Part shown: in pieces, positions 1 to 64,000 of the stretch
How positions within the stretch are numbered: the stretch's first letter is position 1
Layout of the letters: each line of letters starts with the position of its first letter
From: Candidatus Dojkabacteria bacterium
GTDB lineage: Bacteria > Patescibacteriota > Dojkabacteria > B142 > JAFGMG01
Assembly: GCA_016927655.1 (NCBI GenBank)
Contig: JAFGMG010000008.1
Coordinates: 5,929 to 69,928, forward strand
Length of the DNA stretch: 64,000 nt
Reading direction: 5' to 3'
Program-made: the position numbers and the translations under genes
Notes under the pieces: model-generated
What the model saw: the letters and a program-made list of their open reading frames with translations, nothing else
The model's database searches: none
Told to the model about the DNA's origin: nothing

Positions 1-981
1 AACATCATCCGCACTAAAAAAAGCAACCCTTTTTCCATTCATGTCCATATACACCGGTTTTGATGCTTCAGCTTCTCCGGTTGAGGAGGCTCCAGCAAGC
101 AGCAGCCCGCTCTTCGAAAAGGCTTGAATTGTATTTTCAAGAGCATTTCTTCCCCCATCTCCAAAATGATTTCCGACACCTGCAGCATCAAAACCAATCT
201 CTTTTAGTGCTGCAACGTTTCTTTCATCACCAATAAACTGCATACACCCCTTGCAAGGCGTAGGATCGCCCGATACAGGATTCTCAAGCATAATCAACGA
301 CAAAGTACTGTTTTTTATAACATCTGCGTATCTATCATACAACAGCGTATAGTTGTCTGTTTGATCCAACCATGTCCTATCCACCGCCCTTGCCGGAATC
401 GTCTCTCCAGCCGAATATATTGAACCGGCAGAATCTGGATCAAACGTATAATACTTTCCCTGATATTCAAACAGACTGTGGACGAATTCGTCATATTCGC
501 CTTGATTTAAATATGTTGTTTTTTTCAAAGAACATAGCGGATAATTTTCGATATTCTCAAAATCCCAAAAAGAAATTCCGTCAACTGTAAAATTTTTTAA
601 TCTAGGATCTAAATCATCTGGGGATACTAAAACTAATTCGTTTTTATTCTCTTTAATAATTTCATACGGAGTTTTATCCTGCAAAACAGAAAGAGTCAAA
701 ACGGTTTTATTCTCATCATTCAAATCTAACTGCTCCAGGCCACCTATCGTTGTTTTCAAGGCCCTTCCGGAAAGTTCCTGCAGTGAAAATCCCGTATCTA
801 GATTATAGAATGAGCCAGCTAACACGAAACAATCATAATACTCCACCTCTTTTTTTTCTTCTTGGATTGTTCCCAGATTTAAACTCGGCCCACCGCTGCG
901 GCCCAAAACCACTAACCCGCCTATAAACCCGGCGATAAAAAGTATGGCAAATAGATACTTTAATCTTGAACGTTTTCTCAC
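1..981 (-). CDS. CapA-family (poly-gamma-glutamate/capsule biosynthesis-like) metallophosphoesterase, membrane-anchored; partial, C-terminus runs off the window start
   Basis: Minus-strand translation has an N-terminal TM helix (VRKRSRLKYLFAILFIAGFIGG), then NLE-like 'LIMLENPVSGD' and 'VGNHFGDGG' motifs typical of the CapA calcineurin-like phosphoesterase family. Probable GTG start at 979-981 overlaps the stop of the upstream gene. Not in the ORF track because there is no ATG. Confidence 0.5.
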   Translation of the reverse strand, partial: MRKRSRLKYLFAILFIAGFIGGLVVLGRSGGPSLNLGTIQEEKKEVEYYDCFVLAGSFYNLDTGFSLQELSGRALKTTIGGLEQLDLNDENKTVLTLSVLQDKTPYEIIKENKNELVLVSPDDLDPRLKNFTVDGISFWDFENIENYPLCSLKKTTYLNQGEYDEFVHSLFEYQGKYYTFDPDSAGSIYSAGETIPARAVDRTWLDQTDNYTLLYDRYADVIKNSTLSLIMLENPVSGDPTPCKGCMQFIGDERNVAALKEIGFDAAGVGNHFGDGGRNALENTIQAFSKSGLLLAGASSTGEAEASKPVYMDMNGKRVAFFSADDV

Positions 982-1505
982 TTGATCAATAATAATTGCA
1001 TTTTATATTCTTCATCATCAAATTCTGTGTCATTTACCTTTAGCTTCTTTTCTACTTCTTCCACCTCAACACCGAAAGCTTTTGTCATTTCATCTTTTTT
1101 AGACTCTTTATGAAGCAATAGTATCTGAGGGTCTATTCTCCCGACATATTTAACAAGATCATTATCAATCTCTACCCCATTTCCAATGACTAGTATATCT
1201 ATCTGACCCAGCTGCTCCAGATCTTTCTCATTTAATTCAATCATCTGCGGGATCAGCAATATATTCACATCACAAATATCCACCAAGAAAGCCATTTTCC
1301 CCTTTTTTTCTATCGCCATACAAAAAATCTCCTTAACCTCATATTCACCAGCATTATAAATAAAATATCCCCTTTCATCTTTCTTCGAAAAATTTACATA
1401 TATATTTGCATCATCCGGGATTTTTTCAGGGGTTTTGTATGCAAGTGCAGCAATAGTATCCTTGCACTTGATAAGAAAATATCCATCTTTTTCCTTTATT
1501 TCCAT
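978..1505 (-). CDS. hypothetical protein (175 aa), acidic C-terminus
   Basis: ORF track entry; no motif recognised. Confidence 0.4.
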   Translation of the reverse strand: MEIKEKDGYFLIKCKDTIAALAYKTPEKIPDDANIYVNFSKKDERGYFIYNAGEYEVKEIFCMAIEKKGKMAFLVDICDVNILLIPQMIELNEKDLEQLGQIDILVIGNGVEIDNDLVKYVGRIDPQILLLHKESKKDEMTKAFGVEVEEVEKKLKVNDTEFDDEEYKMQLLLIK

Positions 1506-1679
1506 ACACTCAAATCTAATAAATACATGATGCCCATCATAGCATTTTTTGGAAGAAAAAATAAATTATCCCCAAAAGTAATTGTGGCGCTACGTATAAT
1601 CCTGTTTATCACTATGAAGCGCCAAAGCACATCTATTTTGTATCATAAATCGCTGCTATGGGAATAATTCTAAAATTTA

Positions 1680-1688
1680 TGCTATAAT
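1680..1688 (+). promoter_or_regulatory. extended -10 element (TGcTATAAT) upstream of rpmE/prfA/prmC; AGGAG RBS at 1704-1708
   Basis: TGCTATAAT read at 1680-1688, about 33 nt upstream of the rpmE ATG. Confidence 0.35.
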
Positions 1689-1720
1689 CACTTCGTTCTA
1701 TTCAGGAGTGAATACAACCA

Positions 1721-2077
1721 ATGAAAAATCAAAAACACCCAAAATATCAGTATGTCGTTTTCCAGGATTCTGGTGCGGACTTTACTATCCTTACAAAATC
1801 AACGGCTACCAGTGATGAAACAATCAAATGGGAAGATGGGGAGGAATATCCTTTAATCAAAGTCGAGATATCAAGTGCATCCCACCCTTTTTACACAGGC
1901 AAACAAAAAATTGTTGATACTGAGAACAGAGTCAAGACTTTTGAGAAGAAGATAAAAAGTGCAAATACTGAAGTACTCGAGGCTAAAAAACAGAAGCGCA
2001 GAGCAAGAAGGGCCAAGGTTGATGCCATAAAGGCAGGCAAACGAGTCACATTGACCGATATGCTTAATGACTTATAA
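1721..2077 (+). CDS. rpmE: 50S ribosomal protein L31 (bL31), Cys-less type-B form with a Lys/Arg-rich C-terminal extension
   Basis: HPKY...SHPFYTGKQ signature of L31. The CxxC zinc knuckle is absent. 3' end overlaps the prfA start by 11 nt. Confidence 0.8.
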
Positions 2078-3140
2078 ACATTCTTCTGAAAAATATAAAG
2101 AGATAATTGAAGAATACGAAAAGGCAGAACAAGACCTTCAGGATCCATCAGTCATTCAAAACCCACAGAAACTCTTGGCAGCCAGCCGCAAACACTCTGA
2201 TTTAAAAGAATTATATGTTCTGGCTTCGAAATACCTCCAAAATGCCCGGCAGATCGAAGAAAATCTGGAACTTCAAAATTCAAATGACCTAGAACTTAGA
2301 GATCTTGCCGAAAACGAGATCTTGGATCTTACAAAGAAAAACACTGATCTTGACGACACTCTAAAAACGCTCTTAAGATCAAGCGATCCAAACGACAAAC
2401 GAGATGCTATACTGGAAATTCGAGCTGGAACAGGAGGAGAAGAAGCTGCCCTATTTGCAGCAGACTTACTAAGAATGTATATCAAATACGCCGAATCAAA
2501 GGGCTGGATAATTCAGACACTCAGCACAAGCTACACTGGCAGCGGAGGCATTAAAGAATCTATAATAAGCCTTAAAGGTAAAGACGCCTATGGAAAGCTA
2601 AAATTTGAAAATGGAGTACACAGAGTTCAAAGGATTCCCTCTACTGAAAGTTCCGGCCGCATTCATACATCAGCAGCTTCTGTCGTGGTCCTGCCAGAGG
2701 TTGATGATATACCAGACATAATTATTAACGACCAGGAGATTAAAGTGGATGTTTATAGAGCTGGCGGGCCAGGAGGCCAAAGCGTAAACACAACAGATTC
2801 AGCCGTTAGAATCACACACCTGCCTACAGGCATCATTGTTACCTGCCAGGATGAAAAATCACAGCACAAGAACAAAGCCAGAGCCTTATCAGTACTAAAA
2901 AGCAGACTTTTCCAGCTACAGCAGGATGAAATTGCTCAGAAAGCTGATTCCCAAAGGAAATCCGCCATCAAATCTGGAGACAGATCGGCAAAAATCCGAA
3001 CATATAACTTTCCACAAGGTAGAGTAACTGACCACCGAATCAAAAAAACGTGGCACAACTTGAATGAGATATTGGATGGAATGCTTGATGAAATAATTTT
3101 GGATACCTCGAAGCAATTATCAAACGGGATTGATATGTAA
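2067..3140 (+). CDS. prfA: peptide chain release factor 1
   Basis: PST tripeptide ([14 protein letters not shown]) and GGQ motif ([26 protein letters not shown]). Confidence 0.9.
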
Positions 3141-3154
3141 ATCACACTTGCGTA

Positions 3155-4030
3155 ATGTCAACAATAAAAACTCTCATAAAGACCTTTCCAACAAATCAAA
3201 TCAATGATTTGTATGCGATCTTGTCTAAACTCACAAAAAAATCAAAAGAAGAACTTCTTGCAACTCCCGAATTGGCTCTGACACCTTCTCAAAAAAAATC
3301 ATTGACAATACTATTACAAAAATACGGGTCGAAAGAACCGCTTGCCTATATACTTGGTTACAAATATTTCTATAATTCCAAATTTGCGGTAAATAAAAAT
3401 ACATTAATCCCTAGACCAGAGACTGAAATAATTGTAGAAATGCTTTTGAAGATTTTTGGCGATCAAGCCCGCCATTCGCTAACTATGCTGGAAATCGCCA
3501 CTGGGAGCGGTTGCATCCCTGTATCCATTCTCAAAGAAATTGAAGAGCATCCAGCCTCCTACCCCACTCTCAAAATACTCGCAACTGACATTTCAAAAAA
3601 AGCCCTGGAAGTTGCAGAAAAAAATGCCCGGCAAATTCTCACGCGAGACAGCCAGCTAAAAATTAGATTCTCTCACTCGGACATACTCAGCAAAAAAAAC
3701 AAAGATAAATTTGACTTCATTGTCTCCAATCCTCCATATATCACTCCAGAAGAATATAAAAATCTAGATAGATCCGTACATGATTATGAGCCGAGAATCG
3801 CTCTGGAAGCAGGAGAGGCTGGATTGGAAGTGTTTAGAAAGATTCTTGAAAAGACCAGGAGGAATATCAAACACAACACTCTCTTTCTCTTTGAAATTAA
3901 TCCTTCGACACTAGAGGGCTTGGAAAAACTAGTCAAATCATATTACCCGCAAGCCGATATCAAAATTCTTGCCGATCAATACAAAAGAAAACGTTTTCTA
4001 AGTTTCAAACCAGGCAAAATCATACATTAA
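3155..4030 (+). CDS. prmC: release factor glutamine N5-methyltransferase (HemK/PrmC)
   Basis: NPPY motif (IVSNPPYI) and SAM-binding motif (LEIATGSGCI). Sits in the conserved prfA-prmC arrangement. Confidence 0.85.
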   Translation: MSTIKTLIKTFPTNQINDLYAILSKLTKKSKEELLATPELALTPSQKKSLTILLQKYGSKEPLAYILGYKYFYNSKFAVNKNTLIPRPETEIIVEMLLKIFGDQARHSLTMLEIATGSGCIPVSILKEIEEHPASYPTLKILATDISKKALEVAEKNARQILTRDSQLKIRFSHSDILSKKNKDKFDFIVSNPPYITPEEYKNLDRSVHDYEPRIALEAGEAGLEVFRKILEKTRRNIKHNTLFLFEINPSTLEGLEKLVKSYYPQADIKILADQYKRKRFLSFKPGKIIH

Positions 4031-5202
4031 CGCACACCGATCTCAATTTCGATTTCAATACTATCATTGTCTCTCAAGACATTCAGAACAACTTTTTCGC
4101 CTATTTCCGAAGATTGAATATAGCTACTGAGATTCTTCTCCCCTAAATCTGCCCCTGCATAGCCAATTATGAAATCTCCCACTCTCAATCCAGCCGATTC
4201 AGCAGGACTTCCAGATTCTATTCTGGTCAATTGTGCTGCACTCAAAGCTTGATTGTCCATAAAAACCACCCGAGTTTGATACTCCACACCCAAATATGGC
4301 ATTCTAAATTCCCCATATTCTTCTAACTCGGCTAACCTGCTTTTTATCCGATTTATCGGGAGCGCAAATGATAAATTATCTGCTCCACTGACTGTTGCGA
4401 AATTGATACCTATTACCTGTCCTTTGAGATTTAATAATGGGCCACCTGAATTACCTGGATTAATCGCAGCATCAGTCTGAATTACATCATCAAAAGTTTC
4501 GAGAGCCGAATTGAAGAAACTCCCGCTTGTAATATCCACACTTCTGCCGAGACCACTGATAACCCCAGTCGTCACACTCCCGGAGAGTTCTCCAAGTGGA
4601 TTGCCGATAGCTATCACTTGCTGCCCTACCTTTAATTCATCGCTATCACCTAAAGTCAAAGGAACCAGATTATTACTCTGTTCAACTTCAATAATAGCAA
4701 TGTCATTGACTTGATCGCGATAAATCTGCTTAACCTCAACTACCTCTTCAATCCCATCAACTTGAACAAAATATTTTGCATTGAGTTCGGAAACAACGTG
4801 CTGATTGGTTGCGATCATCCCATTGCCGATCACAAAACCTGTGCCCAAAATGCCTCCGGAACTATAGGTATCCCCTTCGATCCCGATTCCGACAACACTT
4901 GGACTTGCAATCTCAACAATCGAAGTAACCCTTTCTTCTGGAGTTCCCTTTTCAAGAAGGTCTTGTAATCTTTCATAGTTTTCTATGCTTGTACTATCCC
5001 CCTCATCTTGAACTTCACACCCTATCCTATTCCAGGCGCTGGAATCCTCTATAACTGCCGTACAAGCCCATTTCTTTGTATACCCGGCGTAAGTCAGGAC
5101 CCCAACTGCAGATGCAACCGAAATAATAGTAAATACAGATATAAGAAAACAGCCTAAATATACCCTTGCTTTTAAGCGTTTTCCTCTTGGTTTATTTTCC
5201 AT
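4027..5202 (-). CDS. HtrA/DegP-family trypsin-like serine protease with C-terminal PDZ domain, N-terminal TM anchor
   Basis: GNSGGPLLN catalytic serine motif, His (ATNQHVV), and PDZ (GLRVGDFIIGYAG). Confidence 0.8.
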   Translation of the reverse strand: MENKPRGKRLKARVYLGCFLISVFTIISVASAVGVLTYAGYTKKWACTAVIEDSSAWNRIGCEVQDEGDSTSIENYERLQDLLEKGTPEERVTSIVEIASPSVVGIGIEGDTYSSGGILGTGFVIGNGMIATNQHVVSELNAKYFVQVDGIEEVVEVKQIYRDQVNDIAIIEVEQSNNLVPLTLGDSDELKVGQQVIAIGNPLGELSGSVTTGVISGLGRSVDITSGSFFNSALETFDDVIQTDAAINPGNSGGPLLNLKGQVIGINFATVSGADNLSFALPINRIKSRLAELEEYGEFRMPYLGVEYQTRVVFMDNQALSAAQLTRIESGSPAESAGLRVGDFIIGYAGADLGEKNLSSYIQSSEIGEKVVLNVLRDNDSIEIEIEIGVR

Positions 5203-5229
5203 TTATTGATTTTAAAAAATAAAATCAGA

Positions 5230-6453
5230 TTATCTGGAAATATTTTCTAAGGCTTTGTCCAATTGAGGATCTCTTCGATTTATGAAATCTTCCTCGCTAA
5301 GCTCTACCTCAACATCAGGCTTGATAGGATTCTCTGAACTTAGCACTCTCCCGCCTGGAAGTACCCACTCCTGGAAAACAACATGCAAAGATCCGCCATT
5401 TTTCAAGGAGATGACCTTCTGTTCAACTCCTTTCCCTACTGTTGGCATGCCAATTATTTCACCCCTGTTATTATCTTGGATCGCTCCAGCAAAAATTTCT
5501 GATGCTGATGCACTTCCCTCATTTACCAGTACTATTATTTGCACCTCCTCAAATCTACCATTTCTCTTTGCCTTTGATTGAGTTTCATTCCCATCGCGAT
5601 CTCTCTCCGACATTAAAAGAGTATTTCTTGGAAAGAATTCATCTAAAACATACAAAACTCCATCGACATATCCACCGGGATTATTTCTTAAATCAACTAT
5701 GATTGTATCAGGATTTTCTGCGTATACTGCCGAAGCTGTTTCGTCCCATTGATTTTTAAACTCAGACAGACTGTCTTCTGTAAATTGAGAAATTTTAATC
5801 TTATAGACCCCATTTTCCAAATCCTCATAGGTGATACTTTTAACATCGATTTTTTCTCTAGTTATTTCAAATACTAAAGGATCCTGCTGCCCTATTCGTA
5901 CTACTTTCAAATTCACGACTGTACCGGCTTCACCTTTTATCAATTCGGCCGTTTCATATGCTTCTTTCCCTTTAGTGTCAACCCCGTCAACTTCGATAAT
6001 TTTATCCCCCGGCCTCAACCCTGCCTTCTGAGCAGGATAACCATCGATCGGAGTTTCAATTTCGGTGTATTCTCCCGTATAACGCAATGTAGTCCCGATA
6101 CCTTCAAATTCTCCTGCATTAGATTCAAGATAATCAGCAGTTTCTTGACTATTTAAGTAACTGTTGTATGGATTCCCAAGGGAATTAACTAATCCCTTTA
6201 TTGCCCCATCAAGCATTAACTCTCCATCCAGCTCTTCCACTAAATAGCTATTCTCCAATTCTGTCCAAACCTCCCAGAGCGTATCAACGTTTACCCCATT
6301 GGCATTGCCATTTAGATCCCCTGTGAGAACATAACCCGGAGCTTTTGCATTCTCTGCATTGATTTTACCTACGAAAAACCCGGTTAAAAAAACTGCCCCA
6401 ACGACGAAAATAAATACAAAACCTGTCGTTGCCCTGCGGATGTTATTCTCCAT
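5230..6453 (-). CDS. ctpA: carboxy-terminal processing protease (S41 family), PDZ-containing, N-terminal TM
   Basis: PDZ (GLRPGDKIIEVDG) and S41 catalytic region (IVLVNEGSASASEIFAGAIQD). Confidence 0.85.
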   Translation of the reverse strand: MENNIRRATTGFVFIFVVGAVFLTGFFVGKINAENAKAPGYVLTGDLNGNANGVNVDTLWEVWTELENSYLVEELDGELMLDGAIKGLVNSLGNPYNSYLNSQETADYLESNAGEFEGIGTTLRYTGEYTEIETPIDGYPAQKAGLRPGDKIIEVDGVDTKGKEAYETAELIKGEAGTVVNLKVVRIGQQDPLVFEITREKIDVKSITYEDLENGVYKIKISQFTEDSLSEFKNQWDETASAVYAENPDTIIVDLRNNPGGYVDGVLYVLDEFFPRNTLLMSERDRDGNETQSKAKRNGRFEEVQIIVLVNEGSASASEIFAGAIQDNNRGEIIGMPTVGKGVEQKVISLKNGGSLHVVFQEWVLPGGRVLSSENPIKPDVEVELSEEDFINRRDPQLDKALENISR

Positions 6454-6458
6454 GGATT

Positions 6459-8195
6459 TTATATAAGATTTATAGTTTTGATCTCATCCAGTTTTGCATC
6501 TGTTTTGATACCAACTAGATCATTTTTTAACGAAACTATTGTAGCACAAGTTCCCCAATTCTTCGGATGAATAATCCTGACATTCTGCCCCACCCTCAAT
6601 TTATTTTGTTTCTTAATTACCTGCACTTCTCCATTTCCTCTACCTGCTATTAATACATCGTTTCGTTGCGGACTCACAACTACAAAGCTGTCTTTTAAGA
6701 CCTGCTTAATTGGGTTGGCCAATCCCGTCAAATCTATTCCGCCTAGAATGACAATAGTTATCAGACTTCCCAAATCAAAGTCCACAATATCATTGAATAA
6801 CCCCAAATCTATCGAGTCTGCAACAATAAGTTTCTTGCCATTTCGTATAAACGTTTCAAAATCAGTTTTATACAAATTTGATACAATAACGCCATCTTTA
6901 TCAAAAGATCCTTCGAAATTTTCTCCAAAGATTATCTTTGGTCTTAGCTTTAGATAATTTTTGAACTTCTTTGTTTTTTGTTGTCCCATCTGACGAACAA
7001 GAATATAACCTTTTTTCAGGTCGCTCAAATCAATCAAACCTTCAATTGAGCTGCTGAAATGGTTCCCTAATTTCTGATTCTTCCTTACAGTTTCTCCCTC
7101 TATCACTCCAATTTCTAATTTTTCGAATGAATCCGGATTTGAATAGTCAAATACTCGAATTTTTGATACGTTTGAATGATCCACTTTCACCTTCAGTTCT
7201 TCATTATAGTATTCAAAAACGTTGTCTTTTCTTTTTTTCAATAACTTGTTCATAGAAGAGAAATTCTTAATTTTTCCTTTATTACCAAATAAAACTCCTT
7301 TGTATTTCCTCCCTCCATAGCTTTCATTATTCTGAAAATCCGAATACACCCAATGATCAGGATCAGGATGCAGCACTCTGTTTGATTCAAATTCATTATT
7401 TGAATTTATCTTCAATGTCCTGCCTATCTCAATTTTGCTAACCAAAATCAAATTTTTATTAAAATTTTCTTTATTTAAATATTTCAGTTCGTTTTCCTCG
7501 GGCAGCTCGGAAAGCACACCTTCCCAGAGTCCATTTTCATCAAGCAGTAGATCAAATTCTCCAGTCGTCTTATCTTGAAAACTCTTTTTCAATAAAATTT
7601 CGATAAAAGAGTTCATTTTATCTGCCCATACAAATTCTCCCATCATCACTATCATCCCCGAAACTTCAATTTTCTCTAATAATTTTTCAAATGCTTTAAT
7701 TACAGGCTCTTCAATCTGGGATCTATTTTCAAGATCAACATATGGATCAAAAAGGAAATTATTTAGTAAAGAGGGGTCAAGAGTTGTCAAATCCACCTTC
7801 TCCGACTTAACTTCGAGTGTATTATTCTTCGCGAAATAATTGAAAAAAGAAACCTCCTTGAAGCCAATTTTAAATCCCTGGATCTTGTCTGTTGAATAAA
7901 TGCGAGAAAGCACCTCAAAGCTTTGGCGTTCTAAGGTTTTCTCTCTTTTGATATATGACCAGCTGGGATTTTGCCTATAATTAATATTTTTCGCAAAAAA
8001 AATAACCTCATTGTCGCAAGTATCAGCAATATGTGTCTGAAGATCATCTTGATTAAATCTGGAAATCCGCTCTATAGATGCATTTTTCTGAATAAGACCC
8101 TTTGCCCCCCATTCAAAAGTCAACGTATTTAGGAAAAAATCCCCTTTCGCAAAGAAAGTGATGTTTTTTTGACTCGTAGGCAGTTTAATTTTCAC
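6459..8195 (-). CDS. hypothetical protein, 578 aa, no recognisable domain
   Basis: Long uninterrupted ORF with balanced composition; no TM segments and no recognisable motif. Confidence 0.35.
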   Translation of the reverse strand: MKIKLPTSQKNITFFAKGDFFLNTLTFEWGAKGLIQKNASIERISRFNQDDLQTHIADTCDNEVIFFAKNINYRQNPSWSYIKREKTLERQSFEVLSRIYSTDKIQGFKIGFKEVSFFNYFAKNNTLEVKSEKVDLTTLDPSLLNNFLFDPYVDLENRSQIEEPVIKAFEKLLEKIEVSGMIVMMGEFVWADKMNSFIEILLKKSFQDKTTGEFDLLLDENGLWEGVLSELPEENELKYLNKENFNKNLILVSKIEIGRTLKINSNNEFESNRVLHPDPDHWVYSDFQNNESYGGRKYKGVLFGNKGKIKNFSSMNKLLKKRKDNVFEYYNEELKVKVDHSNVSKIRVFDYSNPDSFEKLEIGVIEGETVRKNQKLGNHFSSSIEGLIDLSDLKKGYILVRQMGQQKTKKFKNYLKLRPKIIFGENFEGSFDKDGVIVSNLYKTDFETFIRNGKKLIVADSIDLGLFNDIVDFDLGSLITIVILGGIDLTGLANPIKQVLKDSFVVVSPQRNDVLIAGRGNGEVQVIKKQNKLRVGQNVRIIHPKNWGTCATIVSLKNDLVGIKTDAKLDEIKTINLI

Positions 8196-8201
8196 GGCCT
8201 T

Positions 8202-8453
8202 TTAGACGTACTCTGTAAATGGAAGAAGTGCCATGTATCTAGCTCTTTTTATCTCCTTTTTGAGTTTTCTTTGACAAATTGGGGATACCCCAGTCTTTTC
8301 AGGCTCAAGTATTCTTCCTCTTGTAGTTATAAATTTCTTAAGCTGATAAACATCCTTATAAGAAATCTTACCCGGATCTTTGCCGAAAGGACAGCTGAGA
8401 TTTTTCGGCTTTCCTTTATAGTTACTGCTGTTTTTCTTTTTCCTAAATGCCAT
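8202..8453 (-). CDS. rpsR: 30S ribosomal protein S18 (bS18)
   Basis: YKDV..LKKFITTRGRI...RKLKKEIKRARYMALLPF matches the S18 consensus. Conserved rpsF-ssb-rpsR order. Confidence 0.85.
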   Translation of the reverse strand: MAFRKKKNSSNYKGKPKNLSCPFGKDPGKISYKDVYQLKKFITTRGRILEPEKTGVSPICQRKLKKEIKRARYMALLPFTEYV

Positions 8454-8470
8454 AATTCTTTATGTTATTC

Positions 8471-8995
8471 CTAAAATAAATCATCTGCTTCCTGATCAAT
8501 TTCATCGTTTTCCGCTTTGTCTTCACTCTCTTTCTTCTCTTTCGGTTTTTCTTCTCTCTTCCCTTCTTGTTTTTTGTCTTGAGTTTCTGGTTTTTCGTCA
8601 CTTTCGTCAGCAGGTTCAGTAGATCTTGCCTGCTCAACTCCAACTCCTTCTCTGTCTTTCTTATCGAGAAGTTTCATATCATCAATTTTTACTTCTGTTT
8701 TGTAATGCCTATTTCCGCTTTCATCATCCCATACCCTTGTGCGTAACTCACCTTCTAAATAGACGAGCATTCCAGTAGAAAGAATCTGCGCACATATCTC
8801 GCCTAGCTTATTCCAAGCAACAATATTGTGGAATTCAGTTCTTTCCTGCAAATTATTTTCCGCGTCTTTCCAGGTTGTATTGGTTGCAACACCGAATGTG
8901 CAAACCGTCGCTCCTGAAGAAGTCTCCTTCAAAACAGGGTCTCTTGTCAGATTCCCGACAAGCATTACTTTATTTAGAGATCTTGATGTTGACAT
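8471..8995 (-). CDS. ssb: single-stranded DNA-binding protein
   Basis: OB-fold N-terminus (NKVMLVGNLTRDP...) and acidic C-terminal tail ending DDLF. Confidence 0.9.
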   Translation of the reverse strand: MSTSRSLNKVMLVGNLTRDPVLKETSSGATVCTFGVATNTTWKDAENNLQERTEFHNIVAWNKLGEICAQILSTGMLVYLEGELRTRVWDDESGNRHYKTEVKIDDMKLLDKKDREGVGVEQARSTEPADESDEKPETQDKKQEGKREEKPKEKKESEDKAENDEIDQEADDLF

Positions 8996-9014
8996 AACCT
9001 AACTGCTTAAAAAA

Positions 9015-9302
9015 TTATTTATTATCCTCTCTGATTAATACATGTCGCAGAATATCACTCTGAAGCTTAAGCTCATTTTCAAATTCCTTGACATTTACTT
9101 GAGGCATTTCAATGTCTAATACCACATAATAACCCTCTTCATGTTTCTTGATTGGATAGGCCAGATGCCTTTTCCCCCAGATATCAGTTTCTTTAATCTC
9201 ACCTTTGGATTTTACAATTAGTTTTTCAATTCTTGCAAGCACCTTTGATTTAATGTCCTCAGGCAGCAAAGGCTTGATAATCACCATTAATTCGTACTTC
9301 AT
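9015..9302 (-). CDS. rpsF: 30S ribosomal protein S6 (bS6)
   Basis: MKYELMVIIKP...WGKRHLAYPI...GYYVV fits the S6 consensus. Start trimmed to the internal ATG at 9300-9302; the track ORF extends to 9371. Confidence 0.8.
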   Translation of the reverse strand: MKYELMVIIKPLLPEDIKSKVLARIEKLIVKSKGEIKETDIWGKRHLAYPIKKHEEGYYVVLDIEMPQVNVKEFENELKLQSDILRHVLIREDNK

Positions 9303-9383
9303 ACCTAAAAAACTTGAATAAATATAGACGAAGTGATGATAGCATAACGGAAATCTTTTGTCCACAGCCACCAGAGCAGATAA

Positions 9384-10457
9384 TCAAGCATTATGCTTGA
9401 TTATCAAGACATCTCCGTCTTGAATAGTATAATCAGCTCCCTCAAGCCTAAACTTGCCCTTCTCTTTTGCTCCTTGAAAGCCTCCCAGTTCAACAAAATC
9501 TTCATAGTGCACAACCTCGGCTGCAATGAAATTTTTCTGAAAATCGGTGTGAATCACCCCCGCTGCCTGAGCAGCATTCATTCCTGCCTTTATAGTCCAT
9601 GCCCTAGACTCTTTTTCCCCTGCTGTGAAAAAAGAGATCAAACCTAAAACCTCATAACACATTCGTATCAATGCTTCCAAGTTTATTTGATCAATTCCCA
9701 GTTCCTCAACATACTCGACCTTTTCCTTGTCACTCAGTCCTTCGAGATCCTGGATATCTCTTAGATTAACTCTGAAATGATTCCTCCCCTGAAGAAAAGT
9801 CTGTAACTCCGGCGAAAAATCTGCCTTGTCAGAATTTATAAGATAAATTACATCCTTGTCTGTAAGAAGTGACAATTCTTTTCTTTTTGTTTTTACAAAA
9901 TCTTTCTGCGGAAATTCAAATTCATAGGCTTTCTTTTCAGATTCGAGATGTTTGAGCAGATCTTGAAGAATTCCCAGCCAATCTGCCTCATTTTCATTTG
10001 TTCTTGCCAATCTCTCCTGCTTTAGTGCTACAGCTTTTACAGTTTCAATATCTTTTAGTATCAATTCCAATTCTACCGTTTCAATATCAGCCACGGGTTC
10101 AATTTTGTCATTCACATGCTTGATATTTGGGTTCTCAAAATCCCTGACAACATGAAGAATAATATTCACTTCTCTGATATTTGCAAGAAACTGATTTCCA
10201 AGCCCCTCCCCTCTATGCGCGCCTTTTACAAGACCCGCAATATCAAAAAATTCAATAACAGCCGGGACAATCCTTTTTGAATTCTCCATTTGAGCAAGCT
10301 TATCTAACCTTTCGTCCTTAACTTTGACAATCCCTACATTCGGGTCAATAGTGCAGAAAGGATAGTTCTCAGCTGCAACCTGGGCATGAGTCAAAATATT
10401 AAAAAGAGTCGATTTCCCAACATTGGGAAGACCGACAATACCAACCTTAAGATCCAT
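9384..10457 (-). CDS. ychF: ribosome-binding ATPase YchF (Obg-family GTPase with C-terminal TGS domain)
   Basis: GIVGLPNVGKSTLFN...NYPFCTIDPNVG N-terminus and TGS-type C-terminus. Confidence 0.9.
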   Translation of the reverse strand: MDLKVGIVGLPNVGKSTLFNILTHAQVAAENYPFCTIDPNVGIVKVKDERLDKLAQMENSKRIVPAVIEFFDIAGLVKGAHRGEGLGNQFLANIREVNIILHVVRDFENPNIKHVNDKIEPVADIETVELELILKDIETVKAVALKQERLARTNENEADWLGILQDLLKHLESEKKAYEFEFPQKDFVKTKRKELSLLTDKDVIYLINSDKADFSPELQTFLQGRNHFRVNLRDIQDLEGLSDKEKVEYVEELGIDQINLEALIRMCYEVLGLISFFTAGEKESRAWTIKAGMNAAQAAGVIHTDFQKNFIAAEVVHYEDFVELGGFQGAKEKGKFRLEGADYTIQDGDVLIIKHNA

Positions 10458-10485
10458 TTGGAATAATTTAAACTGGAGAATTATA

Positions 10486-11988
10486 TCACTTAATCACGAA
10501 CACTTTGTTTTGATCAATTACTTTTTTGCCAAGCTCAAGCCTGATATCCGAGGCAGCATAAAGAGTTGCCAATAAATCTCCTGATTTGACCTGCTGCCCG
10601 GGCTGCATATGCACATAAAGCCCCGATTCCTTTATACGTGGGTTCCCAAGAGCCTTTGCTACTTCGAATATTCTTTTATTGTTGATCGATTCAAGGACTC
10701 CAGAACGAGGAGCCTTATATTCATAGACTATTCCGCCAACTTCCAGCGAATCAGAAGTAACCTCTACATCACCGCCCTGTGCTTCTACAATCTCACGGAA
10801 TTTTTTTTCTGCTTTTCCGCTATAGAGCGTTTCCTGGGCAAGATCAAACCCCCCGCCCTTTTGGGCCTTTCCAACCATTTCAAGCAAAATCCCCGCCATC
10901 TCTAATGCAGAGTTTTCAAGTTGCTGCGATTTTTGGGGATGCTGCTCATATACCCTTAAAAATTCCTTACATTCCAGAGCAGGTCCGACAGCATTCCCAT
11001 CTATTCCCATGACCTGCCTCTTATACACATTAACCTTAACCCCGAATTCCATCCCAAGCAGATCAAACATATTTTTAACTTTATCGAATTCTCCCTCATG
11101 TATCTTTGAGCTTGGACCAATCGGAACATCAAAAATAACGTGGTTTACACCTTGTGCAATTTTTTTTGCCATAATACTTGAAACAAATTTATCTATTGAT
11201 TCGATTCCGATATGTTTTTGATAACGAATGATCTCATCATCAGCCGGAGCAAGATCAAGCCCTCCGCCCCATACCATGAAAGCTCCATTTTTATCGACCA
11301 TTTCCTCGAGCTGACGTCTGTTAAAAACCATCGGCATAATAACTTCAAGCATATCCGTAGTTGCACTGGCACTAGTAACAGCTCTAGTTGAAGTATTCGG
11401 AACAATAACACCATTTGCGGCAACTATCGGGACTACAATCGGAGTTACTCCTTTTCCTGCAATTCCCCCAATCGAATGTTTATCTGCGACCGTACCCTGG
11501 AATTTCAAAATTTCTCCGGTCATGGCAAGGGCCTTTGTCATAAGGAGTATCTCTCCTTTGTCAAATCCAGGGCTGTACCCAGCCGCGATAAACACCGCAA
11601 TTAGAACTTCGTTCAACTTACCATTTGCAATATCGCGCATTATATAAAAAAAATCTTTGTAATCAAGCTTCTCACCAAGCAGTTTTTTCCTAATGGAAAC
11701 CGCTGATTCAATCTGATCTAAAAGACTAATTTCAATGACTGTTTTATCTTTTATGGCATTTTTCTGCCATATGTCTTCATAAATGCCAATCTCTCCCTCA
11801 TCTACAAGTGTCTGGGTAGTGTCTATCGTCGCTACAAGGGGCTCTGCAAGCCCGCTCCACTTTATTGAGACTCTATCCCCCACATTTACACCAACACCAT
11901 ATTCATTAGCATCAGCCTCATTGATTATGCAAATTAATTCATCTCCGGAATTGATATCAAGTTTTTTTGCAGCTAAAAAGAATTTCAT
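10486..11988 (-). CDS. AMP phosphorylase (archaeal-type DeoA / thymidine-phosphorylase family with ~90-aa N-terminal extension)
   Basis: Pyrimidine-nucleoside phosphorylase family motifs (DKHSIGGIAGKG, TSTRA) plus the N-terminal extra domain typical of AMP phosphorylase. 500 aa against about 440 aa for TP. Confidence 0.7.
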   Translation of the reverse strand: MKFFLAAKKLDINSGDELICIINEADANEYGVGVNVGDRVSIKWSGLAEPLVATIDTTQTLVDEGEIGIYEDIWQKNAIKDKTVIEISLLDQIESAVSIRKKLLGEKLDYKDFFYIMRDIANGKLNEVLIAVFIAAGYSPGFDKGEILLMTKALAMTGEILKFQGTVADKHSIGGIAGKGVTPIVVPIVAANGVIVPNTSTRAVTSASATTDMLEVIMPMVFNRRQLEEMVDKNGAFMVWGGGLDLAPADDEIIRYQKHIGIESIDKFVSSIMAKKIAQGVNHVIFDVPIGPSSKIHEGEFDKVKNMFDLLGMEFGVKVNVYKRQVMGIDGNAVGPALECKEFLRVYEQHPQKSQQLENSALEMAGILLEMVGKAQKGGGFDLAQETLYSGKAEKKFREIVEAQGGDVEVTSDSLEVGGIVYEYKAPRSGVLESINNKRIFEVAKALGNPRIKESGLYVHMQPGQQVKSGDLLATLYAASDIRLELGKKVIDQNKVFVIK

Positions 11989-11999
11989 CTGGTATCAGA

Positions 12000-12923
12000 C
12001 TAATATGCCCAAGGATAGATAGATTTCAGTGCCGGTCCCAGTTCTTCCGCTTTCAAGACACCGGCCTCGGTGATATAAGCTGTCACTAATCTTGCGGGGA
12101 TCAGCTCAAATGAAGGATTGATGATGTTTAAATTCTTCGGAGCATCCTCCCAAACTTCTTTTGCGGGACGCATTTCGATGTTAGGTTCTGAGGACTGTCC
12201 AGTTGGATCAATTTTTAGCAGTGAAGCAAGTACATAGAACTCGTCTTTTCCATCTTCTGCGGCAAGAGCGATTTGATAGCTGCCGACTTTATTTATTACC
12301 CGCCCATCCATGAAAACCTCATCAGCCCCAATCACAATCGCCTCAACTGGAAGGTATCTATCATCAACGATAAAAGACGCACTCGCCGAATCAACTATCT
12401 GCGTGGCATTTACGCCAGCATCAAGCAGTTCTTTTGCCGTTTTTCTACCCTGGTAAAGCGGTCTTGTTTCAGTCGATACAACAGTCATCTCTGGATTCTT
12501 TTTCGCTGCAGCAGCAATGCCTTCAGTTGAGGTTGAAGAATGACAATGCGTAAGTATGACTTGATATTTGGCTAGTAATTCCGCCGAAAACTGAATTATC
12601 CTCGCTTTTGACCTTCTTATAATCTCCTCAAATTGCCTAGTCGCCTCAATTATTTGAGATTTATGGTTTATATTATTTGATTTGATCTGGCCTAGAACAA
12701 ATTTCACTGCGTTTCTGGCTAATGGCTCATTTTCCCTTGCCCGGCTCAACTTATAACCTGCACTCTCCACACTTTCTAAAAGATTATCCTCCTGTATATT
12801 GGATTCTGCAGCAATTCTCATGCCTTCCATAGCAACCAAAGCAACGTTCGTGGCTCCTTGAATTTTAACGGTTTCAATATCTTTGCAAAGCTGATTTATA
12901 CGCTCTTCATAATCAGAAATCAT
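12000..12923 (-). CDS. ribose-1,5-bisphosphate isomerase (eIF-2B alpha/beta/delta-like, e2b2 family)
   Basis: eIF2B/MtnA-like fold sequence (GATNVA..., ILTHCHSSTSTEG, IVIGADEV..DGRVINKVGSYQIALAA), adjacent to the AMP phosphorylase. Confidence 0.7.
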   Translation of the reverse strand: MISDYEERINQLCKDIETVKIQGATNVALVAMEGMRIAAESNIQEDNLLESVESAGYKLSRARENEPLARNAVKFVLGQIKSNNINHKSQIIEATRQFEEIIRRSKARIIQFSAELLAKYQVILTHCHSSTSTEGIAAAAKKNPEMTVVSTETRPLYQGRKTAKELLDAGVNATQIVDSASASFIVDDRYLPVEAIVIGADEVFMDGRVINKVGSYQIALAAEDGKDEFYVLASLLKIDPTGQSSEPNIEMRPAKEVWEDAPKNLNIINPSFELIPARLVTAYITEAGVLKAEELGPALKSIYPWAY

Positions 12924-12970
12924 ATTTATGATCTAACTTAAATTCAGTTTAGAGAGAATTGCGAAAAATA

Positions 12971-14302
12971 TCAAATACTAACTTCTTCCTTCCATTTTGG
13001 AATGTATATTGGGAGATCTGCATTTATCTCATCAAACTTCTGCATTCTTTGAGGCTCAGCATGTACGAGAAAGACCTTTTTTAAAGATTTCTTTTCAAAT
13101 CTATCTAACCATGCTTGCAAATCAGTTGTATCTCCATGCGCTGAGAAACCATAGAATTGCTTAATCCTTGCTCTGACCTTTACTCTTTTTTTATTAATGT
13201 AAATTTCCTCCGGTTTCAATGTAAGTTCTCTTCCCAGCGTGTCTTCCGCTTGGAATCCAACTATTGCAATGGCATTTTTTGGATCCGGAAGGTTGCTTGA
13301 TAAATGACCAAGTATTCTCCCGCCTTCGCACATACCACTTCCTGCAATAATAATTTTAGGTTCGCCCTTAGAATTCTTTAGCATCCTCCCCGGCTTCATG
13401 ATATATCGAACTTTTTCAAAATCAAATAACTCTGCTCCTTGAACATCATTAGCAAATATCGATTGTGTATATTCATTTGTCATATTTATTGCAAGTGGAC
13501 TATCTACGAATATACCTACCTTCTTCTTGATCCTATCTTCCCTATAAGCTTTTTTCAGAATGTTCAATATTTCTTGTGTTCTTTGCAACGCGAAAGCCGG
13601 GATAATCACATTTCCGTTTCTATCTATTGTTTCGTTTATATAACTGACAAACTCTGCCTCTGTCTTCTCCCTGTCTGGATGCACTATCCCACCATAAAGT
13701 GCCTCCATTAATACAAAATCTGCTTTTCGCTCAGCGGTATCAAAAGTCTCCAGGAATGGATGTTTTAATCTACCAATATCGCCCGAGAAATAACCAGTAA
13801 TACCGCTCTTATCTATTACTTTTAGACTTGCAGCTCCAAGGACATGCCCCACCTTTTCAAATTGCATCTTAACCCCATGATCCTCAAATACGTCTTTATA
13901 ACTTTTGGAATTAAATAATTGAATGGTTCGAATAGCATCCGTTGTATCATACAAGGCAACCGTCGATAGTCTTTTCTGAAGATTGTTTTCCTGTATCTTG
14001 GCAGCATCAAGCAGCAAGTGATAACTTAATGCCGAAGTTTTTTGCGTAGAATAAACCTTCCCCCTAAACCCTTCCCTGACAAGCCGGGGAAGCAACCCTA
14101 GATGGTCTAAATGAGCATGAGTTATTACGACAAAATCAATCTGTTTTGGTGCAAACTCAAACTTCTCATAATTCCGATATTCTACATCTTTACCCTGAAA
14201 CATCCCGCAATCTACAAGGAAACTTACATTACCGGTTTTTACAAGATAACAGGAACCGGTCACTGTCTCCGCTGCACCGAAGAATTTTATACTCATACTC
14301 AT
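12971..14302 (-). CDS. MBL-fold beta-CASP family RNA-metabolising hydrolase
   Basis: HAHLDH metallo-beta-lactamase motif and beta-CASP-like C-terminal region (FSAHGD). Confidence 0.7.
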   Translation of the reverse strand: MSMSIKFFGAAETVTGSCYLVKTGNVSFLVDCGMFQGKDVEYRNYEKFEFAPKQIDFVVITHAHLDHLGLLPRLVREGFRGKVYSTQKTSALSYHLLLDAAKIQENNLQKRLSTVALYDTTDAIRTIQLFNSKSYKDVFEDHGVKMQFEKVGHVLGAASLKVIDKSGITGYFSGDIGRLKHPFLETFDTAERKADFVLMEALYGGIVHPDREKTEAEFVSYINETIDRNGNVIIPAFALQRTQEILNILKKAYREDRIKKKVGIFVDSPLAINMTNEYTQSIFANDVQGAELFDFEKVRYIMKPGRMLKNSKGEPKIIIAGSGMCEGGRILGHLSSNLPDPKNAIAIVGFQAEDTLGRELTLKPEEIYINKKRVKVRARIKQFYGFSAHGDTTDLQAWLDRFEKKSLKKVFLVHAEPQRMQKFDEINADLPIYIPKWKEEVSI

Positions 14303-15780
14303 AATAATTCTTTAACAATATTTAATAATCGCTCCTTTTCATTAAGCGTTGGATCCTCAAGGACCTTTTCTAACAACTCATTTAAAATTTTCCCGATATC
14401 GGCACCTTTTATCCCCAATCCGAGCAGATCATGTCCATCAACAGCTAAATCAGAAATTTTAAAGGCACTATCCTCTGCTAGGATTTTACTTATTCTTTCT
14501 TGGAGCGCATCAATCTCAAAGTCAGTAAATGTAGACTTTGGATTCGCGGATGCATCAGCGATCCTCAATTTTATAAGATCCTCAACATTGTCCATTCCAC
14601 CCACCCTGCTGATAAACCTCCTAATAGCCGCATCACTCCAGCCTCCGACACTCTGATAATTTTCCTGTTCTTCCCGCCTCAGCTTTTCAAGATGCTCTTG
14701 ATTTATACTTTGATCATTTTGTTTTCTCCAGTCAGCAGAGGGGTAATAGAACATATGATGCCTGACAAGCAGTGCCACCCTATCGATTTCTTTTTTGGGG
14801 AATTTCATTCGCTGCATAACTTCCTGTGCAATTTTTGCTCCCTCGATATCGTGCTGGTAGAAATGCACTCCTTTTTCATCTTTGCTGTAAGTTTTTGGTT
14901 TTGCAATATCATGGAACAAGGCAACTAGTTTGATCTCATCTTGAGAGACATCCACGACTTTTAGAGTATGGTTATAGACATCATCAACGTGAAATTCCGG
15001 CTGAGTAACACCTATCCCTTCAACAAGTTCAGGTAAAAATATCTCTAGAAGTCCCCCCTTGCGAAGCAACTCAATACCAACGGATGGCTTTGGAGATTTA
15101 TAAAGAACTTTCAAAAACTCATCCCGGACACGCTCAATGGCAATATTTTTAATAATATATGAGAGCTCCCTGATAGCTTCAAACGTTCCTGTCTCAATTG
15201 TAAAATTAAGCTGACTGGCTAATCTGCAAGCCCTTACAAGTCTCAACCCATCTTCACTAAACCTCTCTTTTGGATTCCCGACAGCCCGGATCAATCCTTC
15301 CTGAAGATCATTTATCCCCCCAAACATATCAACAACAACTTCATCGAAACTCGCACCCGAATCATCAAGATTTACAAGATCAATTGCCAGGGCATTTATT
15401 GTGAAATCCCTTCTTTCCAGGTCATCTTCAAGCTTATCAGCAAATTCAACTTTTGAAGGCCACCTAGAGCTTACATAGTCACTCTCACTGCGATAGGTAG
15501 TGACCTCAACATTGTACCTTTCCGAGTCTCTGTCCTCCATTACAACTACAACTGTTCCGAATTTGGCACCAACGTCTACTGTCTTTGGGAAAATCTTTTT
15601 TAGGCCATCTGGGGCGCAATTTGTCGCTATATCAAAGTCAGACGGATCTTTCCCAAGTATCAAATCTCTCACAGAACCTCCAACTAAATATGCCTCGTAT
15701 CCATTTTCACTCAAAACATCAGCAACTCTTTTCACATAAAGGGGAATTTTTGCCTTTATTTTATCGATATTCTTTTCCAT
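14299..15780 (-). CDS. cca: CCA-adding tRNA nucleotidyltransferase with HD domain
   Basis: Pol-beta head (LVGGSVRD...DFDIAT), RDFTINA motif and an HD region (HD...). Confidence 0.8.
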   Translation of the reverse strand: MEKNIDKIKAKIPLYVKRVADVLSENGYEAYLVGGSVRDLILGKDPSDFDIATNCAPDGLKKIFPKTVDVGAKFGTVVVVMEDRDSERYNVEVTTYRSESDYVSSRWPSKVEFADKLEDDLERRDFTINALAIDLVNLDDSGASFDEVVVDMFGGINDLQEGLIRAVGNPKERFSEDGLRLVRACRLASQLNFTIETGTFEAIRELSYIIKNIAIERVRDEFLKVLYKSPKPSVGIELLRKGGLLEIFLPELVEGIGVTQPEFHVDDVYNHTLKVVDVSQDEIKLVALFHDIAKPKTYSKDEKGVHFYQHDIEGAKIAQEVMQRMKFPKKEIDRVALLVRHHMFYYPSADWRKQNDQSINQEHLEKLRREEQENYQSVGGWSDAAIRRFISRVGGMDNVEDLIKLRIADASANPKSTFTDFEIDALQERISKILAEDSAFKISDLAVDGHDLLGLGIKGADIGKILNELLEKVLEDPTLNEKERLLNIVKELL

Positions 15781-15797
15781 AAAATTATTTTTATAAT

Positions 15798-16424
15798 TTA
15801 TAGGGCACTTCTGCCTTCAAACGCTTTTCTAATAGTATATTCATCCAGATAGTCAATGTCTGCTCCACTCGAAAGACCTCTTGCAAGTTTCGTTATTTTT
15901 ACCTTACCTCTCAAATCCTTATTTGCGTCGATCTCTTTTTGAATATAGAGAGCCGTTGATTCGCCTTCCATATTTGGATTTAAACCGATAATCAACTCTA
16001 TTTCCTTTGATTTTGATTTTGATTTTTTCAGTCTATCCAAAAGCTCTTTCAATCTAATTTCATCCGGACCGATTCCATTCATAGGAGATAATATTCCGCC
16101 GAGGACGAAATAAACTCCCTCGAAATCACCCGTTTTTTCGATTGCAAGCAGATCCAATGCATCTTCAACCAGCATTATGACCGATTTGTCTCGCTCATCA
16201 CTCGAACAAATCGGACAAATCTCCTCATCACTGTAATGATAACATTCCTTACATAGCTTTACACCATCCCTGGCCTGAGTAATTGCAGTTGATAAATTAT
16301 CGCTAAGTTCTTTCGGAGCTCGCAAGAGAAAAAACGCTATTCTTGAGGCTGATTTTGGGCCAATACCAGGCAGTGAGGAAATTCCATCAATCAATTCCTC
16401 TATGCTCTTTGGCAGAATTTTCAT
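15798..16424 (-). CDS. recR: recombination protein RecR
   Basis: HhH (LPGIGPKSASRIAF), C4 zinc finger (CKECYHYSDEEICPICS) and Toprim domain. Confidence 0.9.
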   Translation of the reverse strand: MKILPKSIEELIDGISSLPGIGPKSASRIAFFLLRAPKELSDNLSTAITQARDGVKLCKECYHYSDEEICPICSSDERDKSVIMLVEDALDLLAIEKTGDFEGVYFVLGGILSPMNGIGPDEIRLKELLDRLKKSKSKSKEIELIIGLNPNMEGESTALYIQKEIDANKDLRGKVKITKLARGLSSGADIDYLDEYTIRKAFEGRSAL

Positions 16425-16444
16425 GCGCTATTTTTAAGAATTTG

Positions 16445-16744
16445 TTAAGCACCTAGCATTGACTTCATCTTGTCCATATCCATATCTTTTGCCATTTCTT
16501 TCTGGACCTTTTTTGTAGCATCTTTCATTGCTTCTTTAATTCCATCAATCAAATCAACTTTTCTTGCAGGATTTAATAACTCTTCTGCAATTTCGATGTC
16601 GTCTATCTCTTGAATTCCATTTATTAGAACTCTTACGTTCTCATCTCTGGAAAATCCCTCAACCGTCATCTTTTTCATTTGTTTCTGCATTTTCCTGGCT
16701 TCCTTTTGAAGCCTGTATAAATCTTTAATTTGTGAAAAAGCCAT
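16445..16744 (-). CDS. ybaB: nucleoid-associated protein YbaB/EbfC
   Basis: 99-aa protein with the YbaB pattern, in the conserved dnaX-ybaB-recR arrangement. Confidence 0.8.
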   Translation of the reverse strand: MAFSQIKDLYRLQKEARKMQKQMKKMTVEGFSRDENVRVLINGIQEIDDIEIAEELLNPARKVDLIDGIKEAMKDATKKVQKEMAKDMDMDKMKSMLGA

Positions 16745-16761
16745 AATAATATTTTAATAAA

Positions 16762-18279
16762 TTATAAATCGCTAAAAACTTCCTCGACTATATTCTCATT
16801 TGAATCATCCATTTCCTCTTCCTTCTCAATTTTTTCGATAAGCGCCGGATCAATTTCACACTTTACGATAACTTTTATACCATATTTGTCCTGAAAAATC
16901 TTCGCCAGAATTTCTCTTGTCGAAACTGATTCAATTTTCTGCTTGTGGAATTTATATGGGACTTTCAACAGGATAGTATCATTTTGAATTGAATCAAGCT
17001 CGGCTTTCGAAAGGAAGGCATAGAGATGATGATTATGCTTTCTAGTCGCCTCTACCAATAAATTCCAGTCTTGGTTCAGTGCCTCAAATGATAACTTTGA
17101 AATATCATCCTTCTTAGAACCTTTTTGAACAGATTCCTTTTTTGCTTCTCTGGCAATCGTCTCTACCGGTTTAGTGTATTCTTCCACTTTCTGTACATCT
17201 TCCTGTACATCTTTCCGCTCCTCTTTTTGTTCTGCATCCATCTTTACGTTTCCAAGTTCCAGAATTGCTATCTCAAGAGGCAGGGTTATGATCTGGGCAT
17301 CTCTAAGCTCCGCTCCAGCCGAAGAAAATTTCGATAGTATCTGAACAATTCTAGCAAGGCTTACTTTTGAATTACCCTCCATCACTTCACGTATTAAACC
17401 TCGGAAGTGCTGAATTGTCTGAAAAATCAATTGATCAACTGAGAACCCGTCTTTTATCAAATCCTGGGAAAACTTAATCGCACTGTTTGAGTCCCCTGCA
17501 ATCAAAAAACCCGCAAATTTTTTTATCGATGCCTTATTTATCAGACCAAAAGATTTCTCAACATCGTCGAGGCTGATCTCCTTGTCTTTTTTAATCTCAA
17601 AATTAAGAAGCTTAGAAAACAAACTTTCGCTATCTCTGAAACTTCCGCCGCTTAATTCAAAAATCTTCAAAACCGCCTCCCTGCTGATTTTCACTCCTTC
17701 TGACTTAGCAATTTTTTGAAGTTTTTCAAGTAATTCACCCTCGCTGGCCAATTTCAGATCAAATCTTTGAACTCTAGAAAGAATTGTTAGAGGAATTTTG
17801 TGCGGTTCGGTAGTCGCAAGTACAAAAACAATAAACTCAGGAGGTTCTTCTAGAGTTTTTAGAAGCGCATTAAACGCTTCTTTAGTGAGCATATGTACCT
17901 CATCAATTATGTAAATCTTGTATTTACCTTCAGCAGGGGCAAAATTGACTTTCTCTTTAAGAATCCTTATTTCCTCAATTCCTCTATTGGATGCGGCATC
18001 GATCTCTATTAAGTCTATGTAGCTGCCCATTTCTACTTGCTTGCAGACACTGCACTTTCCGCAGCAATCTCCGTTCTTTTCCGGATTTTTGCAGTTTAGG
18101 GCTTTAGCAAGCAGTCTAGCCATAGAAGTTTTGCCAGTACCTCTCGGTCCAGCAAATAGGATTGCATGTGAGAGACTCTCTGTTTTTAGGGAATTGAGAA
18201 GCACTTTCTTAATCAGATCATGCCCCAATATCTCAGAAAACTTTTGAGATCGATATTTTTGGTAAATTGCTTTGGACAT
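16762..18279 (-). CDS. dnaX: DNA polymerase III subunit gamma/tau
   Basis: AAA+ Walker A (GPRGTGKTS), DEVH box and a zinc motif (CCGKCSVC). Confidence 0.9.
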   Translation of the reverse strand: MSKAIYQKYRSQKFSEILGHDLIKKVLLNSLKTESLSHAILFAGPRGTGKTSMARLLAKALNCKNPEKNGDCCGKCSVCKQVEMGSYIDLIEIDAASNRGIEEIRILKEKVNFAPAEGKYKIYIIDEVHMLTKEAFNALLKTLEEPPEFIVFVLATTEPHKIPLTILSRVQRFDLKLASEGELLEKLQKIAKSEGVKISREAVLKIFELSGGSFRDSESLFSKLLNFEIKKDKEISLDDVEKSFGLINKASIKKFAGFLIAGDSNSAIKFSQDLIKDGFSVDQLIFQTIQHFRGLIREVMEGNSKVSLARIVQILSKFSSAGAELRDAQIITLPLEIAILELGNVKMDAEQKEERKDVQEDVQKVEEYTKPVETIAREAKKESVQKGSKKDDISKLSFEALNQDWNLLVEATRKHNHHLYAFLSKAELDSIQNDTILLKVPYKFHKQKIESVSTREILAKIFQDKYGIKVIVKCEIDPALIEKIEKEEEMDDSNENIVEEVFSDL

Positions 18280-18296
18280 TTATGCGAAATTATTTC

Positions 18297-18512
18297 TTAT
18301 CTGACACCCTTTTTTCTAAGCTTCCTTGTCGCCGCTCTCCTTCTCCTTTTTTGTTTTGCAAATTCTTTTTTGAATTCGTGTCTTTCCGCTGTTGGTTTGA
18401 TTCTGTATCTATTTCTTTCATATTCATCCGGGATATTTTCCCTTAAAGTTTCTCTCCACAACATCCTCAATGCCTGATCAATCGGCATATCATCATGTAC
18501 TATTACTGCCAT
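18297..18512 (-). CDS. rpsU: 30S ribosomal protein S21 (bS21)
   Basis: 71-aa basic protein; ...YRIKPTAERHEFKK... and a C-terminal KRRRR tract match the S21 pattern. Confidence 0.7.
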   Translation of the reverse strand: MAVIVHDDMPIDQALRMLWRETLRENIPDEYERNRYRIKPTAERHEFKKEFAKQKRRRRAATRKLRKKGVR

Positions 18513-18558
18513 AATTACTTCACCTCCCCTTTAAATTCAAAAATTATGTCGTATTATA

Positions 18559-20187
18559 TCAGAAAATGCTCCTTAGAAACTCACCAATGAAGCCCAGCCA
18601 GATATCTTTCAAAATTACCAAAACACTTAGCCCGATTAGGAAGAAAAATGATATCCGAGAAATTCTCTCCTGCATTTTCACTCCGAGTGGTTTTCTTCTG
18701 ATTTTTTCAATCACCAAAAACAAGATCTGCCCTCCATCAAGAAGCGGAATTGGTAAAATATTCATAAATGCTAGAGAAACGCTAACCAATCCGGCGATAT
18801 TTATCAGGCTCTTGTAATCTCTACCGACAACTAGTGTATTAATGTGCTCTCCTACTCCCCAAATACTCGTGACTGATTGGCCGGCAATTCCCGGGTCTTT
18901 TTGCTCGACTGATACGCTTAGAATTTCAAAAAGGGCCACAGGATTGTATCCAAATACATTGATGGTATGCGTAATACCACTCAATGCCTTGTTCCCCGAA
19001 TAGTCCAGATCATATTGAGCAACAAGCGGGACATAATTGAGTTGAAAACTGGCCCCCAGAAGGAGCTGGTCCCCATTCTTTTCATTCAACTGAATCTCCA
19101 GATCATGCAAGCTGCCATTCTGTCTTAGTACTTTCAAGTTTATCTTTTGTCCCGCATTCGCCTCCAAAGAATCAGAAAAGTCCTGTGCTTTGGTATAATT
19201 TGTTGCAACACCATTTATCTCAAGCACGATATCTTTCGGCTCAAGACCTCCATTTTCAGCAGGAGAATCCTCATTTACAGTACTGATAATTATTTTATCC
19301 TCAATCTCTGGATCTATATTCAAATCTATCCCTGCTGTATTTAGTGGCAATTTCTCCTCCCTGATCTCTCCCGTTGCAATTATCTGATATTTCACAAAAA
19401 CCTCTTTGCCCAAAGATGCTTGATACAAGCTGTTAAATTGCTCCAGATTAATAATCTGCTGATTATCAATCTCAAGAAGAATAAATCCGAGATTCTCTTC
19501 ACTTACATCAAAGCCAGCCTCTTTCAATTCTTGATTATAGACATTCCCAACTAAAGGTTTTTCGACTTCCTGAACATTCGTTCCTACAAATGGATACTCT
19601 GCGATCTTATAAAAACTGGTTTTAAAATCCGAAACTGCTAAAAATAGATAGAAAATAAAAAACGCTGCGAATAAATTCATAATCACCCCGGCAGTATAGA
19701 CAAATAATTTGCCCATAAAACTTTTCTTCAGAATAAAATTTGGATCATTTGGGATTAATGCTTTTTTTACATATTCAAGAAGTTCCGCTTTCTCTTCCTG
19801 ATCCAGTTTTTGGCTCTCTTCCAGCTTATAGAGCTTTGAGAGGATTGAAGAGTTTTTCCCGGCAATTTCTTCGAGTTTAACTTCATATTTCTTTTTCTGC
19901 TCTTTTGTAAAGTCTTTCCGCTGAACCTGCATAAAACTCGAAGCATCCTCATCTCCAAGGACTTTGACATAGCCTCCAAGCGGAATTGCATTGATCCTAT
20001 AAAGTGTATCCTTGTACCTTCTTGCAAATAATTTCTTTCCGAATCCGAACGCAAATTCTTCCACCTCGACCCCGATTATTTTTGCCGCCAGAAAATGCCC
20101 CAGCTCATGTACGAAAACTAGAAATCCGAAAAGGACGATAAGAACAATTATTGTAAGAAGGAAATCAATAAGAATCATATGTTGCAA
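18559..20187 (-). CDS. rseP: RIP site-2 zinc metalloprotease RseP (M50), with PDZ domains
   Basis: HELGHF (HExxH) in TM1, internal PDZ, and C-terminal LDGG motif. Confidence 0.8.
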   Translation of the reverse strand: MQHMILIDFLLTIIVLIVLFGFLVFVHELGHFLAAKIIGVEVEEFAFGFGKKLFARRYKDTLYRINAIPLGGYVKVLGDEDASSFMQVQRKDFTKEQKKKYEVKLEEIAGKNSSILSKLYKLEESQKLDQEEKAELLEYVKKALIPNDPNFILKKSFMGKLFVYTAGVIMNLFAAFFIFYLFLAVSDFKTSFYKIAEYPFVGTNVQEVEKPLVGNVYNQELKEAGFDVSEENLGFILLEIDNQQIINLEQFNSLYQASLGKEVFVKYQIIATGEIREEKLPLNTAGIDLNIDPEIEDKIIISTVNEDSPAENGGLEPKDIVLEINGVATNYTKAQDFSDSLEANAGQKINLKVLRQNGSLHDLEIQLNEKNGDQLLLGASFQLNYVPLVAQYDLDYSGNKALSGITHTINVFGYNPVALFEILSVSVEQKDPGIAGQSVTSIWGVGEHINTLVVGRDYKSLINIAGLVSVSLAFMNILPIPLLDGGQILFLVIEKIRRKPLGVKMQERISRISFFFLIGLSVLVILKDIWLGFIGEFLRSIF

Positions 20188-20192
20188 ATTAT

Positions 20193-20750
20193 TTAAACAG
20201 TCATTAAATCCTTTTCTTTTTCAATAGAAATTTTTTCAATTTGCCCGTTTATCTCATCAACTTTTTCCTGTAATTGATTCAGCTGTCTTTCCATATCTTC
20301 TTCGGACATATCTCCCTGCTTTTCAGTCTCTTCAATATTGGATTTTACATCCTGCCTGATCTGTCTGACTCGAATTCTTGCCTCTTCGACTCTTTGTTTG
20401 AGTATTTTCACATATTCCAGTCTTCGCTCTTCAGTTAGAGGCGGCAATGCAATACGAATAAGATCCCCATCTACTACAGGATTGAGTCCTGCATCTGATT
20501 TTCTAATCGCAGACTCAACCGCTTGAATTATTGTTTTGTCCCAAGGCTGTACTGTAAGGAGGGTCGGATCAGCTACGTTTATATTGGCTACCTGCTCAAG
20601 CGGCATATCCTGTCCATAAGCTTCAACCTTGATGCTCGATACTAAATCGGTACTTGCCCTTCCACTTCTTAATTTACCAAGTTCGATATTCAGATGCTCA
20701 AGAACCTCAGAGAACTCACTCTTGAGCTGATCTAGTCCTATTTTAGCCAT
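20193..20750 (-). CDS. frr: ribosome recycling factor
   Basis: 185 aa; full-length RRF consensus (VEAYGQDMPL..., PPLTEERR). Confidence 0.9.
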   Translation of the reverse strand: MAKIGLDQLKSEFSEVLEHLNIELGKLRSGRASTDLVSSIKVEAYGQDMPLEQVANINVADPTLLTVQPWDKTIIQAVESAIRKSDAGLNPVVDGDLIRIALPPLTEERRLEYVKILKQRVEEARIRVRQIRQDVKSNIEETEKQGDMSEEDMERQLNQLQEKVDEINGQIEKISIEKEKDLMTV

Positions 20751-20774
20751 AAGTTGTAGCTATAAAAATTAGAA

Positions 20775-21389
20775 TTATTCAAGACCACAGCTGCTGGCTG
20801 GACCAGCTATCTGGAATCTTGTAAATCTTCCAATTTCAATTTTTTCACCGACTGCTGCTATAAGTTCATTAAGAATATCTTCAATTGTTTTAGAGTCATC
20901 TTTTACATAAGGCTGTTTCAGAAGAACAATTTCCTGATAGAACTTTGAGAGCTTGCCCTCTAGGATCTTTTCTCGGACGTTTTCCGGCTTCCCTTCAAGA
21001 TCTGATGCATATACAGCCTTTTCTTTCTCCAATATTTCCACTGGAATATCTTCAATCGTAATATATTCGGGGCTGCTTGCTGCGATGTGCATCGCAACAT
21101 TTCTGCCGAATTCTCTAAATTTATCACTTCTTGAAGCGAAGTCTGTCTCGCTGTTTAACTCAACCAAAACTCCGATTTGTCCTTCTCCGTGGATATAATG
21201 CGCAATAAAGCCATTATCGGCGGACCTCCCGGCCCTTTTTGCAGCTTTAGCGATTCCCTTTTCTCGAAGATATTCAATCGCTTTCTCCATATCGCCACTT
21301 GAATTCTCAAGAGCTTCTTTCACATTCGCAATTCCCACACCAGTTCGCTTTCTAAGTTCTTTAATCTGATCCATTGTAATTGTGCTCAT
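20775..21389 (-). CDS. tsf: elongation factor Ts (short form)
   Basis: N-terminal UBA-like (IKELRKRTGVGIANVKEALE...) and a dimerisation core. Confidence 0.85.
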   Translation of the reverse strand: MSTITMDQIKELRKRTGVGIANVKEALENSSGDMEKAIEYLREKGIAKAAKRAGRSADNGFIAHYIHGEGQIGVLVELNSETDFASRSDKFREFGRNVAMHIAASSPEYITIEDIPVEILEKEKAVYASDLEGKPENVREKILEGKLSKFYQEIVLLKQPYVKDDSKTIEDILNELIAAVGEKIEIGRFTRFQIAGPASSCGLE

Positions 21390-21439
21390 TGTATTTTTGC
21401 TAAAAAACTAAATTCTTGATATCAGTATATATTATCTGC

Positions 21440-22630
21440 CTACCCATTCAAAATTTCTTCCGCAGCTTTTGCGCCAATTCCTTTTAGTTCTACCAATTCA
21501 GCTTTTTGCATCTTTTTTGCCTTTTCAACTGAGATTTTATTATCTTTTAAAGCTTTCTCGATTCTTGCACTCAATTTTTTAGATTTTACTGGTTTTACGG
21601 GCTTCACTGATTTCGCGGCTGATTTTACAGCTGGCTTTTCTACTTTATTTTCATTTACCTCAATTTCTGCTGCCGCAACTTTTTTCGCTTCCTTTTCCTT
21701 TTGTACTCCCTCAAGAATTCCTCCGGAAGACTTTGTTTTTCGCACTATTCGCTTTGGTTTTACAAATCTTGGCTCGTTCTCGGTAATTTTCACTTCCGCT
21801 ACTTCCTCGACTACCGCTGCTGCTGCTTCCTCATCGATCTCGGCTTGCTTCTTGATCGCGACATCAACTTTTGTATAGTCTTTGAAATCGTGTTTCACTC
21901 CTTTACCTGCATTCCCCTGCTTGACAGCCTCAGCAAAAAGAGCAAGAAACATTTCAATTGAGGAAACTGCATCATCATTTGCCGGAATTGGATAGTTTAC
22001 CTGTTCAGGATCAGTATTTGTATCAACTAAAGCTACAATTGGGACTCCAACATTACCAGCTTCAAAAATTGCATTCCTTTCATATTTAACATCTACCAGA
22101 ACAAGAGCTGATGGATTTGATTCCATCGTTTTAATGCCTTTATACAATCTATCTAATCTCTCCCACTCTTTTTTCATTCTTGAAATTTCAAATTTCGTCC
22201 TTCCCTCTACTCCTTGCTCGAATAACTCTTCAAGTTTGGCAAGTTTGGATAGACTTTTTTTAATTGATTTTGAATTTGTCAAAAGCCCTCCAACCCATCT
22301 GTGGGTTACAAAATATGCACCAGAATCAACTGCGTATTTTTCGGTCATTTCCTTTGCCTGCCTTTTTGTTCCAACAAAAAGGACAGGTCCCCTGCTTGAA
22401 GCTTCAACTAAAAACAGAAGTGCCTTTTTGAGTAATTCGTCTGTTTTAATAACATCGATTATATGGACACCGTTTTTACTGCCAAAAATATACTGCTCCA
22501 TCTTTGGATTCCATCTTTTTGTCTGATGTCCAAACTGCACACCAGCCTTTAGGAAATCTTTAATCTCAGGAGTATCGAAAGAAAGCTTGACCTGCTTTAC
22601 TGCAGCAGGTTCTTTTGTGGACTCGACCAT
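21440..22630 (-). CDS. rpsB: 30S ribosomal protein S2 (uS2) with ~140-aa Lys/Ala-rich C-terminal extension ending in an HhH-like motif
   Basis: S2 core (FLKAGVQFGHQTKRWNPKM...). Extension carries KPVKPVK repeats and terminal ELVELKGIGAKAAEEIL. Confidence 0.9.
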   Translation of the reverse strand: MVESTKEPAAVKQVKLSFDTPEIKDFLKAGVQFGHQTKRWNPKMEQYIFGSKNGVHIIDVIKTDELLKKALLFLVEASSRGPVLFVGTKRQAKEMTEKYAVDSGAYFVTHRWVGGLLTNSKSIKKSLSKLAKLEELFEQGVEGRTKFEISRMKKEWERLDRLYKGIKTMESNPSALVLVDVKYERNAIFEAGNVGVPIVALVDTNTDPEQVNYPIPANDDAVSSIEMFLALFAEAVKQGNAGKGVKHDFKDYTKVDVAIKKQAEIDEEAAAAVVEEVAEVKITENEPRFVKPKRIVRKTKSSGGILEGVQKEKEAKKVAAAEIEVNENKVEKPAVKSAAKSVKPVKPVKSKKLSARIEKALKDNKISVEKAKKMQKAELVELKGIGAKAAEEILNG

Positions 22631-22754
22631 AATTTATACCTTATTAATAATTAAACCTCCCCATTTAAGCGTAGAATGAAATCATTCTTCCGCAGGTAAT
22701 TAACAAATGGGTGTTAGACTTGCAGAGATTATAACACAGGAGAAAGGTAGTTAT

Positions 22755-23258
22755 CTAGGGGCGGAACATTAAATAATTAAAGGCAATCATCTTTTCAAGC
22801 GCCTCCTTAAGCCTTTCAGCCTCCTGATGCTTTAGTCGTTTAACTTCGAAAAGTGGCGCGCTTTTATTTTTCATACAAACACCAACCGTGGCATATTTCC
22901 GGGATTTGGCAGTATACACATTTCCAATATCCGCTGCATTATAGGTCTGAGTTGTTTCCCCCGCTCCAATAAATGGCTTGTATGTCAGAGTCACCCTGTT
23001 TGCAAACACCTGGATAGTTAAGGTTGTGAAAAACTGTGATCTGGTAGTCTCAAGAGTAAAAATCAGCTTATTTACTTCGGCCCACCAGTCTCTTTCCGGC
23101 GTAGGTTCAACGGGATAAACCCGCCTGTCTTGATAGAAAGGTTCTCTCGTATTGTAAATATAGTTACCTCTAGAAGTTTGCTCGCTAAGTGTCATTTTGT
23201 TCCAGATAAGGGGTAATTGCCTATGAAAACGTTCAATACCCAGGAGCTTACCCTTCAA
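22755..23258 (-). CDS. hypothetical protein (167 aa)
   Basis: ORF only; possibly a bacterial PH-like fold, but not supportable from sequence. Confidence 0.3.
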   Translation of the reverse strand: MKGKLLGIERFHRQLPLIWNKMTLSEQTSRGNYIYNTREPFYQDRRVYPVEPTPERDWWAEVNKLIFTLETTRSQFFTTLTIQVFANRVTLTYKPFIGAGETTQTYNAADIGNVYTAKSRKYATVGVCMKNKSAPLFEVKRLKHQEAERLKEALEKMIAFNYLMFRP

Positions 23259-23354
23259 TATAAACGCTATAAATGGTTTATTCTGTATTAATTACAAGAT
23301 GCATATCAAATGCGCAACAAGAAAATCCGAAAATAAGAGAATATATGTGGATAA

Positions 23355-25580
23355 TTATAGAAGTTCGAGCTCTTTCTTTTTCTGAGCAAGCTCTTTTCTT
23401 TTAATGCTCTTATATTCTTTGACTTCAGGATAATCTGGATGAGACCAGAATTCCCCGAAACGCCCCTTCTTAAGGATCATCTTCTTTCCGTCACTTGCTT
23501 TTGGAATACTTCCATAAAGTTTTCTAAAGACCTCCTTTGTATATTCCAGGCTCTCAATATTTTTCTCCTTTGGATAATCAGGATGCGCCCAGAAATAGCC
23601 GAAACGACCTTTTTTGAATAAATAATCCCGTCCATCCTCAGTTTTTGGTGCAGGCTGATATTTCGACAGGAAATCCTTTGACTTGGTTTTTATTTTGTCT
23701 GTTTCCCTATCCTCGATCGCCTCCATGCCCTTACAATCCGGCCATTTCGAACAGCTGTAAAACCGCCCATATTTACCAAGCTTGATAAGCATTGCAGATT
23801 TACATTCTGGGCATTTTACAGATTTTGGAGCCTCGCCTAAGATATTATAGTCCTCTCTATCTATCTCCTTTGTCTTTTTCTCTAGAATTTTTTCAAACGG
23901 CACATAAAAATCATCCACTGTCTTTACCCAGTCCAGCTTTCCATTTGCTATCATATCAAGCTTATCTTCCAGCTCAGCAGTAAAGTTATAATCCACAATC
24001 TCTGAAAAATGATCTTCCAGAAGTTTTACAACGATAATGCCCGTATCTGTAGGTTTTAGATATCTTTCAATTTTTTCGACGTATCCGCGCGAAATAATCG
24101 TCGAAATGATCGGAGCGTAAGTCGAAGGACGCCCTATCCCATATTTCTCAAGCTGCTTAATAAGCGTTGCTTCCGAATATCTTGCGGGTGGCTGAGTAAA
24201 CTTTTGAGCCGAAATCACGGACTCCGGATATAATTCCTGCCCTTTTTCGAAAGCGGGAAGACTCATTTCCTTAAGCTTTCTTTTATTGAATTTGAAAAAT
24301 CCATCAAAGACTATTCTCTCTCCGCTTAGCTCAAAAGTGTATTTACCGGCGTTGACTTGTACTTTCATAGCCTCGACTTCAGCAGATTGCGCCTGCGAAG
24401 ATACAGTTCTGCCCCAGATCAGCTCATAAAGTTTCTCTTCATCCCCGCTTATTTTCAAATCTTTAGCAAGCTTTGAGACATCAGTCGGCCTTATTGCCTC
24501 GTGTGCTTCCTGGGCCACTTTCTGTGTGGTTTTATAGAGTCTTTTTGATTCAGGTAAATATTTACTGGAAAAATTCTTTTTAATATAGCCCCTAATACTC
24601 TCTATCGCCTTAGAGGACAGGCTTATTGAGTCAGTCCTCATATATGTTATCAAACCTTTCTCATATAACTTTTGGGCAGCCCGCATTGTTCTTGAAGCCC
24701 CAAAACCGTATCTATTTGAAGCACTTTGCTGCAAAGTGCTTGTTTTAAAAGGCGGCGCAGGATTACGTTTTCTTAAGACCTTCTCTACTTCCTCGACAAT
24801 CCACTTTACTTCTTTTAAATCTTTTAAAATTCTGCCGACTTCGCTCTCTTTTTCGATTTTGATCTTTTTCCCATTCTTTTTAGTTAGAAGGAAAAATTTA
24901 TCGAGGTTCTCTTTTATTTCTTCTCCATCTTTATAAATTTTCTCCTCAAATTTTGACTGTTTTTTTTCTAAAAGATCTGCATTAATATTCCAGAACTCCT
25001 CAGCTTTAAAGGCATCTCTTTCGCGCTCCTTCTCCACAACAAGCCTCAAAGCGACAGATTGTACCCTGCCGGCAGAAAGCCCGAATCTAACCTTTTTCCA
25101 GAGCAGCGGTGACAATTTGTAACCCACAAGCCTATCCAAAATGCGACGCGTTTGTTGCGCATCTACTAGATTCATATCAATTCCTCTTGGATGCTGTAAT
25201 GCGTCCTTAACGGCGTCTTCGGTTATCTCCGTAAACACTATTCTTTTGAGACTTTTGCCTGGTTTAACCCTGCCTCTCTCACTCACTATCCCAAGTTTCT
25301 GAGCTACATGCCATCCAATTGCCTCTCCTTCCCTATCCGGATCAACTGCAAGTATAAGCTCCTTGCACCCAGCATACTCTTTTTTTAGAGCTTTCAGCGC
25401 ATCTGCATTGGTTACAATGTATTTTGGCTTATACTTCTTTTCCGTATCGACCCCGATCTCCTTCTTTGGCAGATCAATAATATGCCCTTTAGAAGCCTTG
25501 ACCTTATAGTCTCCGCCAAGATATTTCTTGATATATTTTTCTTTTGAGGGGGACTCTACGACCACAAGAGATTTGCTCAT
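23355..25580 (-). CDS. topA: DNA topoisomerase I
   Basis: Toprim N-terminus (LVVVESPSKEK), catalytic Tyr region, one C4 zinc ribbon (CPECKS...CSKWPDC). Followed by two Cys-less ribbon-like repeats (KKGRFGxFWxHPDYP). Start placed at the internal ATG at 25580; the track ORF extends to 25628 and would overlap dprA. Confidence 0.85.
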   Translation of the reverse strand: MSKSLVVVESPSKEKYIKKYLGGDYKVKASKGHIIDLPKKEIGVDTEKKYKPKYIVTNADALKALKKEYAGCKELILAVDPDREGEAIGWHVAQKLGIVSERGRVKPGKSLKRIVFTEITEDAVKDALQHPRGIDMNLVDAQQTRRILDRLVGYKLSPLLWKKVRFGLSAGRVQSVALRLVVEKERERDAFKAEEFWNINADLLEKKQSKFEEKIYKDGEEIKENLDKFFLLTKKNGKKIKIEKESEVGRILKDLKEVKWIVEEVEKVLRKRNPAPPFKTSTLQQSASNRYGFGASRTMRAAQKLYEKGLITYMRTDSISLSSKAIESIRGYIKKNFSSKYLPESKRLYKTTQKVAQEAHEAIRPTDVSKLAKDLKISGDEEKLYELIWGRTVSSQAQSAEVEAMKVQVNAGKYTFELSGERIVFDGFFKFNKRKLKEMSLPAFEKGQELYPESVISAQKFTQPPARYSEATLIKQLEKYGIGRPSTYAPIISTIISRGYVEKIERYLKPTDTGIIVVKLLEDHFSEIVDYNFTAELEDKLDMIANGKLDWVKTVDDFYVPFEKILEKKTKEIDREDYNILGEAPKSVKCPECKSAMLIKLGKYGRFYSCSKWPDCKGMEAIEDRETDKIKTKSKDFLSKYQPAPKTEDGRDYLFKKGRFGYFWAHPDYPKEKNIESLEYTKEVFRKLYGSIPKASDGKKMILKKGRFGEFWSHPDYPEVKEYKSIKRKELAQKKKELELL

Positions 25581-25596
25581 TTGTATCGAACGGAAG

Positions 25597-26691
25597 TTAA
25601 TAAATATAGATGTATCTTCCAGCTTCATCCTGTTTTAGAACACTTTTTATCTCCATCTCTGTCAATGAGGCTAACAGAATACCATAATCATTGTCAAATA
25701 TTTTCACTAAATCGTCGATAGTTTTGGGGTTCTTTTTGACCTGATCTGCAATTTTCTTTTGGAATGAACTAAACTCAAAATCCTTCCTTTTCATTTTTTC
25801 GTCCCATTTAACAACTCCCAATTGTTCTAATAGACACTTTGGGGAGAAAATCAACTTTGCTTTTTCTAAATAGATGATTTTATTCGTTCCTTGCAACCGC
25901 TTAGTAGATATCTCAGCAGGAACGGCATAAACTTCCCGGTTTTCCTGGAATGCCTGATGCGCTGTAATCAATGCACCGCTTCTTTCTCCCGCCTCAGTAA
26001 CAATCACCCCTCTTGAAATCCCCGCGATAATTCGATTTCTTCTTGGAAAATCATGTGCCCTGAATGAATCTCCGGGCATAGTCTCTGATACTACCAGACC
26101 CCCATTCTCGAGTATTTTGCAATACAGATCTTCATTACCTGCTGGAGTAGGTTCATGAGCACTTGAAGCAAGAACAGCAATAGTCCTCGCTTTATACTTC
26201 AATGCTGCCCTATGAGCAATGGCATCAATCCCATAAGCCATTCCGCTAACGATGATAAAATCATGAGCAGCAAGTGCCTCTATAAACCATTCAGTCGCGA
26301 GTTTCCCATAAATGCTATACCCCCTTGTCCCAACTATCGAGATTAATTTAGAAAAATTTTGACAAAGCGAAATATCCCCTTTGTAAAAAAGTATAATCGG
26401 AGGTTCGTAAATATGCGCAAGATTATAAGGATAAGAATCTTCTCCAAATACAACAAATTTCAGACCGGATTTTTCGACTTTCTCGAGAAATTTTCGCGTA
26501 TCAATTTCATCAACAGTATCAAGGAAATATCTCAATTTCCCCTTGATCATTTCTTTGCATCTGCCCTTTTTATAGGCTTCTTGGAGCTGGGCTATACCCT
26601 GATAGTTTTCCAAGATCATGTGGAGAGTTCTAGGACCCGTTCCAGAGAAAAGTGCGAGCTTTATTCTCAATATTTTTTCTTCTTTTTGCAT
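25597..26691 (-). CDS. dprA: DNA processing protein DprA (Smf)
   Basis: Rossmann-like DprA core (IVGTRGYSIYG...VSGMAYGIDAIAH). Conserved topA-dprA neighbourhood. Confidence 0.85.
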   Translation of the reverse strand: MQKEEKILRIKLALFSGTGPRTLHMILENYQGIAQLQEAYKKGRCKEMIKGKLRYFLDTVDEIDTRKFLEKVEKSGLKFVVFGEDSYPYNLAHIYEPPIILFYKGDISLCQNFSKLISIVGTRGYSIYGKLATEWFIEALAAHDFIIVSGMAYGIDAIAHRAALKYKARTIAVLASSAHEPTPAGNEDLYCKILENGGLVVSETMPGDSFRAHDFPRRNRIIAGISRGVIVTEAGERSGALITAHQAFQENREVYAVPAEISTKRLQGTNKIIYLEKAKLIFSPKCLLEQLGVVKWDEKMKRKDFEFSSFQKKIADQVKKNPKTIDDLVKIFDNDYGILLASLTEMEIKSVLKQDEAGRYIYIY

Positions 26692-26756
26692 AATAAGTTA
26701 TCATACAAAAGAATACTTGCCAGAAAATGGAAGTTGCATGGAGAATTCATGGAAAT

Positions 26757-28586
26757 TTATCTGTATAGCCAGCTCAAGAAATCACGAATAACGGGCATTG
26801 ATTTATAACCCCTTCCCCCTTCTTGAAGATGAATGACAAAACTGTAGTCCTTTCCTTCGTATTCAAAACCACCAATTGCCCACGAATGTGCTCCGTCTAC
26901 CTTTTTCCCATTTCTATATTCTGTTGCATCAGCCGATCCTGTCTTTGCGTAAGGATTCCCTGGGGAGTTCTTCAGTGCTGTAGCACTACCCCGATAGCCA
27001 TTCACTGCATATTTCATCCCTTTTCTAATTGTTCTAAAATTCTCCTTACTGACACTCACCTCACTTAATACTTCCGGTGCAATTATTTCTACCTCTTTTC
27101 CAGTTTGATCCGTAATTTTACTTACCAAATGCGGTTTGTAAATCACCCCTTCGTTAGCTATTGCACTTACCATTGTGACCATCTGAATAGGAGTGGCCGT
27201 TACAAGCCCCTGTCCAATAGCCGTATTACAAATATCCGCAAGATACCAGGGTTCGCCAACTTTCTCTTCCTTCAATTCTGGAGATGCCATTGTTCCTGCT
27301 TGTTCACCGGGAAGATCGATTCCGGTTTTTTTACCAATTCCAAATTGATCCGTATACTTTATCAGCGATCTGATTCCGTCTGCTTTTTCAGTCAAAGCCA
27401 AAGCTGTTTTACAAAAAAAGACATTACTCGATCTTCCAAGGCCTTCCACCACAGTCATTGTCCCAAGATATGCATTATCAGCTTCACATAATTTATAAAG
27501 CGGCAATTCAACGCAGCCTGATTGGAATTGGGTACTAGGAGTTATTGCCCCCTCTTCTAGTGCGGCCGCTGCTACCATGGGTTTAAAAGTTGATCCTGTT
27601 GGAAGCTGCAAAGCAATCGACCTGTTTAAAAGAGGAGTTCTTTCATCATTCATAAGTGCGGTAAAATCTTTGACACTTATCCCTTCCGTAAACAGGTTAT
27701 TGTCATAGGAAGGCACATTAGCCATAGCCTTTATTTCTCCAGTCCGGCTCTCCATAATAACCGCTACACCCGCAAATGAATCCGTTACATCTACCTGCTT
27801 TTCAAGTATTTCATACAATTTTTTCTGCCAGTTTGAATCGATTGTCAAATACAAGTTTGAGCCCTCTTGCGGACTGGCCGAAATGTATTCTTCAAGAATT
27901 TTATCTTCCAGATCTGTTTTTTTCACTTCAGTCCCGTCAGTCCCCCTTAGTGCCTGATCGTATTGCTTTTCAATCCCCTCTTTCCCGATCTTGGCATTCT
28001 GGTCCAGACCTGTTTGCTCAATTTCACCTTCATTTATATCCCCAACATAACCTAGTATGTGGGCCATCCCAGTATTTTGACCATACTGCCTGATTGCAGT
28101 TTCTTCTGTATAAACACCATAAAGCTCATCTAATCTCTCAGTCAAACTAATGTATTTCTCGAAGGAAATATCCGCATCGATAGTCACAACAGGCTTCCGC
28201 TCATCTTCTATTGCTACCTCAACGATACCAACAATATCCTCCTTATCGATTTCTAGAATAGTCGACAGCAGATTTAATTTATTTTCATCTTCCAAATCAA
28301 ATTCCTTTGTTTTGATGTAAACAGAAAAGGCGGGGATATTTTTGGCTAAAATCTCACCATTCTCGTCGTAAATTACACCTCTAGAAGCTCTAAGAATGTT
28401 CTTATTTTGTGAAATATTCGTTGCACGAATCAGGTTTTCTTTACCCGACACAATCTGCAGATCAAAAAGATTAGTAAGCAGGAACCCCATCATTAAAATC
28501 AGAGTTATCATAATAAAAAGCAGTCTCCAGCTTGAAGGTGCTACTTGCTTATCGTCTGTAATTGTCTCAATGATATGTCTTGTCAT
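26757..28586 (-). CDS. mrdA: penicillin-binding protein 2 (elongasome transpeptidase)
   Basis: N-terminal TM; transpeptidase motifs STFK, SSN and KTGS; lies downstream of mreBCD. Confidence 0.85.
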   Translation of the reverse strand: MTRHIIETITDDKQVAPSSWRLLFIMITLILMMGFLLTNLFDLQIVSGKENLIRATNISQNKNILRASRGVIYDENGEILAKNIPAFSVYIKTKEFDLEDENKLNLLSTILEIDKEDIVGIVEVAIEDERKPVVTIDADISFEKYISLTERLDELYGVYTEETAIRQYGQNTGMAHILGYVGDINEGEIEQTGLDQNAKIGKEGIEKQYDQALRGTDGTEVKKTDLEDKILEEYISASPQEGSNLYLTIDSNWQKKLYEILEKQVDVTDSFAGVAVIMESRTGEIKAMANVPSYDNNLFTEGISVKDFTALMNDERTPLLNRSIALQLPTGSTFKPMVAAAALEEGAITPSTQFQSGCVELPLYKLCEADNAYLGTMTVVEGLGRSSNVFFCKTALALTEKADGIRSLIKYTDQFGIGKKTGIDLPGEQAGTMASPELKEEKVGEPWYLADICNTAIGQGLVTATPIQMVTMVSAIANEGVIYKPHLVSKITDQTGKEVEIIAPEVLSEVSVSKENFRTIRKGMKYAVNGYRGSATALKNSPGNPYAKTGSADATEYRNGKKVDGAHSWAIGGFEYEGKDYSFVIHLQEGGRGYKSMPVIRDFLSWLYR

Positions 28587-28588
28587 TA

Positions 28589-29062
28589 CTAAACTTTAAA
28601 GCTTACATCTTCTCTCCCGGGTTTAAGAAGGTATTTAAACATGTACACTAATACCAAATGCGTAAATAAAAATATAAAGAAATTCAGCATACCGAAGTCG
28701 CTATGCCCATTCAACAAGTAGTTAGAGCCAACAAATAAAACTCTATATAAGGATAAAAATAAAAACACCGCAAGATAATTCCTCTCTTCAGCTAAAATTT
28801 CGAGGAATCGATCTATGACAAGTATTGCAAATAACGAAGCTCCAAAACAAAGGGATGGTAAACCAATGATACCAATACTAATAAAACTCACAAGTATTCC
28901 TAGAGCAGACACCCAGATGATATTTCTGCTTCTTAGATCGAAAAGCGTCAAAGCGCCCAATGCGACGTAGAGGTCTACTGCCCCGAAAAGAGCCGTATGC
29001 CCTAGAAACGCTTCCCAAATAAGGACCACAAAACTAAAGATGGCTAAATTCCTAATCTTCAT
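28589..29062 (-). CDS. mreD: rod shape-determining protein MreD (polytopic membrane)
   Basis: 157-aa hydrophobic protein in the mreB-mreC-X-mrdA position. Called from context. Confidence 0.5.
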   Translation of the reverse strand: MKIRNLAIFSFVVLIWEAFLGHTALFGAVDLYVALGALTLFDLRSRNIIWVSALGILVSFISIGIIGLPSLCFGASLFAILVIDRFLEILAEERNYLAVFLFLSLYRVLFVGSNYLLNGHSDFGMLNFFIFLFTHLVLVYMFKYLLKPGREDVSFKV

Positions 29063-29861
29063 AATCTAAAACAAAGACCTCACGTAAATTAAATGGATTA
29101 ATTTCAGTTTCAAGAATTACTTCTTTTGTTGTCTGACTTGGAAATTCGCTGATTTCTTTCACTTGGCCCAAATAAAGATCCGCCGGATAATTACTATTTA
29201 TTCCAAGAGTCATAAACTTGTCTCCAATGGTTAAAACCTCATTTGATAGAATTTTTTCGACTTTCAATCTTACTCCCTGCTCTGAAACAAGAACTCCTTT
29301 GACCCCGGAAGTACTAATTGCACTTATTTTTGTATCTTTTGAGAAGATGCTCCTGACTTTTGCGGATCTGGAGGATATTTCTATTATTTCTCCCAAAGCA
29401 TATGCCTTATAAACAACCACATCACCCTTTTCAAGCCCGTTATTTGTACCTTTATTGATATAAAATACTCCAGACTCTTCGCTTGAAATACGGATGATCT
29501 GCGCTGGAACAAGCTTATAACTTGGTGCAAAACTAACCTCTAATTGGGTTTTATAAACCTCAAGCTCTCTTATTTCGGCCTGCAGATCTACTACCTCCGT
29601 ATTCAAATCTTCAACTTGAGATTGATATTTATCTCGTTCTGTTTTTAGATTGTTCAAATCTCCAATTATTTCAAAAATTTCTTCAAATTTATCGACCCGT
29701 TTTTTAATAACTACCCGATAACCGGATTGTAAACTCTCGCTAGCACTCTTAACTCCATCGAGAACCCCCAGCTGGTCAAGGAGAAGAGAGGCAATCGATA
29801 TCCCAATCAATACTATCAAGGTTACGAAAATGTTATTGTTGCGAGCTTTTCGTTCTTTCAA
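29052..29861 (-). CDS. mreC: rod shape-determining protein MreC
   Basis: N-terminal TM, coiled coil, beta-rich C-terminus; positional. Confidence 0.7.
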   Translation of the reverse strand: MKERKARNNNIFVTLIVLIGISIASLLLDQLGVLDGVKSASESLQSGYRVVIKKRVDKFEEIFEIIGDLNNLKTERDKYQSQVEDLNTEVVDLQAEIRELEVYKTQLEVSFAPSYKLVPAQIIRISSEESGVFYINKGTNNGLEKGDVVVYKAYALGEIIEISSRSAKVRSIFSKDTKISAISTSGVKGVLVSEQGVRLKVEKILSNEVLTIGDKFMTLGINSNYPADLYLGQVKEISEFPSQTTKEVILETEINPFNLREVFVLDYED

Positions 29862-29878
29862 AACCTGTTATATGAAAA

Positions 29879-30931
29879 TTAAATAAACTCTTCTCCTTTT
29901 ACTTGAATCCTCTCAAGAAGATCTATTTCCGAAAGAAGTGTACTTGTTCCTCTTGCAACGGCACTCATTGGATCCTCGTCAATTATTATAGGTGTTCTCA
30001 ATTTTTCCTCAAGATATTTATCAATTCCATCTAGCAGTGCCCCACCCCCGACTAATGTGATTCCGCGCTCGAGCAAGTCAGATAATATTTCTGGAGGAGT
30101 TTGCTCGAGCGCCTCTCTGGCAGCTTCCGCAATTTTATCTAGAACTTTTACAATCGCTTCCCGGATCTCCACACTTGAAACAGTCATCACTTTTGGCAAG
30201 CCGGAAACCAGGTCGCGCCCCTTAAGCTGCGCCTCTTTTTCTTTTCGCATCGAATAGGCAGATCCAATCGCAATTTTTATATCTTCTGCCTGCTTATCTC
30301 CAATTGCGACATTGTACTTGTGACGGGCATAATTTACGATTTCCTGATCAATTTCATCGCCCGCAATTCTTACAGTATTATCAACAACGATCCCCCCAAG
30401 CGAGATTATTGCAATATCAGTAGTACCTCCCCCAATATCAATAATCATTGAACCAGCAGCATCTTCAATTGGAATTTTGGCTCCAATGGCTGCTGCCATC
30501 GGCTCTTCAATAATATAAGCTCTTCTTGCTCCAGCAGTAACTGCTGCATCTATCACGGCTTTTCCTTCGACCTCAGTAATATTTGACGGCACTCCAATCA
30601 CTACTCGAGGCTTAGCAAAAGTAAATAATTTTGGAAAATCTTTGTGAACTTTTCTGATGAAGTAGCGGATCATAGCCTCTGTGCTGTCAAAATCTGATAT
30701 CACTCCATCTCTTAGCGGTCTCACAGCAACAATATTAGCAGGTGTTCGGCCGATCATTCTCTTCGCTTCTGCCCCGACCGCCAGAATTTGTTTAGTATTT
30801 TTGTTCACCGCAACAACAGAGGGCTCCGAAATCACGATTCCGTGGCCTTTAACTGCAACCATTGTATTGGCTGTACCAAGGTCTATCCCGACATCATGAG
30901 TAAACAAATTCCAAATACTTGGATTTGACAT
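29879..30931 (-). CDS. mreB: rod shape-determining actin homolog MreB
   Basis: VGIDLGTANT...EPSVVA...EPMAAAIGA...DIGGGTTD actin-fold motifs. Confidence 0.9.
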   Translation of the reverse strand: MSNPSIWNLFTHDVGIDLGTANTMVAVKGHGIVISEPSVVAVNKNTKQILAVGAEAKRMIGRTPANIVAVRPLRDGVISDFDSTEAMIRYFIRKVHKDFPKLFTFAKPRVVIGVPSNITEVEGKAVIDAAVTAGARRAYIIEEPMAAAIGAKIPIEDAAGSMIIDIGGGTTDIAIISLGGIVVDNTVRIAGDEIDQEIVNYARHKYNVAIGDKQAEDIKIAIGSAYSMRKEKEAQLKGRDLVSGLPKVMTVSSVEIREAIVKVLDKIAEAAREALEQTPPEILSDLLERGITLVGGGALLDGIDKYLEEKLRTPIIIDEDPMSAVARGTSTLLSEIDLLERIQVKGEEFI

Positions 30932-30974
30932 TTGAGATTATTAAACTTATGGGGTATTTTAACACTTTGCAGCC

Positions 30975-31256
30975 TTATTTTGCGAGCTCTTCTCGAAAGT
31001 CTGCGAGAATATATTCTGTGCTCAATCTTCCCTCGTTTTTCCTTGCTTTTTTATACGCCTTCATAGAAACATTTATAGATTTCACTGCACCCGCACTATC
31101 AAGGGCTCTAACCTTTTTGAGATTTACTCCTTGTTTTTTCGATTTTGCAGTCGCTTTCTTGGACCATGCACCAGAAACACCTCCAGCGCTACCCCTTCTG
31201 TGTCTTCTTGTTTTACCAAAATTTGCTGTTTTATTTGAAATTTCACATTTTCTCAT
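30975..31256 (-). CDS. rpmB: 50S ribosomal protein L28 (bL28)-like
   Basis: 93-aa basic protein; MRKCEISNK...GKTRRHRRG resembles the L28 N-terminal consensus (M.k.C.i.gK...SH). Confidence 0.55.
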   Translation of the reverse strand: MRKCEISNKTANFGKTRRHRRGSAGGVSGAWSKKATAKSKKQGVNLKKVRALDSAGAVKSINVSMKAYKKARKNEGRLSTEYILADFREELAK

Positions 31257-31573
31257 CGCATAAGGATAATACTATATCCCGTCCTTTTCTGCAACCAGTA
31301 AGATAATTACTTTAAAAAATAAAAACGGGAAACCGCACAAGATTTTCTAAAAAATCCTAGCCTTTAAGCTGAACAATTTGCTATAATCTTACTACCTCAC
31401 ATGGACGTTTGCAGGATCTAATTGAGTCTACAAGCAACTATATGGGAATCCAAAATCGTCCCGATTCTTGAATCTGGATTGAGGACAACCACATGATTTT
31501 CGTGCTTTCAATTACCTTGCAGACTGAGATGTGAGGTTCTTGACTAACGAAATTGACAATAGAAAATTGCAAT

Positions 31574-31647
31574 GCTGGGATAGCTCAGTTGGTCAGAGCA
31601 ACGGTTTTGTAAACCGTAGGTCGCGAGTTCGACTCTCGCTCCCAGCT
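31574..31647 (+). tRNA. tRNA-Thr (anticodon UGU)
   Basis: Cloverleaf read by hand: acceptor GCTGGGA/TCCCAGC, D-arm TAGCTCAGTTGGTCAGAGCA, anticodon loop TT-TGT-AA, T-arm GGTCGCGAGTTCGACTCTCGC. No encoded CCA. Confidence 0.85.
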
Positions 31648-31652
31648 TTCTA

Positions 31653-31725
31653 GCTGAAGTAGCTCAGTTGGTAGAGCATTCCCATGGTAAGGGAAAGGTC
31701 GTGGATTCGAGCTCCACCTTCAGCT
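31653..31725 (+). tRNA. tRNA-Thr (anticodon GGU)
   Basis: Acceptor GCTGAAG/CTTCAGC, anticodon stem TTCCC/GGGAA with loop AT-GGT-AA, T-loop TTCGAGC. No encoded CCA. Confidence 0.85.
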
Positions 31726-31746
31726 CCATTTTTAAGCAAATTAACA

Positions 31747-32451
31747 ATGCAAATTGAAGGTAGAAATCCCGTTTTAGAAGCCCTTAGAGCCAACACCCCT
31801 TTAGACAAACTCATCCTTGAAAAAAATATCAAACAAGATGAGAAAATATCAGAGATCCTCAAACTAGCCCAGAAGCGCAAGGTAAACGTCGTATTTGATA
31901 AGAAATACCTACTCGACCAGAAATCACAAACAAAAGTCCATCAAGGCGTCATAGCAATTGGGACAGACAAACAACAAGCCGACTTTGCTACACTGATAAA
32001 AGATAAGCAGGCGTTTCTAATTTACATCAGAGAAGCATTATACGAACATAATGTCGGCGCAATAATACGGACCGCAGAATGTGTAGGAGCAACAGGAATT
32101 ATCCTCCCTCCAAAAATCCAACTATCTCCACAGATTAGACGAGCTGCTATGGGCGCTACCGAACATATTTCTATACTCAATTGCGGATTATTTCAAGCGA
32201 TCAAAAACTCACAGGACGCGGGGTTAAAGGTAATAGGTATTGAGCGTACAGATAAATCCAAGAGCCTGTATGAAATAGAACTGCATACTCCTTTGATGCT
32301 GATTGTTGGCGGCGAAGACCGAAGTTTGAGCAAACAAATTATCGACAAATGCGACAAAGTCGTAGAAATCCCTATGAAAGGAAAAATTAATTCCCTTAAT
32401 ATGTCTGTTGCCGCAGCTATAGTTATGTACGAAGTCCTCAGGCAGAACTAA
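31747..32451 (+). CDS. rlmB: SpoU/TrmH-family RNA 2'-O-methyltransferase (RlmB-like)
   Basis: N-terminal L30e-like (GRNPVLEALRA) and SPOUT motifs (GAIIRTAECVGA, LIVGGEDRSLS, NSLNMSVAAAIVMYE). Start moved to the ATG at 31747 because the track ORF overlaps tRNA-Thr. Confidence 0.8.
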   Translation: MQIEGRNPVLEALRANTPLDKLILEKNIKQDEKISEILKLAQKRKVNVVFDKKYLLDQKSQTKVHQGVIAIGTDKQQADFATLIKDKQAFLIYIREALYEHNVGAIIRTAECVGATGIILPPKIQLSPQIRRAAMGATEHISILNCGLFQAIKNSQDAGLKVIGIERTDKSKSLYEIELHTPLMLIVGGEDRSLSKQIIDKCDKVVEIPMKGKINSLNMSVAAAIVMYEVLRQN

Positions 32452-32490
32452 ACCCCGGTTTAGTGTATAATTGGCATATCTAGAGTGGAT

Positions 32491-32562
32491 AGGGCTTTAG
32501 TGTCAATGGTAGCACGACGGTCTCCAAAACCGTTAGTGTAGGTTCAAATCCTACAAGCCCTG
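32491..32562 (+). tRNA. tRNA-Trp (anticodon CCA)
   Basis: Acceptor AGGGCTT/AAGCCCT, anticodon stem ACGGT/ACCGT with loop CT-CCA-AA, T-arm GTAGGTTCAAATCCTAC. In the conserved position upstream of secE-nusG. Confidence 0.8.
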
Positions 32563-32565
32563 CTT

Positions 32566-33759
32566 TCAAACCTTCATTGCCGAGCGCCTTTTTCTCTCAA
32601 ACAACCCAAATAGCTCCCTGACTTGTTCAGGAATATTTCTCGAAAAGACTTTCCCGATAGAAGTTTCATCAAATTTTTTATGACGTCCAGTAAGAACTAC
32701 TTCAAGAAAACTCAAGCCATTTGACGTAACCATATCCTGAGAAGGTCTATAGCCATAATCTCCAAACAACGAACGTGTTAGTTCGCTAATACTTGCCCCA
32801 TTACAGAATCTCTCCACAATTTCCACAAGCACCTGAGGAACTACAGGTATTTCACGGAACTCTTGCAGCGGGTCTTGAATATATGCGGCTTCTTGTATGC
32901 ATCCAGGTCTCTGCTCTCGTTCTCGTTCCTTTCGAAAAACCAACTCGTAATAATTTTTTGCCGATCGAAGTCTTTTTTTCTTATGCTCATCAACATCAAC
33001 TGGAAGTTCCGTCTCCATGAGAACAACTAAACCACTAGCCAGCAAGGCGTTATAGTCAACATCAGGATCAACCCCTGCCCTGTTTTTCACCCAAGGGACA
33101 AACAACACTTTTTGAGCTAGCTTTCTAATCCCAAAATTTCTTTGACCAGACATGAAGTTCCTGACTTCCTTGTTGTAATCCCCAACTACTTCCAAGTCTT
33201 CAAACATTCCAGATTCTTCCAGCAATGGAAGAATTGTATAATAATTTGCATATGTCCTAAGCAATTTTTCTATATGTGGAAGTCGTGCAAGAGTAGCAGA
33301 AATTTCTCTGTCTTCCAGCACTTCGACAAACTGCAAGCGCTCATTTTCATATTCTGATAATTTCTCATAATATTTGGCAAGTTCAGGAGATACTCTTAAG
33401 TCAATTTCATTGCCTGCAAACAATCCTAAGGTACTACCGGCAACTATTGCTGCAGAAATTAGTATATGGCGGACGTCCCTACTGAACCCTACACTCACAC
33501 CGGTAGATTGGGAAACTGTTTCGATACTATCAGAAGAAAGCATATGCTCATTTGCTATTAATAATTTCTCTCGTGGAGACAGAAGCACACCTCCCCTTGA
33601 TTTTGAATCCCAGACATAAAACAACCTCTCTACTTCCTGCCAAAATGGCTCCACTTGTTCTGCTTCAAGGCGTGCTTGAATACCTTCGAATATCTCCTCG
33701 TCGTAGCGTCTTTCAGCCTTGCGGATATCAACAACTCTCACTCCAAGGGTTTCATCCAT
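32566..33759 (-). CDS. hypothetical protein (397 aa), no recognisable family
   Basis: Long ORF on the strand opposite the flanking tRNA-Trp and secE; no TM segments and no motif recognised. Confidence 0.35.
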   Translation of the reverse strand: MDETLGVRVVDIRKAERRYDEEIFEGIQARLEAEQVEPFWQEVERLFYVWDSKSRGGVLLSPREKLLIANEHMLSSDSIETVSQSTGVSVGFSRDVRHILISAAIVAGSTLGLFAGNEIDLRVSPELAKYYEKLSEYENERLQFVEVLEDREISATLARLPHIEKLLRTYANYYTILPLLEESGMFEDLEVVGDYNKEVRNFMSGQRNFGIRKLAQKVLFVPWVKNRAGVDPDVDYNALLASGLVVLMETELPVDVDEHKKKRLRSAKNYYELVFRKEREREQRPGCIQEAAYIQDPLQEFREIPVVPQVLVEIVERFCNGASISELTRSLFGDYGYRPSQDMVTSNGLSFLEVVLTGRHKKFDETSIGKVFSRNIPEQVRELFGLFERKRRSAMKV

Positions 33760-33866
33760 AGTTAAAAATAAATAATTCGCCGATTATATCAGCCAGGGCA
33801 ACACAAGTTCATATTTTTCTGATATAATCTTCATGCGTTCACTAAGTTCAGGTGATAGTTTTTTTT

Positions 33867-34151
33867 ATGGCAAAACCTAAGAAAGCCAAAGTCAGAAAGA
33901 CCGTCGGCAAGATAGCAAAACAAGCGGAGCGAAAAACAAGAGGCTTAAGAGCTCTCCCCAAATTGCCCTTGAAAATCTGGGGATTTTTAAAATCCGTCAG
34001 GAATGAACTGAAAGAGGTAGAATGGCTTTCAGGAAGAGATACGTTTAAATGGACGAGTGCAGTTATTCTAACTGCTCTGCTCTTTGGACTTTTAATAGTG
34101 TTACTTGATCTAGGATTTTTTGAAATAAGAGACTTATTATTTAGAATCTAA
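33867..34151 (+). CDS. secE: preprotein translocase subunit SecE
   Basis: Single C-terminal TM with SecE pattern (SVRNELKEVEWLSGRDTFKWTSAVIL...). AGGTGA RBS 11 nt upstream of the ATG at 33867; the track ORF starts at a GTG at 33852. Confidence 0.75.
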   Translation: MAKPKKAKVRKTVGKIAKQAERKTRGLRALPKLPLKIWGFLKSVRNELKEVEWLSGRDTFKWTSAVILTALLFGLLIVLLDLGFFEIRDLLFRI

Positions 34152-34152
34152 A

Positions 34153-34758
34153 ATGACAGAAAAAACAGAAAATAAAAAACCTCAAGAAAAAGAAAGCAGC
34201 AGCTCAAAAGCAAAGAAAGCGAAAATCAAAAACGACAAATTGAATTGGTATATCCTAAATACCTACTCAGGACACGAGAAAAAGGTAGCTGCTCATCTGG
34301 AGGAAAAAATTGAAGCAAATGAGATGAAAGATAAGATTACCGATGTAATTGTTCCCATTCACGAAAAGATTGTCGTAAAGGATGGGAAGAAAAGAACAGT
34401 CGAGGAAAAATTGTTCCCTGGATATGTACTAGTTCAAATGGAAATGAACGAAGACACATGGCGGGTAGTCAGGAATACAGAAGGTGTAACAAGCTTTGTC
34501 GGTACTGAAAAAAAACCGACTCCATTAAATGAAAAGGAAGTAAAGAGCATCCTGGCCTTTATGGATGTCAAACAGCCAGCATACACAGCAGCATTTGCAG
34601 TCGGAGATGCTGTACGAGTAAATGACGGTCCGTTTAAAGACTTTGTAGGAGCAATCAGCGAAATTAATGAAGATAAAGGTCAAATCAAAGTGCTTCTTTC
34701 AGTTTTCGGAAGAGAAACACCAGTTGTTTTAGATTTTTTGCAGGTAAACAAATTATAA
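34153..34758 (+). CDS. nusG: transcription termination/antitermination factor NusG
   Basis: NGN domain (WYILNTYSGHEKKV) plus KOW (FAVGDAVRVNDGPFKDFVGAI). Confidence 0.9.
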   Translation: MTEKTENKKPQEKESSSSKAKKAKIKNDKLNWYILNTYSGHEKKVAAHLEEKIEANEMKDKITDVIVPIHEKIVVKDGKKRTVEEKLFPGYVLVQMEMNEDTWRVVRNTEGVTSFVGTEKKPTPLNEKEVKSILAFMDVKQPAYTAAFAVGDAVRVNDGPFKDFVGAISEINEDKGQIKVLLSVFGRETPVVLDFLQVNKL

Positions 34759-34780
34759 ACTAGCTTTTAAGATATCAAAA

Positions 34781-35206
34781 ATGGCAAAACCAATAAAAAC
34801 ACAAATGAAGCTGATCATTGAAGCCGGCAAAGCAACTCCTGCCCCACCAATTGGACCGGCACTTGGACAACACGGTGTAAACATCGGGGATTTTGTTAAC
34901 CAATTCAATGAGAAAACAAGAGATAAAATGGGCAACAAAATCCCAGTCATCCTGACTATTTACGATGACAGGAGTTTCTCGATGGAATTCAAACAACCGC
35001 CTGTTGCCGACTTGATTCAAAAAGCAACCGGTATCAAAAAAGGATCTGCAACACCAAATACAGAAAAAGTCGGAAAACTGAGCAAAGCCCAGGCAACAGA
35101 AATTGCCGAGGTAAAGATGCCAGACTTGAATACAAACAAGATTGAATCAGCCGTTAAGATTGTACAAGGAACTGCAAAAAGCATGGGACTTGAGGTTGAG
35201 GAATAA
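34781..35206 (+). CDS. rplK: 50S ribosomal protein L11 (uL11)
   Basis: AGKATPAPPIGPALGQHGVNI consensus. Confidence 0.9.
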   Translation: MAKPIKTQMKLIIEAGKATPAPPIGPALGQHGVNIGDFVNQFNEKTRDKMGNKIPVILTIYDDRSFSMEFKQPPVADLIQKATGIKKGSATPNTEKVGKLSKAQATEIAEVKMPDLNTNKIESAVKIVQGTAKSMGLEVEE

Positions 35207-35243
35207 TTCGCAGCAAAGATTTTATAATAACCACGTAATAATT

Positions 35244-35924
35244 ATGAGCAAAAAACAAAAAGAAGCAAATAAACTTATCGATAAAAAGCAATACTCCCTT
35301 GATGAAGCACTTGAACTGCTGCCAAAAATCTCAACTTCAAAATTTGCAGGGTCTGCAGAATTGACGGTAAATCTGAAATTAAACGAGAAACAGAAGAAAG
35401 ATCCTATTAGAGGCAGCATCACTTTCCCAAATGCCTTCGGTGAACAAATCAAGGTTTTAGCTCTGGTTGAAGAAGGTGATGTAAAAACAGCAAAAGCTGC
35501 TGGCGCAGATCATGCAGGACTCGAAGAATTTGTAGAAAAAATCGAAAAGGAGAACTGGTTTGACTTTGATATTGTAATCACTACTCCAAAGCTCATGCCC
35601 CAAATCGCAAAACTTGGGAAATATCTTGGAAGAAAGGGTTTGATGCCAAACCCCAAAAATCAGACCGTTACAGCGGATCTTGAGAAAGTGATCAAACAAT
35701 ACAAACAAGGGAAAAAAGACTTCAAAAAGGACGACCAAGATGCAATCAGACTCGTAATAGGAAAAACAGATATGAGTGCAGATCAGCTCAAAGCAAATTT
35801 TGAAGAATTTAGGAAAGTGTTAAAGCCCCATCTTGATAAACTGGGACCTGATGCAATCAAGAATATTCACCTGGCTCCAACTATGGGGCCAAGCTTGAAA
35901 ATTGTATTAAGCGAATTAAAATAG
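35244..35924 (+). CDS. rplA: 50S ribosomal protein L1 (uL1)
   Basis: L1 consensus from MSKKQKEANK...; start at the ATG at 35244. The track ORF begins upstream inside rplK. Confidence 0.9.
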   Translation: MSKKQKEANKLIDKKQYSLDEALELLPKISTSKFAGSAELTVNLKLNEKQKKDPIRGSITFPNAFGEQIKVLALVEEGDVKTAKAAGADHAGLEEFVEKIEKENWFDFDIVITTPKLMPQIAKLGKYLGRKGLMPNPKNQTVTADLEKVIKQYKQGKKDFKKDDQDAIRLVIGKTDMSADQLKANFEEFRKVLKPHLDKLGPDAIKNIHLAPTMGPSLKIVLSELK

Positions 35925-35934
35925 CTGAATTTAT

Positions 35935-35963
35935 TTACAAATTAATAGAAAACAAGGTATAAT
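35935..35963 (+). promoter_or_regulatory. sigma-70-like promoter (TTACAA-17-TATAAT) for rplJ-rplL
   Basis: Hexamers read at 35935-35940 and 35958-35963. Confidence 0.4.
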
Positions 35964-36130
35964 CACCTTGTCATTTCATCAAAGACGGCCAGTGCTAAAT
36001 AGCTTAATATCTAGCCTAGATGGAAAGTTCTACAAAGAATCCAGCAGAAATTATGAAGGATTCATAGAATCTAGAATTTTCCCCCACCGTCTTTAAGGCG
36101 GTTTTTTTTATTTTATACGCAATTATAGTT
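35964..36130 (+). promoter_or_regulatory. structured rplJ leader (candidate L10 autoregulatory leader)
   Basis: About 165-nt untranslated leader with long-range complementarity (AAAGACGG ... CCGTCTTT) closing a domain, followed by GGCGG-T8, immediately 5' of rplJ. Confidence 0.4.
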
Positions 36131-36649
36131 ATGGCGCTAACAAAAAAAGGAAAACAAGACATAGTCGATGATTATAAAAGTAAACTAGAAGCTGCAGAAG
36201 CTGTTTTTGTCATTCAGCCAAAAGGCATCAGCCCAAATGAAGCTAGCGAATTTAAAAAAATCCTAAGTGAAAAAAATGCAAGTTTCAACGTAGTCAAAAA
36301 TACGCTTTTCAAAATTGCAGTTGAAAAATCAGATAAGAAAATCACAATCGGAGACGGAGAAAATGCAGTTGTTTTTTCGGGTGGAGATGCTGTTGATGTA
36401 GCCAAAGCATTGAGTGATTTTATCAAAGCAACTGATAAAGCAGAATTTCGAACAGCACTAGTAGAAAATCAAGAAATCGACTTTGAACAATTTGCAACTC
36501 TCTCAAATCTTCCAAGCAGGGAAGTTCTGCTTGCCCAAGTACTTGCAACAATGCAGGCACCAGTTACGGGATTTGTAAGAGTTCTAAACGGGAATCTAAG
36601 TGGATTTATGAATGTATTAAATGCAATTAAAGACCAAAAAGGGTCCTGA
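36131..36649 (+). CDS. rplJ: 50S ribosomal protein L10 (uL10)
   Basis: L10 consensus and position before rplL. Confidence 0.9.
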   Translation: MALTKKGKQDIVDDYKSKLEAAEAVFVIQPKGISPNEASEFKKILSEKNASFNVVKNTLFKIAVEKSDKKITIGDGENAVVFSGGDAVDVAKALSDFIKATDKAEFRTALVENQEIDFEQFATLSNLPSREVLLAQVLATMQAPVTGFVRVLNGNLSGFMNVLNAIKDQKGS

Positions 36650-36683
36650 ATATTATTTAAATTAATTTATTAAGCAAACCATA

Positions 36684-37076
36684 ATGGCAGAATTAAAAGG
36701 CGATGCAAAAAATATTGCTGAAATGCTAGAGAAAATGACAGTTCTTGAACTATCAGAACTAGTCAAAGCTCTAGAAGAAAAGTTCGGCGTATCAGCAGCA
36801 GCTCCAGCAATGGCAGTGGCAGCAGCTCCAGCAACAGGTGAGGCAGCAGGCGAAGTGGAAGAAAAATCCAACTTCGATGTTATCCTTGCAGAAGCAGGTG
36901 CAAATAAAATTGCTGTAATCAAAGCCGTAAAAGCAGCTTCAGGCCTAGGCTTGAAAGAAGCTAAAGAGCTTGTAGAATCAGCACCAAAGCCAATCAAAGA
37001 AGGCGTTGCAAAAGAAGACGCAGAAGCTTTGAAAAAAGCACTTGAAGAGGCTGGTGCAAAAGTTGAGCTTAAATAA
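36684..37076 (+). CDS. rplL: 50S ribosomal protein L7/L12 (bL12)
   Basis: N-terminal dimerisation helix, Ala/Pro hinge, and C-terminal domain ([20 protein letters not shown]). Confidence 0.9.
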
Positions 37077-37101
37077 AATGAGTTCATAAAGACACATGAA
37101 A

Positions 37102-37135
37102 AGAACCTTGCTATTGCAAGGTTCTTCCTTTAATA
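37102..37135 (+). terminator. intrinsic terminator after rplL
   Basis: Hairpin AGAACCTTGC-TATT-GCAAGGTTCT followed by a T-rich tract. Confidence 0.5.
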
Positions 37136-37166
37136 TTGAGTTTGATAAATCTTAAAATCAAAAGTC

Positions 37167-37862
37167 ATGAACGAACTTCTACCAGCCGCTTTGATTGATG
37201 AAGGGATCATTACCAGAGTCACACTCCTTATGATCATCATGCTTCCTATAGTTGGTACTGTGATCGGATTTACCAAGCATGTAATTGGTCTAAAGTCACT
37301 TGGGTTGTACGCACCAATTGTTATGACCTATGCGTATTTCCAAATTGGTTTATCAAGCGGCCATTCAAGTTGGATCGACCAGGTGTTCTACAGCTTTAAA
37401 GTCGGAATAGCATTAACCATAGTTGTTTTCCTCACCACCCTGCTTGCTCACAAGGTCACGAAACTAATGCGTCTTCATTATTCACCAAAAATTGCTTTAG
37501 TAATAAGCACAGTCGCAATCAGTATGTATCTGGTAATTATTGTTGCAAGATATTTAGATCTTGAGACATTTCTTGAAAGCAGCTTCATTCCAATCATTCT
37601 GCTTTCTACTGTTTCAGAGCAATTTGTAGTTACAATGGCCCAGAAAAATATAAAAACAGCTTTCAGCTTAACGCTGACTACAACAATCATCTCATTTTGC
37701 ACGTTTGCCCTGATCATCTACGGCCCTTTTCAGAATCTAATGATTGATTATCCTTATCTTTTGATTCTAACTTTCCCGCTCAATATTATGATTGGTAAAT
37801 TTACCGGGCTGAGACTACTTGAATATTTTAGATTCCAGAATGTTATTCCGCAAAACGAATAA
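37167..37862 (+). CDS. 7-transmembrane membrane protein (resembles the 7TM module that accompanies ATP-grasp peptide-ligase systems)
   Basis: Seven hydrophobic helices counted by eye; no soluble domain. Separated by 2 nt from the downstream ATP-grasp fusion gene. Confidence 0.55.
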   Translation: MNELLPAALIDEGIITRVTLLMIIMLPIVGTVIGFTKHVIGLKSLGLYAPIVMTYAYFQIGLSSGHSSWIDQVFYSFKVGIALTIVVFLTTLLAHKVTKLMRLHYSPKIALVISTVAISMYLVIIVARYLDLETFLESSFIPIILLSTVSEQFVVTMAQKNIKTAFSLTLTTTIISFCTFALIIYGPFQNLMIDYPYLLILTFPLNIMIGKFTGLRLLEYFRFQNVIPQNE

Positions 37863-37864
37863 AA

Positions 37865-40204
37865 ATGAGCTTTCTAAACACATTTAAAAATCGGGAAAAA
37901 ATTCTTGGGCGAAACGAGAGAAATCTCAAATATATCCGGCCCTACAATCTCACGCGCGCAAAAAAAATTGCCGATAACAAACTGCTGACAAAAGAAATTC
38001 TCGAGAAAAATGGTATACCAACGCCAAAATTAATTGGGAAAGTCGAATCTATCCAAGATCTAAAAAATTTCGATTGGGAATCCCTGCCAAACAGCTTCGT
38101 TATTAAACCAGTACAAGGGCTTGAGGGAGCCGGGATCGAAATTTTCTACAACAGGGATAAACAAGGCAGGTGGATCATGGGAGATGGCAGGAAAGTCTCC
38201 GTTGGAGACTTAAAAGCCATGGCAATTGATATTATGGACGGGAAATATTCACTCCACAACCAAAAAGACAGTGTATTTTTTGAAGAACGGGTAAAAATGC
38301 ACAAAGTTTTCAAATATTATGCCTATAAGGGAGCTCCTGATATTAGAATTCTTGTCTTCAATAATATTCCAATAATGTCTTATCTCCGGCTTCCGACAAA
38401 AGAATCCAAAGGTAAGGGGAATTTAGCTCTTGGCGCTGTTGGAGCTGCAATCGATCTTGCCAGTGGAATAACGACAACTGCTGTACTTGGGAAAGATACC
38501 ATTGTTGAGAAAATTCCCGGAACAAACTTAAATGTTGGAGGTTTAAAAATTCCATATTGGGATGAAATACTCAAAATAGCTATAAAAGCGCATCAAGTCA
38601 CCGGACTCGGCTTTGCTGCAATCGACTTTCTAATTGACCGGGATCTCGGCCCGCAGATCATTGAACTTAACGCCAGACCAGGTCTTTCAATACAAATTGC
38701 AAATAGAGATGGTCTTAGATGGAGACTCAGAAAAGCTGCAGGGCTCAAAGTTACAAGTCCACTGAAAGGAATTAGAATTGCTAAAGATCTTTTTGGAGGG
38801 CAGCTCGAGGAACAAATCGAAAAAATTTCAGGTAAATCGATTATAAGCCATATCATGCCTGTCGAGATAATCGATCCAAATCAAAAAAAGATTCCTGCTC
38901 TTGCCTTGATTGATACAAGCAGACGTACTACAACTATAAATTATAAACTCGCGCAAAAAGCGGGTATTCCAATTTCTGAAGAAAGCTTCAAAGAAACAAG
39001 CATGTCAGATATTTCTTTTAGTCTCGCCGGTAAAATTATCAATGCCGACTGCCGTGTAGTCAAAGATAAAATCCGGGGATACAATATGCTGATTGGGCGA
39101 AGAGATCTAGGCGACTTTCTAATTGACATCAGAAGAGTCGCTACCGGGAAAGAAGATCTGCAAAAAGAAGAACTTGTTTCAGTACAAGGGCTTCAAAAGC
39201 CGGAAAATATTGATAATGCACTTGCTGAAATTGCAGAACAAATCTACATAGTTAGAAATATCAGACCGACAAACGCATCTTCAGAGAAGAAAGAATTTAA
39301 CAAAAAGAAAACTTACAGTCCGCAACTTGAGTACGAGCCGGTAAATATTGATACTGATAACCTGATATACAAACTTAGCAACCTGAATCCGGATAGAAAT
39401 ACCCAGATTGGCAAACTACTATCTGAAAAGATCGACTCTTTAAGAAAAGCAATCTATCTAATCGAGGCGATTGGGGAAGATGATAAATTTCCGCAAAGAG
39501 CCGAGAACCTTTATGGCGTGCCGGATGTTAAGATTTTTACTAAGGCTGTAGAACTTATTCGAGAAACTGACGCTATCAAACCGGATGTAAGAAAAGAGAA
39601 AGTCCTGGATAAGTCAGAAGTTGAAAAAAGAATAGCAGATCATATCAAAAAAATCGGGATTGAAGCAAAAATCGAATACATCAGAAACGGCGCCGGGAAA
39701 GCCTCGATCGGGAAAAAACAAGGGATTATTTATTTAAATCCGGATTATAAATTTACCGAAACTAAATTATTAGGGACCTTGGCACACGAAATCGACATCC
39801 ATTTGGCGAGGTCCTTTTATGGCAGACAGCGACCTTATAAAATCTATAGTTATGGGACAGCTGGATACCTAGAAGTTGAGGAAGGGCTGGCCGTAAGAAA
39901 TAAAGCCGAGGTTTTAAAAAGTCAGCAGCCAATTAGAAATGCGGCTATTATGTACGTCGCAGCGTATTTAAATCACAAAAACTCCTTTAGAGAAACATAT
40001 AACTATCTCCTCAAGCTCGGCATATCAAAAACAAATGCTTACAATTTTACAATGAGAACAAAAAAAGGCATGATAGATACCTCAAAACCAGGAGCGTTTT
40101 TGAAAGATATGCTCTACTTTTCAGGTTATCTCAAAGTAAAGGATTTAAGCAAAGAGGAGATAGGAAAACTGATAAAAAGCGGAAAGACTTCTACAGTTAT
40201 TTAA
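37865..40204 (+). CDS. three-domain fusion: RimK-like ATP-grasp amidoligase + retropepsin-like (DUF785-type) domain + DUF1704/QEGLA MATCAP-like metallopeptidase
   Basis: ATP-grasp motifs FVIKPVQGLEGAGIEI, DIRILVFN and IELNARPG in the first ~310 aa. Mid-domain PALALIDTSRRT reads as a retropepsin-like D-T/S-G motif with G replaced by S. C-terminal LAHEIDIH (HExxxH) followed about 25 aa later by EEGLA. Confidence 0.65.
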   Translation: MSFLNTFKNREKILGRNERNLKYIRPYNLTRAKKIADNKLLTKEILEKNGIPTPKLIGKVESIQDLKNFDWESLPNSFVIKPVQGLEGAGIEIFYNRDKQGRWIMGDGRKVSVGDLKAMAIDIMDGKYSLHNQKDSVFFEERVKMHKVFKYYAYKGAPDIRILVFNNIPIMSYLRLPTKESKGKGNLALGAVGAAIDLASGITTTAVLGKDTIVEKIPGTNLNVGGLKIPYWDEILKIAIKAHQVTGLGFAAIDFLIDRDLGPQIIELNARPGLSIQIANRDGLRWRLRKAAGLKVTSPLKGIRIAKDLFGGQLEEQIEKISGKSIISHIMPVEIIDPNQKKIPALALIDTSRRTTTINYKLAQKAGIPISEESFKETSMSDISFSLAGKIINADCRVVKDKIRGYNMLIGRRDLGDFLIDIRRVATGKEDLQKEELVSVQGLQKPENIDNALAEIAEQIYIVRNIRPTNASSEKKEFNKKKTYSPQLEYEPVNIDTDNLIYKLSNLNPDRNTQIGKLLSEKIDSLRKAIYLIEAIGEDDKFPQRAENLYGVPDVKIFTKAVELIRETDAIKPDVRKEKVLDKSEVEKRIADHIKKIGIEAKIEYIRNGAGKASIGKKQGIIYLNPDYKFTETKLLGTLAHEIDIHLARSFYGRQRPYKIYSYGTAGYLEVEEGLAVRNKAEVLKSQQPIRNAAIMYVAAYLNHKNSFRETYNYLLKLGISKTNAYNFTMRTKKGMIDTSKPGAFLKDMLYFSGYLKVKDLSKEEIGKLIKSGKTSTVI

Positions 40205-41206
40205 TTATCTCCCCCTAAGACTGCTTTTGATCACATCCAAATGCTTCAACGCCTCGGCAACACCCGTAACGACTGCATCCAGAGGATCGTCCACAACGTG
40301 TGCAGGTACTCCGGTAGCTTTGGTGAAAAGCTCATCAATATCACTAAATAGTGCAGTTCCGCCGCTTAATACCATTCCCCTATCAATAATGTCAGAAGTA
40401 AGCTCCGGCGGAGTCTCTTCCAAGACAGTTTTTATTGCACCAATGATTTGATTTAGAACAGGCTTAACAGCGTCATTAAGCTCATTTGAATTTATCATTA
40501 AAGTAACAGGCATACCATTTGCAACACTTCTACCACGAACTTCCATTTCCTTGGGATTGTCATGAAAAACTGCAGAACCAATTTCAATTTTCATTTTCTC
40601 TGCCATCTGTTCCCCAATTACCAGACCTTTTATCTTCCTCATATAATTTACAATTGCTTCATTTAGAGCATCGCCCGCTATTCGTTTGGATTCATAATTG
40701 ACAATTCCATTCATAGAAATTACTGCAACCTCAGTAGTACCCCCGCCCATATTCACAATCATATTTCCAGTGCTGGTACTAATTGGAAGCTCCGCGCCAA
40801 TAGCGGCGGCAATCGGCTCAGGAATAAGATATATTTTCCCGGCTCCTGCTGCTGCTGCTGCCTCAATTACAGCTCTTTCCTCGACAGAAGTAAGACCTGC
40901 TGGAACACTTATCATAACTTCCGGCTTTACAAAGCGGCTCCTGCCGATTGCCTTATTAAGCAGCGCTTTTAACAGAGCTTCAGTCAGACGGTAACTTGCA
41001 ATCACTCCCTGCCTTAGGGGTCTTCTTGCAACAATGTTCCCAGGGACTTTACCAAGCATTTCCTTCGCTTCATTGCCGACAGCAAGAACCTTTCGATCGT
41101 CCAGGGACACTGCCACAACACTTGGTTCTCGTACAACAACCCCCTGCCCTTGCAGAAAGACTAAGGAATTCGCTGTTCCAAGATCAATTGCAACTTTTTT
41201 TGCCAT
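40205..41206 (-). CDS. second actin-like MreB paralog
   Basis: IDLGTANS...EPSVVA...EPIAAAIGA...NMGGGTTE. Confidence 0.8.
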   Translation of the reverse strand: MAKKVAIDLGTANSLVFLQGQGVVVREPSVVAVSLDDRKVLAVGNEAKEMLGKVPGNIVARRPLRQGVIASYRLTEALLKALLNKAIGRSRFVKPEVMISVPAGLTSVEERAVIEAAAAAGAGKIYLIPEPIAAAIGAELPISTSTGNMIVNMGGGTTEVAVISMNGIVNYESKRIAGDALNEAIVNYMRKIKGLVIGEQMAEKMKIEIGSAVFHDNPKEMEVRGRSVANGMPVTLMINSNELNDAVKPVLNQIIGAIKTVLEETPPELTSDIIDRGMVLSGGTALFSDIDELFTKATGVPAHVVDDPLDAVVTGVAEALKHLDVIKSSLRGR

Positions 41207-41257
41207 AATGATTCATCTAACACCTGCTATCAAAGTTATGTTACAATTACAGAGTTC

Positions 41258-42730
41258 ATGAAAAAAAGACTTCAAAAAATTATACAGGCATTCTTTATTC
41301 TCTTTGTAATTGCAGCTTTTGGCTGTATTACCGCTGTTACCCTTATTATAGCACAGGGGGGGAAAATTACACCCACCGGAATTACCCAGACGGGAATTTT
41401 GAGGATTAATTCCGAGCCGGCCGATGGGATTAAAGTCTTCATAGATGGAGAACGAGTTTCTCTAGTAGATAAAAGGGTTGAAGGGCTCGAAGAAGGCGAC
41501 TATACTTTGCGGATTGAAAAAGAAGGATACCTGCCCTGGGAAAAACGAGTCAGTGTTGATAACGGCATAGTGAAAGAAATTTATGCTTCTCTTCTCAAAG
41601 AAGATCTAGAACTCAAACAGCTGACAAATACAAATATTGACAGGGTATTTTTCTCTCCTGATGGAAGTTATGCTTATTATGTAATTACCAAATCAGATAC
41701 ACCCTCTGAAAATGGAATATGGAGATTGAAACTAACTCAAAATACTCTCGAGTCAATCGGCCTTGTCAAGACACAATCAGAAAGGATCTCAGAGATCACG
41801 AAAGCCATTGCCGGCATTTTGCAAGGAGAATATGTCATAGATATCGCTCCAAATAATTCAAAAATTATATTACGGAATGAGAATAGCAGCCTATTTTTCA
41901 TCTACTACATCGATCAAGCTCAACTTGTCGATATCAAAACACCAACAAGTCTTGGATTTACTCCTGAGAAATATTTCTGGTTCAAGAATGGCGATTCATT
42001 GATTGCTCAATCCGGCAATTCGGTTTATGAGTTAAATCTAGGTTCAAACCAAATTACACTTGTTTATAATTTCCAGGGGGTTGATCCAATTTTTGCAGTA
42101 AATGGCAGGAATATAATAATCTATGCAAACGACCAATACTACAGCTACGAAAATGAGTCCAGGAGCTTACTTGGCCAAAAATTCACACTCCCTGCCCCGG
42201 ATCAACTCTGGCTGAGCCAAGAATCGGACGACTTACTTTTTATCAAATCTACTGGTGTTCTTTATTTTGCAAATCTTAAAAAAGAAATAGTAGAAATTGG
42301 AGAATATGAGATTGTAGATATTTCTAACGATGGTCAGAATGCAATTTTAAGAAATACTGGCGGAGCTCTTTACAGTTTCAGGGGCGAACTAATTGTGGCA
42401 ACAGACAAAATAAGCACCAGTACTAAACTGATTCAAGAGAACTACGATTCAAAATCCCAAATATACAAATTTTCTCCGGACAGCAACTATCTTCTTGAAC
42501 GAGTTCTATACAACGGACAAAGCATATTCAAGCTAATCGGGCTTTACGGTGAAAACACATATGATCTACTTATAACGTCGAAACACGTTGGCGCCAACAA
42601 CTTTGGCTTGGTAAACGGTTCGAGAGAATTTCTGATCTTGCTAAAAGATACTACCTCGGCAGCTGATACTGGGACCACTCAAAGCACTGCTGTTGAAGCG
42701 AATTTGTACAAAATCGAGCTAGTGGATTAG
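41258..42730 (+). CDS. membrane-anchored PEGA-domain protein with C-terminal beta-rich region
   Basis: N-terminal TM, then PEGA-like segment (LRINSEPADGIKVFIDGERV...GDYTLRIEKEGYLPWEKRVSV). Confidence 0.55.
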   Translation: MKKRLQKIIQAFFILFVIAAFGCITAVTLIIAQGGKITPTGITQTGILRINSEPADGIKVFIDGERVSLVDKRVEGLEEGDYTLRIEKEGYLPWEKRVSVDNGIVKEIYASLLKEDLELKQLTNTNIDRVFFSPDGSYAYYVITKSDTPSENGIWRLKLTQNTLESIGLVKTQSERISEITKAIAGILQGEYVIDIAPNNSKIILRNENSSLFFIYYIDQAQLVDIKTPTSLGFTPEKYFWFKNGDSLIAQSGNSVYELNLGSNQITLVYNFQGVDPIFAVNGRNIIIYANDQYYSYENESRSLLGQKFTLPAPDQLWLSQESDDLLFIKSTGVLYFANLKKEIVEIGEYEIVDISNDGQNAILRNTGGALYSFRGELIVATDKISTSTKLIQENYDSKSQIYKFSPDSNYLLERVLYNGQSIFKLIGLYGENTYDLLITSKHVGANNFGLVNGSREFLILLKDTTSAADTGTTQSTAVEANLYKIELVD

Positions 42731-42754
42731 ACTATTCCCCGAGTAAAAATTATG

Positions 42755-42828
42755 TGCACTTGGCAGGAGTCGAACCTGCGACCTTCTCGTTAGGAGTGAG
42801 ATGCTCTATCCGTCTGAGCTACAAGTGC
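42755..42828 (-). tRNA. tRNA-Arg (anticodon CCU)
   Basis: Reverse complement folds with acceptor GCACTTG/CAAGTGC, D-arm GCTCAGACGGATAGAGC, anticodon loop CT-CCT-AA (one A:C mismatch at the stem base), T-arm GCAGGTTCGACTCCTGC. No encoded CCA. Confidence 0.75.
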
Positions 42829-42877
42829 ATCATTAAAGCTGCTCTAATTATACTACAGTTAACAATTTGTTTGGGAA

Positions 42878-43486
42878 TTAAACTTGAACCTTTCCATAAT
42901 ACCCCATCGGCTTATGAACGTTTACCGGATAATCCATGAGTTCTGTATCTGAGAACCAAAGTTCAATTTCTTCTTTGGCCTCATCAACTGAACCAGAGGC
43001 ATGTACAAGATTATAAAACGGTCTCATTTGTTCGTTGGCAAGATCGGCATTGTCCCAGCTATAATCTCCTCTAATAGTACCCGGAGCAGCCTTGACTGGA
43101 TTTGTCTCCCCTACCAGTTTACGCCCGATACTTACCGCTTCCGGTCCTTCAAAAACCATCGCTAGAACTGGTCCCATCGAGAGATACTCGACAAGCCAGC
43201 CTTTAACAAGTCCCCCAATTTCTTCCGGCACATCAGTCCCCAGTCTTTCCACTGGATCAATTCCTTTTTCTTTGTATTCAGCAAGCGTTCTCCCCCCAAC
43301 CTTTTCCTTCCATTCCTTACTATCAGGGTAATGTTTTTCACTCATATCATCAGTAGCAGCGATAAATTCCAGGGCTACCATTTTCAAACCCACTCTTTCA
43401 AATCTGGAAATTATTTCCCCCATCAAGCCCCTTGCAACACCATCGTGTTTAATTATTATCAGTGTTTTTTCTTTAGTTTTATCCAT
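42878..43486 (-). CDS. ndk: nucleoside diphosphate kinase-like protein (extended, ~35-aa insertion)
   Basis: IIKHDGVARGL...SMGPVLAMVFEG...GTIRGDY...NLVHASGS (catalytic His retained). Confidence 0.7.
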   Translation of the reverse strand: MDKTKEKTLIIIKHDGVARGLMGEIISRFERVGLKMVALEFIAATDDMSEKHYPDSKEWKEKVGGRTLAEYKEKGIDPVERLGTDVPEEIGGLVKGWLVEYLSMGPVLAMVFEGPEAVSIGRKLVGETNPVKAAPGTIRGDYSWDNADLANEQMRPFYNLVHASGSVDEAKEEIELWFSDTELMDYPVNVHKPMGYYGKVQV

Positions 43487-43503
43487 TTGAAATTGCTAAT
43501 AAA

Positions 43504-44127
43504 TTATTTTTCCAGATCAAGCATTCCAATATAATCGACCTTTTCATAATCACTCAAATCTTCGAATTTATCCCCAAACCAATGTGTGATTTCTCTTTTT
43601 GCTTCTTCCTTAGAATCAGAAATATGCACTAAAGTCTGAAATACGATTCTTCCGGATTTGACTGCTAACTGAGGAGTATCATACCCCCAATTGCCTCTAA
43701 TAGTGCCGACATCTGCAGTTGTTGGATCTGTTGCCCCCGCGAGCTTTCGAACGATTTTCACCGCCTCGTTCCCTTCCCAGACAGAGATAATCACTGGCCC
43801 GGATGATAAATATCTTACTAGTCCGTCATAAATTCTCTGCCCAATTTCTTTTTTGTCAGTCGTGCCCATTTCATCCATTATTCTTTTCTCATCGCCGCTG
43901 TAATTTGCCCAGGTTTTCTCTCCCATGCCAATCAGCCACTCATCAGTGCCTGGATAATTTCCCCTGGCCTGCTCTTCTGTCGCCTGAATCATCCTTGCTG
44001 CAACAAGTTTCAACCCAGCATCTTCAAGCTTTTTCCAAGCTCTGCCGATCAATCCTCGTTTCACCCCATCGGGCTTGATCATCATAAAAGTCTGCTCAAT
44101 ACTTGGGAAATTTTCCTTTGCTTTCAT
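43504..44127 (-). CDS. ndk: nucleoside diphosphate kinase-like protein, tandem paralog (extended)
   Basis: MMIKPDGVKRGL...SSGPVIISVWEG...GTIRGNW...TLVHISDS; same insertion position as its neighbour. Confidence 0.7.
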   Translation of the reverse strand: MKAKENFPSIEQTFMMIKPDGVKRGLIGRAWKKLEDAGLKLVAARMIQATEEQARGNYPGTDEWLIGMGEKTWANYSGDEKRIMDEMGTTDKKEIGQRIYDGLVRYLSSGPVIISVWEGNEAVKIVRKLAGATDPTTADVGTIRGNWGYDTPQLAVKSGRIVFQTLVHISDSKEEAKREITHWFGDKFEDLSDYEKVDYIGMLDLEK

Positions 44128-44143
44128 TCAATTTTTTTAATAT

Positions 44144-44770
44144 CTAAAGAAGTTTACGTTTTTTAAGCATTTCTATTATCGCATCAGTTACCTCTTCTGG
44201 TCCACCATTGCCATCAACCTTTTCCCAATCGCAATAGATCTCTTCCTTGACCATCTTTCTAAAAATTTTTTGCAATTTCTTTTGTTTTGCCACACTTTTT
44301 TCGAACATATCAGGCCCTTCATCATGACCCTCTTCTTTATTTTTCCGCTCGATCGCAACCTCCGGATCAACGTCTAAATAAATCGCCAGATCGGGTCTTG
44401 GAATATTAAATTCAACTCCATAGTCAATCAATTTCTGCAGTTCTACTTGACTCATAAGTAGTGATTGATATGCAATTGTTGTAGTGAAATAGCCATCAGC
44501 AATAAAAACCTTTTTCTTATCTTTGCCAACATAAGGAGAAATATTATCTGTATAGAGAGTTTTATCAAGTAAGTAAGAAAGCACCCAGGAAGCTGTATTC
44601 ATTTTGGTTTCACCTTGCAATGCTGGGTGGATAATTGTCTCGTAGAATGCATTGTGCACCGGGAATTCAACACCCTTCACTTTAACTCCCATTTTCGCCA
44701 ATCTGTCTGAAATTTCAATCCGCTGGAAACCTTTACCGCCGCCATCAATTGACTCAAGGACTAGAAACAT
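44144..44770 (-). CDS. thymidylate kinase-like P-loop kinase with non-canonical Walker A (IDGGGKGF)
   Basis: Tmk-like layout (LESIDGGGKGFQ...ADGYFTTTIAYQ, against canonical EGxDGxGKTT...DRY). The Ser/Thr after the Lys is replaced by Gly and DRY by DGY. Confidence 0.5.
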   Translation of the reverse strand: MFLVLESIDGGGKGFQRIEISDRLAKMGVKVKGVEFPVHNAFYETIIHPALQGETKMNTASWVLSYLLDKTLYTDNISPYVGKDKKKVFIADGYFTTTIAYQSLLMSQVELQKLIDYGVEFNIPRPDLAIYLDVDPEVAIERKNKEEGHDEGPDMFEKSVAKQKKLQKIFRKMVKEEIYCDWEKVDGNGGPEEVTDAIIEMLKKRKLL

Positions 44771-44851
44771 ATAAAAGTTCTAACAGCTAAGCTGAGTGAT
44801 TGTAACTTCAAATGGAATTTTGTGCAACACGATAATCCTCTATTCTGAAAT

Positions 44852-45088
44852 TTATTTCGATTTCTTCCAGAACAATGCCTGAATAGCAAGCGCTGTGATG
44901 ATTGTGTATATTGTCAGACCATACACGCAAACCGGAATACCAAGTAAATATCCTTCATCAGTAACAGCAGAACAGCCAAAATCGCAAGATTCTGTAAAAA
45001 TCTCATCGTAACTTAAAAATCCGGAGAACATCATTCCTGCAATGCCAATCACAAGCACAATCTGCATAGTTCTTTTTAAATCTAACAT
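44852..45088 (-). CDS. small 2-TM membrane protein with CxxxC loop (possibly a VKOR-like fragment)
   Basis: 78 aa; SCDFGCSAVTD...GIPVCVYG resembles the N-terminal Cys-loop of the VKOR family but is too short to be a full VKOR. Confidence 0.3.
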   Translation of the reverse strand: MLDLKRTMQIVLVIGIAGMMFSGFLSYDEIFTESCDFGCSAVTDEGYLLGIPVCVYGLTIYTIITALAIQALFWKKSK

Positions 45089-45142
45089 TGGAAATACTTA
45101 ATAATTTAGCCAATAGCATAATCCACCAAAAGATGATTGTCG

Positions 45143-46003
45143 TCAATATTCTACTGCTATTCTGCCCTTGACATCAGTTCTATGAACTTCGATGCCAAAT
45201 TGCTTGAGATTATCCAGAGTCTCTTGGTGCGGATGCCCAAATTTATTATCTTTTCCAACCGAAACATACGCCTTTTCAGGATGGGTTAATTCGAGAAATT
45301 CTGTTGAAGTACTCGTTTTGCTGCCATGATGACCAACCTTGATTGCGTCCAGGTCATAAGTACTACCGGCAAAAATCTGCTCCTCATATTTACTCGGCAG
45401 ATCACCTCCGAAATACATTGCAAAGTCTTTGTAAACCAATACAAATGCAGCCGAAGCGTCATTGACATCCCACATGCAGCGTTTATCTTCTTCCCTAATT
45501 TCAACATCGCACTCTTCATAAATATCAAACGTCGGCCAAAGCATATCAAAATATGTGCAGCAACCCAGAGAAAAATCCTTTTGAGAATCCAGCTTCCAGT
45601 TCCCAATTTCGCCTTCCTTCACATCCTGCTGGAATTGGCGGAATGCCTCATTGCCATCTTCAAATGGGAGGAATGAGACAGCGTCTACATCGTAATAATC
45701 AAATACGAAGGGCATTCCGCCCACATGATCCTGATCAGGATGAGTTAAAATAACCAGATCCAGTGTCCGGTCCCAGAAAGGGATCACATCTTGAAGTTCC
45801 TGAATGACACTATCATCCGGCCCTGCATCAACTAAAATATATTTATTGTCCGCGGTCTTGATCAAAATCGCATCTCCCTGGCCAATATCTAGAATAAATA
45901 TTTCTAGGTTTCCCGAAGGCGAGCTGAAGATCAGATAACTAATCACAGCAATCAATGCCGTCAAAATGCCGCAAATTTTAATTAGCAATTTCTCGTTTCT
46001 CAT
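45143..46003 (-). CDS. comEC: ComEC C-terminal MBL-fold (DNA-uptake nuclease-like) domain as a separate ORF with its own TM anchor
   Basis: ILDIGQGDAILIK...VILTHPDQDHVGG metallo-beta-lactamase motifs of the ComEC C-terminal domain. Overlaps the upstream ORF by 26 nt in another frame. Confidence 0.7.
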   Translation of the reverse strand: MRNEKLLIKICGILTALIAVISYLIFSSPSGNLEIFILDIGQGDAILIKTADNKYILVDAGPDDSVIQELQDVIPFWDRTLDLVILTHPDQDHVGGMPFVFDYYDVDAVSFLPFEDGNEAFRQFQQDVKEGEIGNWKLDSQKDFSLGCCTYFDMLWPTFDIYEECDVEIREEDKRCMWDVNDASAAFVLVYKDFAMYFGGDLPSKYEEQIFAGSTYDLDAIKVGHHGSKTSTSTEFLELTHPEKAYVSVGKDNKFGHPHQETLDNLKQFGIEVHRTDVKGRIAVEY

Positions 46004-47456
46004 TTATTTTCCTGTAGCTGATTTCTATCATACACAGCAATATAGTTAAATAAATTATCAAAACAAGCCAACCAGTCAGACCGACAATTTTTACACTTGC
46101 GAACGGCAGTCCTCCGAAAAAATTAATCACTCTAATGATATAGTCCATTATCAAAATAAGCGGGAAAGCAGCAATTTTGGCCGTAGGGAGCGAAATCAGC
46201 GAAACTGTTACTACGATTGCAGAATAGAAGGTCAAAATTGTGACAACAGGCAAAACCAGCAAATTCACAAAAAGTGCCACAATTGAAAAAGTTTCAAAAT
46301 TAAGCATACTTACCGGAGTTGTCAACAAAATCGCTGATAATGTTGCGGGAAGCTCGCCAAGAAATTTTTTATATTTCTCGACCACCGAACTTCGTTCTAT
46401 ACTCTTTGAGAGGCCGACTATCCCAACTGTCGCAGCGAACGACAACTGGAAACTGACCGTGAAAACTGAAAGCGGATTCATAATTGACAGAACCAGAACG
46501 GCAATAGCCAAAAGAGAAAGAATTGAGGTCTTCCGCCCGATTGTTTTCGAAAAAAGTACAGTGTATCCCATAATTCCGGCACGCATCGCTGGGAGATTAT
46601 CAAACCCTACTAAAACTAAAAAGCAAAACAGTAGGAATGCTGTGAGCCATATCACATACTTACGGTGAATAACTCCAGCAAGCTTCAACAGCAACAAGAC
46701 TATCACCGAGACATTAAATCCCGAAACAGCGATGATATGAGTCGTCCCGGTATTCGAAAGATTCTTTGAAAAATCCTCAGGCATACTTGCTCTCTCGCCC
46801 CATACAAGTCCCGCAGCCAGCGATGCGTGCGGTTCCGGGAGAATTTTTCTGACACGCACACTCAAATCCTCCCGAAATAATGCAATTCTCTCAAAAAAGC
46901 TTTTTTTATGCCCCACCACCCAATACCCCTGCACCTTCACTTGGTAGAAAATCCCCTGAGTTTTCAGATACTCCTTGTAGTCAAAATCTTCCACCATCTC
47001 AGGCTCTTTCAGGAAAAATTCTCCCTCGATCACATCACCGTAATGAATCTTGGAAGTCTTTGGAAATGATGCAATCGCCAGCCCCTCAAAATTTTCTCCT
47101 TTTACCCGGCATTTTTTGTTGTAGCTGCCTTTCTCCGGCACCGAAACAACATGCATCTGCCCAACCGCGACCCCATAACTCTCTGCTACACGCTGCATTT
47201 TCGTTTCCCCGGCGAACGAATCAAACCGCCAAAAGCCAAGCAGGCTAAATGTCACCATTACAATTACCGGCAACAGCAGCCGTAGATTTCTTGCAGATAT
47301 CAATGCAAACCAGAGTAAATTGAACCCCAAAATGCCAATAACTATAGGGCCGACACCAAAGTAACCCAACACTATACCAAGCACAAATCCCAAACTCGCT
47401 TGCAAAAAAGGCAGATTTATCAGATAAATTGCGACAAAACCTAGCCGTTTTCGCAT
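45978..47456 (-). CDS. comEC: ComEC/Rec2 competence channel, membrane (Competence + DUF4131-like) portion
   Basis: Polytopic membrane protein directly downstream of comEA, with a soluble OB-like insert between TM blocks. Confidence 0.7.
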   Translation of the reverse strand: MRKRLGFVAIYLINLPFLQASLGFVLGIVLGYFGVGPIVIGILGFNLLWFALISARNLRLLLPVIVMVTFSLLGFWRFDSFAGETKMQRVAESYGVAVGQMHVVSVPEKGSYNKKCRVKGENFEGLAIASFPKTSKIHYGDVIEGEFFLKEPEMVEDFDYKEYLKTQGIFYQVKVQGYWVVGHKKSFFERIALFREDLSVRVRKILPEPHASLAAGLVWGERASMPEDFSKNLSNTGTTHIIAVSGFNVSVIVLLLLKLAGVIHRKYVIWLTAFLLFCFLVLVGFDNLPAMRAGIMGYTVLFSKTIGRKTSILSLLAIAVLVLSIMNPLSVFTVSFQLSFAATVGIVGLSKSIERSSVVEKYKKFLGELPATLSAILLTTPVSMLNFETFSIVALFVNLLVLPVVTILTFYSAIVVTVSLISLPTAKIAAFPLILIMDYIIRVINFFGGLPFASVKIVGLTGWLVLIIYLTILLCMIEISYRKINEKREIAN

Positions 47457-47459
47457 TTT

Positions 47460-48101
47460 CTAAATTGTAATTTCGTTTTTTATCTTCTCAAAAGTGCTCT
47501 CGCCGATACCACTCACATCCATTATTTCCTCAATCGCCCCAAACGGCCTTGCATCAATTATTTTCTGCGCCGTCGATGGCCCTATGCCTGATAACCCATC
47601 CAACTGCTCTAATGTTGCAGTATTGAGATTGACCAATCCCGTTTGAGATCCAGCAGCCGAAGTCCCTTCAGTATCCTGTCCTTCCTCGATCGATGGAATA
47701 TAGATTTTCTCTCTGTCCTCGACGAGTTTTGCCAGATTCATCTGCTTCTGGATATAGTACATATCAGCTTTTTCGGTGAATCCTCCTGCAAGCTCAATTA
47801 CCTCAAGCAGACTCACACCCTCATCTACTTCAATCACCCCAGGATTTGCAACCTGCCCCTCGATATCCACCACAAGTTTTTTCTCTTCTAACCCAGCTTG
47901 ATTTATCCCTTTTATCTGTTCAATTTCCTCCCCAGTCAACAATCTAATATCTTCTTCCCCTTTTTGATTTTTTTGAAAAAACAGCACCCCGCAAATCACC
48001 GCGCAAATGGATAAAATCAGGGCAATTGGAATTTTAAACCGTTCGAGCAGGTTTTGAATATCGATATTTTCCATGCAAAGGCTAGATAATAAACACCCCA
48101 A
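47460..48101 (-). CDS. comEA: competence protein ComEA (SLBB + tandem HhH DNA-binding)
   Basis: N-terminal TM, C-terminal LNTATLEQLDGLSGIGPSTAQKII...GIGESTFEKIK. Confidence 0.8.
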   Translation of the reverse strand: MGCLLSSLCMENIDIQNLLERFKIPIALILSICAVICGVLFFQKNQKGEEDIRLLTGEEIEQIKGINQAGLEEKKLVVDIEGQVANPGVIEVDEGVSLLEVIELAGGFTEKADMYYIQKQMNLAKLVEDREKIYIPSIEEGQDTEGTSAAGSQTGLVNLNTATLEQLDGLSGIGPSTAQKIIDARPFGAIEEIMDVSGIGESTFEKIKNEITI

Positions 48102-48181
48102 CTCTACCAGACAATCCTTGCCAGATTATGGAAAATTTATGAAAATTTGATGGAAATTAATTCAAAAAAAATATCCCTTTT

Positions 48182-49081
48182 TTATTTCCTGCCAGGCAAT
48201 CTCACCCAGTCCAGCTTCTTCAAATCCACGTTCACTATATTTGCTGCGAAGAAAATCATTATGCCCCCAGCTAGCTCGCTAATCGTTGGAGATTCATGCA
48301 AGAAAATATAATTGATAACAAGCGCAAACATAAGTTCAGTCGCCAAAATAATAGTCCCAACATTTACATCAAAGTGATTGAAACCGTATATGGTTAAATT
48401 ACCAATAAACACAAGGCATATCCCAAACAGGACAATTACTGCCACAGAACTCAGATGAAAATCTCCAATCATTTCCTGTCCGCTTAACACCCCAAGAAGA
48501 AGCATTAAAATCGCCCCAACAGAATACTGGAAGAATAAAAGTGACTGACGCTTTATATGTCCGAGTTTCTTTCTAAGACTATTCGATACAGCATCTGCTA
48601 TACCAGAAAACAGCCCGAATAATAGACCTATACTCAAACCGTTTATGTCGAAGGGATATACGAAAAACCCAAGACCGATGCATGCCATAATTATCCCAAT
48701 CCACTTCTGAAAATTTATTTTTTCCTTATAGAACATCGTACCTATTAACAATGCTGTAATAATGTCCCCGAAATATAATGCAAACAAGACATTTGAAGCT
48801 TTTTCTTCAACAACACCATAAGTCCAGAAAATAATTGAGAGTGGAAATGCGAACGCAAATATCATTAGTAAAAATCTATCCTTCTTTTTTACCTGCAGGG
48901 AAATTTTATTATATATGACCAACGCGACGACAACCAGAAACGCGACTAGCAATCTACCTCCAACTTGCGCGAATTCCCCGAACATTTTATCCAATTCACG
49001 CACAAAAACTCCAAAGAAAGAGAAAATGAAAGCAGCACACAACAAAGAAAGAAAACCTCGATATTCCTCTTTAATCTTCAT
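48182..49081 (-). CDS. EamA/DMT-superfamily transporter
   Basis: About 10 TM, duplicated 5-TM EamA layout. Confidence 0.65.
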   Translation of the reverse strand: MKIKEEYRGFLSLLCAAFIFSFFGVFVRELDKMFGEFAQVGGRLLVAFLVVVALVIYNKISLQVKKKDRFLLMIFAFAFPLSIIFWTYGVVEEKASNVLFALYFGDIITALLIGTMFYKEKINFQKWIGIIMACIGLGFFVYPFDINGLSIGLLFGLFSGIADAVSNSLRKKLGHIKRQSLLFFQYSVGAILMLLLGVLSGQEMIGDFHLSSVAVIVLFGICLVFIGNLTIYGFNHFDVNVGTIILATELMFALVINYIFLHESPTISELAGGIMIFFAANIVNVDLKKLDWVRLPGRK

Positions 49082-49108
49082 TTGCCAGTTTTAACAGAAA
49101 ATATTTAT

Positions 49109-49873
49109 TTACAAACTATAAATCTCCACCCTCTCTATATAATAATCTCCAATCGGCTTGGAGATGCTGTCATCTGCAGCATTTTCGATTTGCGCTGAAT
49201 TAATCGTCTCTACCACACTCTGCCCGCCCACGACTGTTGCAAAAACTGTATGCCTTCCCTGAAGAGGATCAAGCCTCGAATCAGTATTCGCTGCAGTTAC
49301 AATAAAGAACTGACTGCCATTGGTATCGGGGCCCGCATTAGCCATCGCAACAGCATATTTCTCAAGCCTTCTTGAAGTGACACTTATATCATTTGAATAG
49401 CCCGCACTCTGCAGATTCGCAATTTGCGTAGAATTAAGACTTAAAGAACTCCAATTAATTTCATCATCAAATGTGTACCCGGGCCCGCCAAGCCCGTCAT
49501 TGTCCGGGTCTCTATCAAGCGTCGTTCTGCTTCCCGATTGAATAAGAAAATCATTAACAACTCGGTGGAATTTCACACCGTCATAGTATCCAGCATTCGC
49601 TAAAAAGACAAAATTATTAACCGTTACAGGAGCATTCTGCTCGTAAAGATCCAATTCAATAAGGCCTTTGTTAGTATAAATCTTTGCCCTGTAGTCCTTG
49701 CCTGAAACAAGCTGCATTGCTGGAGCTTTGTCGTATTCATAAGCATTTGTTTCCTGATCGATTAGAAACCCAGCAAAAGGAAATTGATATCCTGCCACGA
49801 CAAAATAGCTCAAGATCATCAGAACAATGATACCAACCATATAAATCCAGAATTGATTTTCCTCCTTGAACAT
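49109..49873 (-). CDS. ppiB: cyclophilin-type peptidyl-prolyl cis-trans isomerase, membrane-anchored
   Basis: FHRVVNDFLIQSG...NGSQFFIV...HTVFATVVGG cyclophilin signature; N-terminal TM. Confidence 0.85.
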   Translation of the reverse strand: MFKEENQFWIYMVGIIVLMILSYFVVAGYQFPFAGFLIDQETNAYEYDKAPAMQLVSGKDYRAKIYTNKGLIELDLYEQNAPVTVNNFVFLANAGYYDGVKFHRVVNDFLIQSGSRTTLDRDPDNDGLGGPGYTFDDEINWSSLSLNSTQIANLQSAGYSNDISVTSRRLEKYAVAMANAGPDTNGSQFFIVTAANTDSRLDPLQGRHTVFATVVGGQSVVETINSAQIENAADDSISKPIGDYYIERVEIYSL

Positions 49874-49882
49874 AATTTAGTA

Positions 49883-52726
49883 TTACTCCCCGACAACATA
49901 ATTAATCAGACGGTCTTTGACATATATTACACGTATTATAGCCTTTCCAGCAAGATATTTCCCGATTTTTTCAGATTTTTTTGCTTCTATTTCAACCTCA
50001 GACTGCTCACTTTCTGCCGGCATTTCTAGATTATCTCGCAATTTCCCGTTAACTTGAACGGCAATAGTGACCATTTTGTCTTTTGCCATGTTTTCATCAT
50101 ATACAGGCCACTTTTCTAAATGAATCGAAGTTTCATTTCCAAGTTCTTGCCACAGTTCTTCAGTAATAAATGGTGCAAATGGCGCAAGAACTAAAAGGAA
50201 CTTTTCCCATACTTTTTGGTCCAGCTGTTCAACATTTTGCGCATAATTCACAAACTCCATCATCTTGGCGATCGCGGTATTAAATGAAAGCGTCTCAAGG
50301 TCTTGACCAACTTTCTTGATCAATTTATTGATTTCTACCTGTTGGGTAGTTTCAGGTTTTTCCTCCCCGACCTTATCCTTTAGACCCCAGACTTTGCCCA
50401 AAAACCTTTTAATTCCCAGAACTCCTTTCGTCGACCATGGCTTATCATCAGAAAGTGGCCCCATGAACATCTCGTACATCCTCAATGTGTCTGCACCGTG
50501 GCTCTCTACAACGTCAGTTGGATTGATGACATTACCCCATCTTTTACTCATTTTGCGGCCATCTTCACCAAGTATCAATCCCTGATGTCTATGAACTTTA
50601 AAAGGCTCATCGAAATCAATATATCCTGCGTCATACAACACTTTTGTGAAAAATCTGGAGTACAGCAAATGCCCGTTTACATGTTCCGGTCCGCCAAGGT
50701 AAAAATCAACCGGCATCCACTTTTTCAAAGCTTCTGGGGATGCGAATTGCTTGTCATTTTTCGGATCCAAATAGCGGTAGTAGTACCAGCTCGAGCACAT
50801 GAAAGTGTCCAGGGTATCGACTTCTCTTCTCCAGCCCTTTCCGTATTTTTCTTCGACCCCTTCTTGAAAAGATTTGGAATATGTCAAAGGTGATTGTCCG
50901 GTAGGTTTGAAATCTACGTCATCAGGCAATACAACAGGGAGATCTTTTTCGTCCACAGGATGTAAATTCCCTTCTGGGTCATAAACCATCGGAATCGGCG
51001 CACCCCAGAATCTCTGCCTGCTCACTGACCAGTCGCGTAGCTTATAGGTCACTTTTGCCTCTCCAATACCTTTCTCCTCCAGCCATTTCACGACTGCCTC
51101 TTTTGCCTCTTCCGATTTCAATCCATCAAACTGGCCCGAATTGACGACTCTTCCATATCCTGAAAAAGTTTCCGCTCCATACAGATATCTCCTAAGACCA
51201 ATAATATTTTCTTCATGTGAGCATTTTTTCAAAAATTCTTCCGGACTCATCCAAACAGCATCCTGAATATCTTTTTCATCCTCATTTACATCAATAGGCT
51301 CATCTTCCAATAATTCCAATAGAACCGGCTGATTCAACCTATGCCTATATACGTTTTTATGATCTGCAAAAAAGTGCGATTCTATTTCACCTCCAAGAGT
51401 TTTGACTGCTTTGCATTTATATCCAGTTTCTTCCAAGACTTCTCTTTCAGCAGCGGCAAGTAAATCCTCCTCATCATCAATTCCACCTATAACTGGTGAA
51501 ACCCAGTTATTCTTCTTCCAATTGACGGCCAATACCTTCCCGTCCGATTCCCTTTGCACGACAGCAGATATTGTTTTTCGGAATTCTTCATCTTTCCTTT
51601 CTTTTCCGAATATTGGTATTACAACTTCTTTGATTTCCAGCTTGTATTTTTTTGCAAAATCCATATCTCTCTGGTCATGGGCGGGAACTGCCATTATTGC
51701 CCCAGTACCATAATCAGTCAGGACATAATCGGCAATCCAAATTGGAATATTTTTCTCTGTGGCTGGGTTGATTGCATATGCTCCGGTAAATACCCCTGAC
51801 TTACTTTTTGTCATATCAGTTCTCTCAATTTCTGTCTTTTTCTTCGCATCCTCGACATATTTTTCGACTTCTCCCTTTTGCTCTTCAGTTGTAATTTGCT
51901 TTACCAATTCATGTTCCGGCGCAAGGACCATATATGTAGCTCCAAAAATAGTATCAGGTCTGGTCGTAAACACCTTTAAGGTCTTATCTGAATCAACGAT
52001 TTCGAACCTTATCTGTGCCCCTTCACTTCTCCCAATCCAATCCCTCTGCCTTTTAACTGTCTCTTTTGGCCAGTCGACCTTGTCCAGATCTTTTGCCAAT
52101 CGATCTGCGTATTCTGTGATTTTCAAATACCACTGCTCCATCATTTTATGTTCAACTGGAGTATCGCACCTCTCGCACACCTCCTGCCCATCTTTGTCTA
52201 CCACCTGCTCGTTTGCAAGAACTGTCTTGCAGCTTGGACACCAGTTTACTTTCTGATTTTTTCTATATGCCAAGCCTTGATTGTACATAAGCAGGAAGAA
52301 CCACTGCGTCCATTTGTAGTAGTCGGGATTGTGGGATCCAACTTCACGGTCCCAATCATATGAAGCTCCAATCTTAACTAGTTGACTTTTGTAATTTTCA
52401 ATAGCCTTATCAGTATTTATCCTTGGGTGAATATTTGTCTTTACTGCATAGTTTTCTGCCGGTAAACCAAAGGCATCCCATCCCATAACCTGGAGAACTT
52501 TCTCACCTTTCATTCTTTTAAATCTTGCCAAGATATCACACCCAACATATATTTCCGTATGCCCAACGTGCAGACCAGATCCCGATGGATAAGGAAGCTG
52601 CGGCAGGATGTAATATTTGTTTTCATGCGTGGCATCTTCAGGAGTTTTGTAAATTCCTGTCTCTGCCCATTTTTTGATCCATTTTGGCTCGATTGCCTTT
52701 GGATCGTATTGTGCTTTGCTGTCCAT
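49883..52726 (-). CDS. leuS: leucyl-tRNA synthetase carrying an inserted Nudix-hydrolase-like domain
   Basis: HIGH motif (HVGH), editing-domain TTRPDT, AHDQRD, KMSKR. The insertion between AHDQRD...KYKLEIK and SGQFDGL carries the perfect Nudix box G x5 E x7 REVLEETGY. Confidence 0.9.
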   Translation of the reverse strand: MDSKAQYDPKAIEPKWIKKWAETGIYKTPEDATHENKYYILPQLPYPSGSGLHVGHTEIYVGCDILARFKRMKGEKVLQVMGWDAFGLPAENYAVKTNIHPRINTDKAIENYKSQLVKIGASYDWDREVGSHNPDYYKWTQWFFLLMYNQGLAYRKNQKVNWCPSCKTVLANEQVVDKDGQEVCERCDTPVEHKMMEQWYLKITEYADRLAKDLDKVDWPKETVKRQRDWIGRSEGAQIRFEIVDSDKTLKVFTTRPDTIFGATYMVLAPEHELVKQITTEEQKGEVEKYVEDAKKKTEIERTDMTKSKSGVFTGAYAINPATEKNIPIWIADYVLTDYGTGAIMAVPAHDQRDMDFAKKYKLEIKEVVIPIFGKERKDEEFRKTISAVVQRESDGKVLAVNWKKNNWVSPVIGGIDDEEDLLAAAEREVLEETGYKCKAVKTLGGEIESHFFADHKNVYRHRLNQPVLLELLEDEPIDVNEDEKDIQDAVWMSPEEFLKKCSHEENIIGLRRYLYGAETFSGYGRVVNSGQFDGLKSEEAKEAVVKWLEEKGIGEAKVTYKLRDWSVSRQRFWGAPIPMVYDPEGNLHPVDEKDLPVVLPDDVDFKPTGQSPLTYSKSFQEGVEEKYGKGWRREVDTLDTFMCSSWYYYRYLDPKNDKQFASPEALKKWMPVDFYLGGPEHVNGHLLYSRFFTKVLYDAGYIDFDEPFKVHRHQGLILGEDGRKMSKRWGNVINPTDVVESHGADTLRMYEMFMGPLSDDKPWSTKGVLGIKRFLGKVWGLKDKVGEEKPETTQQVEINKLIKKVGQDLETLSFNTAIAKMMEFVNYAQNVEQLDQKVWEKFLLVLAPFAPFITEELWQELGNETSIHLEKWPVYDENMAKDKMVTIAVQVNGKLRDNLEMPAESEQSEVEIEAKKSEKIGKYLAGKAIIRVIYVKDRLINYVVGE

Positions 52727-52739
52727 AGATTTGTACTAA

Positions 52740-53035
52740 TAAACAAAAAAAGTCCCTGCCAAACTACATCATTACGAAATATAGTTTAACAGGGACCTTC
52801 AATTAACTAAAGGTGGTACCACCCATTTTCCTGTAAATGTCTTTCAATTCCTCATTCACAGCTCATTTTAAGCATTTTAACGGTTGCAACTCGGATGGTT
52901 CTAATCGTGCGATTCAGAAGACAATCTCACTAATCGCACTTTCTTCCATCATTTCGCCTATTTACTAGGCACAAAGGAGTGAGTATAAGCTGTTATCGTC
53001 ATCAAAAAAGACTCAAGCCGCCCCTTTGATTAGTT
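52740..53035 (-). promoter_or_regulatory. T-box riboswitch leader of leuS
   Basis: On the minus strand, an extended -10 (TGATATAAT), then a stem-I-like hairpin (GTGCGATT...AATCGCAC) with a K-turn-like GATGG/CCATC base, an AGAAAG-type internal loop and an AGUGAGA distal loop. T-box sequence AAUGGGUGGUACCACC gives antiterminator GGG[UGGUACC]ACC...GGUCCC. Terminator GGUCCCUG...CAGGGAC-U7 sits 17 nt before the leuS ATG. Confidence 0.6.
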
Positions 53036-53092
53036 AGGATAATTATATCAGATAGCCAAATGATACTAAACAAAATATGTCAACTAATTAAA

Positions 53093-53638
53093 TTATTTGA
53101 CATCTTCAGGTCTGCGCCAAATATATGGCCAGCGATCATAGACCATCTTAAATCCAGCAGCTTCCATCATCTTTCTATCCAAACTTACCTCCCAAGCTTC
53201 TGCAACACAACCTCCAGGTCTTACAGAATTATATAAATCATGGTACTCATCGAGCTCCTTGAGCCCAGCATTCGTTACACCAATCAACGAGACCAAATCT
53301 GCAAGTAAGGAATTTTCAGCAAGAAATTCTGTGATTTCCTCCTTGTGATGGGTATGATTGATCCCATCTGGAAGTTCACCGCCTTCATCAACCAGTGTTG
53401 TATCAAATTTGGCATCTACAGTGACAATCTTTTTTAGGTTTGGAAATACTTCTTCTCTTATCGCATTCCTTAAGGTAGAATCTGTCCTTCCAGAGCCTAA
53501 ATCAATCAATGTCCCGACACTCTCTGCAAAATCAGGGGACACCTCTTTCTCTAACACAGCAGCAATGATATCAAAGAAGAAAGAACCACTGTCCTCCGAA
53601 ACACGAAGATTGGCTGCTTCTTCTGGTGTAAGAGTCAT
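53093..53638 (-). CDS. class I SAM-dependent methyltransferase
   Basis: Motif I LIDLGSGRT and VRPGGCV. Start set at the ATG at 53638; the track ORF extends 10 codons further. Confidence 0.55.
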   Translation of the reverse strand: MTLTPEEAANLRVSEDSGSFFFDIIAAVLEKEVSPDFAESVGTLIDLGSGRTDSTLRNAIREEVFPNLKKIVTVDAKFDTTLVDEGGELPDGINHTHHKEEITEFLAENSLLADLVSLIGVTNAGLKELDEYHDLYNSVRPGGCVAEAWEVSLDRKMMEAAGFKMVYDRWPYIWRRPEDVK

Positions 53639-53709
53639 ATTAGGGTTTAAAAAAATAAAAAAATTCAAGCTAAAAATCCAGGATAATTATACAGATAAAT
53701 CAGAAGAAG

Positions 53710-54120
53710 ATGTATTTTCCTAGAAAAACACCTGTAGATTTTCGGCAAACAGAGCCTCCATCGGTTCTACTTGCTCAAAATTTCGGCTATAATACTTTCA
53801 TGGAAAACGTATTTCGCAGAACCGTTATCATTTCCCTTATAGCTGGAGCTTTTTCAACTGTATTTCTAATGCTTACCCCGCTTGAGATAATCCCATGCAA
53901 AACCAGACAGATTTACCCAGGTGCGGTCTATGAAAACAGCCAATGCTCAGGTTATCTGGCAAATAAAATAAACTTTTCCAAAGTCCCCGGCACACCAGCG
54001 ATTGACTACAACCTGCTCCTGCTCTATTCCATTTTGATCATTGGAGGGATAATACTTTCCACATTTTTCGTGAGCTTGATAACTCTCTACATGAAAGCTG
54101 GAAGAGAGCCAAAATTATAA
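53710..54120 (+). CDS. hypothetical small membrane protein
   Basis: ORF with two predicted TM helices; no homology recognised. Confidence 0.25.
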   Translation: MYFPRKTPVDFRQTEPPSVLLAQNFGYNTFMENVFRRTVIISLIAGAFSTVFLMLTPLEIIPCKTRQIYPGAVYENSQCSGYLANKINFSKVPGTPAIDYNLLLLYSILIIGGIILSTFFVSLITLYMKAGREPKL

Positions 54121-54993
54121 AAAGACGGGAAAAAGTAATCCGATTATAACAGCTCCAATCCCGATATACTGCAGTCTTGTCATTCTCTCTTTTAGAAAAA
54201 TATATGCAAAAATCACTGCAACTGCGGAAGTCGAAGAGGTAGCGGCAATCGTTACCGTAGTATGTTTCGAGAATTCAAAACCAAGTGCTAATGCAATATT
54301 CCCTATTCCATTCAATATTCCTGCAAAAAAAGCAATCCAGAATAATTTCTTTGAAGTTTTTACGATTTCTTTCCTCTTTTTTATAACTAGCGGCACAAGC
54401 AATACAGTCACTAGCAGACTTTCAAGCACAATCAATACCCCCCAGCCATCACGGTCGATAAACCAATCAAAAGCAGGGAAATACAAAGCATAGGCAAGCA
54501 TCACCGCGAAAGCAAAAGCAAAGCTATACAGGCTGTTTTTCTTGGCCGGACTAGGATTTTTCTTTTTGCTTTCTTTCGCTATACCAACACCAGTAAGGAT
54601 AATTCCAAAATACACCAGACCCGCAAATAGCATTTTCCCTACATCGAAGTCCTCACCAAAAAAAGTAAAAGAGACAACTGCCGAGATAAGTGTATAGGTG
54701 GAAACAATCGGAGTTACAAAGCTGACTTTTCCGTACTTGAAAGCAGTAAAAAGCAGAAACATGATAACTATCTGCGTAAATGCAAAACCAAAGATAATCA
54801 AGTAAATCTTAAAATCTAGATCCGGCATTGTTGAATCGGCAAACAGCAGCGGAAGCGCACAAATCAGGGTTCCAAGCCGGAAAAGAAACAAGCTCAAAAT
54901 TGAACTAATTTTATCAACAGATCTTTTGATATAAATATCAGCAGCTGCCCAGCCCAGTGACGCACCAAGCCCGCCGAGAATCGCAATTAACAT
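54115..54993 (-). CDS. EamA/DMT-superfamily transporter (second copy)
   Basis: 10-TM duplicated EamA topology. Confidence 0.6.
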   Translation of the reverse strand: MLIAILGGLGASLGWAAADIYIKRSVDKISSILSLFLFRLGTLICALPLLFADSTMPDLDFKIYLIIFGFAFTQIVIMFLLFTAFKYGKVSFVTPIVSTYTLISAVVSFTFFGEDFDVGKMLFAGLVYFGIILTGVGIAKESKKKNPSPAKKNSLYSFAFAFAVMLAYALYFPAFDWFIDRDGWGVLIVLESLLVTVLLVPLVIKKRKEIVKTSKKLFWIAFFAGILNGIGNIALALGFEFSKHTTVTIAATSSTSAVAVIFAYIFLKERMTRLQYIGIGAVIIGLLFPVFL

Positions 54994-55033
54994 TCTTTTT
55001 CAAAAATAATGTCCGGCTTATAAGTAAAAGACC

Positions 55034-55903
55034 TCATTGCAAAATACCAACCACTTCATCCATTTCTACTTGATCTGGGAATTCTTCAGTTAATTTTTCT
55101 AAATCTTCTTTCTCCATCTTCCAAGTCAACGCCTCAAGATTATCCTTCAGATGCTCAGCCGAGTGTGTAGTTGCAACCATTGCTACGCCTTGAGAATAAA
55201 TCCAATTAAGCGCTATCTGAGCAGAAGTCCTGTCATATTTTTCCGCAATTTCATCCAGAATCTTATATTTACCGACCTCCACTAGACCACCCAACATAAG
55301 AGGCCTGTAAGCTTGCAAAATCACGTCATTTTCCCTGCAAAAATTTCTCAGGCCAGTAATTTCCGGTCCACGTACTCGCAGATTGTAATGCACCTGATTG
55401 ATGACAATTGGATATTTACTGTGTTCCATCATTTCCTCGAGAGACTCTTTACTGTAATTGCTCACTGCAATATTTTTCGCCTTTCCCTCCTCCACCATCG
55501 TGTTCAAAGCCCTAGCCGTCTCTTTGATTGGTGTTTCAAGATCACGCGCATGATGAAATAAAACATCGACATAATCCAAACCCAAACGATCCAGACATTC
55601 GTTGGCAGATTTAACAAATTTATCATAGCCCCCATTCAAGCGTTTGACCGCAGTTGCGATCATCAGGCTCTCACGTTCATAGTCTTTGATTGCCCTTCCG
55701 ACTATTTCTTCAGTATGCCCTTCCGCATAATTCTCAGCCGTAAAAATAAATCTTACGCCACTGTCTATATGCATCTTTATCGCCCCTATGTCTCGCTCAT
55801 CATCATTGTCAGGATTCCTCATTTTGTCACCGCCCATCAGCCAGGTTCCGAGTCCATAAACAGGGATAGAAAAGTTGTTTTTTGAATTTGTTATAAACCG
55901 CAT
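55034..55903 (-). CDS. aldo/keto reductase
   Basis: AKR motifs (GLGTW, DTAENY-like ENYAEGHTEE, IGVSNY-like IAVSNYS). Start at the ATG at 55903. Confidence 0.8.
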   Translation of the reverse strand: MRFITNSKNNFSIPVYGLGTWLMGGDKMRNPDNDDERDIGAIKMHIDSGVRFIFTAENYAEGHTEEIVGRAIKDYERESLMIATAVKRLNGGYDKFVKSANECLDRLGLDYVDVLFHHARDLETPIKETARALNTMVEEGKAKNIAVSNYSKESLEEMMEHSKYPIVINQVHYNLRVRGPEITGLRNFCRENDVILQAYRPLMLGGLVEVGKYKILDEIAEKYDRTSAQIALNWIYSQGVAMVATTHSAEHLKDNLEALTWKMEKEDLEKLTEEFPDQVEMDEVVGILQ

Positions 55904-56027
55904 GCTTAGATTATAGCTTTTCAAGGATTTATTGACAAAAAATCGAGAATTTAGCAAATAAACTGTGATAAATCCACACTTCAACGTTCTTGAAAACCAA
56001 TACCATAAGAAAGGAGGTGAAAATGCA

Positions 56028-56288
56028 ATGACAATAGCAGGAAATACACCTGATGCTCCTATCCCAACTCCAAGACAGGATAAAGTTCGTCCTCTCCATT
56101 CGAGGTTGACATCACATCAGCACGCAGAAATTTGTGCTAGGGCAAATGCTCGTGGTGAATCTTATGCTCCAGATTATGTCGTAGAATGGCATCAGCAAAG
56201 ACCAGATTGGGAAAATAACTCCGATATAATAGAGCCGTTACCGCAGGTAGATGATTGCGAACAAACCGGCCCAGCAATTGAATGCTGA
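56028..56288 (+). CDS. small orphan protein (86 aa) with near-consensus SD
   Basis: AAGGAGGTG 10 nt upstream of the ATG at 56028; no similarity recognised; two Cys near the C-terminus. Confidence 0.3.
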   Translation: MTIAGNTPDAPIPTPRQDKVRPLHSRLTSHQHAEICARANARGESYAPDYVVEWHQQRPDWENNSDIIEPLPQVDDCEQTGPAIEC

Positions 56289-56422
56289 ATCTTCATTCTC
56301 CCTTTTTATTAGGGGGTAGTTTCTTGTGCTGCAATTTTTTTGCTTTTTTATATTTCCCCTCTCATTCTCATCTCAAGCTCAATAGAAATGATATAATTCC
56401 CTGTTGTTTTCATTTAAATTCC

Positions 56423-56498
56423 GGGGTCGTAGCTTAATGGCTAAAGCACTGCTATGGCATAGCAGGGAGTGTGGGTTCAAGTCCCATCGACTCCACCA
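56423..56498 (+). tRNA. tRNA-Ala (anticodon GGC) with genomically encoded CCA
   Basis: Acceptor GGGGTCG/CGACTCC with the G3:U70 Ala identity pair, anticodon loop AT-GGC-AT, T-arm GTGGGTTCAAGTCCCAT, then A-CCA. Confidence 0.8.
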
Positions 56499-56573
56499 AT
56501 CTTTCTAGGTTTGACAAATAGGAAGAATGGAAAGAAAACACAGGTTTTAAACATGTAGATTAATCAGCAAAGA

Positions 56574-57104
56574 CTAAATCACACAACTCGCAGCATCAAA
56601 CTCCCCCTCTATCACTCTCTCATCCCAGACAAATTTCAGATCGCCCTTTAAGCCAGTTTCAGTATCTTCGGTATTCAGTTCGAAGCTCGTAGTTGGAATT
56701 GAGCTGATTTCTGTGCTGGTTCCTTCAATTGTCCTTTTGAAAACAGAAACATTCTCAATTACATACTCTCCTGGTACACCAGAAAATTTAATAACAGCAA
56801 GCAAATTTTCATTAGAATAGTCAAATGCTCCCTCACCACACACCTGCTCATTCTCATATAAGTACAAAACTTTAGAATCCTCCAGCGTCTCAAGCAAACT
56901 CGCAGTAGTTTTCTCCTCAATCTCATAATCATTAAAATCAATAGAAATCTCACCCGGATCCAGCTGAATAGCATCCGCGGTATCTCCTTCGTCCCCGGAA
57001 GAGCTATTTGAAGCAATTCTGAAAGTATCATAAAGCAAGTATCCCGTAACGGCTACACATAAAATCAGAAATCCATACGCCAGTTTTTTAGTATTCATCG
57101 GCAA
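56574..57104 (-). CDS. hypothetical secreted/membrane-anchored acidic protein
   Basis: N-terminal hydrophobic helix, Asp/Glu-rich, C-terminal Cys pair. Confidence 0.35.
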   Translation of the reverse strand: MPMNTKKLAYGFLILCVAVTGYLLYDTFRIASNSSSGDEGDTADAIQLDPGEISIDFNDYEIEEKTTASLLETLEDSKVLYLYENEQVCGEGAFDYSNENLLAVIKFSGVPGEYVIENVSVFKRTIEGTSTEISSIPTTSFELNTEDTETGLKGDLKFVWDERVIEGEFDAASCVI

Positions 57105-57255
57105 TATTTAGTAATAATTCATAATTTACATTTTGCACTTAAAGACAATTAAGATCAAGCTCTTTTTAATATTTCTATAGAACTCCCAGCTTGACTTCAT
57201 TTTCAGCATATATTAAATTGTTCTAAGAATATCCTTGTAAAGGAAAACTTGCTTT

Positions 57256-60200
57256 TTGCAATTCTTGCATATGAAAAAACAACAGAAGATATACTTAATT
57301 AGTAGCACTGCTCTATCGCTTGTTGCAGCTTTTGTCTTAGCAGCATTTTTCAGTAGAGGAAATAGCAAACCCGAAGCCTGGACAGCAACAGACAACCCAT
57401 TTTATCAAGGCGATGTTGGAGATTATTACGATGATGGGGAACTCTATCATCCAAATGATATCGCAGTTGATGGTTCCGGTGACTACTATGTTTCAAACTA
57501 CTATAATTACAGAATAGAAAAATTCGACTCTTCAGGAAATTTTATTACTAATTGGGGCGGACAAGGCTCAGGAGATGGTCAATTTCAAGATACCCGCTCT
57601 ATCGTAATCGATGGAGCTGACAATATATATGTATCAGATCCCACATTAGAAAGAATCCAGAAATTCGATTCTGATGGAAATTTCTTATTAAAATGGGGTT
57701 CTGCGGGCTCTGGCAATGGGCAATTCAATAACCCAAATGGGGCCTATGGCTCAGGAATGACTTTAGCAGTAGATGGATCGAATAATATATATGTAGCAGA
57801 CAGGGGTAATAATAGAATTCAAAAATTTAACAGCTCAGGAACTCATTTACAGAACTTCACAAATGCTGTATTGACAACTCCAAATGGAGTCGGAGTGGAT
57901 TTAAATACCGGGAATGTCATTGCAGCAGAATATAGCCAGATGAACATTTTTGACTCATCTGGAACCCTGCTTGACGACTGGAATCAACCAGGGGAAAGTC
58001 TTGATATAGCTATTGACAGCTCAGGAGATATTTTATCTATCGCCAATAGTCCAGCATATATTTACAAATATGATCAAGCAGGTAATTTGCTGGACACCTT
58101 TAACGACAGTACAACCCAAGGTCATACAGATGGCGATTTGAGCAATTCAAGAGGGATGGGACTGGATGGCAGCGGCAATATTTTAATCGCAGATACGGGC
58201 AACAATAGATACCAGGTTTTTAACACCTCAGGAACCTATATTAAAAAAGGCGGGAGCGAGGTCTTAAACGGATATAATTTTTACTATCCATACGATATCG
58301 CTTTCGATCAAAGCGGCAACTACTATGTTTTAGATACTGGCAGCTATCGGGTTCAAAAGTATAATTCCAGCGGAGTTTATCAACTCACAGTTGGAAGGAC
58401 AGACGGAGAGGATGGCACTGGAGACGGAGAATTTGATTACGCAGAGGGGCTGGGAGTTGATTCTTCCGGGAATCTATACGTAGCAGATTCCAGCAATGAT
58501 AGAATACAAAAATTCAATTCGGCCGGGGCTTTTCAATTAAAATTCGGGACAAGCGGATCCGGCAATGGTCAATTTGATTACCCTACTGATGTTGCAGTTG
58601 ATGATGACGGCTTTATATATGTAGTCGATGCCGGAAACGATAGAGTTCAAAAATTTACTTCAGCAGGTGAATACATAACTCAATGGGGAACATCTGGATC
58701 AGGAAATGGGCAGCTAGATTATCCAAGCTATATCGCAATTGAAAGTGACTTCGGTGATGTCTGGGTGACTGATTATAACAATAACCGCGTCGAGAGATTT
58801 ACAAAATATGGGATTTATATCGACCAGTTCGGAACATCCGGTACAGGGGATGGTGAATTCGACGGCCCAGCAGGAATTGCAATAGATTCGCAAAACAACC
58901 TTTTTGTGCTGGATCAAAACAACAACCGGGTTCAAAGATTTGATGAAAATGGGACTTATAAAGGACAGCTAGGAGGGACGTACGGAGCTGGAGACCAGGA
59001 GCTGGATTACCCCTATGGCCTTGGCTTTAATGAAAATACCGGGGAACTTTTTATTCCTGATACATTTAATAACAGAATACAGAAATATCAGTTTGATATA
59101 ATCCCGCCAGACATTTACGTATCTGCAATCAGCGTCAATCCAAGCTCAGGAAATACAAGATATATTCGAGGATTGGCAGAAGACTCACTGACAAATATTA
59201 CTTCCATACAATTCAAAATCAACGTAACAGGAACCTGGACTAATTGCACAATAAGCGACGGCTTACTTGACGAAAAATCCGAAACCTTTATCTGCAGCTA
59301 CACTAGAGAACTCGACCCCGGCTCATACAATTTCTACCTCAGAAGTACTGATTCTATGACGAATACGGGAAGCAGTTTTATCTATCCATTTACAGTAGCT
59401 GGCAGCGACGGAACTACAGACGACCAAACAGATGGAACAGCAGATGAAATAGCAGACGATCAAACAGACGAAAGAATAAATGACACTGAGGTGGTAGATG
59501 AGCCTGGCAACGTGGTCGAATTTTTAAACGATTCATTAGATCAGATAAATCTGGGTGGATTGCCGCAGAAAATTATTGATATTCACAATAAAATAGCTCC
59601 AATTACGCTTAGTGCTCTACTCGCAATTCTTGCCACTTCATCATTACTAGCCTATCCATACAGCACAATTTATTATGGTATCGAGTGGCTGGCAGATATT
59701 AAAAAGAAAAAAGCATACGGACTCGTCTTTGACAAACGAGACAAAAAACCTATACCTTTTGCAATTGTAGAGCTTTTTAAGGGTGAGCAGCTGATAAAAA
59801 GAGCTGTAACAAATAATCACGGCAAATTTCTTCTTATTGCCGATAAAGGAGAATACACTATCAAAATCAAACAAATGGCATACCAGGATTACTCCGAACA
59901 GCTCAAAATAAACAGCAACGAATACTCTATAACAGAAACTTTTGGGATATTAAAAAAAGAGGATAATTTTTCAACAAATGTTAATCTTGCCAGAAAAAGT
60001 ATTCGTAAAACAGCACCATTGCTGTTCTATGCAGGCCTTACTTGGTCAGCAATTGCACTGTTATTATCATTCACACTATTTAATATGGCAATTGTAGCCT
60101 TGTATCTTGTACAGATATTGATTCTATTATTCAACAAAGCACCAAGGAATTGGGGATTTGTATTTGATGTTGATAGCAGGATGAAATTACCCAAAATATT

Positions 60201-60429
60201 TGTCCAGGCCTACGATCCAAATACCAACCAGGCAGTAGACACGCAGATCACTGATGAATACGGAAGGTTTGGCTTTACCCTGCCCGGGAAAATCTATGAA
60301 CTATTAGTAAACTCTGAAGGATACAAACTTGCAGCAAATAATAAAACAGTTGAAAAAGCCGGCAGAAAATATATTAAATATCAGGTTGGAACAAACAAAA
60401 TTGATCGCATTGGATTAGAAAGAAAGTAA
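57256..60429 (+). CDS. large NHL-repeat (double beta-propeller) surface protein with C-terminal TM segments interleaved with carboxypeptidase-regulatory-like beta-sandwich domains
   Basis: Signal/TM N-terminus; about 11 NHL-type repeats (...NNRIQKF..., DTGNNRYQVF, DSSNDRIQKF, DAGNDRVQKF...). Then a hydrophobic helix, a CarbopepD_reg-like segment (GLVFDKRDKKPIPFAIVELF...), two more TM helices, and a second such segment (GFVFDVDSRMKLPKIFVQAYD...). Confidence 0.65.
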   Translation: MQFLHMKKQQKIYLISSTALSLVAAFVLAAFFSRGNSKPEAWTATDNPFYQGDVGDYYDDGELYHPNDIAVDGSGDYYVSNYYNYRIEKFDSSGNFITNWGGQGSGDGQFQDTRSIVIDGADNIYVSDPTLERIQKFDSDGNFLLKWGSAGSGNGQFNNPNGAYGSGMTLAVDGSNNIYVADRGNNRIQKFNSSGTHLQNFTNAVLTTPNGVGVDLNTGNVIAAEYSQMNIFDSSGTLLDDWNQPGESLDIAIDSSGDILSIANSPAYIYKYDQAGNLLDTFNDSTTQGHTDGDLSNSRGMGLDGSGNILIADTGNNRYQVFNTSGTYIKKGGSEVLNGYNFYYPYDIAFDQSGNYYVLDTGSYRVQKYNSSGVYQLTVGRTDGEDGTGDGEFDYAEGLGVDSSGNLYVADSSNDRIQKFNSAGAFQLKFGTSGSGNGQFDYPTDVAVDDDGFIYVVDAGNDRVQKFTSAGEYITQWGTSGSGNGQLDYPSYIAIESDFGDVWVTDYNNNRVERFTKYGIYIDQFGTSGTGDGEFDGPAGIAIDSQNNLFVLDQNNNRVQRFDENGTYKGQLGGTYGAGDQELDYPYGLGFNENTGELFIPDTFNNRIQKYQFDIIPPDIYVSAISVNPSSGNTRYIRGLAEDSLTNITSIQFKINVTGTWTNCTISDGLLDEKSETFICSYTRELDPGSYNFYLRSTDSMTNTGSSFIYPFTVAGSDGTTDDQTDGTADEIADDQTDERINDTEVVDEPGNVVEFLNDSLDQINLGGLPQKIIDIHNKIAPITLSALLAILATSSLLAYPYSTIYYGIEWLADIKKKKAYGLVFDKRDKKPIPFAIVELFKGEQLIKRAVTNNHGKFLLIADKGEYTIKIKQMAYQDYSEQLKINSNEYSITETFGILKKEDNFSTNVNLARKSIRKTAPLLFYAGLTWSAIALLLSFTLFNMAIVALYLVQILILLFNKAPRNWGFVFDVDSRMKLPKIFVQAYDPNTNQAVDTQITDEYGRFGFTLPGKIYELLVNSEGYKLAANNKTVEKAGRKYIKYQVGTNKIDRIGLERK

Positions 60430-60434
60430 TCTCC

Positions 60435-61667
60435 TTAATAAGGCACAATCCCTGCTGGATTTATTCTTCCATAATAATTCGACACAACATCGACGCCAGG
60501 AGGAGCAATGCTCAAATGAAGATGAGTCCCTGAACATCTGCCAGTACATCCCATATACATAATTTTCTGCCCCGCCCCTACTCTTTGACCGCTATGAACA
60601 TAATATGTCCCACTTCCATGCATATATACAGAACTATAACCATTATCATGCCTGATCACAGTGCAAAATCCCATAGAACCGCCACACCACCCTGCCTTCA
60701 AAATAGTTCCAGATCCAATAGAGTTGATCGGGCAACCACCGGATTTAGAAAGATCAACCCCGGTATGGCTATATCTCCAGCCGCGAACAAATTTATAACC
60801 CGGACAGTATAATAATGGATTTACAAAAGTACCGGGTGCAACGTTTACCGCAGTATTGCCAAGATTCACGTAACTAGCTCCTCCAGACGAGCTTGCCACA
60901 ACCGGAGGATTGTATGTAGCATCAGGAATGAACAATTTTTGATTAACCGATACTTTATAATCAGGCGGAACAAGATTATTCAATTCAATCAAATCGAATT
61001 TATTTGCACCCTTAGTCTTTTTGATAATCGAATCCAGATTATCGCCGGATTTGACAGTATAAAGAACACCGTTCATAGGAGGAATATCGAGTACCTGCCC
61101 AACAGTCAAAGTATCTCTTCCAGAGGGAATATTATTTGCCCATCTAATCGTATCTTGTGAAATTTCGAACTCTTTGGCAATTGTGGATAAAGTGTCTCCA
61201 GATTTGACTGTGTATTTGAGTATAGAATAATCCACATTGCTCGCAGTTGTTTCAACTATAGACTCCGTAGTTCCTACTTGCAGAAAAATATCGTTATTCC
61301 CGATAGCTCCTGAAGATGCAATGATACCTGCTTCTTCTGTGGCAAAAATATCCGTTCTGGTGCTGATACTAGCAAGAAGTGTCCCAATAGTAACTACAAC
61401 TACAAAGAATTGGAAAGAAGAACGATAAAAAGAAGTTCTTCCCCAATACATTTTCCTGACCACAAAACTTTTCAAACCAGCTGTCCCTGCAACAGATAGA
61501 CCTAGAAATACTGCAATAATTCTGACTATCTGGACAAATCTGACTGCAATATACTCATACAGACTTGAAAAGAATAAAAGAACTAGAGGCTTCTGCTTCG
61601 TTTCTCTTGCAGCCCTAAAATTTGCCACAATTGAATTATTATCTTCTTCCACTGATATCATTTTCAA
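60435..61667 (-). CDS. LysM-LysM-M23 peptidoglycan endopeptidase, membrane-anchored
   Basis: Two LysM (YTVKSGDTLSTIAKEF..., YTVKSGDNLDSIIKKT...) and a C-terminal M23 (HTGVDL..., GTHLHL). Confidence 0.8.
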   Translation of the reverse strand: MKMISVEEDNNSIVANFRAARETKQKPLVLLFFSSLYEYIAVRFVQIVRIIAVFLGLSVAGTAGLKSFVVRKMYWGRTSFYRSSFQFFVVVVTIGTLLASISTRTDIFATEEAGIIASSGAIGNNDIFLQVGTTESIVETTASNVDYSILKYTVKSGDTLSTIAKEFEISQDTIRWANNIPSGRDTLTVGQVLDIPPMNGVLYTVKSGDNLDSIIKKTKGANKFDLIELNNLVPPDYKVSVNQKLFIPDATYNPPVVASSSGGASYVNLGNTAVNVAPGTFVNPLLYCPGYKFVRGWRYSHTGVDLSKSGGCPINSIGSGTILKAGWCGGSMGFCTVIRHDNGYSSVYMHGSGTYYVHSGQRVGAGQKIMYMGCTGRCSGTHLHLSIAPPGVDVVSNYYGRINPAGIVPY

Positions 61668-61692
61668 ATGTATGAACAGGCACGCAATTATA

Positions 61693-63045
61693 CTACATTG
61701 ACTCGTGTAATGTCGCTAAAAATTCCTGATTGTCTTTTGTTTTCTTCAGCCTGTCAATAAGCATTTGAGTTGCCTCATCCCCTTTAAATGAATCAAGCAT
61801 TCTTCTCACTCTCCAGGTTTGTGCTAAAACATCCGGATCAAGCAGCTGATCATCATTTCTGGTTCCGGAATTTTGGACATCAATTGCCGGGAAAATTCTT
61901 TTATTAGCAAGTTTCCGATCAAGTTTCAGCTCCATATTTCCAGTACCTTTGAATTCTTCAAAAATAACTTCGTCCATCCTGCTGCCGGTTTCGACCAAAG
62001 CAGTTGCAATAATAGTCAAACTGCCGCCCTCTTCGAAGTTTCTAGCTGCCCCGAAAAATCTCTTTGGAGGATAAATTGCAACTGGATCAAATCCACCAGA
62101 TAAAGTCCTTCCAGATGGCGGAGCTACAATATTGTAAGCCCTTGCGAGTCTAGTAATTGAATCCATCAAAATCACAACATCTCTATCCTGTTCGACAATT
62201 CTTTTCGCCCTATCAAGCGCTAATTCGGCTACTCTTGTATGATCCTCCGGTGGTTCATCGAAATTCGATGCGACCACTTCACCATCAACAGATCTTTTCA
62301 TATCGGTGACCTCTTCAGGCCGCTCTCCAACAAGCAAGACAATCAAATGTATATCTGGATGATTTTTTTTAATTCCATCGGCAATATCTTTTAGCAGCCA
62401 TGTCTTTCCAACTTTTGGAGGTGAAACAAGCATACCTCGTTGTCCTTTGCCAATTGGAGCAAGCATATCAATAATTCTAGTTGATAGATTTGCCCTATCA
62501 GTCGCAGTAGTTATCTGCTCATTTGGGAAAATCGGTGTAAGCGAGCCGAAGCTCGGCCTCGAAAGCGCCTCATCCGGACTTGTCCCATTAATTGCTTCTA
62601 TTCGAAGCAGAGATAAATATCTTTCGCCTTCTTTCGGAGGACGCGCCTGCCCCGAAACAAAATCTCCCTGTCGTAAATTAAACCTTTTAATCTGCGAACC
62701 AGAGACATAAACGTCATTTTCGCCGGGAAGCATCTTTAGAGACCTCAAAACTCCATGTGCTCCATCATTGATTACCTCCAAAACTCCTTCAGCAAAGATA
62801 TTTCCTCCTCTTTTTGTCTGCTCTCTTAGTATTTCAATAATCAGATCTTCTTTACTCAAATCAGCTACCCCCTTCAGTTCAAGGGTCTCAGCCATTTTTC
62901 TAAGATCTGCCACAGTTTTTGTGTTCAGCTCTCTTAGACTCATAGCATCAGCTATTTTGTCTTTTGTTTTTGTTGAATATGTAATTATCGGCTTCACAGT
63001 TTTTCTTACAACCTTTGTACTGGTTTTACTTTCCTTCGCACTCAT
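61693..63045 (-). CDS. rho: transcription termination factor Rho
   Basis: Rho N-terminal/CSD-like region, RecA-type ATPase with Walker A (PPKVGKT). Confidence 0.9.
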
Positions 63046-63129
63046 ATACGCATTGATAAAAATTTAAATAAATCATGAAATTATGCATTTCTGTTGGGAT
63101 AAAACATTTTTGAGGAATATTTCAAATTG

Positions 63130-63158
63130 AGTATAGAATGAAGTTTAGGCAAAGTCAA
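63130..63158 (-). promoter_or_regulatory. candidate promoter for rho (TTGACT-17-TATACT)
   Basis: Hexamers read on the minus strand; would give a ~77-nt 5'UTR. Confidence 0.35.
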
Positions 63159-63167
63159 CCCCAATAG

Positions 63168-63375
63168 TAAAAAAAGTTGGGATCGGCACTGCCCCGACCG
63201 ATCCCACCGGAGAACATTTTCATACGTGCTCTGGTGGAAACGCTGGGACTAGTCTCAAGGTGCATCCAGTTCCGAGAGTCCAGTAAGTCCTCCAAAAATA
63301 GTTTTACCTAAATTCAGAGGTGTACGCGAACCAGACTCTGGGAACTGCAAACACCTTGGTTGTAAAAGTTCTGTA
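63168..63375 (-). ncRNA. candidate ~205-nt structured small RNA with its own promoter and intrinsic terminator (identity unknown; 6S-like end-pairing)
   Basis: Minus strand: TTGACA-18-TAGAAT promoter (plus 63379-63408), no ORF, 5' AGAACUUUUACA pairs with 3' UGAAAAUGUUCU, then terminator GGGAUCGG-N11-CCGAUCCC + U7 (plus 63168-63205). Confidence 0.3.
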
Positions 63376-63499
63376 GTCATTCTATCCTATAGTATCCATA
63401 TATGTCAAGCCTATAGTTTAGCGTTTCATGAGCAGACCCTGCCACACAGCGGCTCGCAAGCACGGCCATATCTAGATATTTGGAAATGCGCGCTGGGCG

Positions 63500-64000
63500 C
63501 TACAAACCAAGTGCCAGCGCTTTGATGCTTTTTGAGGTTTTCAATACTTTCAAACCTAGGTTTTCCAATTCTTTTCTTCTCTGCTCTTCTCTGAGAGTTT
63601 TTCCAACTATTCCAGTAAGACTTAGTTCCCCCAGCGCTGCGACATTCGCACTTAGCGCTTTATCCTTTAGTGAGCTGGCAATAGCGATAGCTACAGCCAA
63701 ATCAATTCCGGGGTCATTCACACGCAAACCGCCGGCAATATTTACATAAACATCTTTATCATAAAGTTTCAATCTGGCGTGTTTCTGGAGCACTGCACAA
63801 ATAACTTGAAGTTTAGAACTCGAGATACCCTGCGCCACTCTTTTTGGCTGCGAAAAAGAGGTAACATTAGTCAAAGCCTGAACTTCGATAACTATAGAGC
63901 GGTTTCCCTCAATAATTGCGCTTCTGCAAACACCCGGAGATTTCTCGCCGGATACAAAAAAGAGTGGCGCATCCCCCAGATCTTCAAGCCCACTCTCCCC
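63500..64000 (-). CDS. radA: DNA repair protein RadA/Sms, C-terminal (Lon-like) part; N-terminus beyond window end
   Basis: ...SFSQPKRVAQGI...VYVNIAGGLRVNDPGIDLAVAIAIASS...GELSLTGIVG; the reading frame continues open to position 64000. Confidence 0.75.
   Translation of the reverse strand, partial: GESGLEDLGDAPLFFVSGEKSPGVCRSAIIEGNRSIVIEVQALTNVTSFSQPKRVAQGISSSKLQVICAVLQKHARLKLYDKDVYVNIAGGLRVNDPGIDLAVAIAIASSLKDKALSANVAALGELSLTGIVGKTLREEQRRKELENLGLKVLKTSKSIKALALGL

Follow-up and report, generated by a model that had tools for sequence, protein, structure and literature searches.

A two-gene module of Dojkabacteria and other Patescibacteria that couples a 7-TM membrane protein to a fused ATP-grasp, retropepsin-like and MATCAP-type protein

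The module occupies two adjacent genes in the window, the 64,000-nt stretch of a Candidatus Dojkabacteria contig that was analysed; the genes, domains, motifs and hairpin given below all lie on the + strand. The upstream gene (37167..37862) encodes a 231-aa RloB-like 7-TM membrane protein, a 7TM_transglut core without an extracellular domain, and 2 nt separate its stop codon from the ATG of the downstream gene (37865..40204), a single uninterrupted ORF for a three-domain enzyme of 779 aa. The earlier note had located both ORFs here, and every string that it quoted is present; the 779-aa protein contains FVIKPVQGLEGAG, ELNARPG, ALALIDTS, HEIDIH, and EEGLA. It is cytoplasmic, devoid of hydrophobic segments (neither signal peptide nor TM segment), and its AlphaFold model has a mean pLDDT of 89.7. 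The ORF is genuine, its architecture being shared by 75 of the best 80 genome loci and by further metagenome loci. NCBI nr contains an identical protein under the name [quoted passage not shown]. All Dojkabacteria loci examined have the module directly 3′ of rplL and next to mreB, which is on the opposite strand, and a PEGA-domain gene; this fixed position between rplL and mreB is restricted to Dojkabacteria. A terminator-like hairpin (37101..37126; 11-bp stem, 5 GC pairs) separates rplL from the module and is followed, 5′ of the 7TM gene, by a promoter-like site (TTAATA-17-TAAAAT, 37130-37158). Both are consensus matches only; they suggest at least partial insulation of the module from the ribosomal-protein genes that precede it.

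The N-terminal domain (aa 1-312, 37865..38800) is a RimK/RloC-like ATP-grasp amino-acid ligase domain of the ATPgrasp_ST family, as had been proposed from its motifs. It matches PF14397 over aa 19-290 (E 2.7e-59; 201 bits, cut-off 31.4) and TIGR02291, “alpha-L-glutamate ligase-like”, with E 7e-75. The 779-aa protein misses the hypothetical-equivalog cut-off of the latter (251.9 vs 314.2) while passing that of PF14397, and is therefore a member of the family and not an equivalog of the proteobacterial protein; the domain is 36-38% identical to proteobacterial RloC-type ligases. The top Foldseek matches of the fold are RimK, LysX and ArgX (TM 0.52-0.59), all of which act on the C-terminal glutamate of a protein (S6, LysW). 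The TTL profile of Pfam reaches E 0.03, covering the ExN motif only. The ATP/Mg2+-binding residues, a lysine of the central domain and the Asp...Glu-x-Asn triad, are conserved: K81, D254 and E267 do not vary among 60 homologues, and at N269 and R271 conservation is at least 90%. The ELNARPG motif lies at 38663-38683.

The C-terminal domain (aa 450-779, 39212..40201) is a MATCAP/QEGLA-type zinc carboxypeptidase domain, identified by profile, by alignment to MATCAP and by fold. It matches PF08014 over aa 478-766 (E 5.5e-35; 121 bits, cut-off 27) and TIGR02421 QEGLA with E 1.5e-36, missing the equivalog cut-off of the latter (126.5 vs 338.65), and the FGase-like N-terminal domain of proteobacterial QEGLA proteins is absent from the 779-aa protein. 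In a phmmer search of the PDB, HEIDIH (aa 641-646, 39785-39802) aligns to HEIGTH and EEGLA (aa 672-676, 39878-39892) to EEGLA of human MATCAP (7z5g), and Foldseek superposes the domain, modelled mostly at pLDDT > 90, on 7z5g/7z6s over ~325 columns (E 4e-9; TM by target 0.61-0.62). H641, E642, H646, E673, G674 and A676 do not vary among the three-domain proteins (43/43), and HExxxH with xEG[LMI][AS] is found in 75/75 genome loci. The motif of the atypical gluzincin site, HExxxH plus the downstream glutamate, is intact. Enzymes of the MATCAP family are carboxypeptidases that take single residues off the acidic tails of tubulin (PMC10499314). The profile and structure comparisons proposed in the earlier note thus bore out its reading of both ends of the protein, with the ATP-grasp and DUF1704 families scoring above their Pfam cut-offs and both folds recovered.

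The middle domain (aa 323-425, 38831..39139) had been read as a retropepsin-like domain of the RimB type, and this stands for its ancestry but not for an intact catalytic domain. Pfam gives no match to PF05618 in the window's protein and E 0.07 for Asp_protease_2. Its homology to the RimB/RloA retropepsins (PF05618) is nevertheless supported, because the profile of the domain in the window's clade matches the canonical RimB-like domain of two-domain relatives in hhalign (probability 99.6%, E 2e-24), and the canonical two-domain profile in turn matches the RloA structures 9G58/9G59 at 1e-10. The catalytic D-T/S-G-A motif is replaced in the window by D350-T-S-R (DTS at 38912-38920), and a deletion of ~45 residues has taken the S..G...RP segment, the counterpart of the RloA flap region in the alignment; its mapping onto the published flap coordinates is approximate. 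The two-domain proteins all retain D[TS]G (60/60), but only 13/98 of the MATCAP-bearing three-domain proteins do so, and many of the latter have replaced the aspartate itself. Given the change from DTG to DTS, the deleted flap and the aspartate lost in many relatives, the domain is probably a reduced, non-catalytic remnant, and the 779-aa protein would therefore have two conserved catalytic modules, not three. Judged by its motif, the retropepsin decays where MATCAP is present, one peptidase type being replaced by another. The domain may still retain some function or even activity, given the strong conservation of L[IV]DTSRRT in Dojkabacteria; G411 and L415 of the IGRRDL motif (39092-39109) are invariant among 60 homologues.

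The 231-aa protein, which had been described as a standalone 7-TM neighbour, belongs to 7TM_transglut (PF14402; E 3.8e-18, 66 bits, cut-off 25). The NCBIfam RloB model NF052267 covers its 7TM part only (model positions 302-506 of 508), at 37.5 bits against an equivalog cut-off of 900, and from match and length alike, the N-terminal extracytoplasmic, inactive transglutaminase domain of full-length RloB is missing; other Patescibacteria 7TM proteins have PKD domains at that place. AlphaFold models seven TM helices (pLDDT 82, pTM 0.79), and positive-inside analysis predicts an N-out/C-in topology. Of 75 genome loci, 64 have a same-strand 7TM gene immediately 5′, and contig ends cut most of the others; all loci fetched via protein look-up have it too. 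In each locus examined with upstream sequence present, the homologous gene directly precedes the ligase gene. In Halobacterium sp. DL1, 7TM_transglut and ATPgrasp_ST form a single polypeptide. This invariant adjacency and the Halobacterium fusion support a tight coupling of the 7TM protein to the ligase, and the fusion further shows a physical complex of the two, with the 7TM C-terminus in the cytoplasm.

Across genomes of Patescibacteria and metagenomes, ~100 related loci carry the fusion with the 7TM gene directly upstream. The earlier note had held the arrangement to be undescribed; we likewise found no paper on an ATP-grasp/retropepsin/MATCAP fusion, but the protein is not rare, being widespread in Patescibacteria and present in NCBI under its DUF1704 name. 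The fusion system is real and conserved, a variant of the Rlo or RimK-RimB type, whose mechanism we infer. Two-domain Patescibacteria proteins (ATPgrasp_ST plus canonical RimB-like domain, ~470 aa) are close relatives, with 50-66% identity in the ligase, a 7TM partner and, in Dojkabacteria, the same position after rplL; they differ in having no MATCAP domain, in keeping DTGA and the flap (60/60), and in the basic or neutral tails of their 7TM proteins.

The closest studied system, missing from the earlier note, is rloABC of Pseudomonas aeruginosa, with a secreted retropepsin, an inactive-transglutaminase-7TM protein and an ATP-grasp ligase (Lormand et al., mBio 2025, PMC12239564). The window's module shares with it the ATPgrasp_ST/TIGR02291-like ligase family, a 7TM_transglut gene directly 5′ of the ligase gene, and a module of the RimB/RloA retropepsin family. 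RloA, however, is secreted and stand-alone, with a signal peptide in the genuine rloABC operons of Legionella and Aeromonas, whereas the retropepsin here is degenerate and, being fused to the ligase, cytoplasmic; a MATCAP domain is added, the transglutaminase domain is gone, and neither the RloB nor the TIGR02291 equivalog cut-off is reached. In Pseudomonas, the effect of losing the RloA peptidases is suppressed when rloB or rloC is lost as well (PMC12239564), so the ligase/7TM pair and the peptidase are antagonistic there. With RimK-RimB, which poly-alpha-glutamylates S6, the module has in common a cytoplasmic pairing of ATP-grasp ligase and retropepsin-type peptidase, RimK among the top structural matches, and, as a candidate, the acceptor logic of a protein that ends in Glu-Glu. 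RimK-RimB, in contrast, works without a membrane partner and without MATCAP, and RimB is an active enzyme of its own.

From the tubulin tyrosination cycle (TTL with MATCAP/TMCP or VASH) one recognizes an ATP-grasp-fold ligase set beside a MATCAP-family carboxypeptidase with HExxxH...E, and an -EE end like that of detyrosinated alpha-tubulin on the associated protein of most bacterial three-domain systems. Unlike in that cycle, the ligase is RimK-like and not TTL-like, writer and eraser share one polypeptide, and the role of substrate would fall to a 7TM membrane protein. In Proteobacteria, an independent pairing of MATCAP with an ATP-grasp ligase is seen in an FGase - QEGLA - GshB-type ATP-grasp operon, present in 4/6 annotated plasmid loci. 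There, the ligase belongs to a different, glutathione-synthetase-like clade, the QEGLA protein bears an FGase-like N-terminal domain, the genes are separate and a 7TM partner is lacking. The pairing of a membrane-tethered ligase with a matching peptidase, as first suggested for the window, is borne out by this recurrence and by the 7TM-ligase coupling. The statement that such 7TM proteins accompany alpha-L-glutamate-ligase-like/QEGLA operons merges two proteobacterial systems: the 7TM protein belongs to rloABC, beside the TIGR02291 ligase and a retropepsin, and QEGLA accompanies FGase and a GshB-type ligase.

What sets the MATCAP-bearing systems apart, besides their decayed retropepsin, is the end of the 7TM protein; these two patterns, read from the sequences, are what we consider new here. 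The cytoplasmic C-terminal segment (37806..37859) forms a conserved amphipathic helix, GLRLLEYFRF, and then a short disordered tail ending ...PQNE, with the codon of the terminal glutamate at 37857-37859; the AlphaFold model has a helix at 217-223 and then low pLDDT, and close relatives all share G214, L215, R216, E219, Y220 and F223. Tails in -EE, -EEE or -EEEE occur in 68/85 MATCAP-bearing (three-domain) loci vs 0/54 MATCAP-less (two-domain) loci, and any terminal glutamate in 69/85 vs 1/54 (Fisher p ~1e-22, not phylogeny-corrected), an association dominated by one large clade. In the ATP-grasp tree, EE tails are present in all three of the three-domain clusters. PKD-bearing 7TM partners belong to both the MATCAP-bearing and the MATCAP-less class, so the tail tracks MATCAP. 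Proteobacterial RloB tails are neither acidic (0/2) nor end in -EE(E) (0/2). In the window's own Dojkabacteria clade the rule is weak and the tail sequence poorly conserved (QNE, NQE, KQD, EQD, DKE, NKK, LQN, TEE, MEE, ITK, SEK), with E or D last in 9/13 close relatives. Because -EE(E) endings are specific to MATCAP-bearing loci, the 7TM tail is a candidate acceptor or docking site. An origin of these tails as a Shine-Dalgarno artefact is ruled out by glutamate codon usage (terminal GAA 99 / GAG 39 vs 2759 / 1113 gene-wide) and by the spread of the stop-to-start gaps, from -29 to 221 nt.

The reading we prefer, with a probability of roughly 0.5, is a two-gene, membrane-docked writer/eraser module in which the Glu-tail of the 7TM partner is the most likely acceptor or docking ligand. 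The 7-TM core would sit with its N-terminus outside and its short C-terminal tail in the cytoplasm, where the 779-aa protein would dock on it; the ATP-grasp domain would then extend a C-terminal carboxylate by amino acids, most likely glutamate, at the expense of ATP, and the MATCAP-type carboxypeptidase would take residues off the same end, so that tail length or state would reflect the balance of the two. The middle domain, left over from the endopeptidase of MATCAP-less relatives, would now most likely be a dimerisation or scaffold element. We infer both the chemistry of glutamate addition and removal and the identity of the acceptor. In MATCAP-bearing systems, the cytoplasmic 7TM tail with its terminal glutamate would most likely play this part, or at least that of a docking ligand; the -EE tails make the reversible C-terminal tagging cycle of the earlier note more specific without proving it. 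Several observations count against a tail acceptor: the weakness of the -EE rule in the window's clade; the Halobacterium fusion, whose 7TM C-terminus is not free; and the 50-60% identity of the ligase domain to that of two-domain systems with basic 7TM tails, so that it cannot generally need an acidic tail. The periplasmic peptidase of Pseudomonas points to an exported product, away from a cytoplasmic tail.

Such a product is at the centre of a less probable but serious alternative, in which the ligase polymerises a free alpha-linked peptide, e.g., poly-alpha-glutamate, the 7TM protein exports it to the cell surface, and the fused peptidase sets chain length or recycles what stays behind. RimK also makes free poly-alpha-Glu, and free polyE was considered a possible substrate of the secreted RloA (PMC12239564); the non-acidic tails of the two-domain systems and of RloB imply a core function that needs no tail acceptor, and the 7TM fold weakly resembles small ion-translocating membrane subunits. 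Foldseek, however, found no significant transporter match for this fold (best E 0.48), both fused peptidase domains are in the cytoplasm, where synthesis takes place, and would achieve nothing on a product destined for export, and -EE tails that occur only with MATCAP would go unexplained.

Rather unlikely, in our view, is a role on cell-envelope precursors: at the membrane, the ligase would attach amino acids to a carboxylate of a precursor (peptidoglycan, teichoic-acid-like or glycan), MATCAP would trim it, and the system would be tied to cell shape. The Pfam label of the ligase family, “sugar-transfer associated”, would fit, as would the constant proximity of mreB and the PEGA-domain gene in Dojkabacteria, the DegT aminotransferase and four more ATP-grasp genes downstream at one related locus (L003), and the cell-shape, beta-lactam and hypo-osmotic phenotypes of rlo mutants (PMC12239564). 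Yet mreB is on the opposite strand and its synteny confined to Dojkabacteria, the window's module includes no glycosyltransferase or Mur gene, and the nearest structural relatives of the ligase act on protein C-termini. The position after rplL, together with the RimK precedent and a window L11 that ends ...LEVEE, raises the thought of a ribosomal-protein target in the adjacent secE-nusG-rplKAJL cluster, which we consider very improbable: the L11 tails of relatives end EVID and EVTD, at a two-domain locus too, L7/L12 always ends VELK, hairpin and promoter-like site intervene, the synteny is absent outside Dojkabacteria, and a ribosomal target fits poorly with an obligatory membrane partner.

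A stronger form of the writer/eraser module, which we hold only tentatively and think unlikely as a whole, is a C-terminal tail code, in which the fused ligase and MATCAP would add and remove one or more residues on the genome-encoded -EE end of their own 7TM partner and so switch its state; the TTL-MATCAP tubulin cycle would then have a parallel in prokaryotes, from which it may even have evolved. If true, such a code would name a first candidate substrate for Rlo-like systems; with writer and eraser in one chain, the fusion variant points to the Glu-terminated tail of its membrane partner as a specific acceptor that can be tested. Bacteria have repeatedly combined ATP-grasp ligases with MATCAP, familiar from work on tubulin, and this bears on the origin of the eukaryotic tubulin-tail enzymes. 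Conservation in the tiny genomes of Patescibacteria and the fixed position in Dojkabacteria argue for an important function. Ligase-plus-peptidase systems of the RimK/RimB and Rlo types influence how well cells tolerate stress, how sensitive they are to antibiotics, and their shape, and by analogy with rloABC the physiological role is possibly in envelope or osmotic homeostasis. In Photobacterium, the genes for QEGLA, of the MATCAP family, and for an ATP-grasp ligase are co-induced at low salinity (PMC10308900).

The module consists of two genes on the + strand separated by 2 nt, encoding a 231-aa 7TM protein (37167..37862) and a 779-aa fusion protein (37865..40204), exactly as the earlier note had placed them; every motif string that it quoted was found and its coordinates verified. 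The ATP-grasp and MATCAP identities claimed for the fusion are both backed by strong profile matches: ATPgrasp_ST (PF14397, E 2.7e-59, aa 19–290) and MATCAP (PF08014, E 5.5e-35, aa 478–766) in Pfam, and TIGR02291 “alpha-L-glutamate ligase-like” (E 7e-75) and TIGR02421 “QEGLA” (E 1.5e-36) in NCBIfam. AlphaFold predicts the 779-aa protein with confidence (mean pLDDT 89.7), and the top PDB structure matches of this prediction, to human MATCAP (7z5g, TM 0.61) and to RimK/LysX/ArgX (TM 0.52–0.59), agree with the folds that had been expected. HEIDIH and EEGLA align to the HExxxH and EEGLA of MATCAP in the PDB sequence search; three-domain relatives show no change in HExxxH or in the Glu of xEGLA (43/43 and 75/75), and the ligase residues K81, D254, and E267 are invariant across 60 homologues. 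The protein has no hydrophobic segment and is therefore cytoplasmic.

The claim of a 7TM partner also holds: the 231-aa protein matches 7TM_transglut (PF14402, E 3.8e-18), and in its model (pLDDT 82, pTM 0.79) seven TM helices lead into the conserved amphipathic helix GLRLLEYFRF, after which the chain ends in a disordered tail. The charge distribution fits an N-out/C-in orientation. The match to the NCBIfam RloB model is confined to the 7TM part of that model, structure searches with the 7TM fold gave no significant solved relative, and a homolog search with the protein recovered 13 close relatives only.

NCBI lists the identical 779-aa protein under the name [quoted passage not shown] Scanning species-representative genomes for the MATCAP domain yielded 228 relatives, and among the best 80 of these, 75 carry the same three-domain fusion, 64 of the 75 with a same-strand 7TM gene directly upstream. 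The 75 loci are mostly labeled Peregrinibacteria, Peribacteria, Gracilibacteria, or Saccharibacteria, with a single Woesebacteria, a single Parcubacteria, and a few MAGs that are probably mis-binned. Metagenomes added at least 585 relatives, some of two-domain and some of three-domain architecture. The module is a real, conserved Patescibacteria system. Its fusion is present in databases but, to our knowledge, undescribed in the literature: the literature searched, Iyer et al. 2009 (PMC3268129; the likely first comparative-genomics account of these families) aside, gave no published description of it.

In Dojkabacteria the gene order is rplA-rplJ-rplL, 7TM, fusion, mreB on the opposite strand (40205–41206, − strand, in the window), and a gene with PEGA-domain homologues (490 aa, 41258–42730, + strand). 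This placement holds down to 42% identity, and the mreB and PEGA-gene arrangement is found in 8/8 three-domain Dojkabacteria loci examined, window included; in L165 and L169 the fusion is separated from mreB by one or two additional genes. One two-domain Dojkabacteria locus occupies the same place after rplL, with other downstream genes. The spacer between rplL and the module in the window contains a hairpin resembling a terminator and a promoter-like site. Outside Dojkabacteria the neighborhood is different and the 7TM protein has PKD domains at its N-terminus.

The middle domain is retropepsin-like by descent, as had been proposed, and is degenerate in its details. Pfam gave only a marginal match (Asp_protease_2, E 0.07). 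Many Patescibacteria, however, have two-domain proteins of ~470 aa in which the same ligase is joined to a canonical RimB-like domain (PF05618); the profile of this canonical domain matches the RloA crystal structures 9G58/9G59, and aligns with the middle-domain profile of the window's clade at an hhalign probability of 99.6% (E 2e-24). In the window domain ~45 residues aligning with the flap region are missing, DTS stands in place of DTG, and the DR motif is absent. D[TS]G is kept in 60/60 two-domain vs. 13/98 three-domain proteins, many of the latter having the retropepsin Asp replaced by N, E, Q, A, or S. Judged by these residues, the domain is a degenerate retropepsin; most simply, the MATCAP exopeptidase would have replaced the retropepsin endopeptidase in function. 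With IGR[RK]DL still in place and L[IV]DTSRRT highly conserved among Dojkabacteria, a structural or binding role may well remain.

The closest characterized system is rloABC of P. aeruginosa, described by Lormand et al. (mBio 2025, PMC12239564), in which RloA is a secreted retropepsin cutting runs of ≥8 Glu, RloB a 7TM protein with an inactive transglutaminase, and RloC an ATP-grasp protein; a triple rloA mutant has hypo-osmotic, biofilm, and shape defects, which are suppressed when rloB or rloC is lost (PMC12239564). Genuine rloABC operons were recovered in Legionella and Aeromonas, their ligases having 36–38% identity to the window ligase. The window module is a variant of the Rlo / RimK–RimB kind, differing in that predicted writer and eraser are fused in one chain and that the retropepsin is displaced by a MATCAP carboxypeptidase. 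On the archaeal plasmid CP007061.1 of Halobacterium sp. DL1 (L173), an intact ORF of ~584 aa (4164–5915) joins 7TM_transglut (aa 51–243) directly to ATPgrasp_ST (aa 286–557). On this Rosetta-stone evidence from a single polypeptide, the ligase would act at the C-terminus of the 7TM module, on the cytoplasmic side. The PLSDB gene table does not list this ORF.

MATCAP, in turn, is found with ATP-grasp ligases of another type. In Proteobacteria, “QEGLA motif proteins” combine an FGase-like domain with MATCAP, and 4/6 annotated plasmid loci (L175, L177, L178, and L179, on alpha- and beta-proteobacterial plasmids) have a three-gene operon of N-formylglutamate amidohydrolase, QEGLA protein (~630 aa), and GshB-type ATP-grasp, annotated as “glutathione synthase.” The operon resembles a distinct ligase/peptidase system under misleading annotation names. 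In Photobacterium damselae at low salinity, adjacent QEGLA and “GshB” genes are up 27- and 38-fold (PMC10308900). MATCAP thus pairs repeatedly with ATP-grasp ligases, and the Patescibacteria fusion combines parts of two kinds of system: the ligase and 7TM protein are of Rlo type, the peptidase of QEGLA type. The operon of 7TM protein, ligase, and QEGLA protein described in the earlier note had merged these two systems, the QEGLA operons carrying the GshB-type ligase. Stand-alone MATCAP genes (~355 aa) also occur in MAGs labeled Methanosarcinales or Woesearchaeota (L006, 1036–2535; L009, 5974–7488), with an Ssb-like OB-fold gene next in each and no ATP-grasp gene near MATCAP; they were uninformative on the pairing.

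What the enzyme might act on is suggested by the C-terminal tail of the 7TM protein, surveyed at 160 non-identical loci. The tail ends in -EE, -EEE, or -EEEE in 68/85 MATCAP-bearing systems, and in 0/54 MATCAP-less ones, where a single E occurs once; the association ignores kinship, and one large clade dominates it. EE tails are present in all three three-domain clusters of the ATP-grasp NJ tree. The window's own 7TM protein is the one further MATCAP-bearing case, with a single terminal E, and its clade has variable tails, ending in E or D in 9/13 closest relatives and in K, N, or Q in the others. A Shine–Dalgarno origin of the tails is ruled out by codon usage (terminal Glu codons GAA 99/GAG 39 vs. 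2759/1113 gene-wide), by the variable spacing to the downstream start (−29 to 221 nt), and by two-domain systems having equal spacing without EE tails. The PKD-type partner was likewise rejected as the cause: it occurs in both classes, with non-acidic tails in two-domain systems, and the tail thus tracks MATCAP. Nor do all RloB-type proteins end in EE, as the Legionella and Aeromonas tails (0/2 acidic) demonstrate.

Such a terminus has precedents: RimK extends the C-terminal Glu-Glu of S6, LysX and ArgX act at the C-terminal Glu of LysW, and MATCAP trims the -EEY tail of tubulin. From these precedents and the association of -EE with MATCAP, we propose the cytoplasmic 7TM tail as a candidate acceptor, or at least docking ligand, of the enzyme in MATCAP-bearing systems, a concrete and testable substrate hypothesis. 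The ligase is, however, highly similar in systems with basic 7TM tails, and the 7TM C-terminus of the Halobacterium fusion is not free; the conserved core function therefore does not depend on an acidic tail. Rival readings that may hold instead are free peptide synthesis and export, and the modification of an envelope precursor. A ribosomal-protein target is the weakest of the rival readings, because the L11 and L7/L12 tails have no conserved or specific feature: L11 in the window (34781–35206, + strand) ends in ...LEVEE, that of relatives in EVID and EVTD, and the -EE is probably a generic acidic L11 terminus. Overall, the domain and fusion observation of the earlier note is confirmed, and its interpretation as a membrane-tethered cycle of C-terminal tagging is partly supported.

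Two groups of three-domain loci have unusual tails. L094, L123, and L129, nested in the large EE-tailed clade, have partners of ~255 aa with basic tails and the retropepsin motif NT[TAS]R; this looks like secondary loss of the PKD domain and EE tail. A subclade labeled “Saccharibacteria” has a second, stand-alone MATCAP-like paralogue after the three-domain gene (L020, 4705–6018, −; L030, 7140–8612, −; L050, 7737–9200, −; L045, 7947–9671, +); its fused retropepsin retains DTG and its 7TM protein ends in ...KHGKSS or ...KHDKSA, not -EE.

Some loci extend further. L003 goes on (8361–14376) to encode a DegT aminotransferase, another four ATP-grasp/RimK-like proteins, and a DUF3541 protein, and L169 has two RimK-like genes after the module (4994–6937); such loci may represent larger clusters for peptide or amino-sugar modification. 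In the window, tandem nucleoside-diphosphate-kinase-like genes (42878–43486 and 43504–44127, both −), unusual as a duplication in a reduced genome, are also seen as a pair in L001. Finally, the GC skew over 1–64000 is mostly strongly negative and positive only across about 34–40 kb, where the genes, the module among them, lie on the + strand, consistent with a strand-of-transcription effect.

Follow-up and report, generated by a model that had tools for sequence, protein, structure and literature searches.

Here we describe a three-domain protein, encoded in a 64,000-nucleotide stretch of DNA from a Candidatus Dojkabacteria bacterium (the window), in which a MATCAP-type metallocarboxypeptidase is fused to an ATP-grasp amino-acid ligase and a shortened retropepsin-fold domain. 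The carboxypeptidase probably trims the product of the ligase to which it is fused, at the membrane, next to a 7TM protein encoded immediately upstream. MATCAP domains form a known family, of which this fused system is a variant yet to be characterised. The protein is recorded at NCBI as 'DUF1704 domain-containing protein' from Candidatus Dojkabacteria, and its alignments with homologues start at residue 1 with 100% coverage. An earlier sequence-only reading had flagged a C-terminal domain; this is indeed the C-terminal third of the 779-aa ORF and no separate gene, but its ligase, retropepsin and 7TM context had been overlooked. The features, by position in the window, are the following.

37101..37126, + strand: terminator-like hairpin after rplL, with an 11-bp stem and a weak T tract (consensus scan and sequence)
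37130..37158, + strand: promoter-like TTAATA-17-TAAAAT, 9/12 consensus matches, 9 bases before the 7TM gene start (consensus scan)
37167..37862, + strand: 7TM_transglut membrane protein, 231 aa (PF14402, 3.8e-18, 66 bits against a cutoff of 25)
37865..40204, + strand: three-domain ORF, 779 aa, identical to NCBI MBN1331761.1
37892..38746, + strand: ATP-grasp amino-acid ligase domain, RimK/RloC-like, aa 10-294 (Pfam, NCBIfam)
38825..39190, + strand: shortened retropepsin-fold domain, RloA/RimB-like, aa 321-442 (AF2 model, Foldseek)
38912..38920, + strand: D350-T-S, where retropepsins have their catalytic D-T/S-G-A signature
39197..40201, + strand: MATCAP/DUF1704-family metallocarboxypeptidase domain, aa 445-779 (Pfam, NCBIfam, PDB search, AF2 model, Foldseek)
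39785..39802, + strand: HEIDIH, with H641 and H646 as predicted metal ligands and E642 as predicted general base
39878..39892, + strand: EEGLA, with E673 as predicted third metal ligand

The MATCAP/DUF1704 identity proposed from the letters alone is supported by the Pfam profile search, in which PF08014 (MATCAP) matched aa 478-766 at 121.4 bits against a gathering threshold of 27. NCBIfam TIGR02421 matched aa 450-770 at 126.5 bits, below its equivalog cutoff of 338.65, while a Photobacterium member reaches 442 bits. Judged by sequence, the window protein is a subfamily related to TIGR02421 and a different orthologous group. In the AF2 model, aa 445-779 fold confidently (pLDDT 95.7) and have the fold of the solved MATCAP catalytic domain (Foldseek E 1.6e-9, TM 0.62). 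The interval originally flagged, 39400-40204 (aa 512-779), lies inside this domain but begins too late.

The PDB sequence search retrieved human MATCAP with both motifs aligned. HEIDIH (aa 641-646, within LAHEIDIH, aa 639-646) falls on human HEIGTH (H280-E281-x3-H285), and E673 of EEGLA (aa 672-676) on E316 in human TEEGLA. The translation bears out the HExxxH, rather than HExxH, spacing that had been read from it, as well as the distance of about 25 residues to EEGLA, there being exactly 25 residues between H646 and E672. The matched H, E, H and E (the last being E229 in domain numbering) do not vary among 43 fusion homologues or among 61 diverse relatives at 26-33% identity. The 31-residue spacing between H641 and the start of xEGLA is seen again in the full-length homologues, the exception being P0037, one spurious regular-expression match. 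The 779-aa protein contains only 8 histidines, and its composition would yield about 0.005 HExxxH motifs; therefore HEIDIH is no chance match. In the AF2 model, HExxxH and EEGLA are carried by two successive helices (model residues 188-210 and 224-240). The region is thus predicted to be the active-site core of a gluzincin-type metallocarboxypeptidase of the MATCAP/DUF1704 family, in which H641, H646 and E673 would hold the metal and E642 would act as the base.

The human enzymes MATCAP1/KIAA0895L (TMCP1) and MATCAP2/KIAA0895 (TMCP2) (PDB 7z5g, 7z6s) share about 20-23% identity with the window domain, which differs from them in having no microtubule context, in its fusion to a ligase and a retropepsin fold, and in its pairing with a 7TM protein. 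The M32 (Taq-type) carboxypeptidases and M3/M2 gluzincins are further removed, carrying HExxH instead of HExxxH in proteins of about 500 aa or longer, at 8-12% identity. Identification of MATCAP as a tubulin detyrosinase reportedly dates only from 2022. MATCAP/TMCP enzymes remove C-terminal Tyr, as the sequence-only reading stated, and also Glu and polyglutamate (PMC10499314), and the human E281Q and E281A variants are catalytically dead (PMC13269789, PMC10499314). In the literature searched, we found no function, activity, metal content or substrate for bacterial members of the family.

The N-terminal domain matched Pfam ATPgrasp_ST (PF14397; 2.7e-59, 201 bits against 31.4) and, less strongly, RimK (7.9e-10), as well as NCBIfam TIGR02291, 'alpha-L-glutamate ligase-like' (7.3e-75, 251.9 bits, cutoff 314.2). 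The scores for both TIGR02421 and TIGR02291 lie below the equivalog cutoffs, and therefore function cannot simply be transferred from these families. Among 120 homologues, the ATP-grasp nucleotide- and Mg-binding residues K81, G85, G88, G90, D197, D254, D258 and G273 are invariant, and conservation reaches at least 90% in the columns of the E-x-N-A-R-x-G motif. The weak Pfam TTL match (E 0.033) spans only the shared ATP-grasp C-terminal motif and does not argue for any particular kinship with TTL. Pfam names the ligase family 'sugar-transfer associated'.

The middle domain was recognised by structure (AF2 pLDDT 93.2), with Foldseek matches to the RVP domains of Ddi1, to RloA (9g58, TM 0.65), RloA2 (9g59) and the DUF785 protein 2pma. 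A profile search of this domain with PF05618 gave no match, and Asp_protease_2 scored only 17 bits (cutoff 24.3). It is 122 aa long against a median of 154 aa in homologues without MATCAP, and reads DTS followed by RR in place of DTG, so that the catalytic D-T/S-G is missing. DTGA or DSGA is present in 77/77 MATCAP-less homologues against 1/43 MATCAP fusions, and DTGA is kept in the fused Saccharibacteria protein L093 and in the split Paceibacterota operon L098. With the DTG signature lost, the middle domain probably serves for scaffolding or binding. The idea that MATCAP took over the peptidase role from the retropepsin was set aside, as the ATP-grasp tree does not settle the direction and L093 and L098 keep DTGA, and we note the relation, strong as it is, as a correlation only.

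The fusion gene forms a two-gene cassette with the 7TM gene, its ATG lying 2 nt past the 7TM stop codon, between a ribosomal-protein cluster and mreB. The hairpin after rplL parts the cassette from the ribosomal-protein cluster and may serve as a terminator. The promoter-like site is weak evidence, since such sites are no more numerous in the region than expected from shuffled sequence. The 231-aa protein corresponds to the C-terminal half of RloB (NF052267 positions 302-506 of 508, at 37.5 bits where the cutoff is 900) and lacks a transglutaminase-like domain, and thus falls short of the full RloB architecture. Its hydropathy scan fits an N-out/C-in 7TM topology, and near its C-terminus lies a conserved segment, GKFTGLRLLEYFRF, with a Glu-terminated tail, ...FRFQNVIPQNE. 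The 7TM gene precedes the fusion gene in all related loci inspected. In the window and in loci down to 37% identity with otherwise differing surroundings it lies directly upstream, with a 2-nt gap or an overlap. The C-termini of the 7TM partners end in Glu or Asp in 16 of 25 cases. The tails of neighbouring gene products were also considered as substrates, as L11 in the window ends in ...LEVEE and the first MreB in ...KGEEFI. In L002, at 44% identity, L11 ends in ...VEVID and the C-terminus of the second MreB differs too, the first MreB being outside this comparison for want of a counterpart in the L002 stretch fetched. This idea was dropped because the tails that could be compared are not conserved at that identity.

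The association with a ligase extends over the MATCAP family, for which an exhaustive HMMER search yielded 1,706 representative clusters (a word-indexed search with the C-terminal domain alone gave 1 match, attributed to a limitation of the index). The fused arrangement is the one of Patescibacteria. Of the 150 best family representatives, about one in four is a 740-840 aa fusion that carries the domain C-terminally; P0210 has the reversed order, MATCAP then ATP-grasp, and split-gene versions occur in Paceibacterota and Gracilibacteria (L098, L109). A scan of GTDB genomes with a degenerate DNA pattern (HExxxH, 75 nt, [QE]EGLA) identified 113 MATCAP-family loci in many phyla, 7 of which are fused to a ligase. 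Among the 106 unfused loci, 66 have an ATP-grasp gene within the 8-kb chunk and 52 have one at most 500 nt away, nearly always on the same strand; where at least 2 kb of flank was available on both sides, an ATP-grasp neighbour was present in 21 of 27. The ligase next to unfused genes belongs to the GshB-like NF009110 subfamily, and outside Patescibacteria the usual partners are this ligase and an N-formylglutamate amidohydrolase (FGase) domain. The linkage of MATCAP and ligase genes may already have been described by Iyer et al. (2009, Mol Biosyst 5:1636).

These data suggest a cytoplasmic three-domain enzyme that would most likely work on the cytoplasmic side of the 7TM protein. Its ATP-grasp domain would extend a C-terminal carboxylate with amino acids, probably Glu, giving a short amino-acid tail or peptide at the C-terminus, and its MATCAP domain would remove residues from the C-terminus of that product, fixing its length or erasing it. 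Such antagonism would parallel RimB against RimK, RloA against RloB and RloC, and MATCAP against TTL/TTLL on tubulin. Unless regulated, one chain with both a ligase and a hydrolase of the ligase product would run a futile cycle. What the data show directly are the domain identities, the conserved motifs, the fold and the gene linkage, from which catalysis, the amino acid ligated, the substrate and the antagonism are inferred.

The ligase may instead make or lengthen a non-ribosomal peptide, for instance a glutathione-like one, a poly-amino-acid or a peptide on an envelope precursor that the 7TM protein handles, with MATCAP as the peptidase or amidase of that metabolite. The GshB-like ligases and FGases found with other family members belong to enzyme types with small-molecule substrates. 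In the Dojkabacteria relative L004 the cassette is followed by two more RimK-like genes and a Mur-ligase gene, and another related locus has DegT and four ATP-grasp genes; given these genes and the 'sugar-transfer' name of the ligase family, the product could be a small peptide or envelope precursor. The location of the cassette between the ribosomal-protein cluster and mreB and the envelope phenotypes of Rlo mutants (10.1101/2025.03.18.643919) point the same way. All of these extra genes, however, are absent from the cassette in the window, protein C-termini are the substrates of the only family members characterised (PMC10499314), and alpha-linked Glu in proteins or peptides is what RimK-type ligases and RloA/RimB work on (PMC11957791), and we regard this route as unlikely, though with some chance of being right.

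Sequential rather than opposed action, in which MATCAP strips one or a few encoded C-terminal residues from a precursor and exposes the acceptor for the ligase, would fit the fusion and the conserved linkage equally well, and tubulin detyrosination likewise exposes a Glu C-terminus (PMC10499314). This seems quite improbable, as in RimK/RimB and TTL(L)/MATCAP the peptidase takes off residues that the ligase has added (PMC11957791, PMC10499314), loss of rloB or rloC rescues the loss of the RloA proteases, which fits opposition (Lormand et al. 2025, bioRxiv 10.1101/2025.03.18.643919), and the cassette contains no candidate precursor gene. That the MATCAP domain is a non-catalytic module binding C-terminal tails beside a solely active ligase is scarcely credible: the adjacent retropepsin-fold domain does show that inactivation happens in this lineage, but the invariance of all four catalytic and metal residues is a pattern typical of active enzymes.

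Trimming of the ligase product, our preferred reading, can be set against three known systems. The 'QEGLA motif protein' of Proteobacteria and Bacteroidota (TIGR02421) shares the domain family and the motif spacing, and its genes are likewise linked to an ATP-grasp ligase gene. The window protein differs in having EEGLA, not QEGLA, in its fused RloC/RimK-like ligase where TIGR02421 has a GshB-like (NF009110) neighbour, and in the absence of FGase, which many other members carry N-terminally or as a separate gene. RloABC of Pseudomonas aeruginosa also combines a 7TM_transglut protein, an ATP-grasp protein and a retropepsin-fold module, and its RloA (9g58) gave the highest TM-scores in the PDB search with our middle domain. 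In the window, however, the inactive transglutaminase domain is missing from the 7TM protein, the module with the retropepsin fold is a shortened, fused and cytoplasmic one devoid of DTG, and a MATCAP domain is added. RimK-RimB and RimBK similarly couple an alpha-L-glutamate-ligase-type ATP-grasp enzyme to a product-trimming peptidase, as we infer for the window. RimB shortens the Glu tails that RimK builds, and hybrids of RimB and RimK show activity (Little et al. 2025, PMC11957791). RimBK is a precedent for a ligase-peptidase fusion, although the order in the window is reversed, with the ligase N-terminal, the rimK_fam score is only 60 bits (cutoff 143), and the peptidase with an intact site is a metallocarboxypeptidase, not an aspartic endopeptidase.

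The fusion and the pervasive ATP-grasp linkage provide a testable role for bacterial MATCAP relatives, namely trimming of ligase-made C-terminal tails or peptides, and add a third peptidase type to the Rim and Rlo ligase-peptidase systems. In Pseudomonas, these systems influence stress tolerance, sensitivity to antibiotics and cell shape. The system in the window is compact, with two genes in a small genome, and could be rebuilt in vitro. It also suggests that the writer/eraser logic of the tubulin code has a prokaryotic precedent. In a broader proposal, which we consider distinctly unlikely, prokaryotic MATCAPs would be dedicated erasers of ATP-grasp writers in a pairing older than eukaryotes, and the substrate in Patescibacteria would be the 7TM protein itself, at its C-terminal tail in the cytoplasm. 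If so, the TTL(L)/MATCAP cycle of tubulin would descend from, or repeat, a linked bacterial ligase-carboxypeptidase module, and the length of the 7TM tail would be a tunable mark on a membrane protein. Five of the 16 acidic 7TM C-termini end in EE or EEE, resembling the RimK substrate RpsF.

The C-terminal third of a 779-aa protein encoded in the window has a predicted MATCAP fold with an intact active-site signature of the gluzincin type, and the same chain carries an ATP-grasp ligase and a retropepsin-fold domain. The gene forms a cassette with that of a 7TM membrane protein, laid out as follows.

from near 33852: secE, nusG and rplK-A-J-L, neighbour genes upstream of the cassette
37101-37126, + strand: strong hairpin between rplL and the cassette, followed by a promoter-like site (both from a consensus scan)
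37167..37862, + strand: 7TM gene, 231-aa ORF (Pfam 7TM_transglut, 3.8e-18)
37797-37859, + strand: C-terminus of the 7TM protein with a conserved segment (comparison of partner proteins)
37865..40204, + strand: fusion gene, 779-aa ORF (ORF translation)
aa 10-294 of the fusion protein, + strand: ATP-grasp ligase domain (Pfam and NCBIfam profile matches)
aa 321-442 of the fusion protein, + strand: retropepsin-fold domain (model pLDDT 93.2, Foldseek)
39785-39802, + strand: HEIDIH, within LAHEIDIH at aa 639-646 (translation)
39878-39892, + strand: EEGLA, aa 672-676 (translation)
40205-41206, - strand: second mreB, convergent with the fusion gene and directly abutting it

The sequence-only reading had assigned 39400-40204 to a bacterial MATCAP/DUF1704-like putative carboxypeptidase, on the basis of an HExxxH-spaced LAHEIDIH and an EEGLA about 25 residues downstream. 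Its observation is real, since both motifs were located in the translated ORF, with 25 residues separating H646 from E672, in a protein that has only 8 histidines and in which about 0.005 HExxxH motifs are expected by chance. The flagged range lies inside the domain, but the domain starts about 100-200 nt further upstream, at aa 478 by Pfam or aa 445 by the model, and makes up only the last third of a far longer polypeptide.

The interpretation was also correct. The Pfam profile PF08014, once called DUF1704 and today MATCAP, matched the fusion protein with 121.4 bits (E 5.5e-35) against a gathering score of 27. NCBIfam TIGR02421 (QEGLA motif protein) was matched at E 1.5e-36, but the 126.5 bits are below the equivalog cutoff of 338.65, which sets the protein apart from the proteobacterial QEGLA equivalogs. 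In a phmmer search of all PDB sequences, human MATCAP (7z5g) was recovered at E 7.6e-11 with both motifs aligned, HEIDIH opposite HEIGTH and EEGLA opposite EEGLA; counted along chain 7z6s_C, the equivalent residues are H641 = H280, E642 = E281, H646 = H285 and E673 = E316. For aa 445-779, AlphaFold2 with 44 sequences gave a model (mean pLDDT 95.7, pTM 0.93) that places the HExxxH and EEGLA motifs on consecutive helices, as in gluzincins. Foldseek with this model ranked human MATCAP first (E 1.6e-9, TM 0.62, 329 columns), followed by M32 carboxypeptidases. Both motifs are kept in 43/43 full-length homologues, and H641, E642, H646 and E673 are among the invariant columns in 61 diverse relatives of 26-33% identity. 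The human E281Q and E281A mutants are catalytically dead (PMC13269789, PMC10499314). The domain belongs to a family already known, and public annotation records it as such: the exact protein is NCBI MBN1331761.1, 'DUF1704 domain-containing protein'.

The ATP-grasp ligase on the same chain is intact. Within aa 10-294, Pfam ATPgrasp_ST was matched at 2.7e-59 and RimK at 7.9e-10; TIGR02291 ("alpha-L-glutamate ligase-like protein") matched the fusion protein at 7.3e-75, yet below its equivalog cutoff, and the nucleotide- and Mg-binding residues are invariant across 120 homologues. The middle domain, for which no Pfam model reached threshold in the Pfam search, is predicted with confidence to have a retropepsin fold and lacks the catalytic signature. 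Its top fold matches are Ddi1 RVP domains, the recently solved Pseudomonas RloA (9g58, TM 0.65), RloA2 and DUF785; D350-T-S-R occupies the position of the retropepsin D-T/S-G-A, and the domain falls some 30 residues short of its length in MATCAP-less homologues. All 77 such homologues (~470 aa, ATP-grasp plus retropepsin; middle-domain median 154 aa) have DTGA or DSGA, as against 1 of the 43 MATCAP fusions (median 122 aa), in which DTSR occurs in 21/43 and the variants include NP.. and DP... MATCAP fusion is strongly correlated with the lost DTGA/DSGA signature, a correlation to which the ATP-grasp tree gives no direction because of its very short inner branches. DTGA is retained despite MATCAP in one fused Saccharibacteria protein and one split Paceibacterota operon.

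The fusion gene starts 2 nt past the stop codon of the 7TM gene, whose 231-aa product matches the NCBIfam RloB model over that model's C-terminal half; Pfam and NCBIfam searches detected no transglutaminase-like domain in it. The order rplL, 7TM, fusion, mreB is repeated at 44% identity in the related locus L002. In other Patescibacteria (36-38% identity) the surroundings are different and a 7TM_transglut gene, there bearing N-terminal PKD domains, still lies directly upstream of the fusion. What is conserved is thus the pair of 7TM gene and ligase-peptidase gene, and the fusion is paired obligatorily with the 7TM protein. Other Dojkabacteria have a MATCAP-less cassette in the same place after rplL. 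At one such locus (L004:5960-9079, Candidatus Dojkabacteria GCA_016932045.1), a 7TM gene and an ATP-grasp-retropepsin gene are followed by two extra RimK-like ATP-grasp genes, a Mur-ligase-like gene and a convergent mreB, a gene set that suggests stepwise peptide synthesis. The second-mreB arrangement recurs in L002 and L004.

An exhaustive search found the domain family in 1,706 representative clusters (E <= 1e-3). Among the best 150 of these 1,706, about a quarter are 740-840 aa long with the domain C-terminal and the remainder are mostly standalone proteins of 330-400 aa; members whose length falls between these two classes are truncations of that C-terminal fusion. One metagenomic protein (P0210, 891 aa, JGI/Logan) has MATCAP at the N-terminus (aa 37-357) and a different, ATP-grasp_3-type domain at the C-terminus, and so joins these two activities in a fusion of independent origin. 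A scan in which a single genome stood for each GTDB species, and a degenerate DNA pattern for the two motifs, gave true family members in 113/120 chunks among the matches listed, from Gamma- and Alphaproteobacteria, Bacteroidota, Planctomycetota, Actinomycetota, Myxococcota, Chloroflexota, Clostridium and several Patescibacteria classes, as well as from Methanosarcina and Woesearchaeota. Fusion to an RloC-like ligase was seen in 7 of the 113 listed loci, all Patescibacteria. The 106 unfused loci include 66 with an ATP-grasp gene inside the 8-kb chunk and 52 where the distance is at most 500 nt, with both genes nearly always on one strand; where at least 2 kb was available on both sides, 21 of 27 unfused loci have such a neighbour. 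This ligase belongs to the GshB-like subfamily NF009110 (479 bits vs cutoff 408), and many unfused-type MATCAP proteins carry an N-formylglutamate amidohydrolase (FGase, PF05013) domain N-terminally or have it as a separate adjacent gene. The presence of two ATP-grasp clades, linked as a neighbouring gene or by fusion in either order, is strong contextual evidence that MATCAP and ATP-grasp ligases share a pathway. Outside Patescibacteria (loci L007, L009, L015, L032, L059, L068 and about 50 more), a MATCAP-family gene usually shares an operon with the GshB-like ligase, and FGase is often fused or adjacent to it; no description of this three-part module was found in the searchable literature. 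At L060 (4030-6259, MAG 'bacterium isolate nzgw385'), ATP-grasp and MATCAP pieces are spread over several short ORFs in differing frames, representing either a decayed fusion gene copy or an assembly with frameshift errors.

PMC3495828, citing Iyer et al. 2009, describes bacterial ATP-grasp peptide ligases paired with tag-reversing peptidases and a bacterial origin of TTL. Compared with the Rim and Rlo ligase-peptidase systems, the system in the window is an uncharacterised variant, in which the 7TM protein is RloB-like and truncated, the ligase RloC-like, the middle domain RloA/RimB-like but decayed, and a MATCAP-type carboxypeptidase is added. In the searchable literature we found no paper that addresses what bacterial MATCAP/DUF1704 proteins do or how they are linked to ligases. 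RimB trims the Glu tails made by RimK, and RimB-RimK hybrids are active (PMC11957791). RloA cleaves Glu-rich sequences, and mutants without RloA have defects that are suppressed when rloB or rloC is lost (10.1101/2025.03.18.643919). MATCAP/TMCP acts on the tubulin tails that the TTL and TTLL ATP-grasp ligases make, stripping off Tyr, Glu and polyglutamate (PMC10499314). By analogy, we consider it reasonably probable that the ligase adds amino acids, most likely Glu given its relationship to RimK and TIGR02291, to a C-terminal carboxylate, and that the MATCAP domain takes C-terminal residues off the product and thereby adjusts its length or removes it, both reactions being located where the 7TM protein faces the cytoplasm. 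GshB-like and FGase partners in other lineages, together with Mur-ligase and DegT neighbours at some loci, support the rival view that a small peptide or an envelope precursor is modified instead of a protein tail, which we regard as unlikely. Still less likely, the peptidase would prime the acceptor rather than erase the product. That the MATCAP domain is an inactive binding module is highly improbable, given its invariant catalytic residues.

A candidate substrate for ligation and trimming is offered by the 7TM partners from the window, five related loci (L002, L013, L024, L102, L109) and the related proteins P0271-P0281, which show a conserved C-terminal segment, G[KR][FW][TS]GLR..E[YF].RF, cytoplasmic by the positive-inside rule. 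The short variable tail after it ends in Glu or Asp in 16/25 partners, with EE or EEE in five; among 57 ORFs of the window, by contrast, a terminal Glu or Asp occurs in about 6. RpsF, the substrate of RimK, has a Glu-Glu end, which the 7TM tail resembles, and this tail may be the ligase acceptor; given that the partners are related to one another and that some depart from the pattern, we offer the idea as a hypothesis, not a finding. The C-termini of L11 and MreB gave no consistent signal where comparable (L002).

Two mreB paralogues are present in the window, the convergent one at 40205-41206 (-) and another heading a cluster at 26757-30931 (-), whose ORFs, judged by reading their sequences, resemble mreB-mreC-mreD-PBP2. 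At 42878-44770 (-) lie two tandem ORFs that are putative nucleoside-diphosphate kinases and then a putative thymidylate kinase ORF; the syntenic genes in L002 match PF00334 twice and PF02223. Two adjacent tRNA-Thr genes (TGT, GGT) at 31574-31728 (+) extend over the start listed for the ORF at 31684, a putative SpoU-type methylase by synteny with L002, so that its true start is probably further downstream. A tRNA-Trp gene (32491-32563, +) lies downstream of this ORF, toward the secE-nusG-rplKAJL cluster.

Follow-up and report, generated by a model that had tools for sequence, protein, structure and literature searches.

In the 64-kb stretch of Candidatus Dojkabacteria (CPR/Patescibacteria) DNA analysed here, which is called the window throughout, a gene for a thymidylate kinase-like (Tmk-like) protein and two genes for nucleoside-diphosphate kinases (NDK-2 and NDK-1) form what gene order identifies as a conserved operon of Dojkabacteria. 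The three genes lie directly downstream of comEA, comEC and a gene for a metallo-beta-lactamase-fold (MBL) protein, and all are co-oriented. The Tmk-like protein departs from its family at positions associated with catalysis, but its pattern of conservation suggests that it is probably a rewired enzyme and not a dead one.

The three kinase-like genes are minus-strand ORFs read in one direction in the ORF listing: tmk-like (44144..44770; 208 aa; Pfam PF02223, 56.8 bits), ndk-2 (43504..44127; 207 aa; Pfam NDK, 122.9 bits in two stretches) and ndk-1 (42878..43486; 202 aa; Pfam NDK, 125.5 bits). They are separated by spacers of 16 nt (tmk-like/ndk-2) and 17 nt (ndk-2/ndk-1), and a scan of these spacers found no terminator-like site. 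No Shine-Dalgarno-like motifs were seen 5' of the three genes, and translational coupling can therefore not be argued from sequence. A consensus scan returned a candidate promoter-like site, TGCACA-16-TACAAT (44799..44826, minus strand), on weak evidence, inside the 81-nt spacer 5' of the tmk-like gene. At the other end, a tRNA-Arg (CCU) gene detected by ARAGORN (42754..42828, minus strand), 49 nt 3' of ndk-1, closes the co-directional gene string. Upstream, likewise on the minus strand, lie genes for a small VKOR-like membrane protein of 78 aa (44852..45088; Pfam VKOR, 28.5 bits against a cut-off of 27.5), for which the precomputed annotation holds a second weak VKOR call, and for the 286-aa MBL protein (45143..46003; Pfam Lactamase_B). 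The latter is equivalent to the C-terminal nuclease-like domain of ComEC, here encoded as its own ORF, and its gene overlaps comEC by 26 nt. The ComEC channel protein (492 aa; 45978..47456, minus strand; DUF4131 and Competence domains) and the DNA-binding protein ComEA (47460..48101, minus strand; SLBB and HHH_3) were identified from precomputed Pfam calls and synteny. A Pfam scan also revealed an archaeal-type nucleotide-salvage gene pair elsewhere in the window.

The order comEA-comEC-MBL-tmkL-ndk2-ndk1 is found in most of 27 Dojkabacteria loci, and in most of them the MBL gene stands directly 5' of the tmk-like gene. A sequence-only reading of the locus had considered three nucleotide-kinase-like genes unusual in a minimal genome; three co-oriented genes are indeed present, but they belong to a conserved operon of the class that is tied to DNA-uptake genes. 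CPR bacteria are thought to take in DNA through ComEC/ComEA for nucleotides (PMC8080830), and the comEA-comEC-MBL-tmk-ndk-ndk linkage offers direct genomic support for the idea that DNA import serves them mainly as a nucleotide source.

Both NDKs pass the Pfam PF00334 (NDK) cut-off of 27 bits, and neither reaches the NCBIfam equivalog cut-offs, because an insertion splits the profile match. Using phmmer, each aligns in a single stretch with the Pyrobaculum aerophilum NDK of PDB entry 1XQI (NDK-1, residues 6-184, E=1.1e-55; NDK-2, residues 9-186, E=3.9e-44). Compared with short NDKs, both carry two extra segments, one of about 33 aa that follows the HY motif and one of about 10 aa that precedes the catalytic His; the gap pattern against human NME1 shows both insertions and matches the P. 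aerophilum NDK exactly. The shared insertion of about 35 aa after HY that had been noted earlier thus exists in both proteins, at about 33 aa, but NDK-2 has N-Y at this motif, a second insertion of about 10 aa accompanies the first, and the arrangement is known from 1XQI and so is not specific to this locus.

Residues are numbered after human NME1, whose key residues fall at the expected numbers. NDK-1 has invariant K-H-D, H-Y and NLVH-A-S motifs and a full set of catalytic residues, with K12, Y52, R88, T94, R105, N115, H118, S120 and E129 all kept in 19/19 orthologues. NDK-2 of the window, with K-P-D, N-Y and TLVH-I-S motifs, keeps the whole catalytic set except for N115T. Among its best 120 listed homologues, each at least 62% identical to it, the catalytic His is retained in 119, and R88 and R119 are mutually exclusive, never occurring together; in the NDK-2 of some other species, Arg88 has shifted to position 119, beside the catalytic His. 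This exclusivity of the phosphate-binding arginine indicates that NDK-2 has remained under selection for catalysis.

NDK-1 and NDK-2 share 44% identity across an alignment of 184 residues (E=1e-44). Across species, orthologues share 57-81% identity and paralogues about 40-47%, and the order tmk-like, ndk-2, ndk-1 is kept in approximately 20 Dojkabacteria species, so that the duplication is old. The earlier proposal of two adjacent ndk-like genes that retain the catalytic His and stem from an old tandem duplication is borne out by these comparisons, from which the pair evidently arose by duplication of a long, Pyrobaculum-type NDK; the strings on which that proposal and its remarks on the kinase had rested (NLVHAS, TLVHIS, IDGGGKG and DGY) all occur in the translations. 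The paralogues may form a hetero-oligomer or divide tasks between them. An apparent natural NDK-2/NDK-1 fusion at locus L027 was ruled out, as a stop codon lies at 11220 and a new start follows at 11248.

The sequence-only reading had left the 208-aa protein between thymidylate kinase, deoxynucleoside kinase and another P-loop kinase. HMM, profile and fold searches agree in placing it in the Tmk family, and in none of the other two. Its 56.8 bits exceed the cut-off of 27 bits for Pfam PF02223 (Thymidylate_kin), and the NCBIfam dTMP-kinase equivalogs (TIGR00041 / NF005923) are not reached, with scores of 56.2 (cut-off 83.25) and 65.7 (cut-off 193). By profile it comes nearest to true dTMP kinases, with scores of 75 bits for the P. 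falciparum (Pf) TMPK, 59 for T. maritima, 51 for human and 50 for M. tuberculosis (Mtb). The AF2 model has a pLDDT of 92.6, and its best 50 Foldseek matches in the PDB are all thymidylate kinases (TM 0.72-0.81). A deoxynucleoside kinase (dNK) identity was dropped: no match to Pfam PF01712 was obtained at E<=0.01, no dNK figures among the best 50 fold matches, the sole dNK-like match, to PDB 8j5g, is partial and weak (E=0.0057), and no Arg is present at the position of the dNK E-R-S motif. Several members of the clade carry the NCBI label 'hypothetical protein'.

Alignments indicate that the positions contacting the base and sugar of dTMP are kept, namely F/Y66, K/Q70, T/N98, Y101, Q102 and D9, going by the residue roles in the human, E. 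coli and Mtb TMPK structures. F/Y66, Y101, Q102 and D9 are invariant or conservatively replaced relative to 3hjn, 2yof and the human and Mtb enzymes. No second Tmk-family gene was found in the 466 kb of Dojkabacteria DNA scanned.

The active-site elements of the Tmk-like protein comprise a P-loop, S7-I-D-G-G-G-K13-G14-F15-Q-R17, a Walker-B region, D92-G93-Y94, and a lid, R142-K143...E146-E-G-H149-D-E151-G...D154...E157...K162-Q163. The corresponding clade, hereafter the DGY clade, comprises 94 sequences with identities down to 41%, in which 38 columns are invariant. These are concentrated in the active-site elements: P-loop, DGY strand, base-binding helix and lid. G14 is present in 93/93 and DGY in 93/94, and conservation of this order among such distant homologues is therefore not attributable to chance or decay. 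The 27 species-level loci had been picked by a pattern requiring G-K-G, a P-loop that is over-represented there; unbiased P-loop and DRX counts are accordingly those of the 150 nearest representatives.

In that set, the DRX position holds Arg in 136 and Gly in 9, all 9 from the DGY clade. The DGY-for-DRY substitution picked out earlier is hence a real, clade-specific anomaly, and canonical Tmks do not commonly share it, as had been allowed for, with Gly confined to this clade among the nearest 150. The P-loop, which had been called degenerate, largely does not merit the term. G10, G12 and K13 are invariant in the clade, and Gly directly after the P-loop Lys (K+1), a variable position overall, occurs in 25/150 of the nearest Tmk representatives; no departure from the Walker-A pattern is known to be commoner, and NMP kinases typically show it (bioRxiv 10.1101/2022.06.23.497301). 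The next position (K+2) is R/K/F/H/A in the clade and Thr in 115/141 of the nearest relatives, so that the clade has a P-loop hydroxyl at neither K+1 nor K+2; it is also devoid of the type-I P-loop Arg. In comparison with 136 DRY relatives, R17 rises from 5% to 98% and K162 from 7% to 100%, whereas R/K155 of the lid falls from 62% to 0% and gives way to Met/Ile. H39, H48 and H149 are at 100% in the clade, although His149 is common to DRY-type sister proteins as well. Three losses go beyond chance, those affecting the DRX Arg, the Thr of position K+2 and Arg155 of the lid; the K+1 Gly does not belong with them. According to PMC12995831, neither dTMP kinases nor PPK2s can dispense with the DRX arginine in catalysis.

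In an NJ tree the DGY clade is monophyletic and has the DRY-type proteins as its sister group; within the clade, the change of the DRX Arg to Gly evidently happened once. The gene order at one locus of the sister lineage (L081) is ComEA-ComEC-MBL-ArgRS-Tmk(DRY)-NDK, and the tmk-like gene is the positional orthologue of this DRY-type Tmk. The sister proteins (P0363/P0100 of L081, and P0101) share with the Tmk-like protein the ComEA-ComEC-MBL-...-Tmk-long NDK neighbourhood and the EEGH-x-EGLD lid. They differ from it in keeping DRY, in lacking the Walker Lys (P-loop G-S-G-T-G-T-Q) and in adjoining one NDK gene where DGY loci have two; P0100 and P0101, the closest full-length DRY-type relatives, have the EEGH-type lid without R17 and K162.

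We give an even chance to the following account. The Tmk-like protein would have kept its dTMP kinase activity, with the phosphate clamp moved to other residues, and would feed the NDKs when imported DNA is salvaged. The operon would cover the two final steps in deoxynucleotide salvage: the Tmk-like kinase would phosphorylate dTMP, and perhaps further dNMPs, set free from DNA that the cell has taken up, and the NDKs, acting through phospho-histidine, would turn the (d)NDPs so formed into (d)NTPs. The protein would still be the dTMP kinase of the lineage, and its active site would be rearranged so that R17 and K162, together with H39 and lid residues R142/K143, replace the lost arginines as the phosphate clamp; position 15 is variable and therefore lies outside any fixed clamp. 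The absence throughout the clade of the DRX Arg, lid Arg155, the K+1/K+2 Ser/Thr and the type-I P-loop Arg is at odds with an active kinase, and the unreached NCBIfam equivalog cut-offs and the 'hypothetical protein' labels also speak against this account. Nevertheless, 38 invariant active-site columns and new invariant basic residues make lost function unlikely; of the earlier suggestion of altered or lost phosphotransfer chemistry, alteration is plausible and loss is not favoured.

A rival reading is a pseudo-kinase, i.e., an inactive nucleotide-binding protein serving as a regulatory or scaffold subunit, for instance of the adjacent NDKs, as rPPK3 serves cPPK3. Replacement of the DRX Arg is blamed for the inactivity of rPPK3 (PMC12995831), lid Arg155 and Thr at K+2 are also gone, the tmk-like gene always adjoins NDK genes, and the NCBIfam equivalog cut-offs are unmet. 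We nonetheless regard a pseudo-kinase as unlikely: no catalytic Tmk paralogue adjoins the gene, whereas PPK3 operons always have both subunits; the P-loop Lys, the Walker-B Asp, lid R142/K143 and the base-binding positions are invariant; and new invariant basic residues in active-site elements are unlike relaxed catalytic constraint. Furthermore, the gene is positionally orthologous to a DRY-type Tmk, and inactivity would leave the lineage without a dTMP kinase unless another copy exists. It is quite improbable that the protein, having lost its arginine clamp, works only together with the paired NDKs and not as a conventional ATP:dTMP phosphotransferase, either as a non-catalytic dTMP/dTDP-binding partner or as a phosphoryl acceptor from phospho-His NDK, in a dNTP-supplying complex with the NDK pair coupled to ComEC import.

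A further alternative, which we rate as doubtful, is that the protein is active as a kinase but acts on another substrate or draws on another donor. It might phosphorylate thymidine or deoxynucleosides, serve as a dNMP kinase of broad range, or use a donor other than ATP. Human TMPK R45 and R97, which bind the 5'-phosphate of dTMP, align with H39 and G93 and are both replaced, while the base-binding positions are retained; His39, which would align where deoxynucleoside kinases have their catalytic Glu, could act as a base on the 5'-OH of thymidine or a deoxynucleoside. Many of the nearest relatives also have highly unorthodox P-loops, which points to plasticity of this branch. However, the PF01712 search gave nothing at E<=0.01, deoxynucleoside kinases retain the Arg of the ERS motif and the Tmk-like protein does not, K+1 Gly is typical of kinases with an anionic phosphate acceptor, and a nucleoside kinase would leave the dTMP-to-dTDP step unfilled. 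The logic of the operon (DNA uptake, dNMPs, NDK) and positional orthology likewise favour an NMP acceptor. Against a polyphosphate donor stand the lack of ppx, CHAD or SixA neighbours and of a paralogue pair, the retained dTMP-site positions, and a similarity to 2plr/5h70 below that to true Tmks. Sequencing or assembly error, or recent decay in one genome, has nothing in its favour beyond the unusual motifs themselves and is already refuted to the point of being negligible: the reading frame is unbroken, the model has a pLDDT of 92.6, synteny is conserved, and identical residues recur across 27 species-level genomes and 94 independent sequences.

The DRX arginine counts as indispensable to thymidylate kinases, whose reaction is itself an essential step on the way to dTTP. 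If the reading as a still-active dTMP kinase is true, a class-wide enzyme without the DRX Arg and the Walker-A hydroxyl, and with relocated Arg/Lys/His, would constitute a further Tmk active-site architecture and would call for caution against labelling such proteins 'inactive' on motifs alone. Should the Tmk-like protein be inactive, dTDP would have to be reached by some other route in Dojkabacteria, a result no less informative.

Comparison with the canonical Tmks of P. falciparum (2wwf/2yof), T. maritima (3hjn), human (1e2f), M. tuberculosis (1g3u) and A. aeolicus (2pbr) reveals a common fold, with the TM range given above, a common G-x-G-K P-loop, Walker-B Asp and FP loop, as well as the stacking aromatic F/Y66, the Y101-Q102 motif, lid R142 and the D154/E157 pair. 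Unlike them, the Tmk-like protein has Gly for the DRX Arg, no Ser/Thr at K+1/K+2, no type-I P-loop Arg, Met/Ile for Arg155 and the clade-specific R17, K162, H39 and H48; the EEGH-x-EG lid insertion is found in it and its DRY-type sisters, not in canonical Tmks. The adenylate-kinase-type P-loop (G-x-x-G-x-G-K-G-T) also has Gly right after the Lys, but adenylate kinases keep Thr at K+2 whereas the DGY clade does not, and there is no sequence-family kinship beyond the P-loop kinase fold. In NMP kinases with Gly at K+1, a water replaces Ser/Thr as Mg ligand (bioRxiv 10.1101/2022.06.23.497301).

The regulatory subunit of archaeal polyphosphate kinase 3, rPPK3 (Saci_2020), resembles the Tmk-like protein in its Tmk fold and replaced DRX arginine, the latter given as the cause of the inactivity of that subunit (PMC12995831). 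The gene for rPPK3 stands beside that of a catalytic Tmk-like paralogue in ppx/CHAD/SixA operons; the protein no longer has the dTMP-binding residues and coexists with a canonical dTMPK (PMC12995831). The locus studied here has no paralogue partner, no ppx/CHAD/SixA operon and no loss of dTMP residues, and no canonical dTMPK was found in the 466 kb scanned. Membership in PPK3 was ruled out, given the ComEA, ComEC, MBL, VKOR-like and NDK neighbours, a single Tmk-family gene in the DNA scanned, the preserved dTMP-site positions and a score of 43.5 bits for 2plr against 75 bits for Pf TMPK.

The closest known counterpart of the NDKs is that of P. aerophilum (1XQI; Pedelacq et al., 2005, as relayed in PMC7554756), with which both window proteins align end to end, sharing the insertions of about 33 and 10 aa and the same catalytic residues. 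The extra subdomains of this structure were interpreted as hyper-stabilisation in a hyperthermophile (PMC7554756). The presence of this long, 'hyperthermophile-type' NDK in non-thermophilic CPR bacteria questions thermostability as the explanation of these subdomains: here the long form occurs in a CPR bacterium of mesophilic appearance and is present twice, as tandem paralogues that have diverged, NDK-1 with K-H-D in place of K-P-D and NDK-2 with N115T.

The Tmk-like protein of the window is a class-wide Tmk orthologue that lacks the DRX arginine (position 93) and carries apparently compensatory substitutions. It is encoded with two NDKs on the minus strand, exactly where the sequence-only reading had placed the three open reading frames: the Tmk-like protein (44144-44770; 208 aa; Pfam Thymidylate_kin, 56.8 bits), NDK-2 (43504-44127; 207 aa; Pfam NDK, 122.9 bits) and NDK-1 (42878-43486; 202 aa; Pfam NDK, 125.5 bits), each with a cut-off of 27. 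All three fall short of the NCBIfam equivalog thresholds, which are stricter. The genes are spaced by 16 and 17 nt with nothing resembling a terminator between them; the 81-nt spacer before the Tmk-like gene contains a weak promoter-like site, and ndk-1 is followed by a tRNA-Arg. The window comes from a genome of Candidatus Dojkabacteria, which belong to the CPR/Patescibacteria and were named WS6 in older usage. In NCBI, the Tmk-like protein has a 100% identical entry, JW978_02665, named 'hypothetical protein', and NDK-2 has an identical 'nucleoside-diphosphate kinase' entry from the same taxon. Elsewhere, the window encodes two MreB paralogues (40205-41206 and 29879-30931), a 7TM_transglut membrane protein followed by a 779-aa ATP-grasp_ST/MATCAP protein (37167-40204, plus strand), and a 947-aa leucyl-tRNA synthetase (49883-52726, minus strand) in which an inserted NUDIX domain (residues 383-501, 51 bits) follows the editing domain, an architecture for which we know of no precedent.

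Profile assignment of the 208-aa protein, which the sequence-only reading had called for, places it in the Tmk family by Pfam, PDB-profile and Foldseek matches. Its PDB matches by phmmer and family profile are thymidylate kinases only, the best being P. falciparum TMPK (75 bits) and the T. maritima, human, M. tuberculosis and A. aeolicus enzymes. Modelled with AlphaFold2 from an alignment of 27 sequences, the protein gives a confident structure (pLDDT 92.6, pTM 0.89), and the 50 PDB entries that Foldseek ranks closest to the model are thymidylate kinases without exception (TM 0.72-0.81). A deoxynucleoside kinase was rejected, since no such profile matches the protein.

The D-G-Y motif that defines this clade is found in 93 of 94 homologues, with identity down to 41%, and Gly directly follows the P-loop Lys (K+1) in 93 of 93. 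Decay or artefact is excluded as the source of these deviations because the same residues recur across the 94 homologues. Invariant columns (38 in the 27-sequence alignment) cluster in the P-loop, the DGY strand, the next helix (T97, Y101, Q102) and the lid, where R142, K143, E146, G148, E151, G152, D154, E157, K162 and Q163 are conserved, as is H149 with exceptions. In one sub-lineage (L018, L020, L023), the lid reads EEGK-E in place of EEGH-x-EG, with His149 changed to Lys and one residue deleted; the lid histidine is therefore not universal in the DGY clade.

In an exhaustive profile search, 11,450 of 1.84 billion representatives matched at E<=0.001, and the best 150 were aligned. Position 93 is Arg in 136 of these and Gly in 9, all 9 belonging to the DGY clade, and K+1 is variable by nature (E 40, G 25, T 17, S 17, others). 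Gly at K+1 is the commonest Walker A exception, with repeated origin in nucleotide-monophosphate (NMP) kinases, where water rather than Ser/Thr serves as the Mg ligand (bioRxiv 10.1101/2022.06.23.497301). 'IDGGGKG' is thus no sign of a degenerate P-loop and, if anything, fits an NMP kinase; of the sequence-only reading, the old NDK pair and the DGY anomaly stand, and the P-loop degeneracy is largely unsupported. The real anomalies are the lost DRX arginine, the lost K+2 threonine (Thr in 115 of 141 among the best 150 of the 11,450 matches; R/K/F/H/A in the DGY clade) and the lost lid Arg/Lys at position 155 (basic in 62% of relatives versus 0% in the clade). Compared with the 136 DRY relatives, the DGY clade has gained basic residues at R17 (from 5% to 98%) and K162 (from 7% to 100%), as well as K70, His48, His149 and several acidic residues, and has His39 where most DRY relatives have Tyr. 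Positions aligned with thymine/deoxyribose binders are kept (F/Y66, K/Q70, T/N98, Y101, Q102, Asp9); from human, E. coli and Mtb Tmk structures, we take F/Y66 to be the stacking aromatic and Asp9 the P-loop Asp.

The NDKs of the window are known long Pyrobaculum-type enzymes, present here as an old tandem pair. They are 44% identical to each other, and each gives one unbroken alignment with the 195-aa Pyrobaculum aerophilum NDK (PDB 1XQI; E=1.1e-55 for NDK-1, 3.9e-44 for NDK-2), whereas short NDKs match in two pieces only. The 'extended' form thus belongs to a type already known and solved: the insertion after the HY motif (~33 aa) is present as first described, together with another of ~10 aa before the catalytic His, but is not new. 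For the Pyrobaculum NDK, the extra subdomains have been read as hyper-stabilisation (Pedelacq 2005, cited in PMC7554756). The gene order Tmk-like, NDK-2, NDK-1 is shared by the genomes of ~20 Dojkabacteria species; identity is 57-81% between orthologues across loci and ~40-47% between paralogues, and a neighbour-joining tree sets the two paralogue groups cleanly apart; the tandem duplication is thus as old as proposed and predates the radiation of these lineages. One sub-clade (L006-L012) has a single long NDK, very divergent, a state that is derived since these loci nest within two-NDK lineages in the Tmk-like tree. In this NDK, GSITAD replaces GTIRGD (Arg105 lost) and the insertion is 5 aa shorter. 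An NDK-2/NDK-1 fusion in L027 was rejected as an artefact of ORF extension.

The catalytic set is complete in NDK-1 orthologues. In the window protein and 18 orthologues (L001-L027), K-H-D is invariant where human NME1, the Pyrobaculum NDK and every NDK-2 orthologue in the comparison have K-P-D. The catalytic His of NDK-2 is kept in 119 of the best 120 orthologues listed (P0243-P0362; NME1 numbering), and N115 is usually replaced by Thr. Arg88 is present in 80 of the 120, none of which has Arg119 directly after the catalytic His; among the other 40, Arg119 is found in 32. This mutual exclusion suggests that a phosphate-binding arginine has moved beside the catalytic His, which argues for continued selection for catalysis.

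Upstream of the operon, in the same direction and with little space between genes, lie comEA, comEC and, as an ORF of its own, a ComEC-type metallo-beta-lactamase (MBL); this holds for the window and most Dojkabacteria loci. The split ComEC (45143-47456, minus strand) consists of a 492-aa DUF4131 and Competence protein and a 286-aa metallo-beta-lactamase, encoded by separate ORFs with a 26-nt overlap; a 78-aa VKOR-like membrane protein comes next, and other Dojkabacteria loci share the split. At 10486-12923 (minus strand), a Glycos_transf_3/PYNP_C protein with weak scores, AMP or pyrimidine-nucleoside phosphorylase-like, adjoins an IF-2B-family, ribose-1,5-bisphosphate-isomerase-like protein (185 bits), presumably the archaeal-type nucleotide-salvage pair known from CPR genomes. 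CPR bacteria are thought to import DNA via ComEC and ComEA for nucleotides (PMC8080830). The operon would complete deoxynucleotide salvage downstream of such import, with the Tmk-like enzyme making the diphosphate from dTMP, and perhaps from other dNMPs too, and the NDKs then making the triphosphates. R17 in the P-loop helix, K162 where the post-lid helix begins, H39 and lid R142/K143 may replace the lost arginine clamp. We give this scheme as a whole, with an active Tmk-like enzyme, an even chance of being correct.

An inactive, regulatory protein is conceivable by analogy: according to a 2026 JBC paper (PMC12995831), some paralogues with the Tmk fold are polyphosphate kinases (PPK3), catalysis depends on the DRX arginine, and replacement of this residue explains the inactive regulatory rPPK3 subunit; the same loss in the DGY clade is the strongest argument for such a role. 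We nevertheless consider it unlikely, as no second Tmk-family gene that could act as catalytic partner was found by tblastn with 20 diverse Tmk queries in the window and 27 Dojkabacteria loci (466 kb), nor is there a ppx/CHAD/SixA context. Moreover, the dTMP-site positions are kept, new invariant basic residues lie in active-site elements, and 2plr/5h70, the solved cPPK3 homologue, scores below true Tmks (43.5 bits versus 75 for P. falciparum TMPK). A changed acceptor or donor, for instance a nucleoside kinase with His39 as base, seems equally improbable, and would leave the dTMP-to-dTDP step unfilled. Were the Tmk-like protein the lineage's only dTMP kinase, it would surprise a nucleotide-kinase specialist; our literature search found no paper linking Dojkabacteria with these kinases.

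Other Tmk relatives have no ComEC or NDK adjoining, and one group of them adjoins a dCTP-deaminase/dUTPase-family gene. P0364, a more distant DRY-type Tmk (L082, 5430-8998), lies directly after such a gene and near a Cas12f1-like TnpB gene. The Walker-A lysine is absent, with D-R-Y kept, in 48 of the best 150 Tmk-family representatives (P0103-P0142 and others), whose P-loops include GCGGETQ, GAGCETQ and GAGTGTQ; two of these Lys-less proteins are fused to adenylate kinase (P0116, Tmk plus two ADK; P0142, Tmk plus one). Among DRY-type relatives the closest is P0363 (86% identity with P0100), encoded in the order ComEA-ComEC-MBL-ArgRS-Tmk-long NDK in L081, the same arrangement as in DGY loci; the tree makes the DGY clade monophyletic, with the DRY proteins as its sister group. 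The DGY gene and an ordinary Tmk are thus orthologues by position, and R changed to G a single time. P0100 and P0101, the closest full-length DRY relatives, lack the Walker Lys (P-loop G-S-G-T-G-T-Q) and have the EEGH-x-EGLD lid in common with the DGY clade, so that this lid type is older than the R-to-G change; unlike the DGY clade they are devoid of R17 and K162, the gains of which coincide with the loss of R93.
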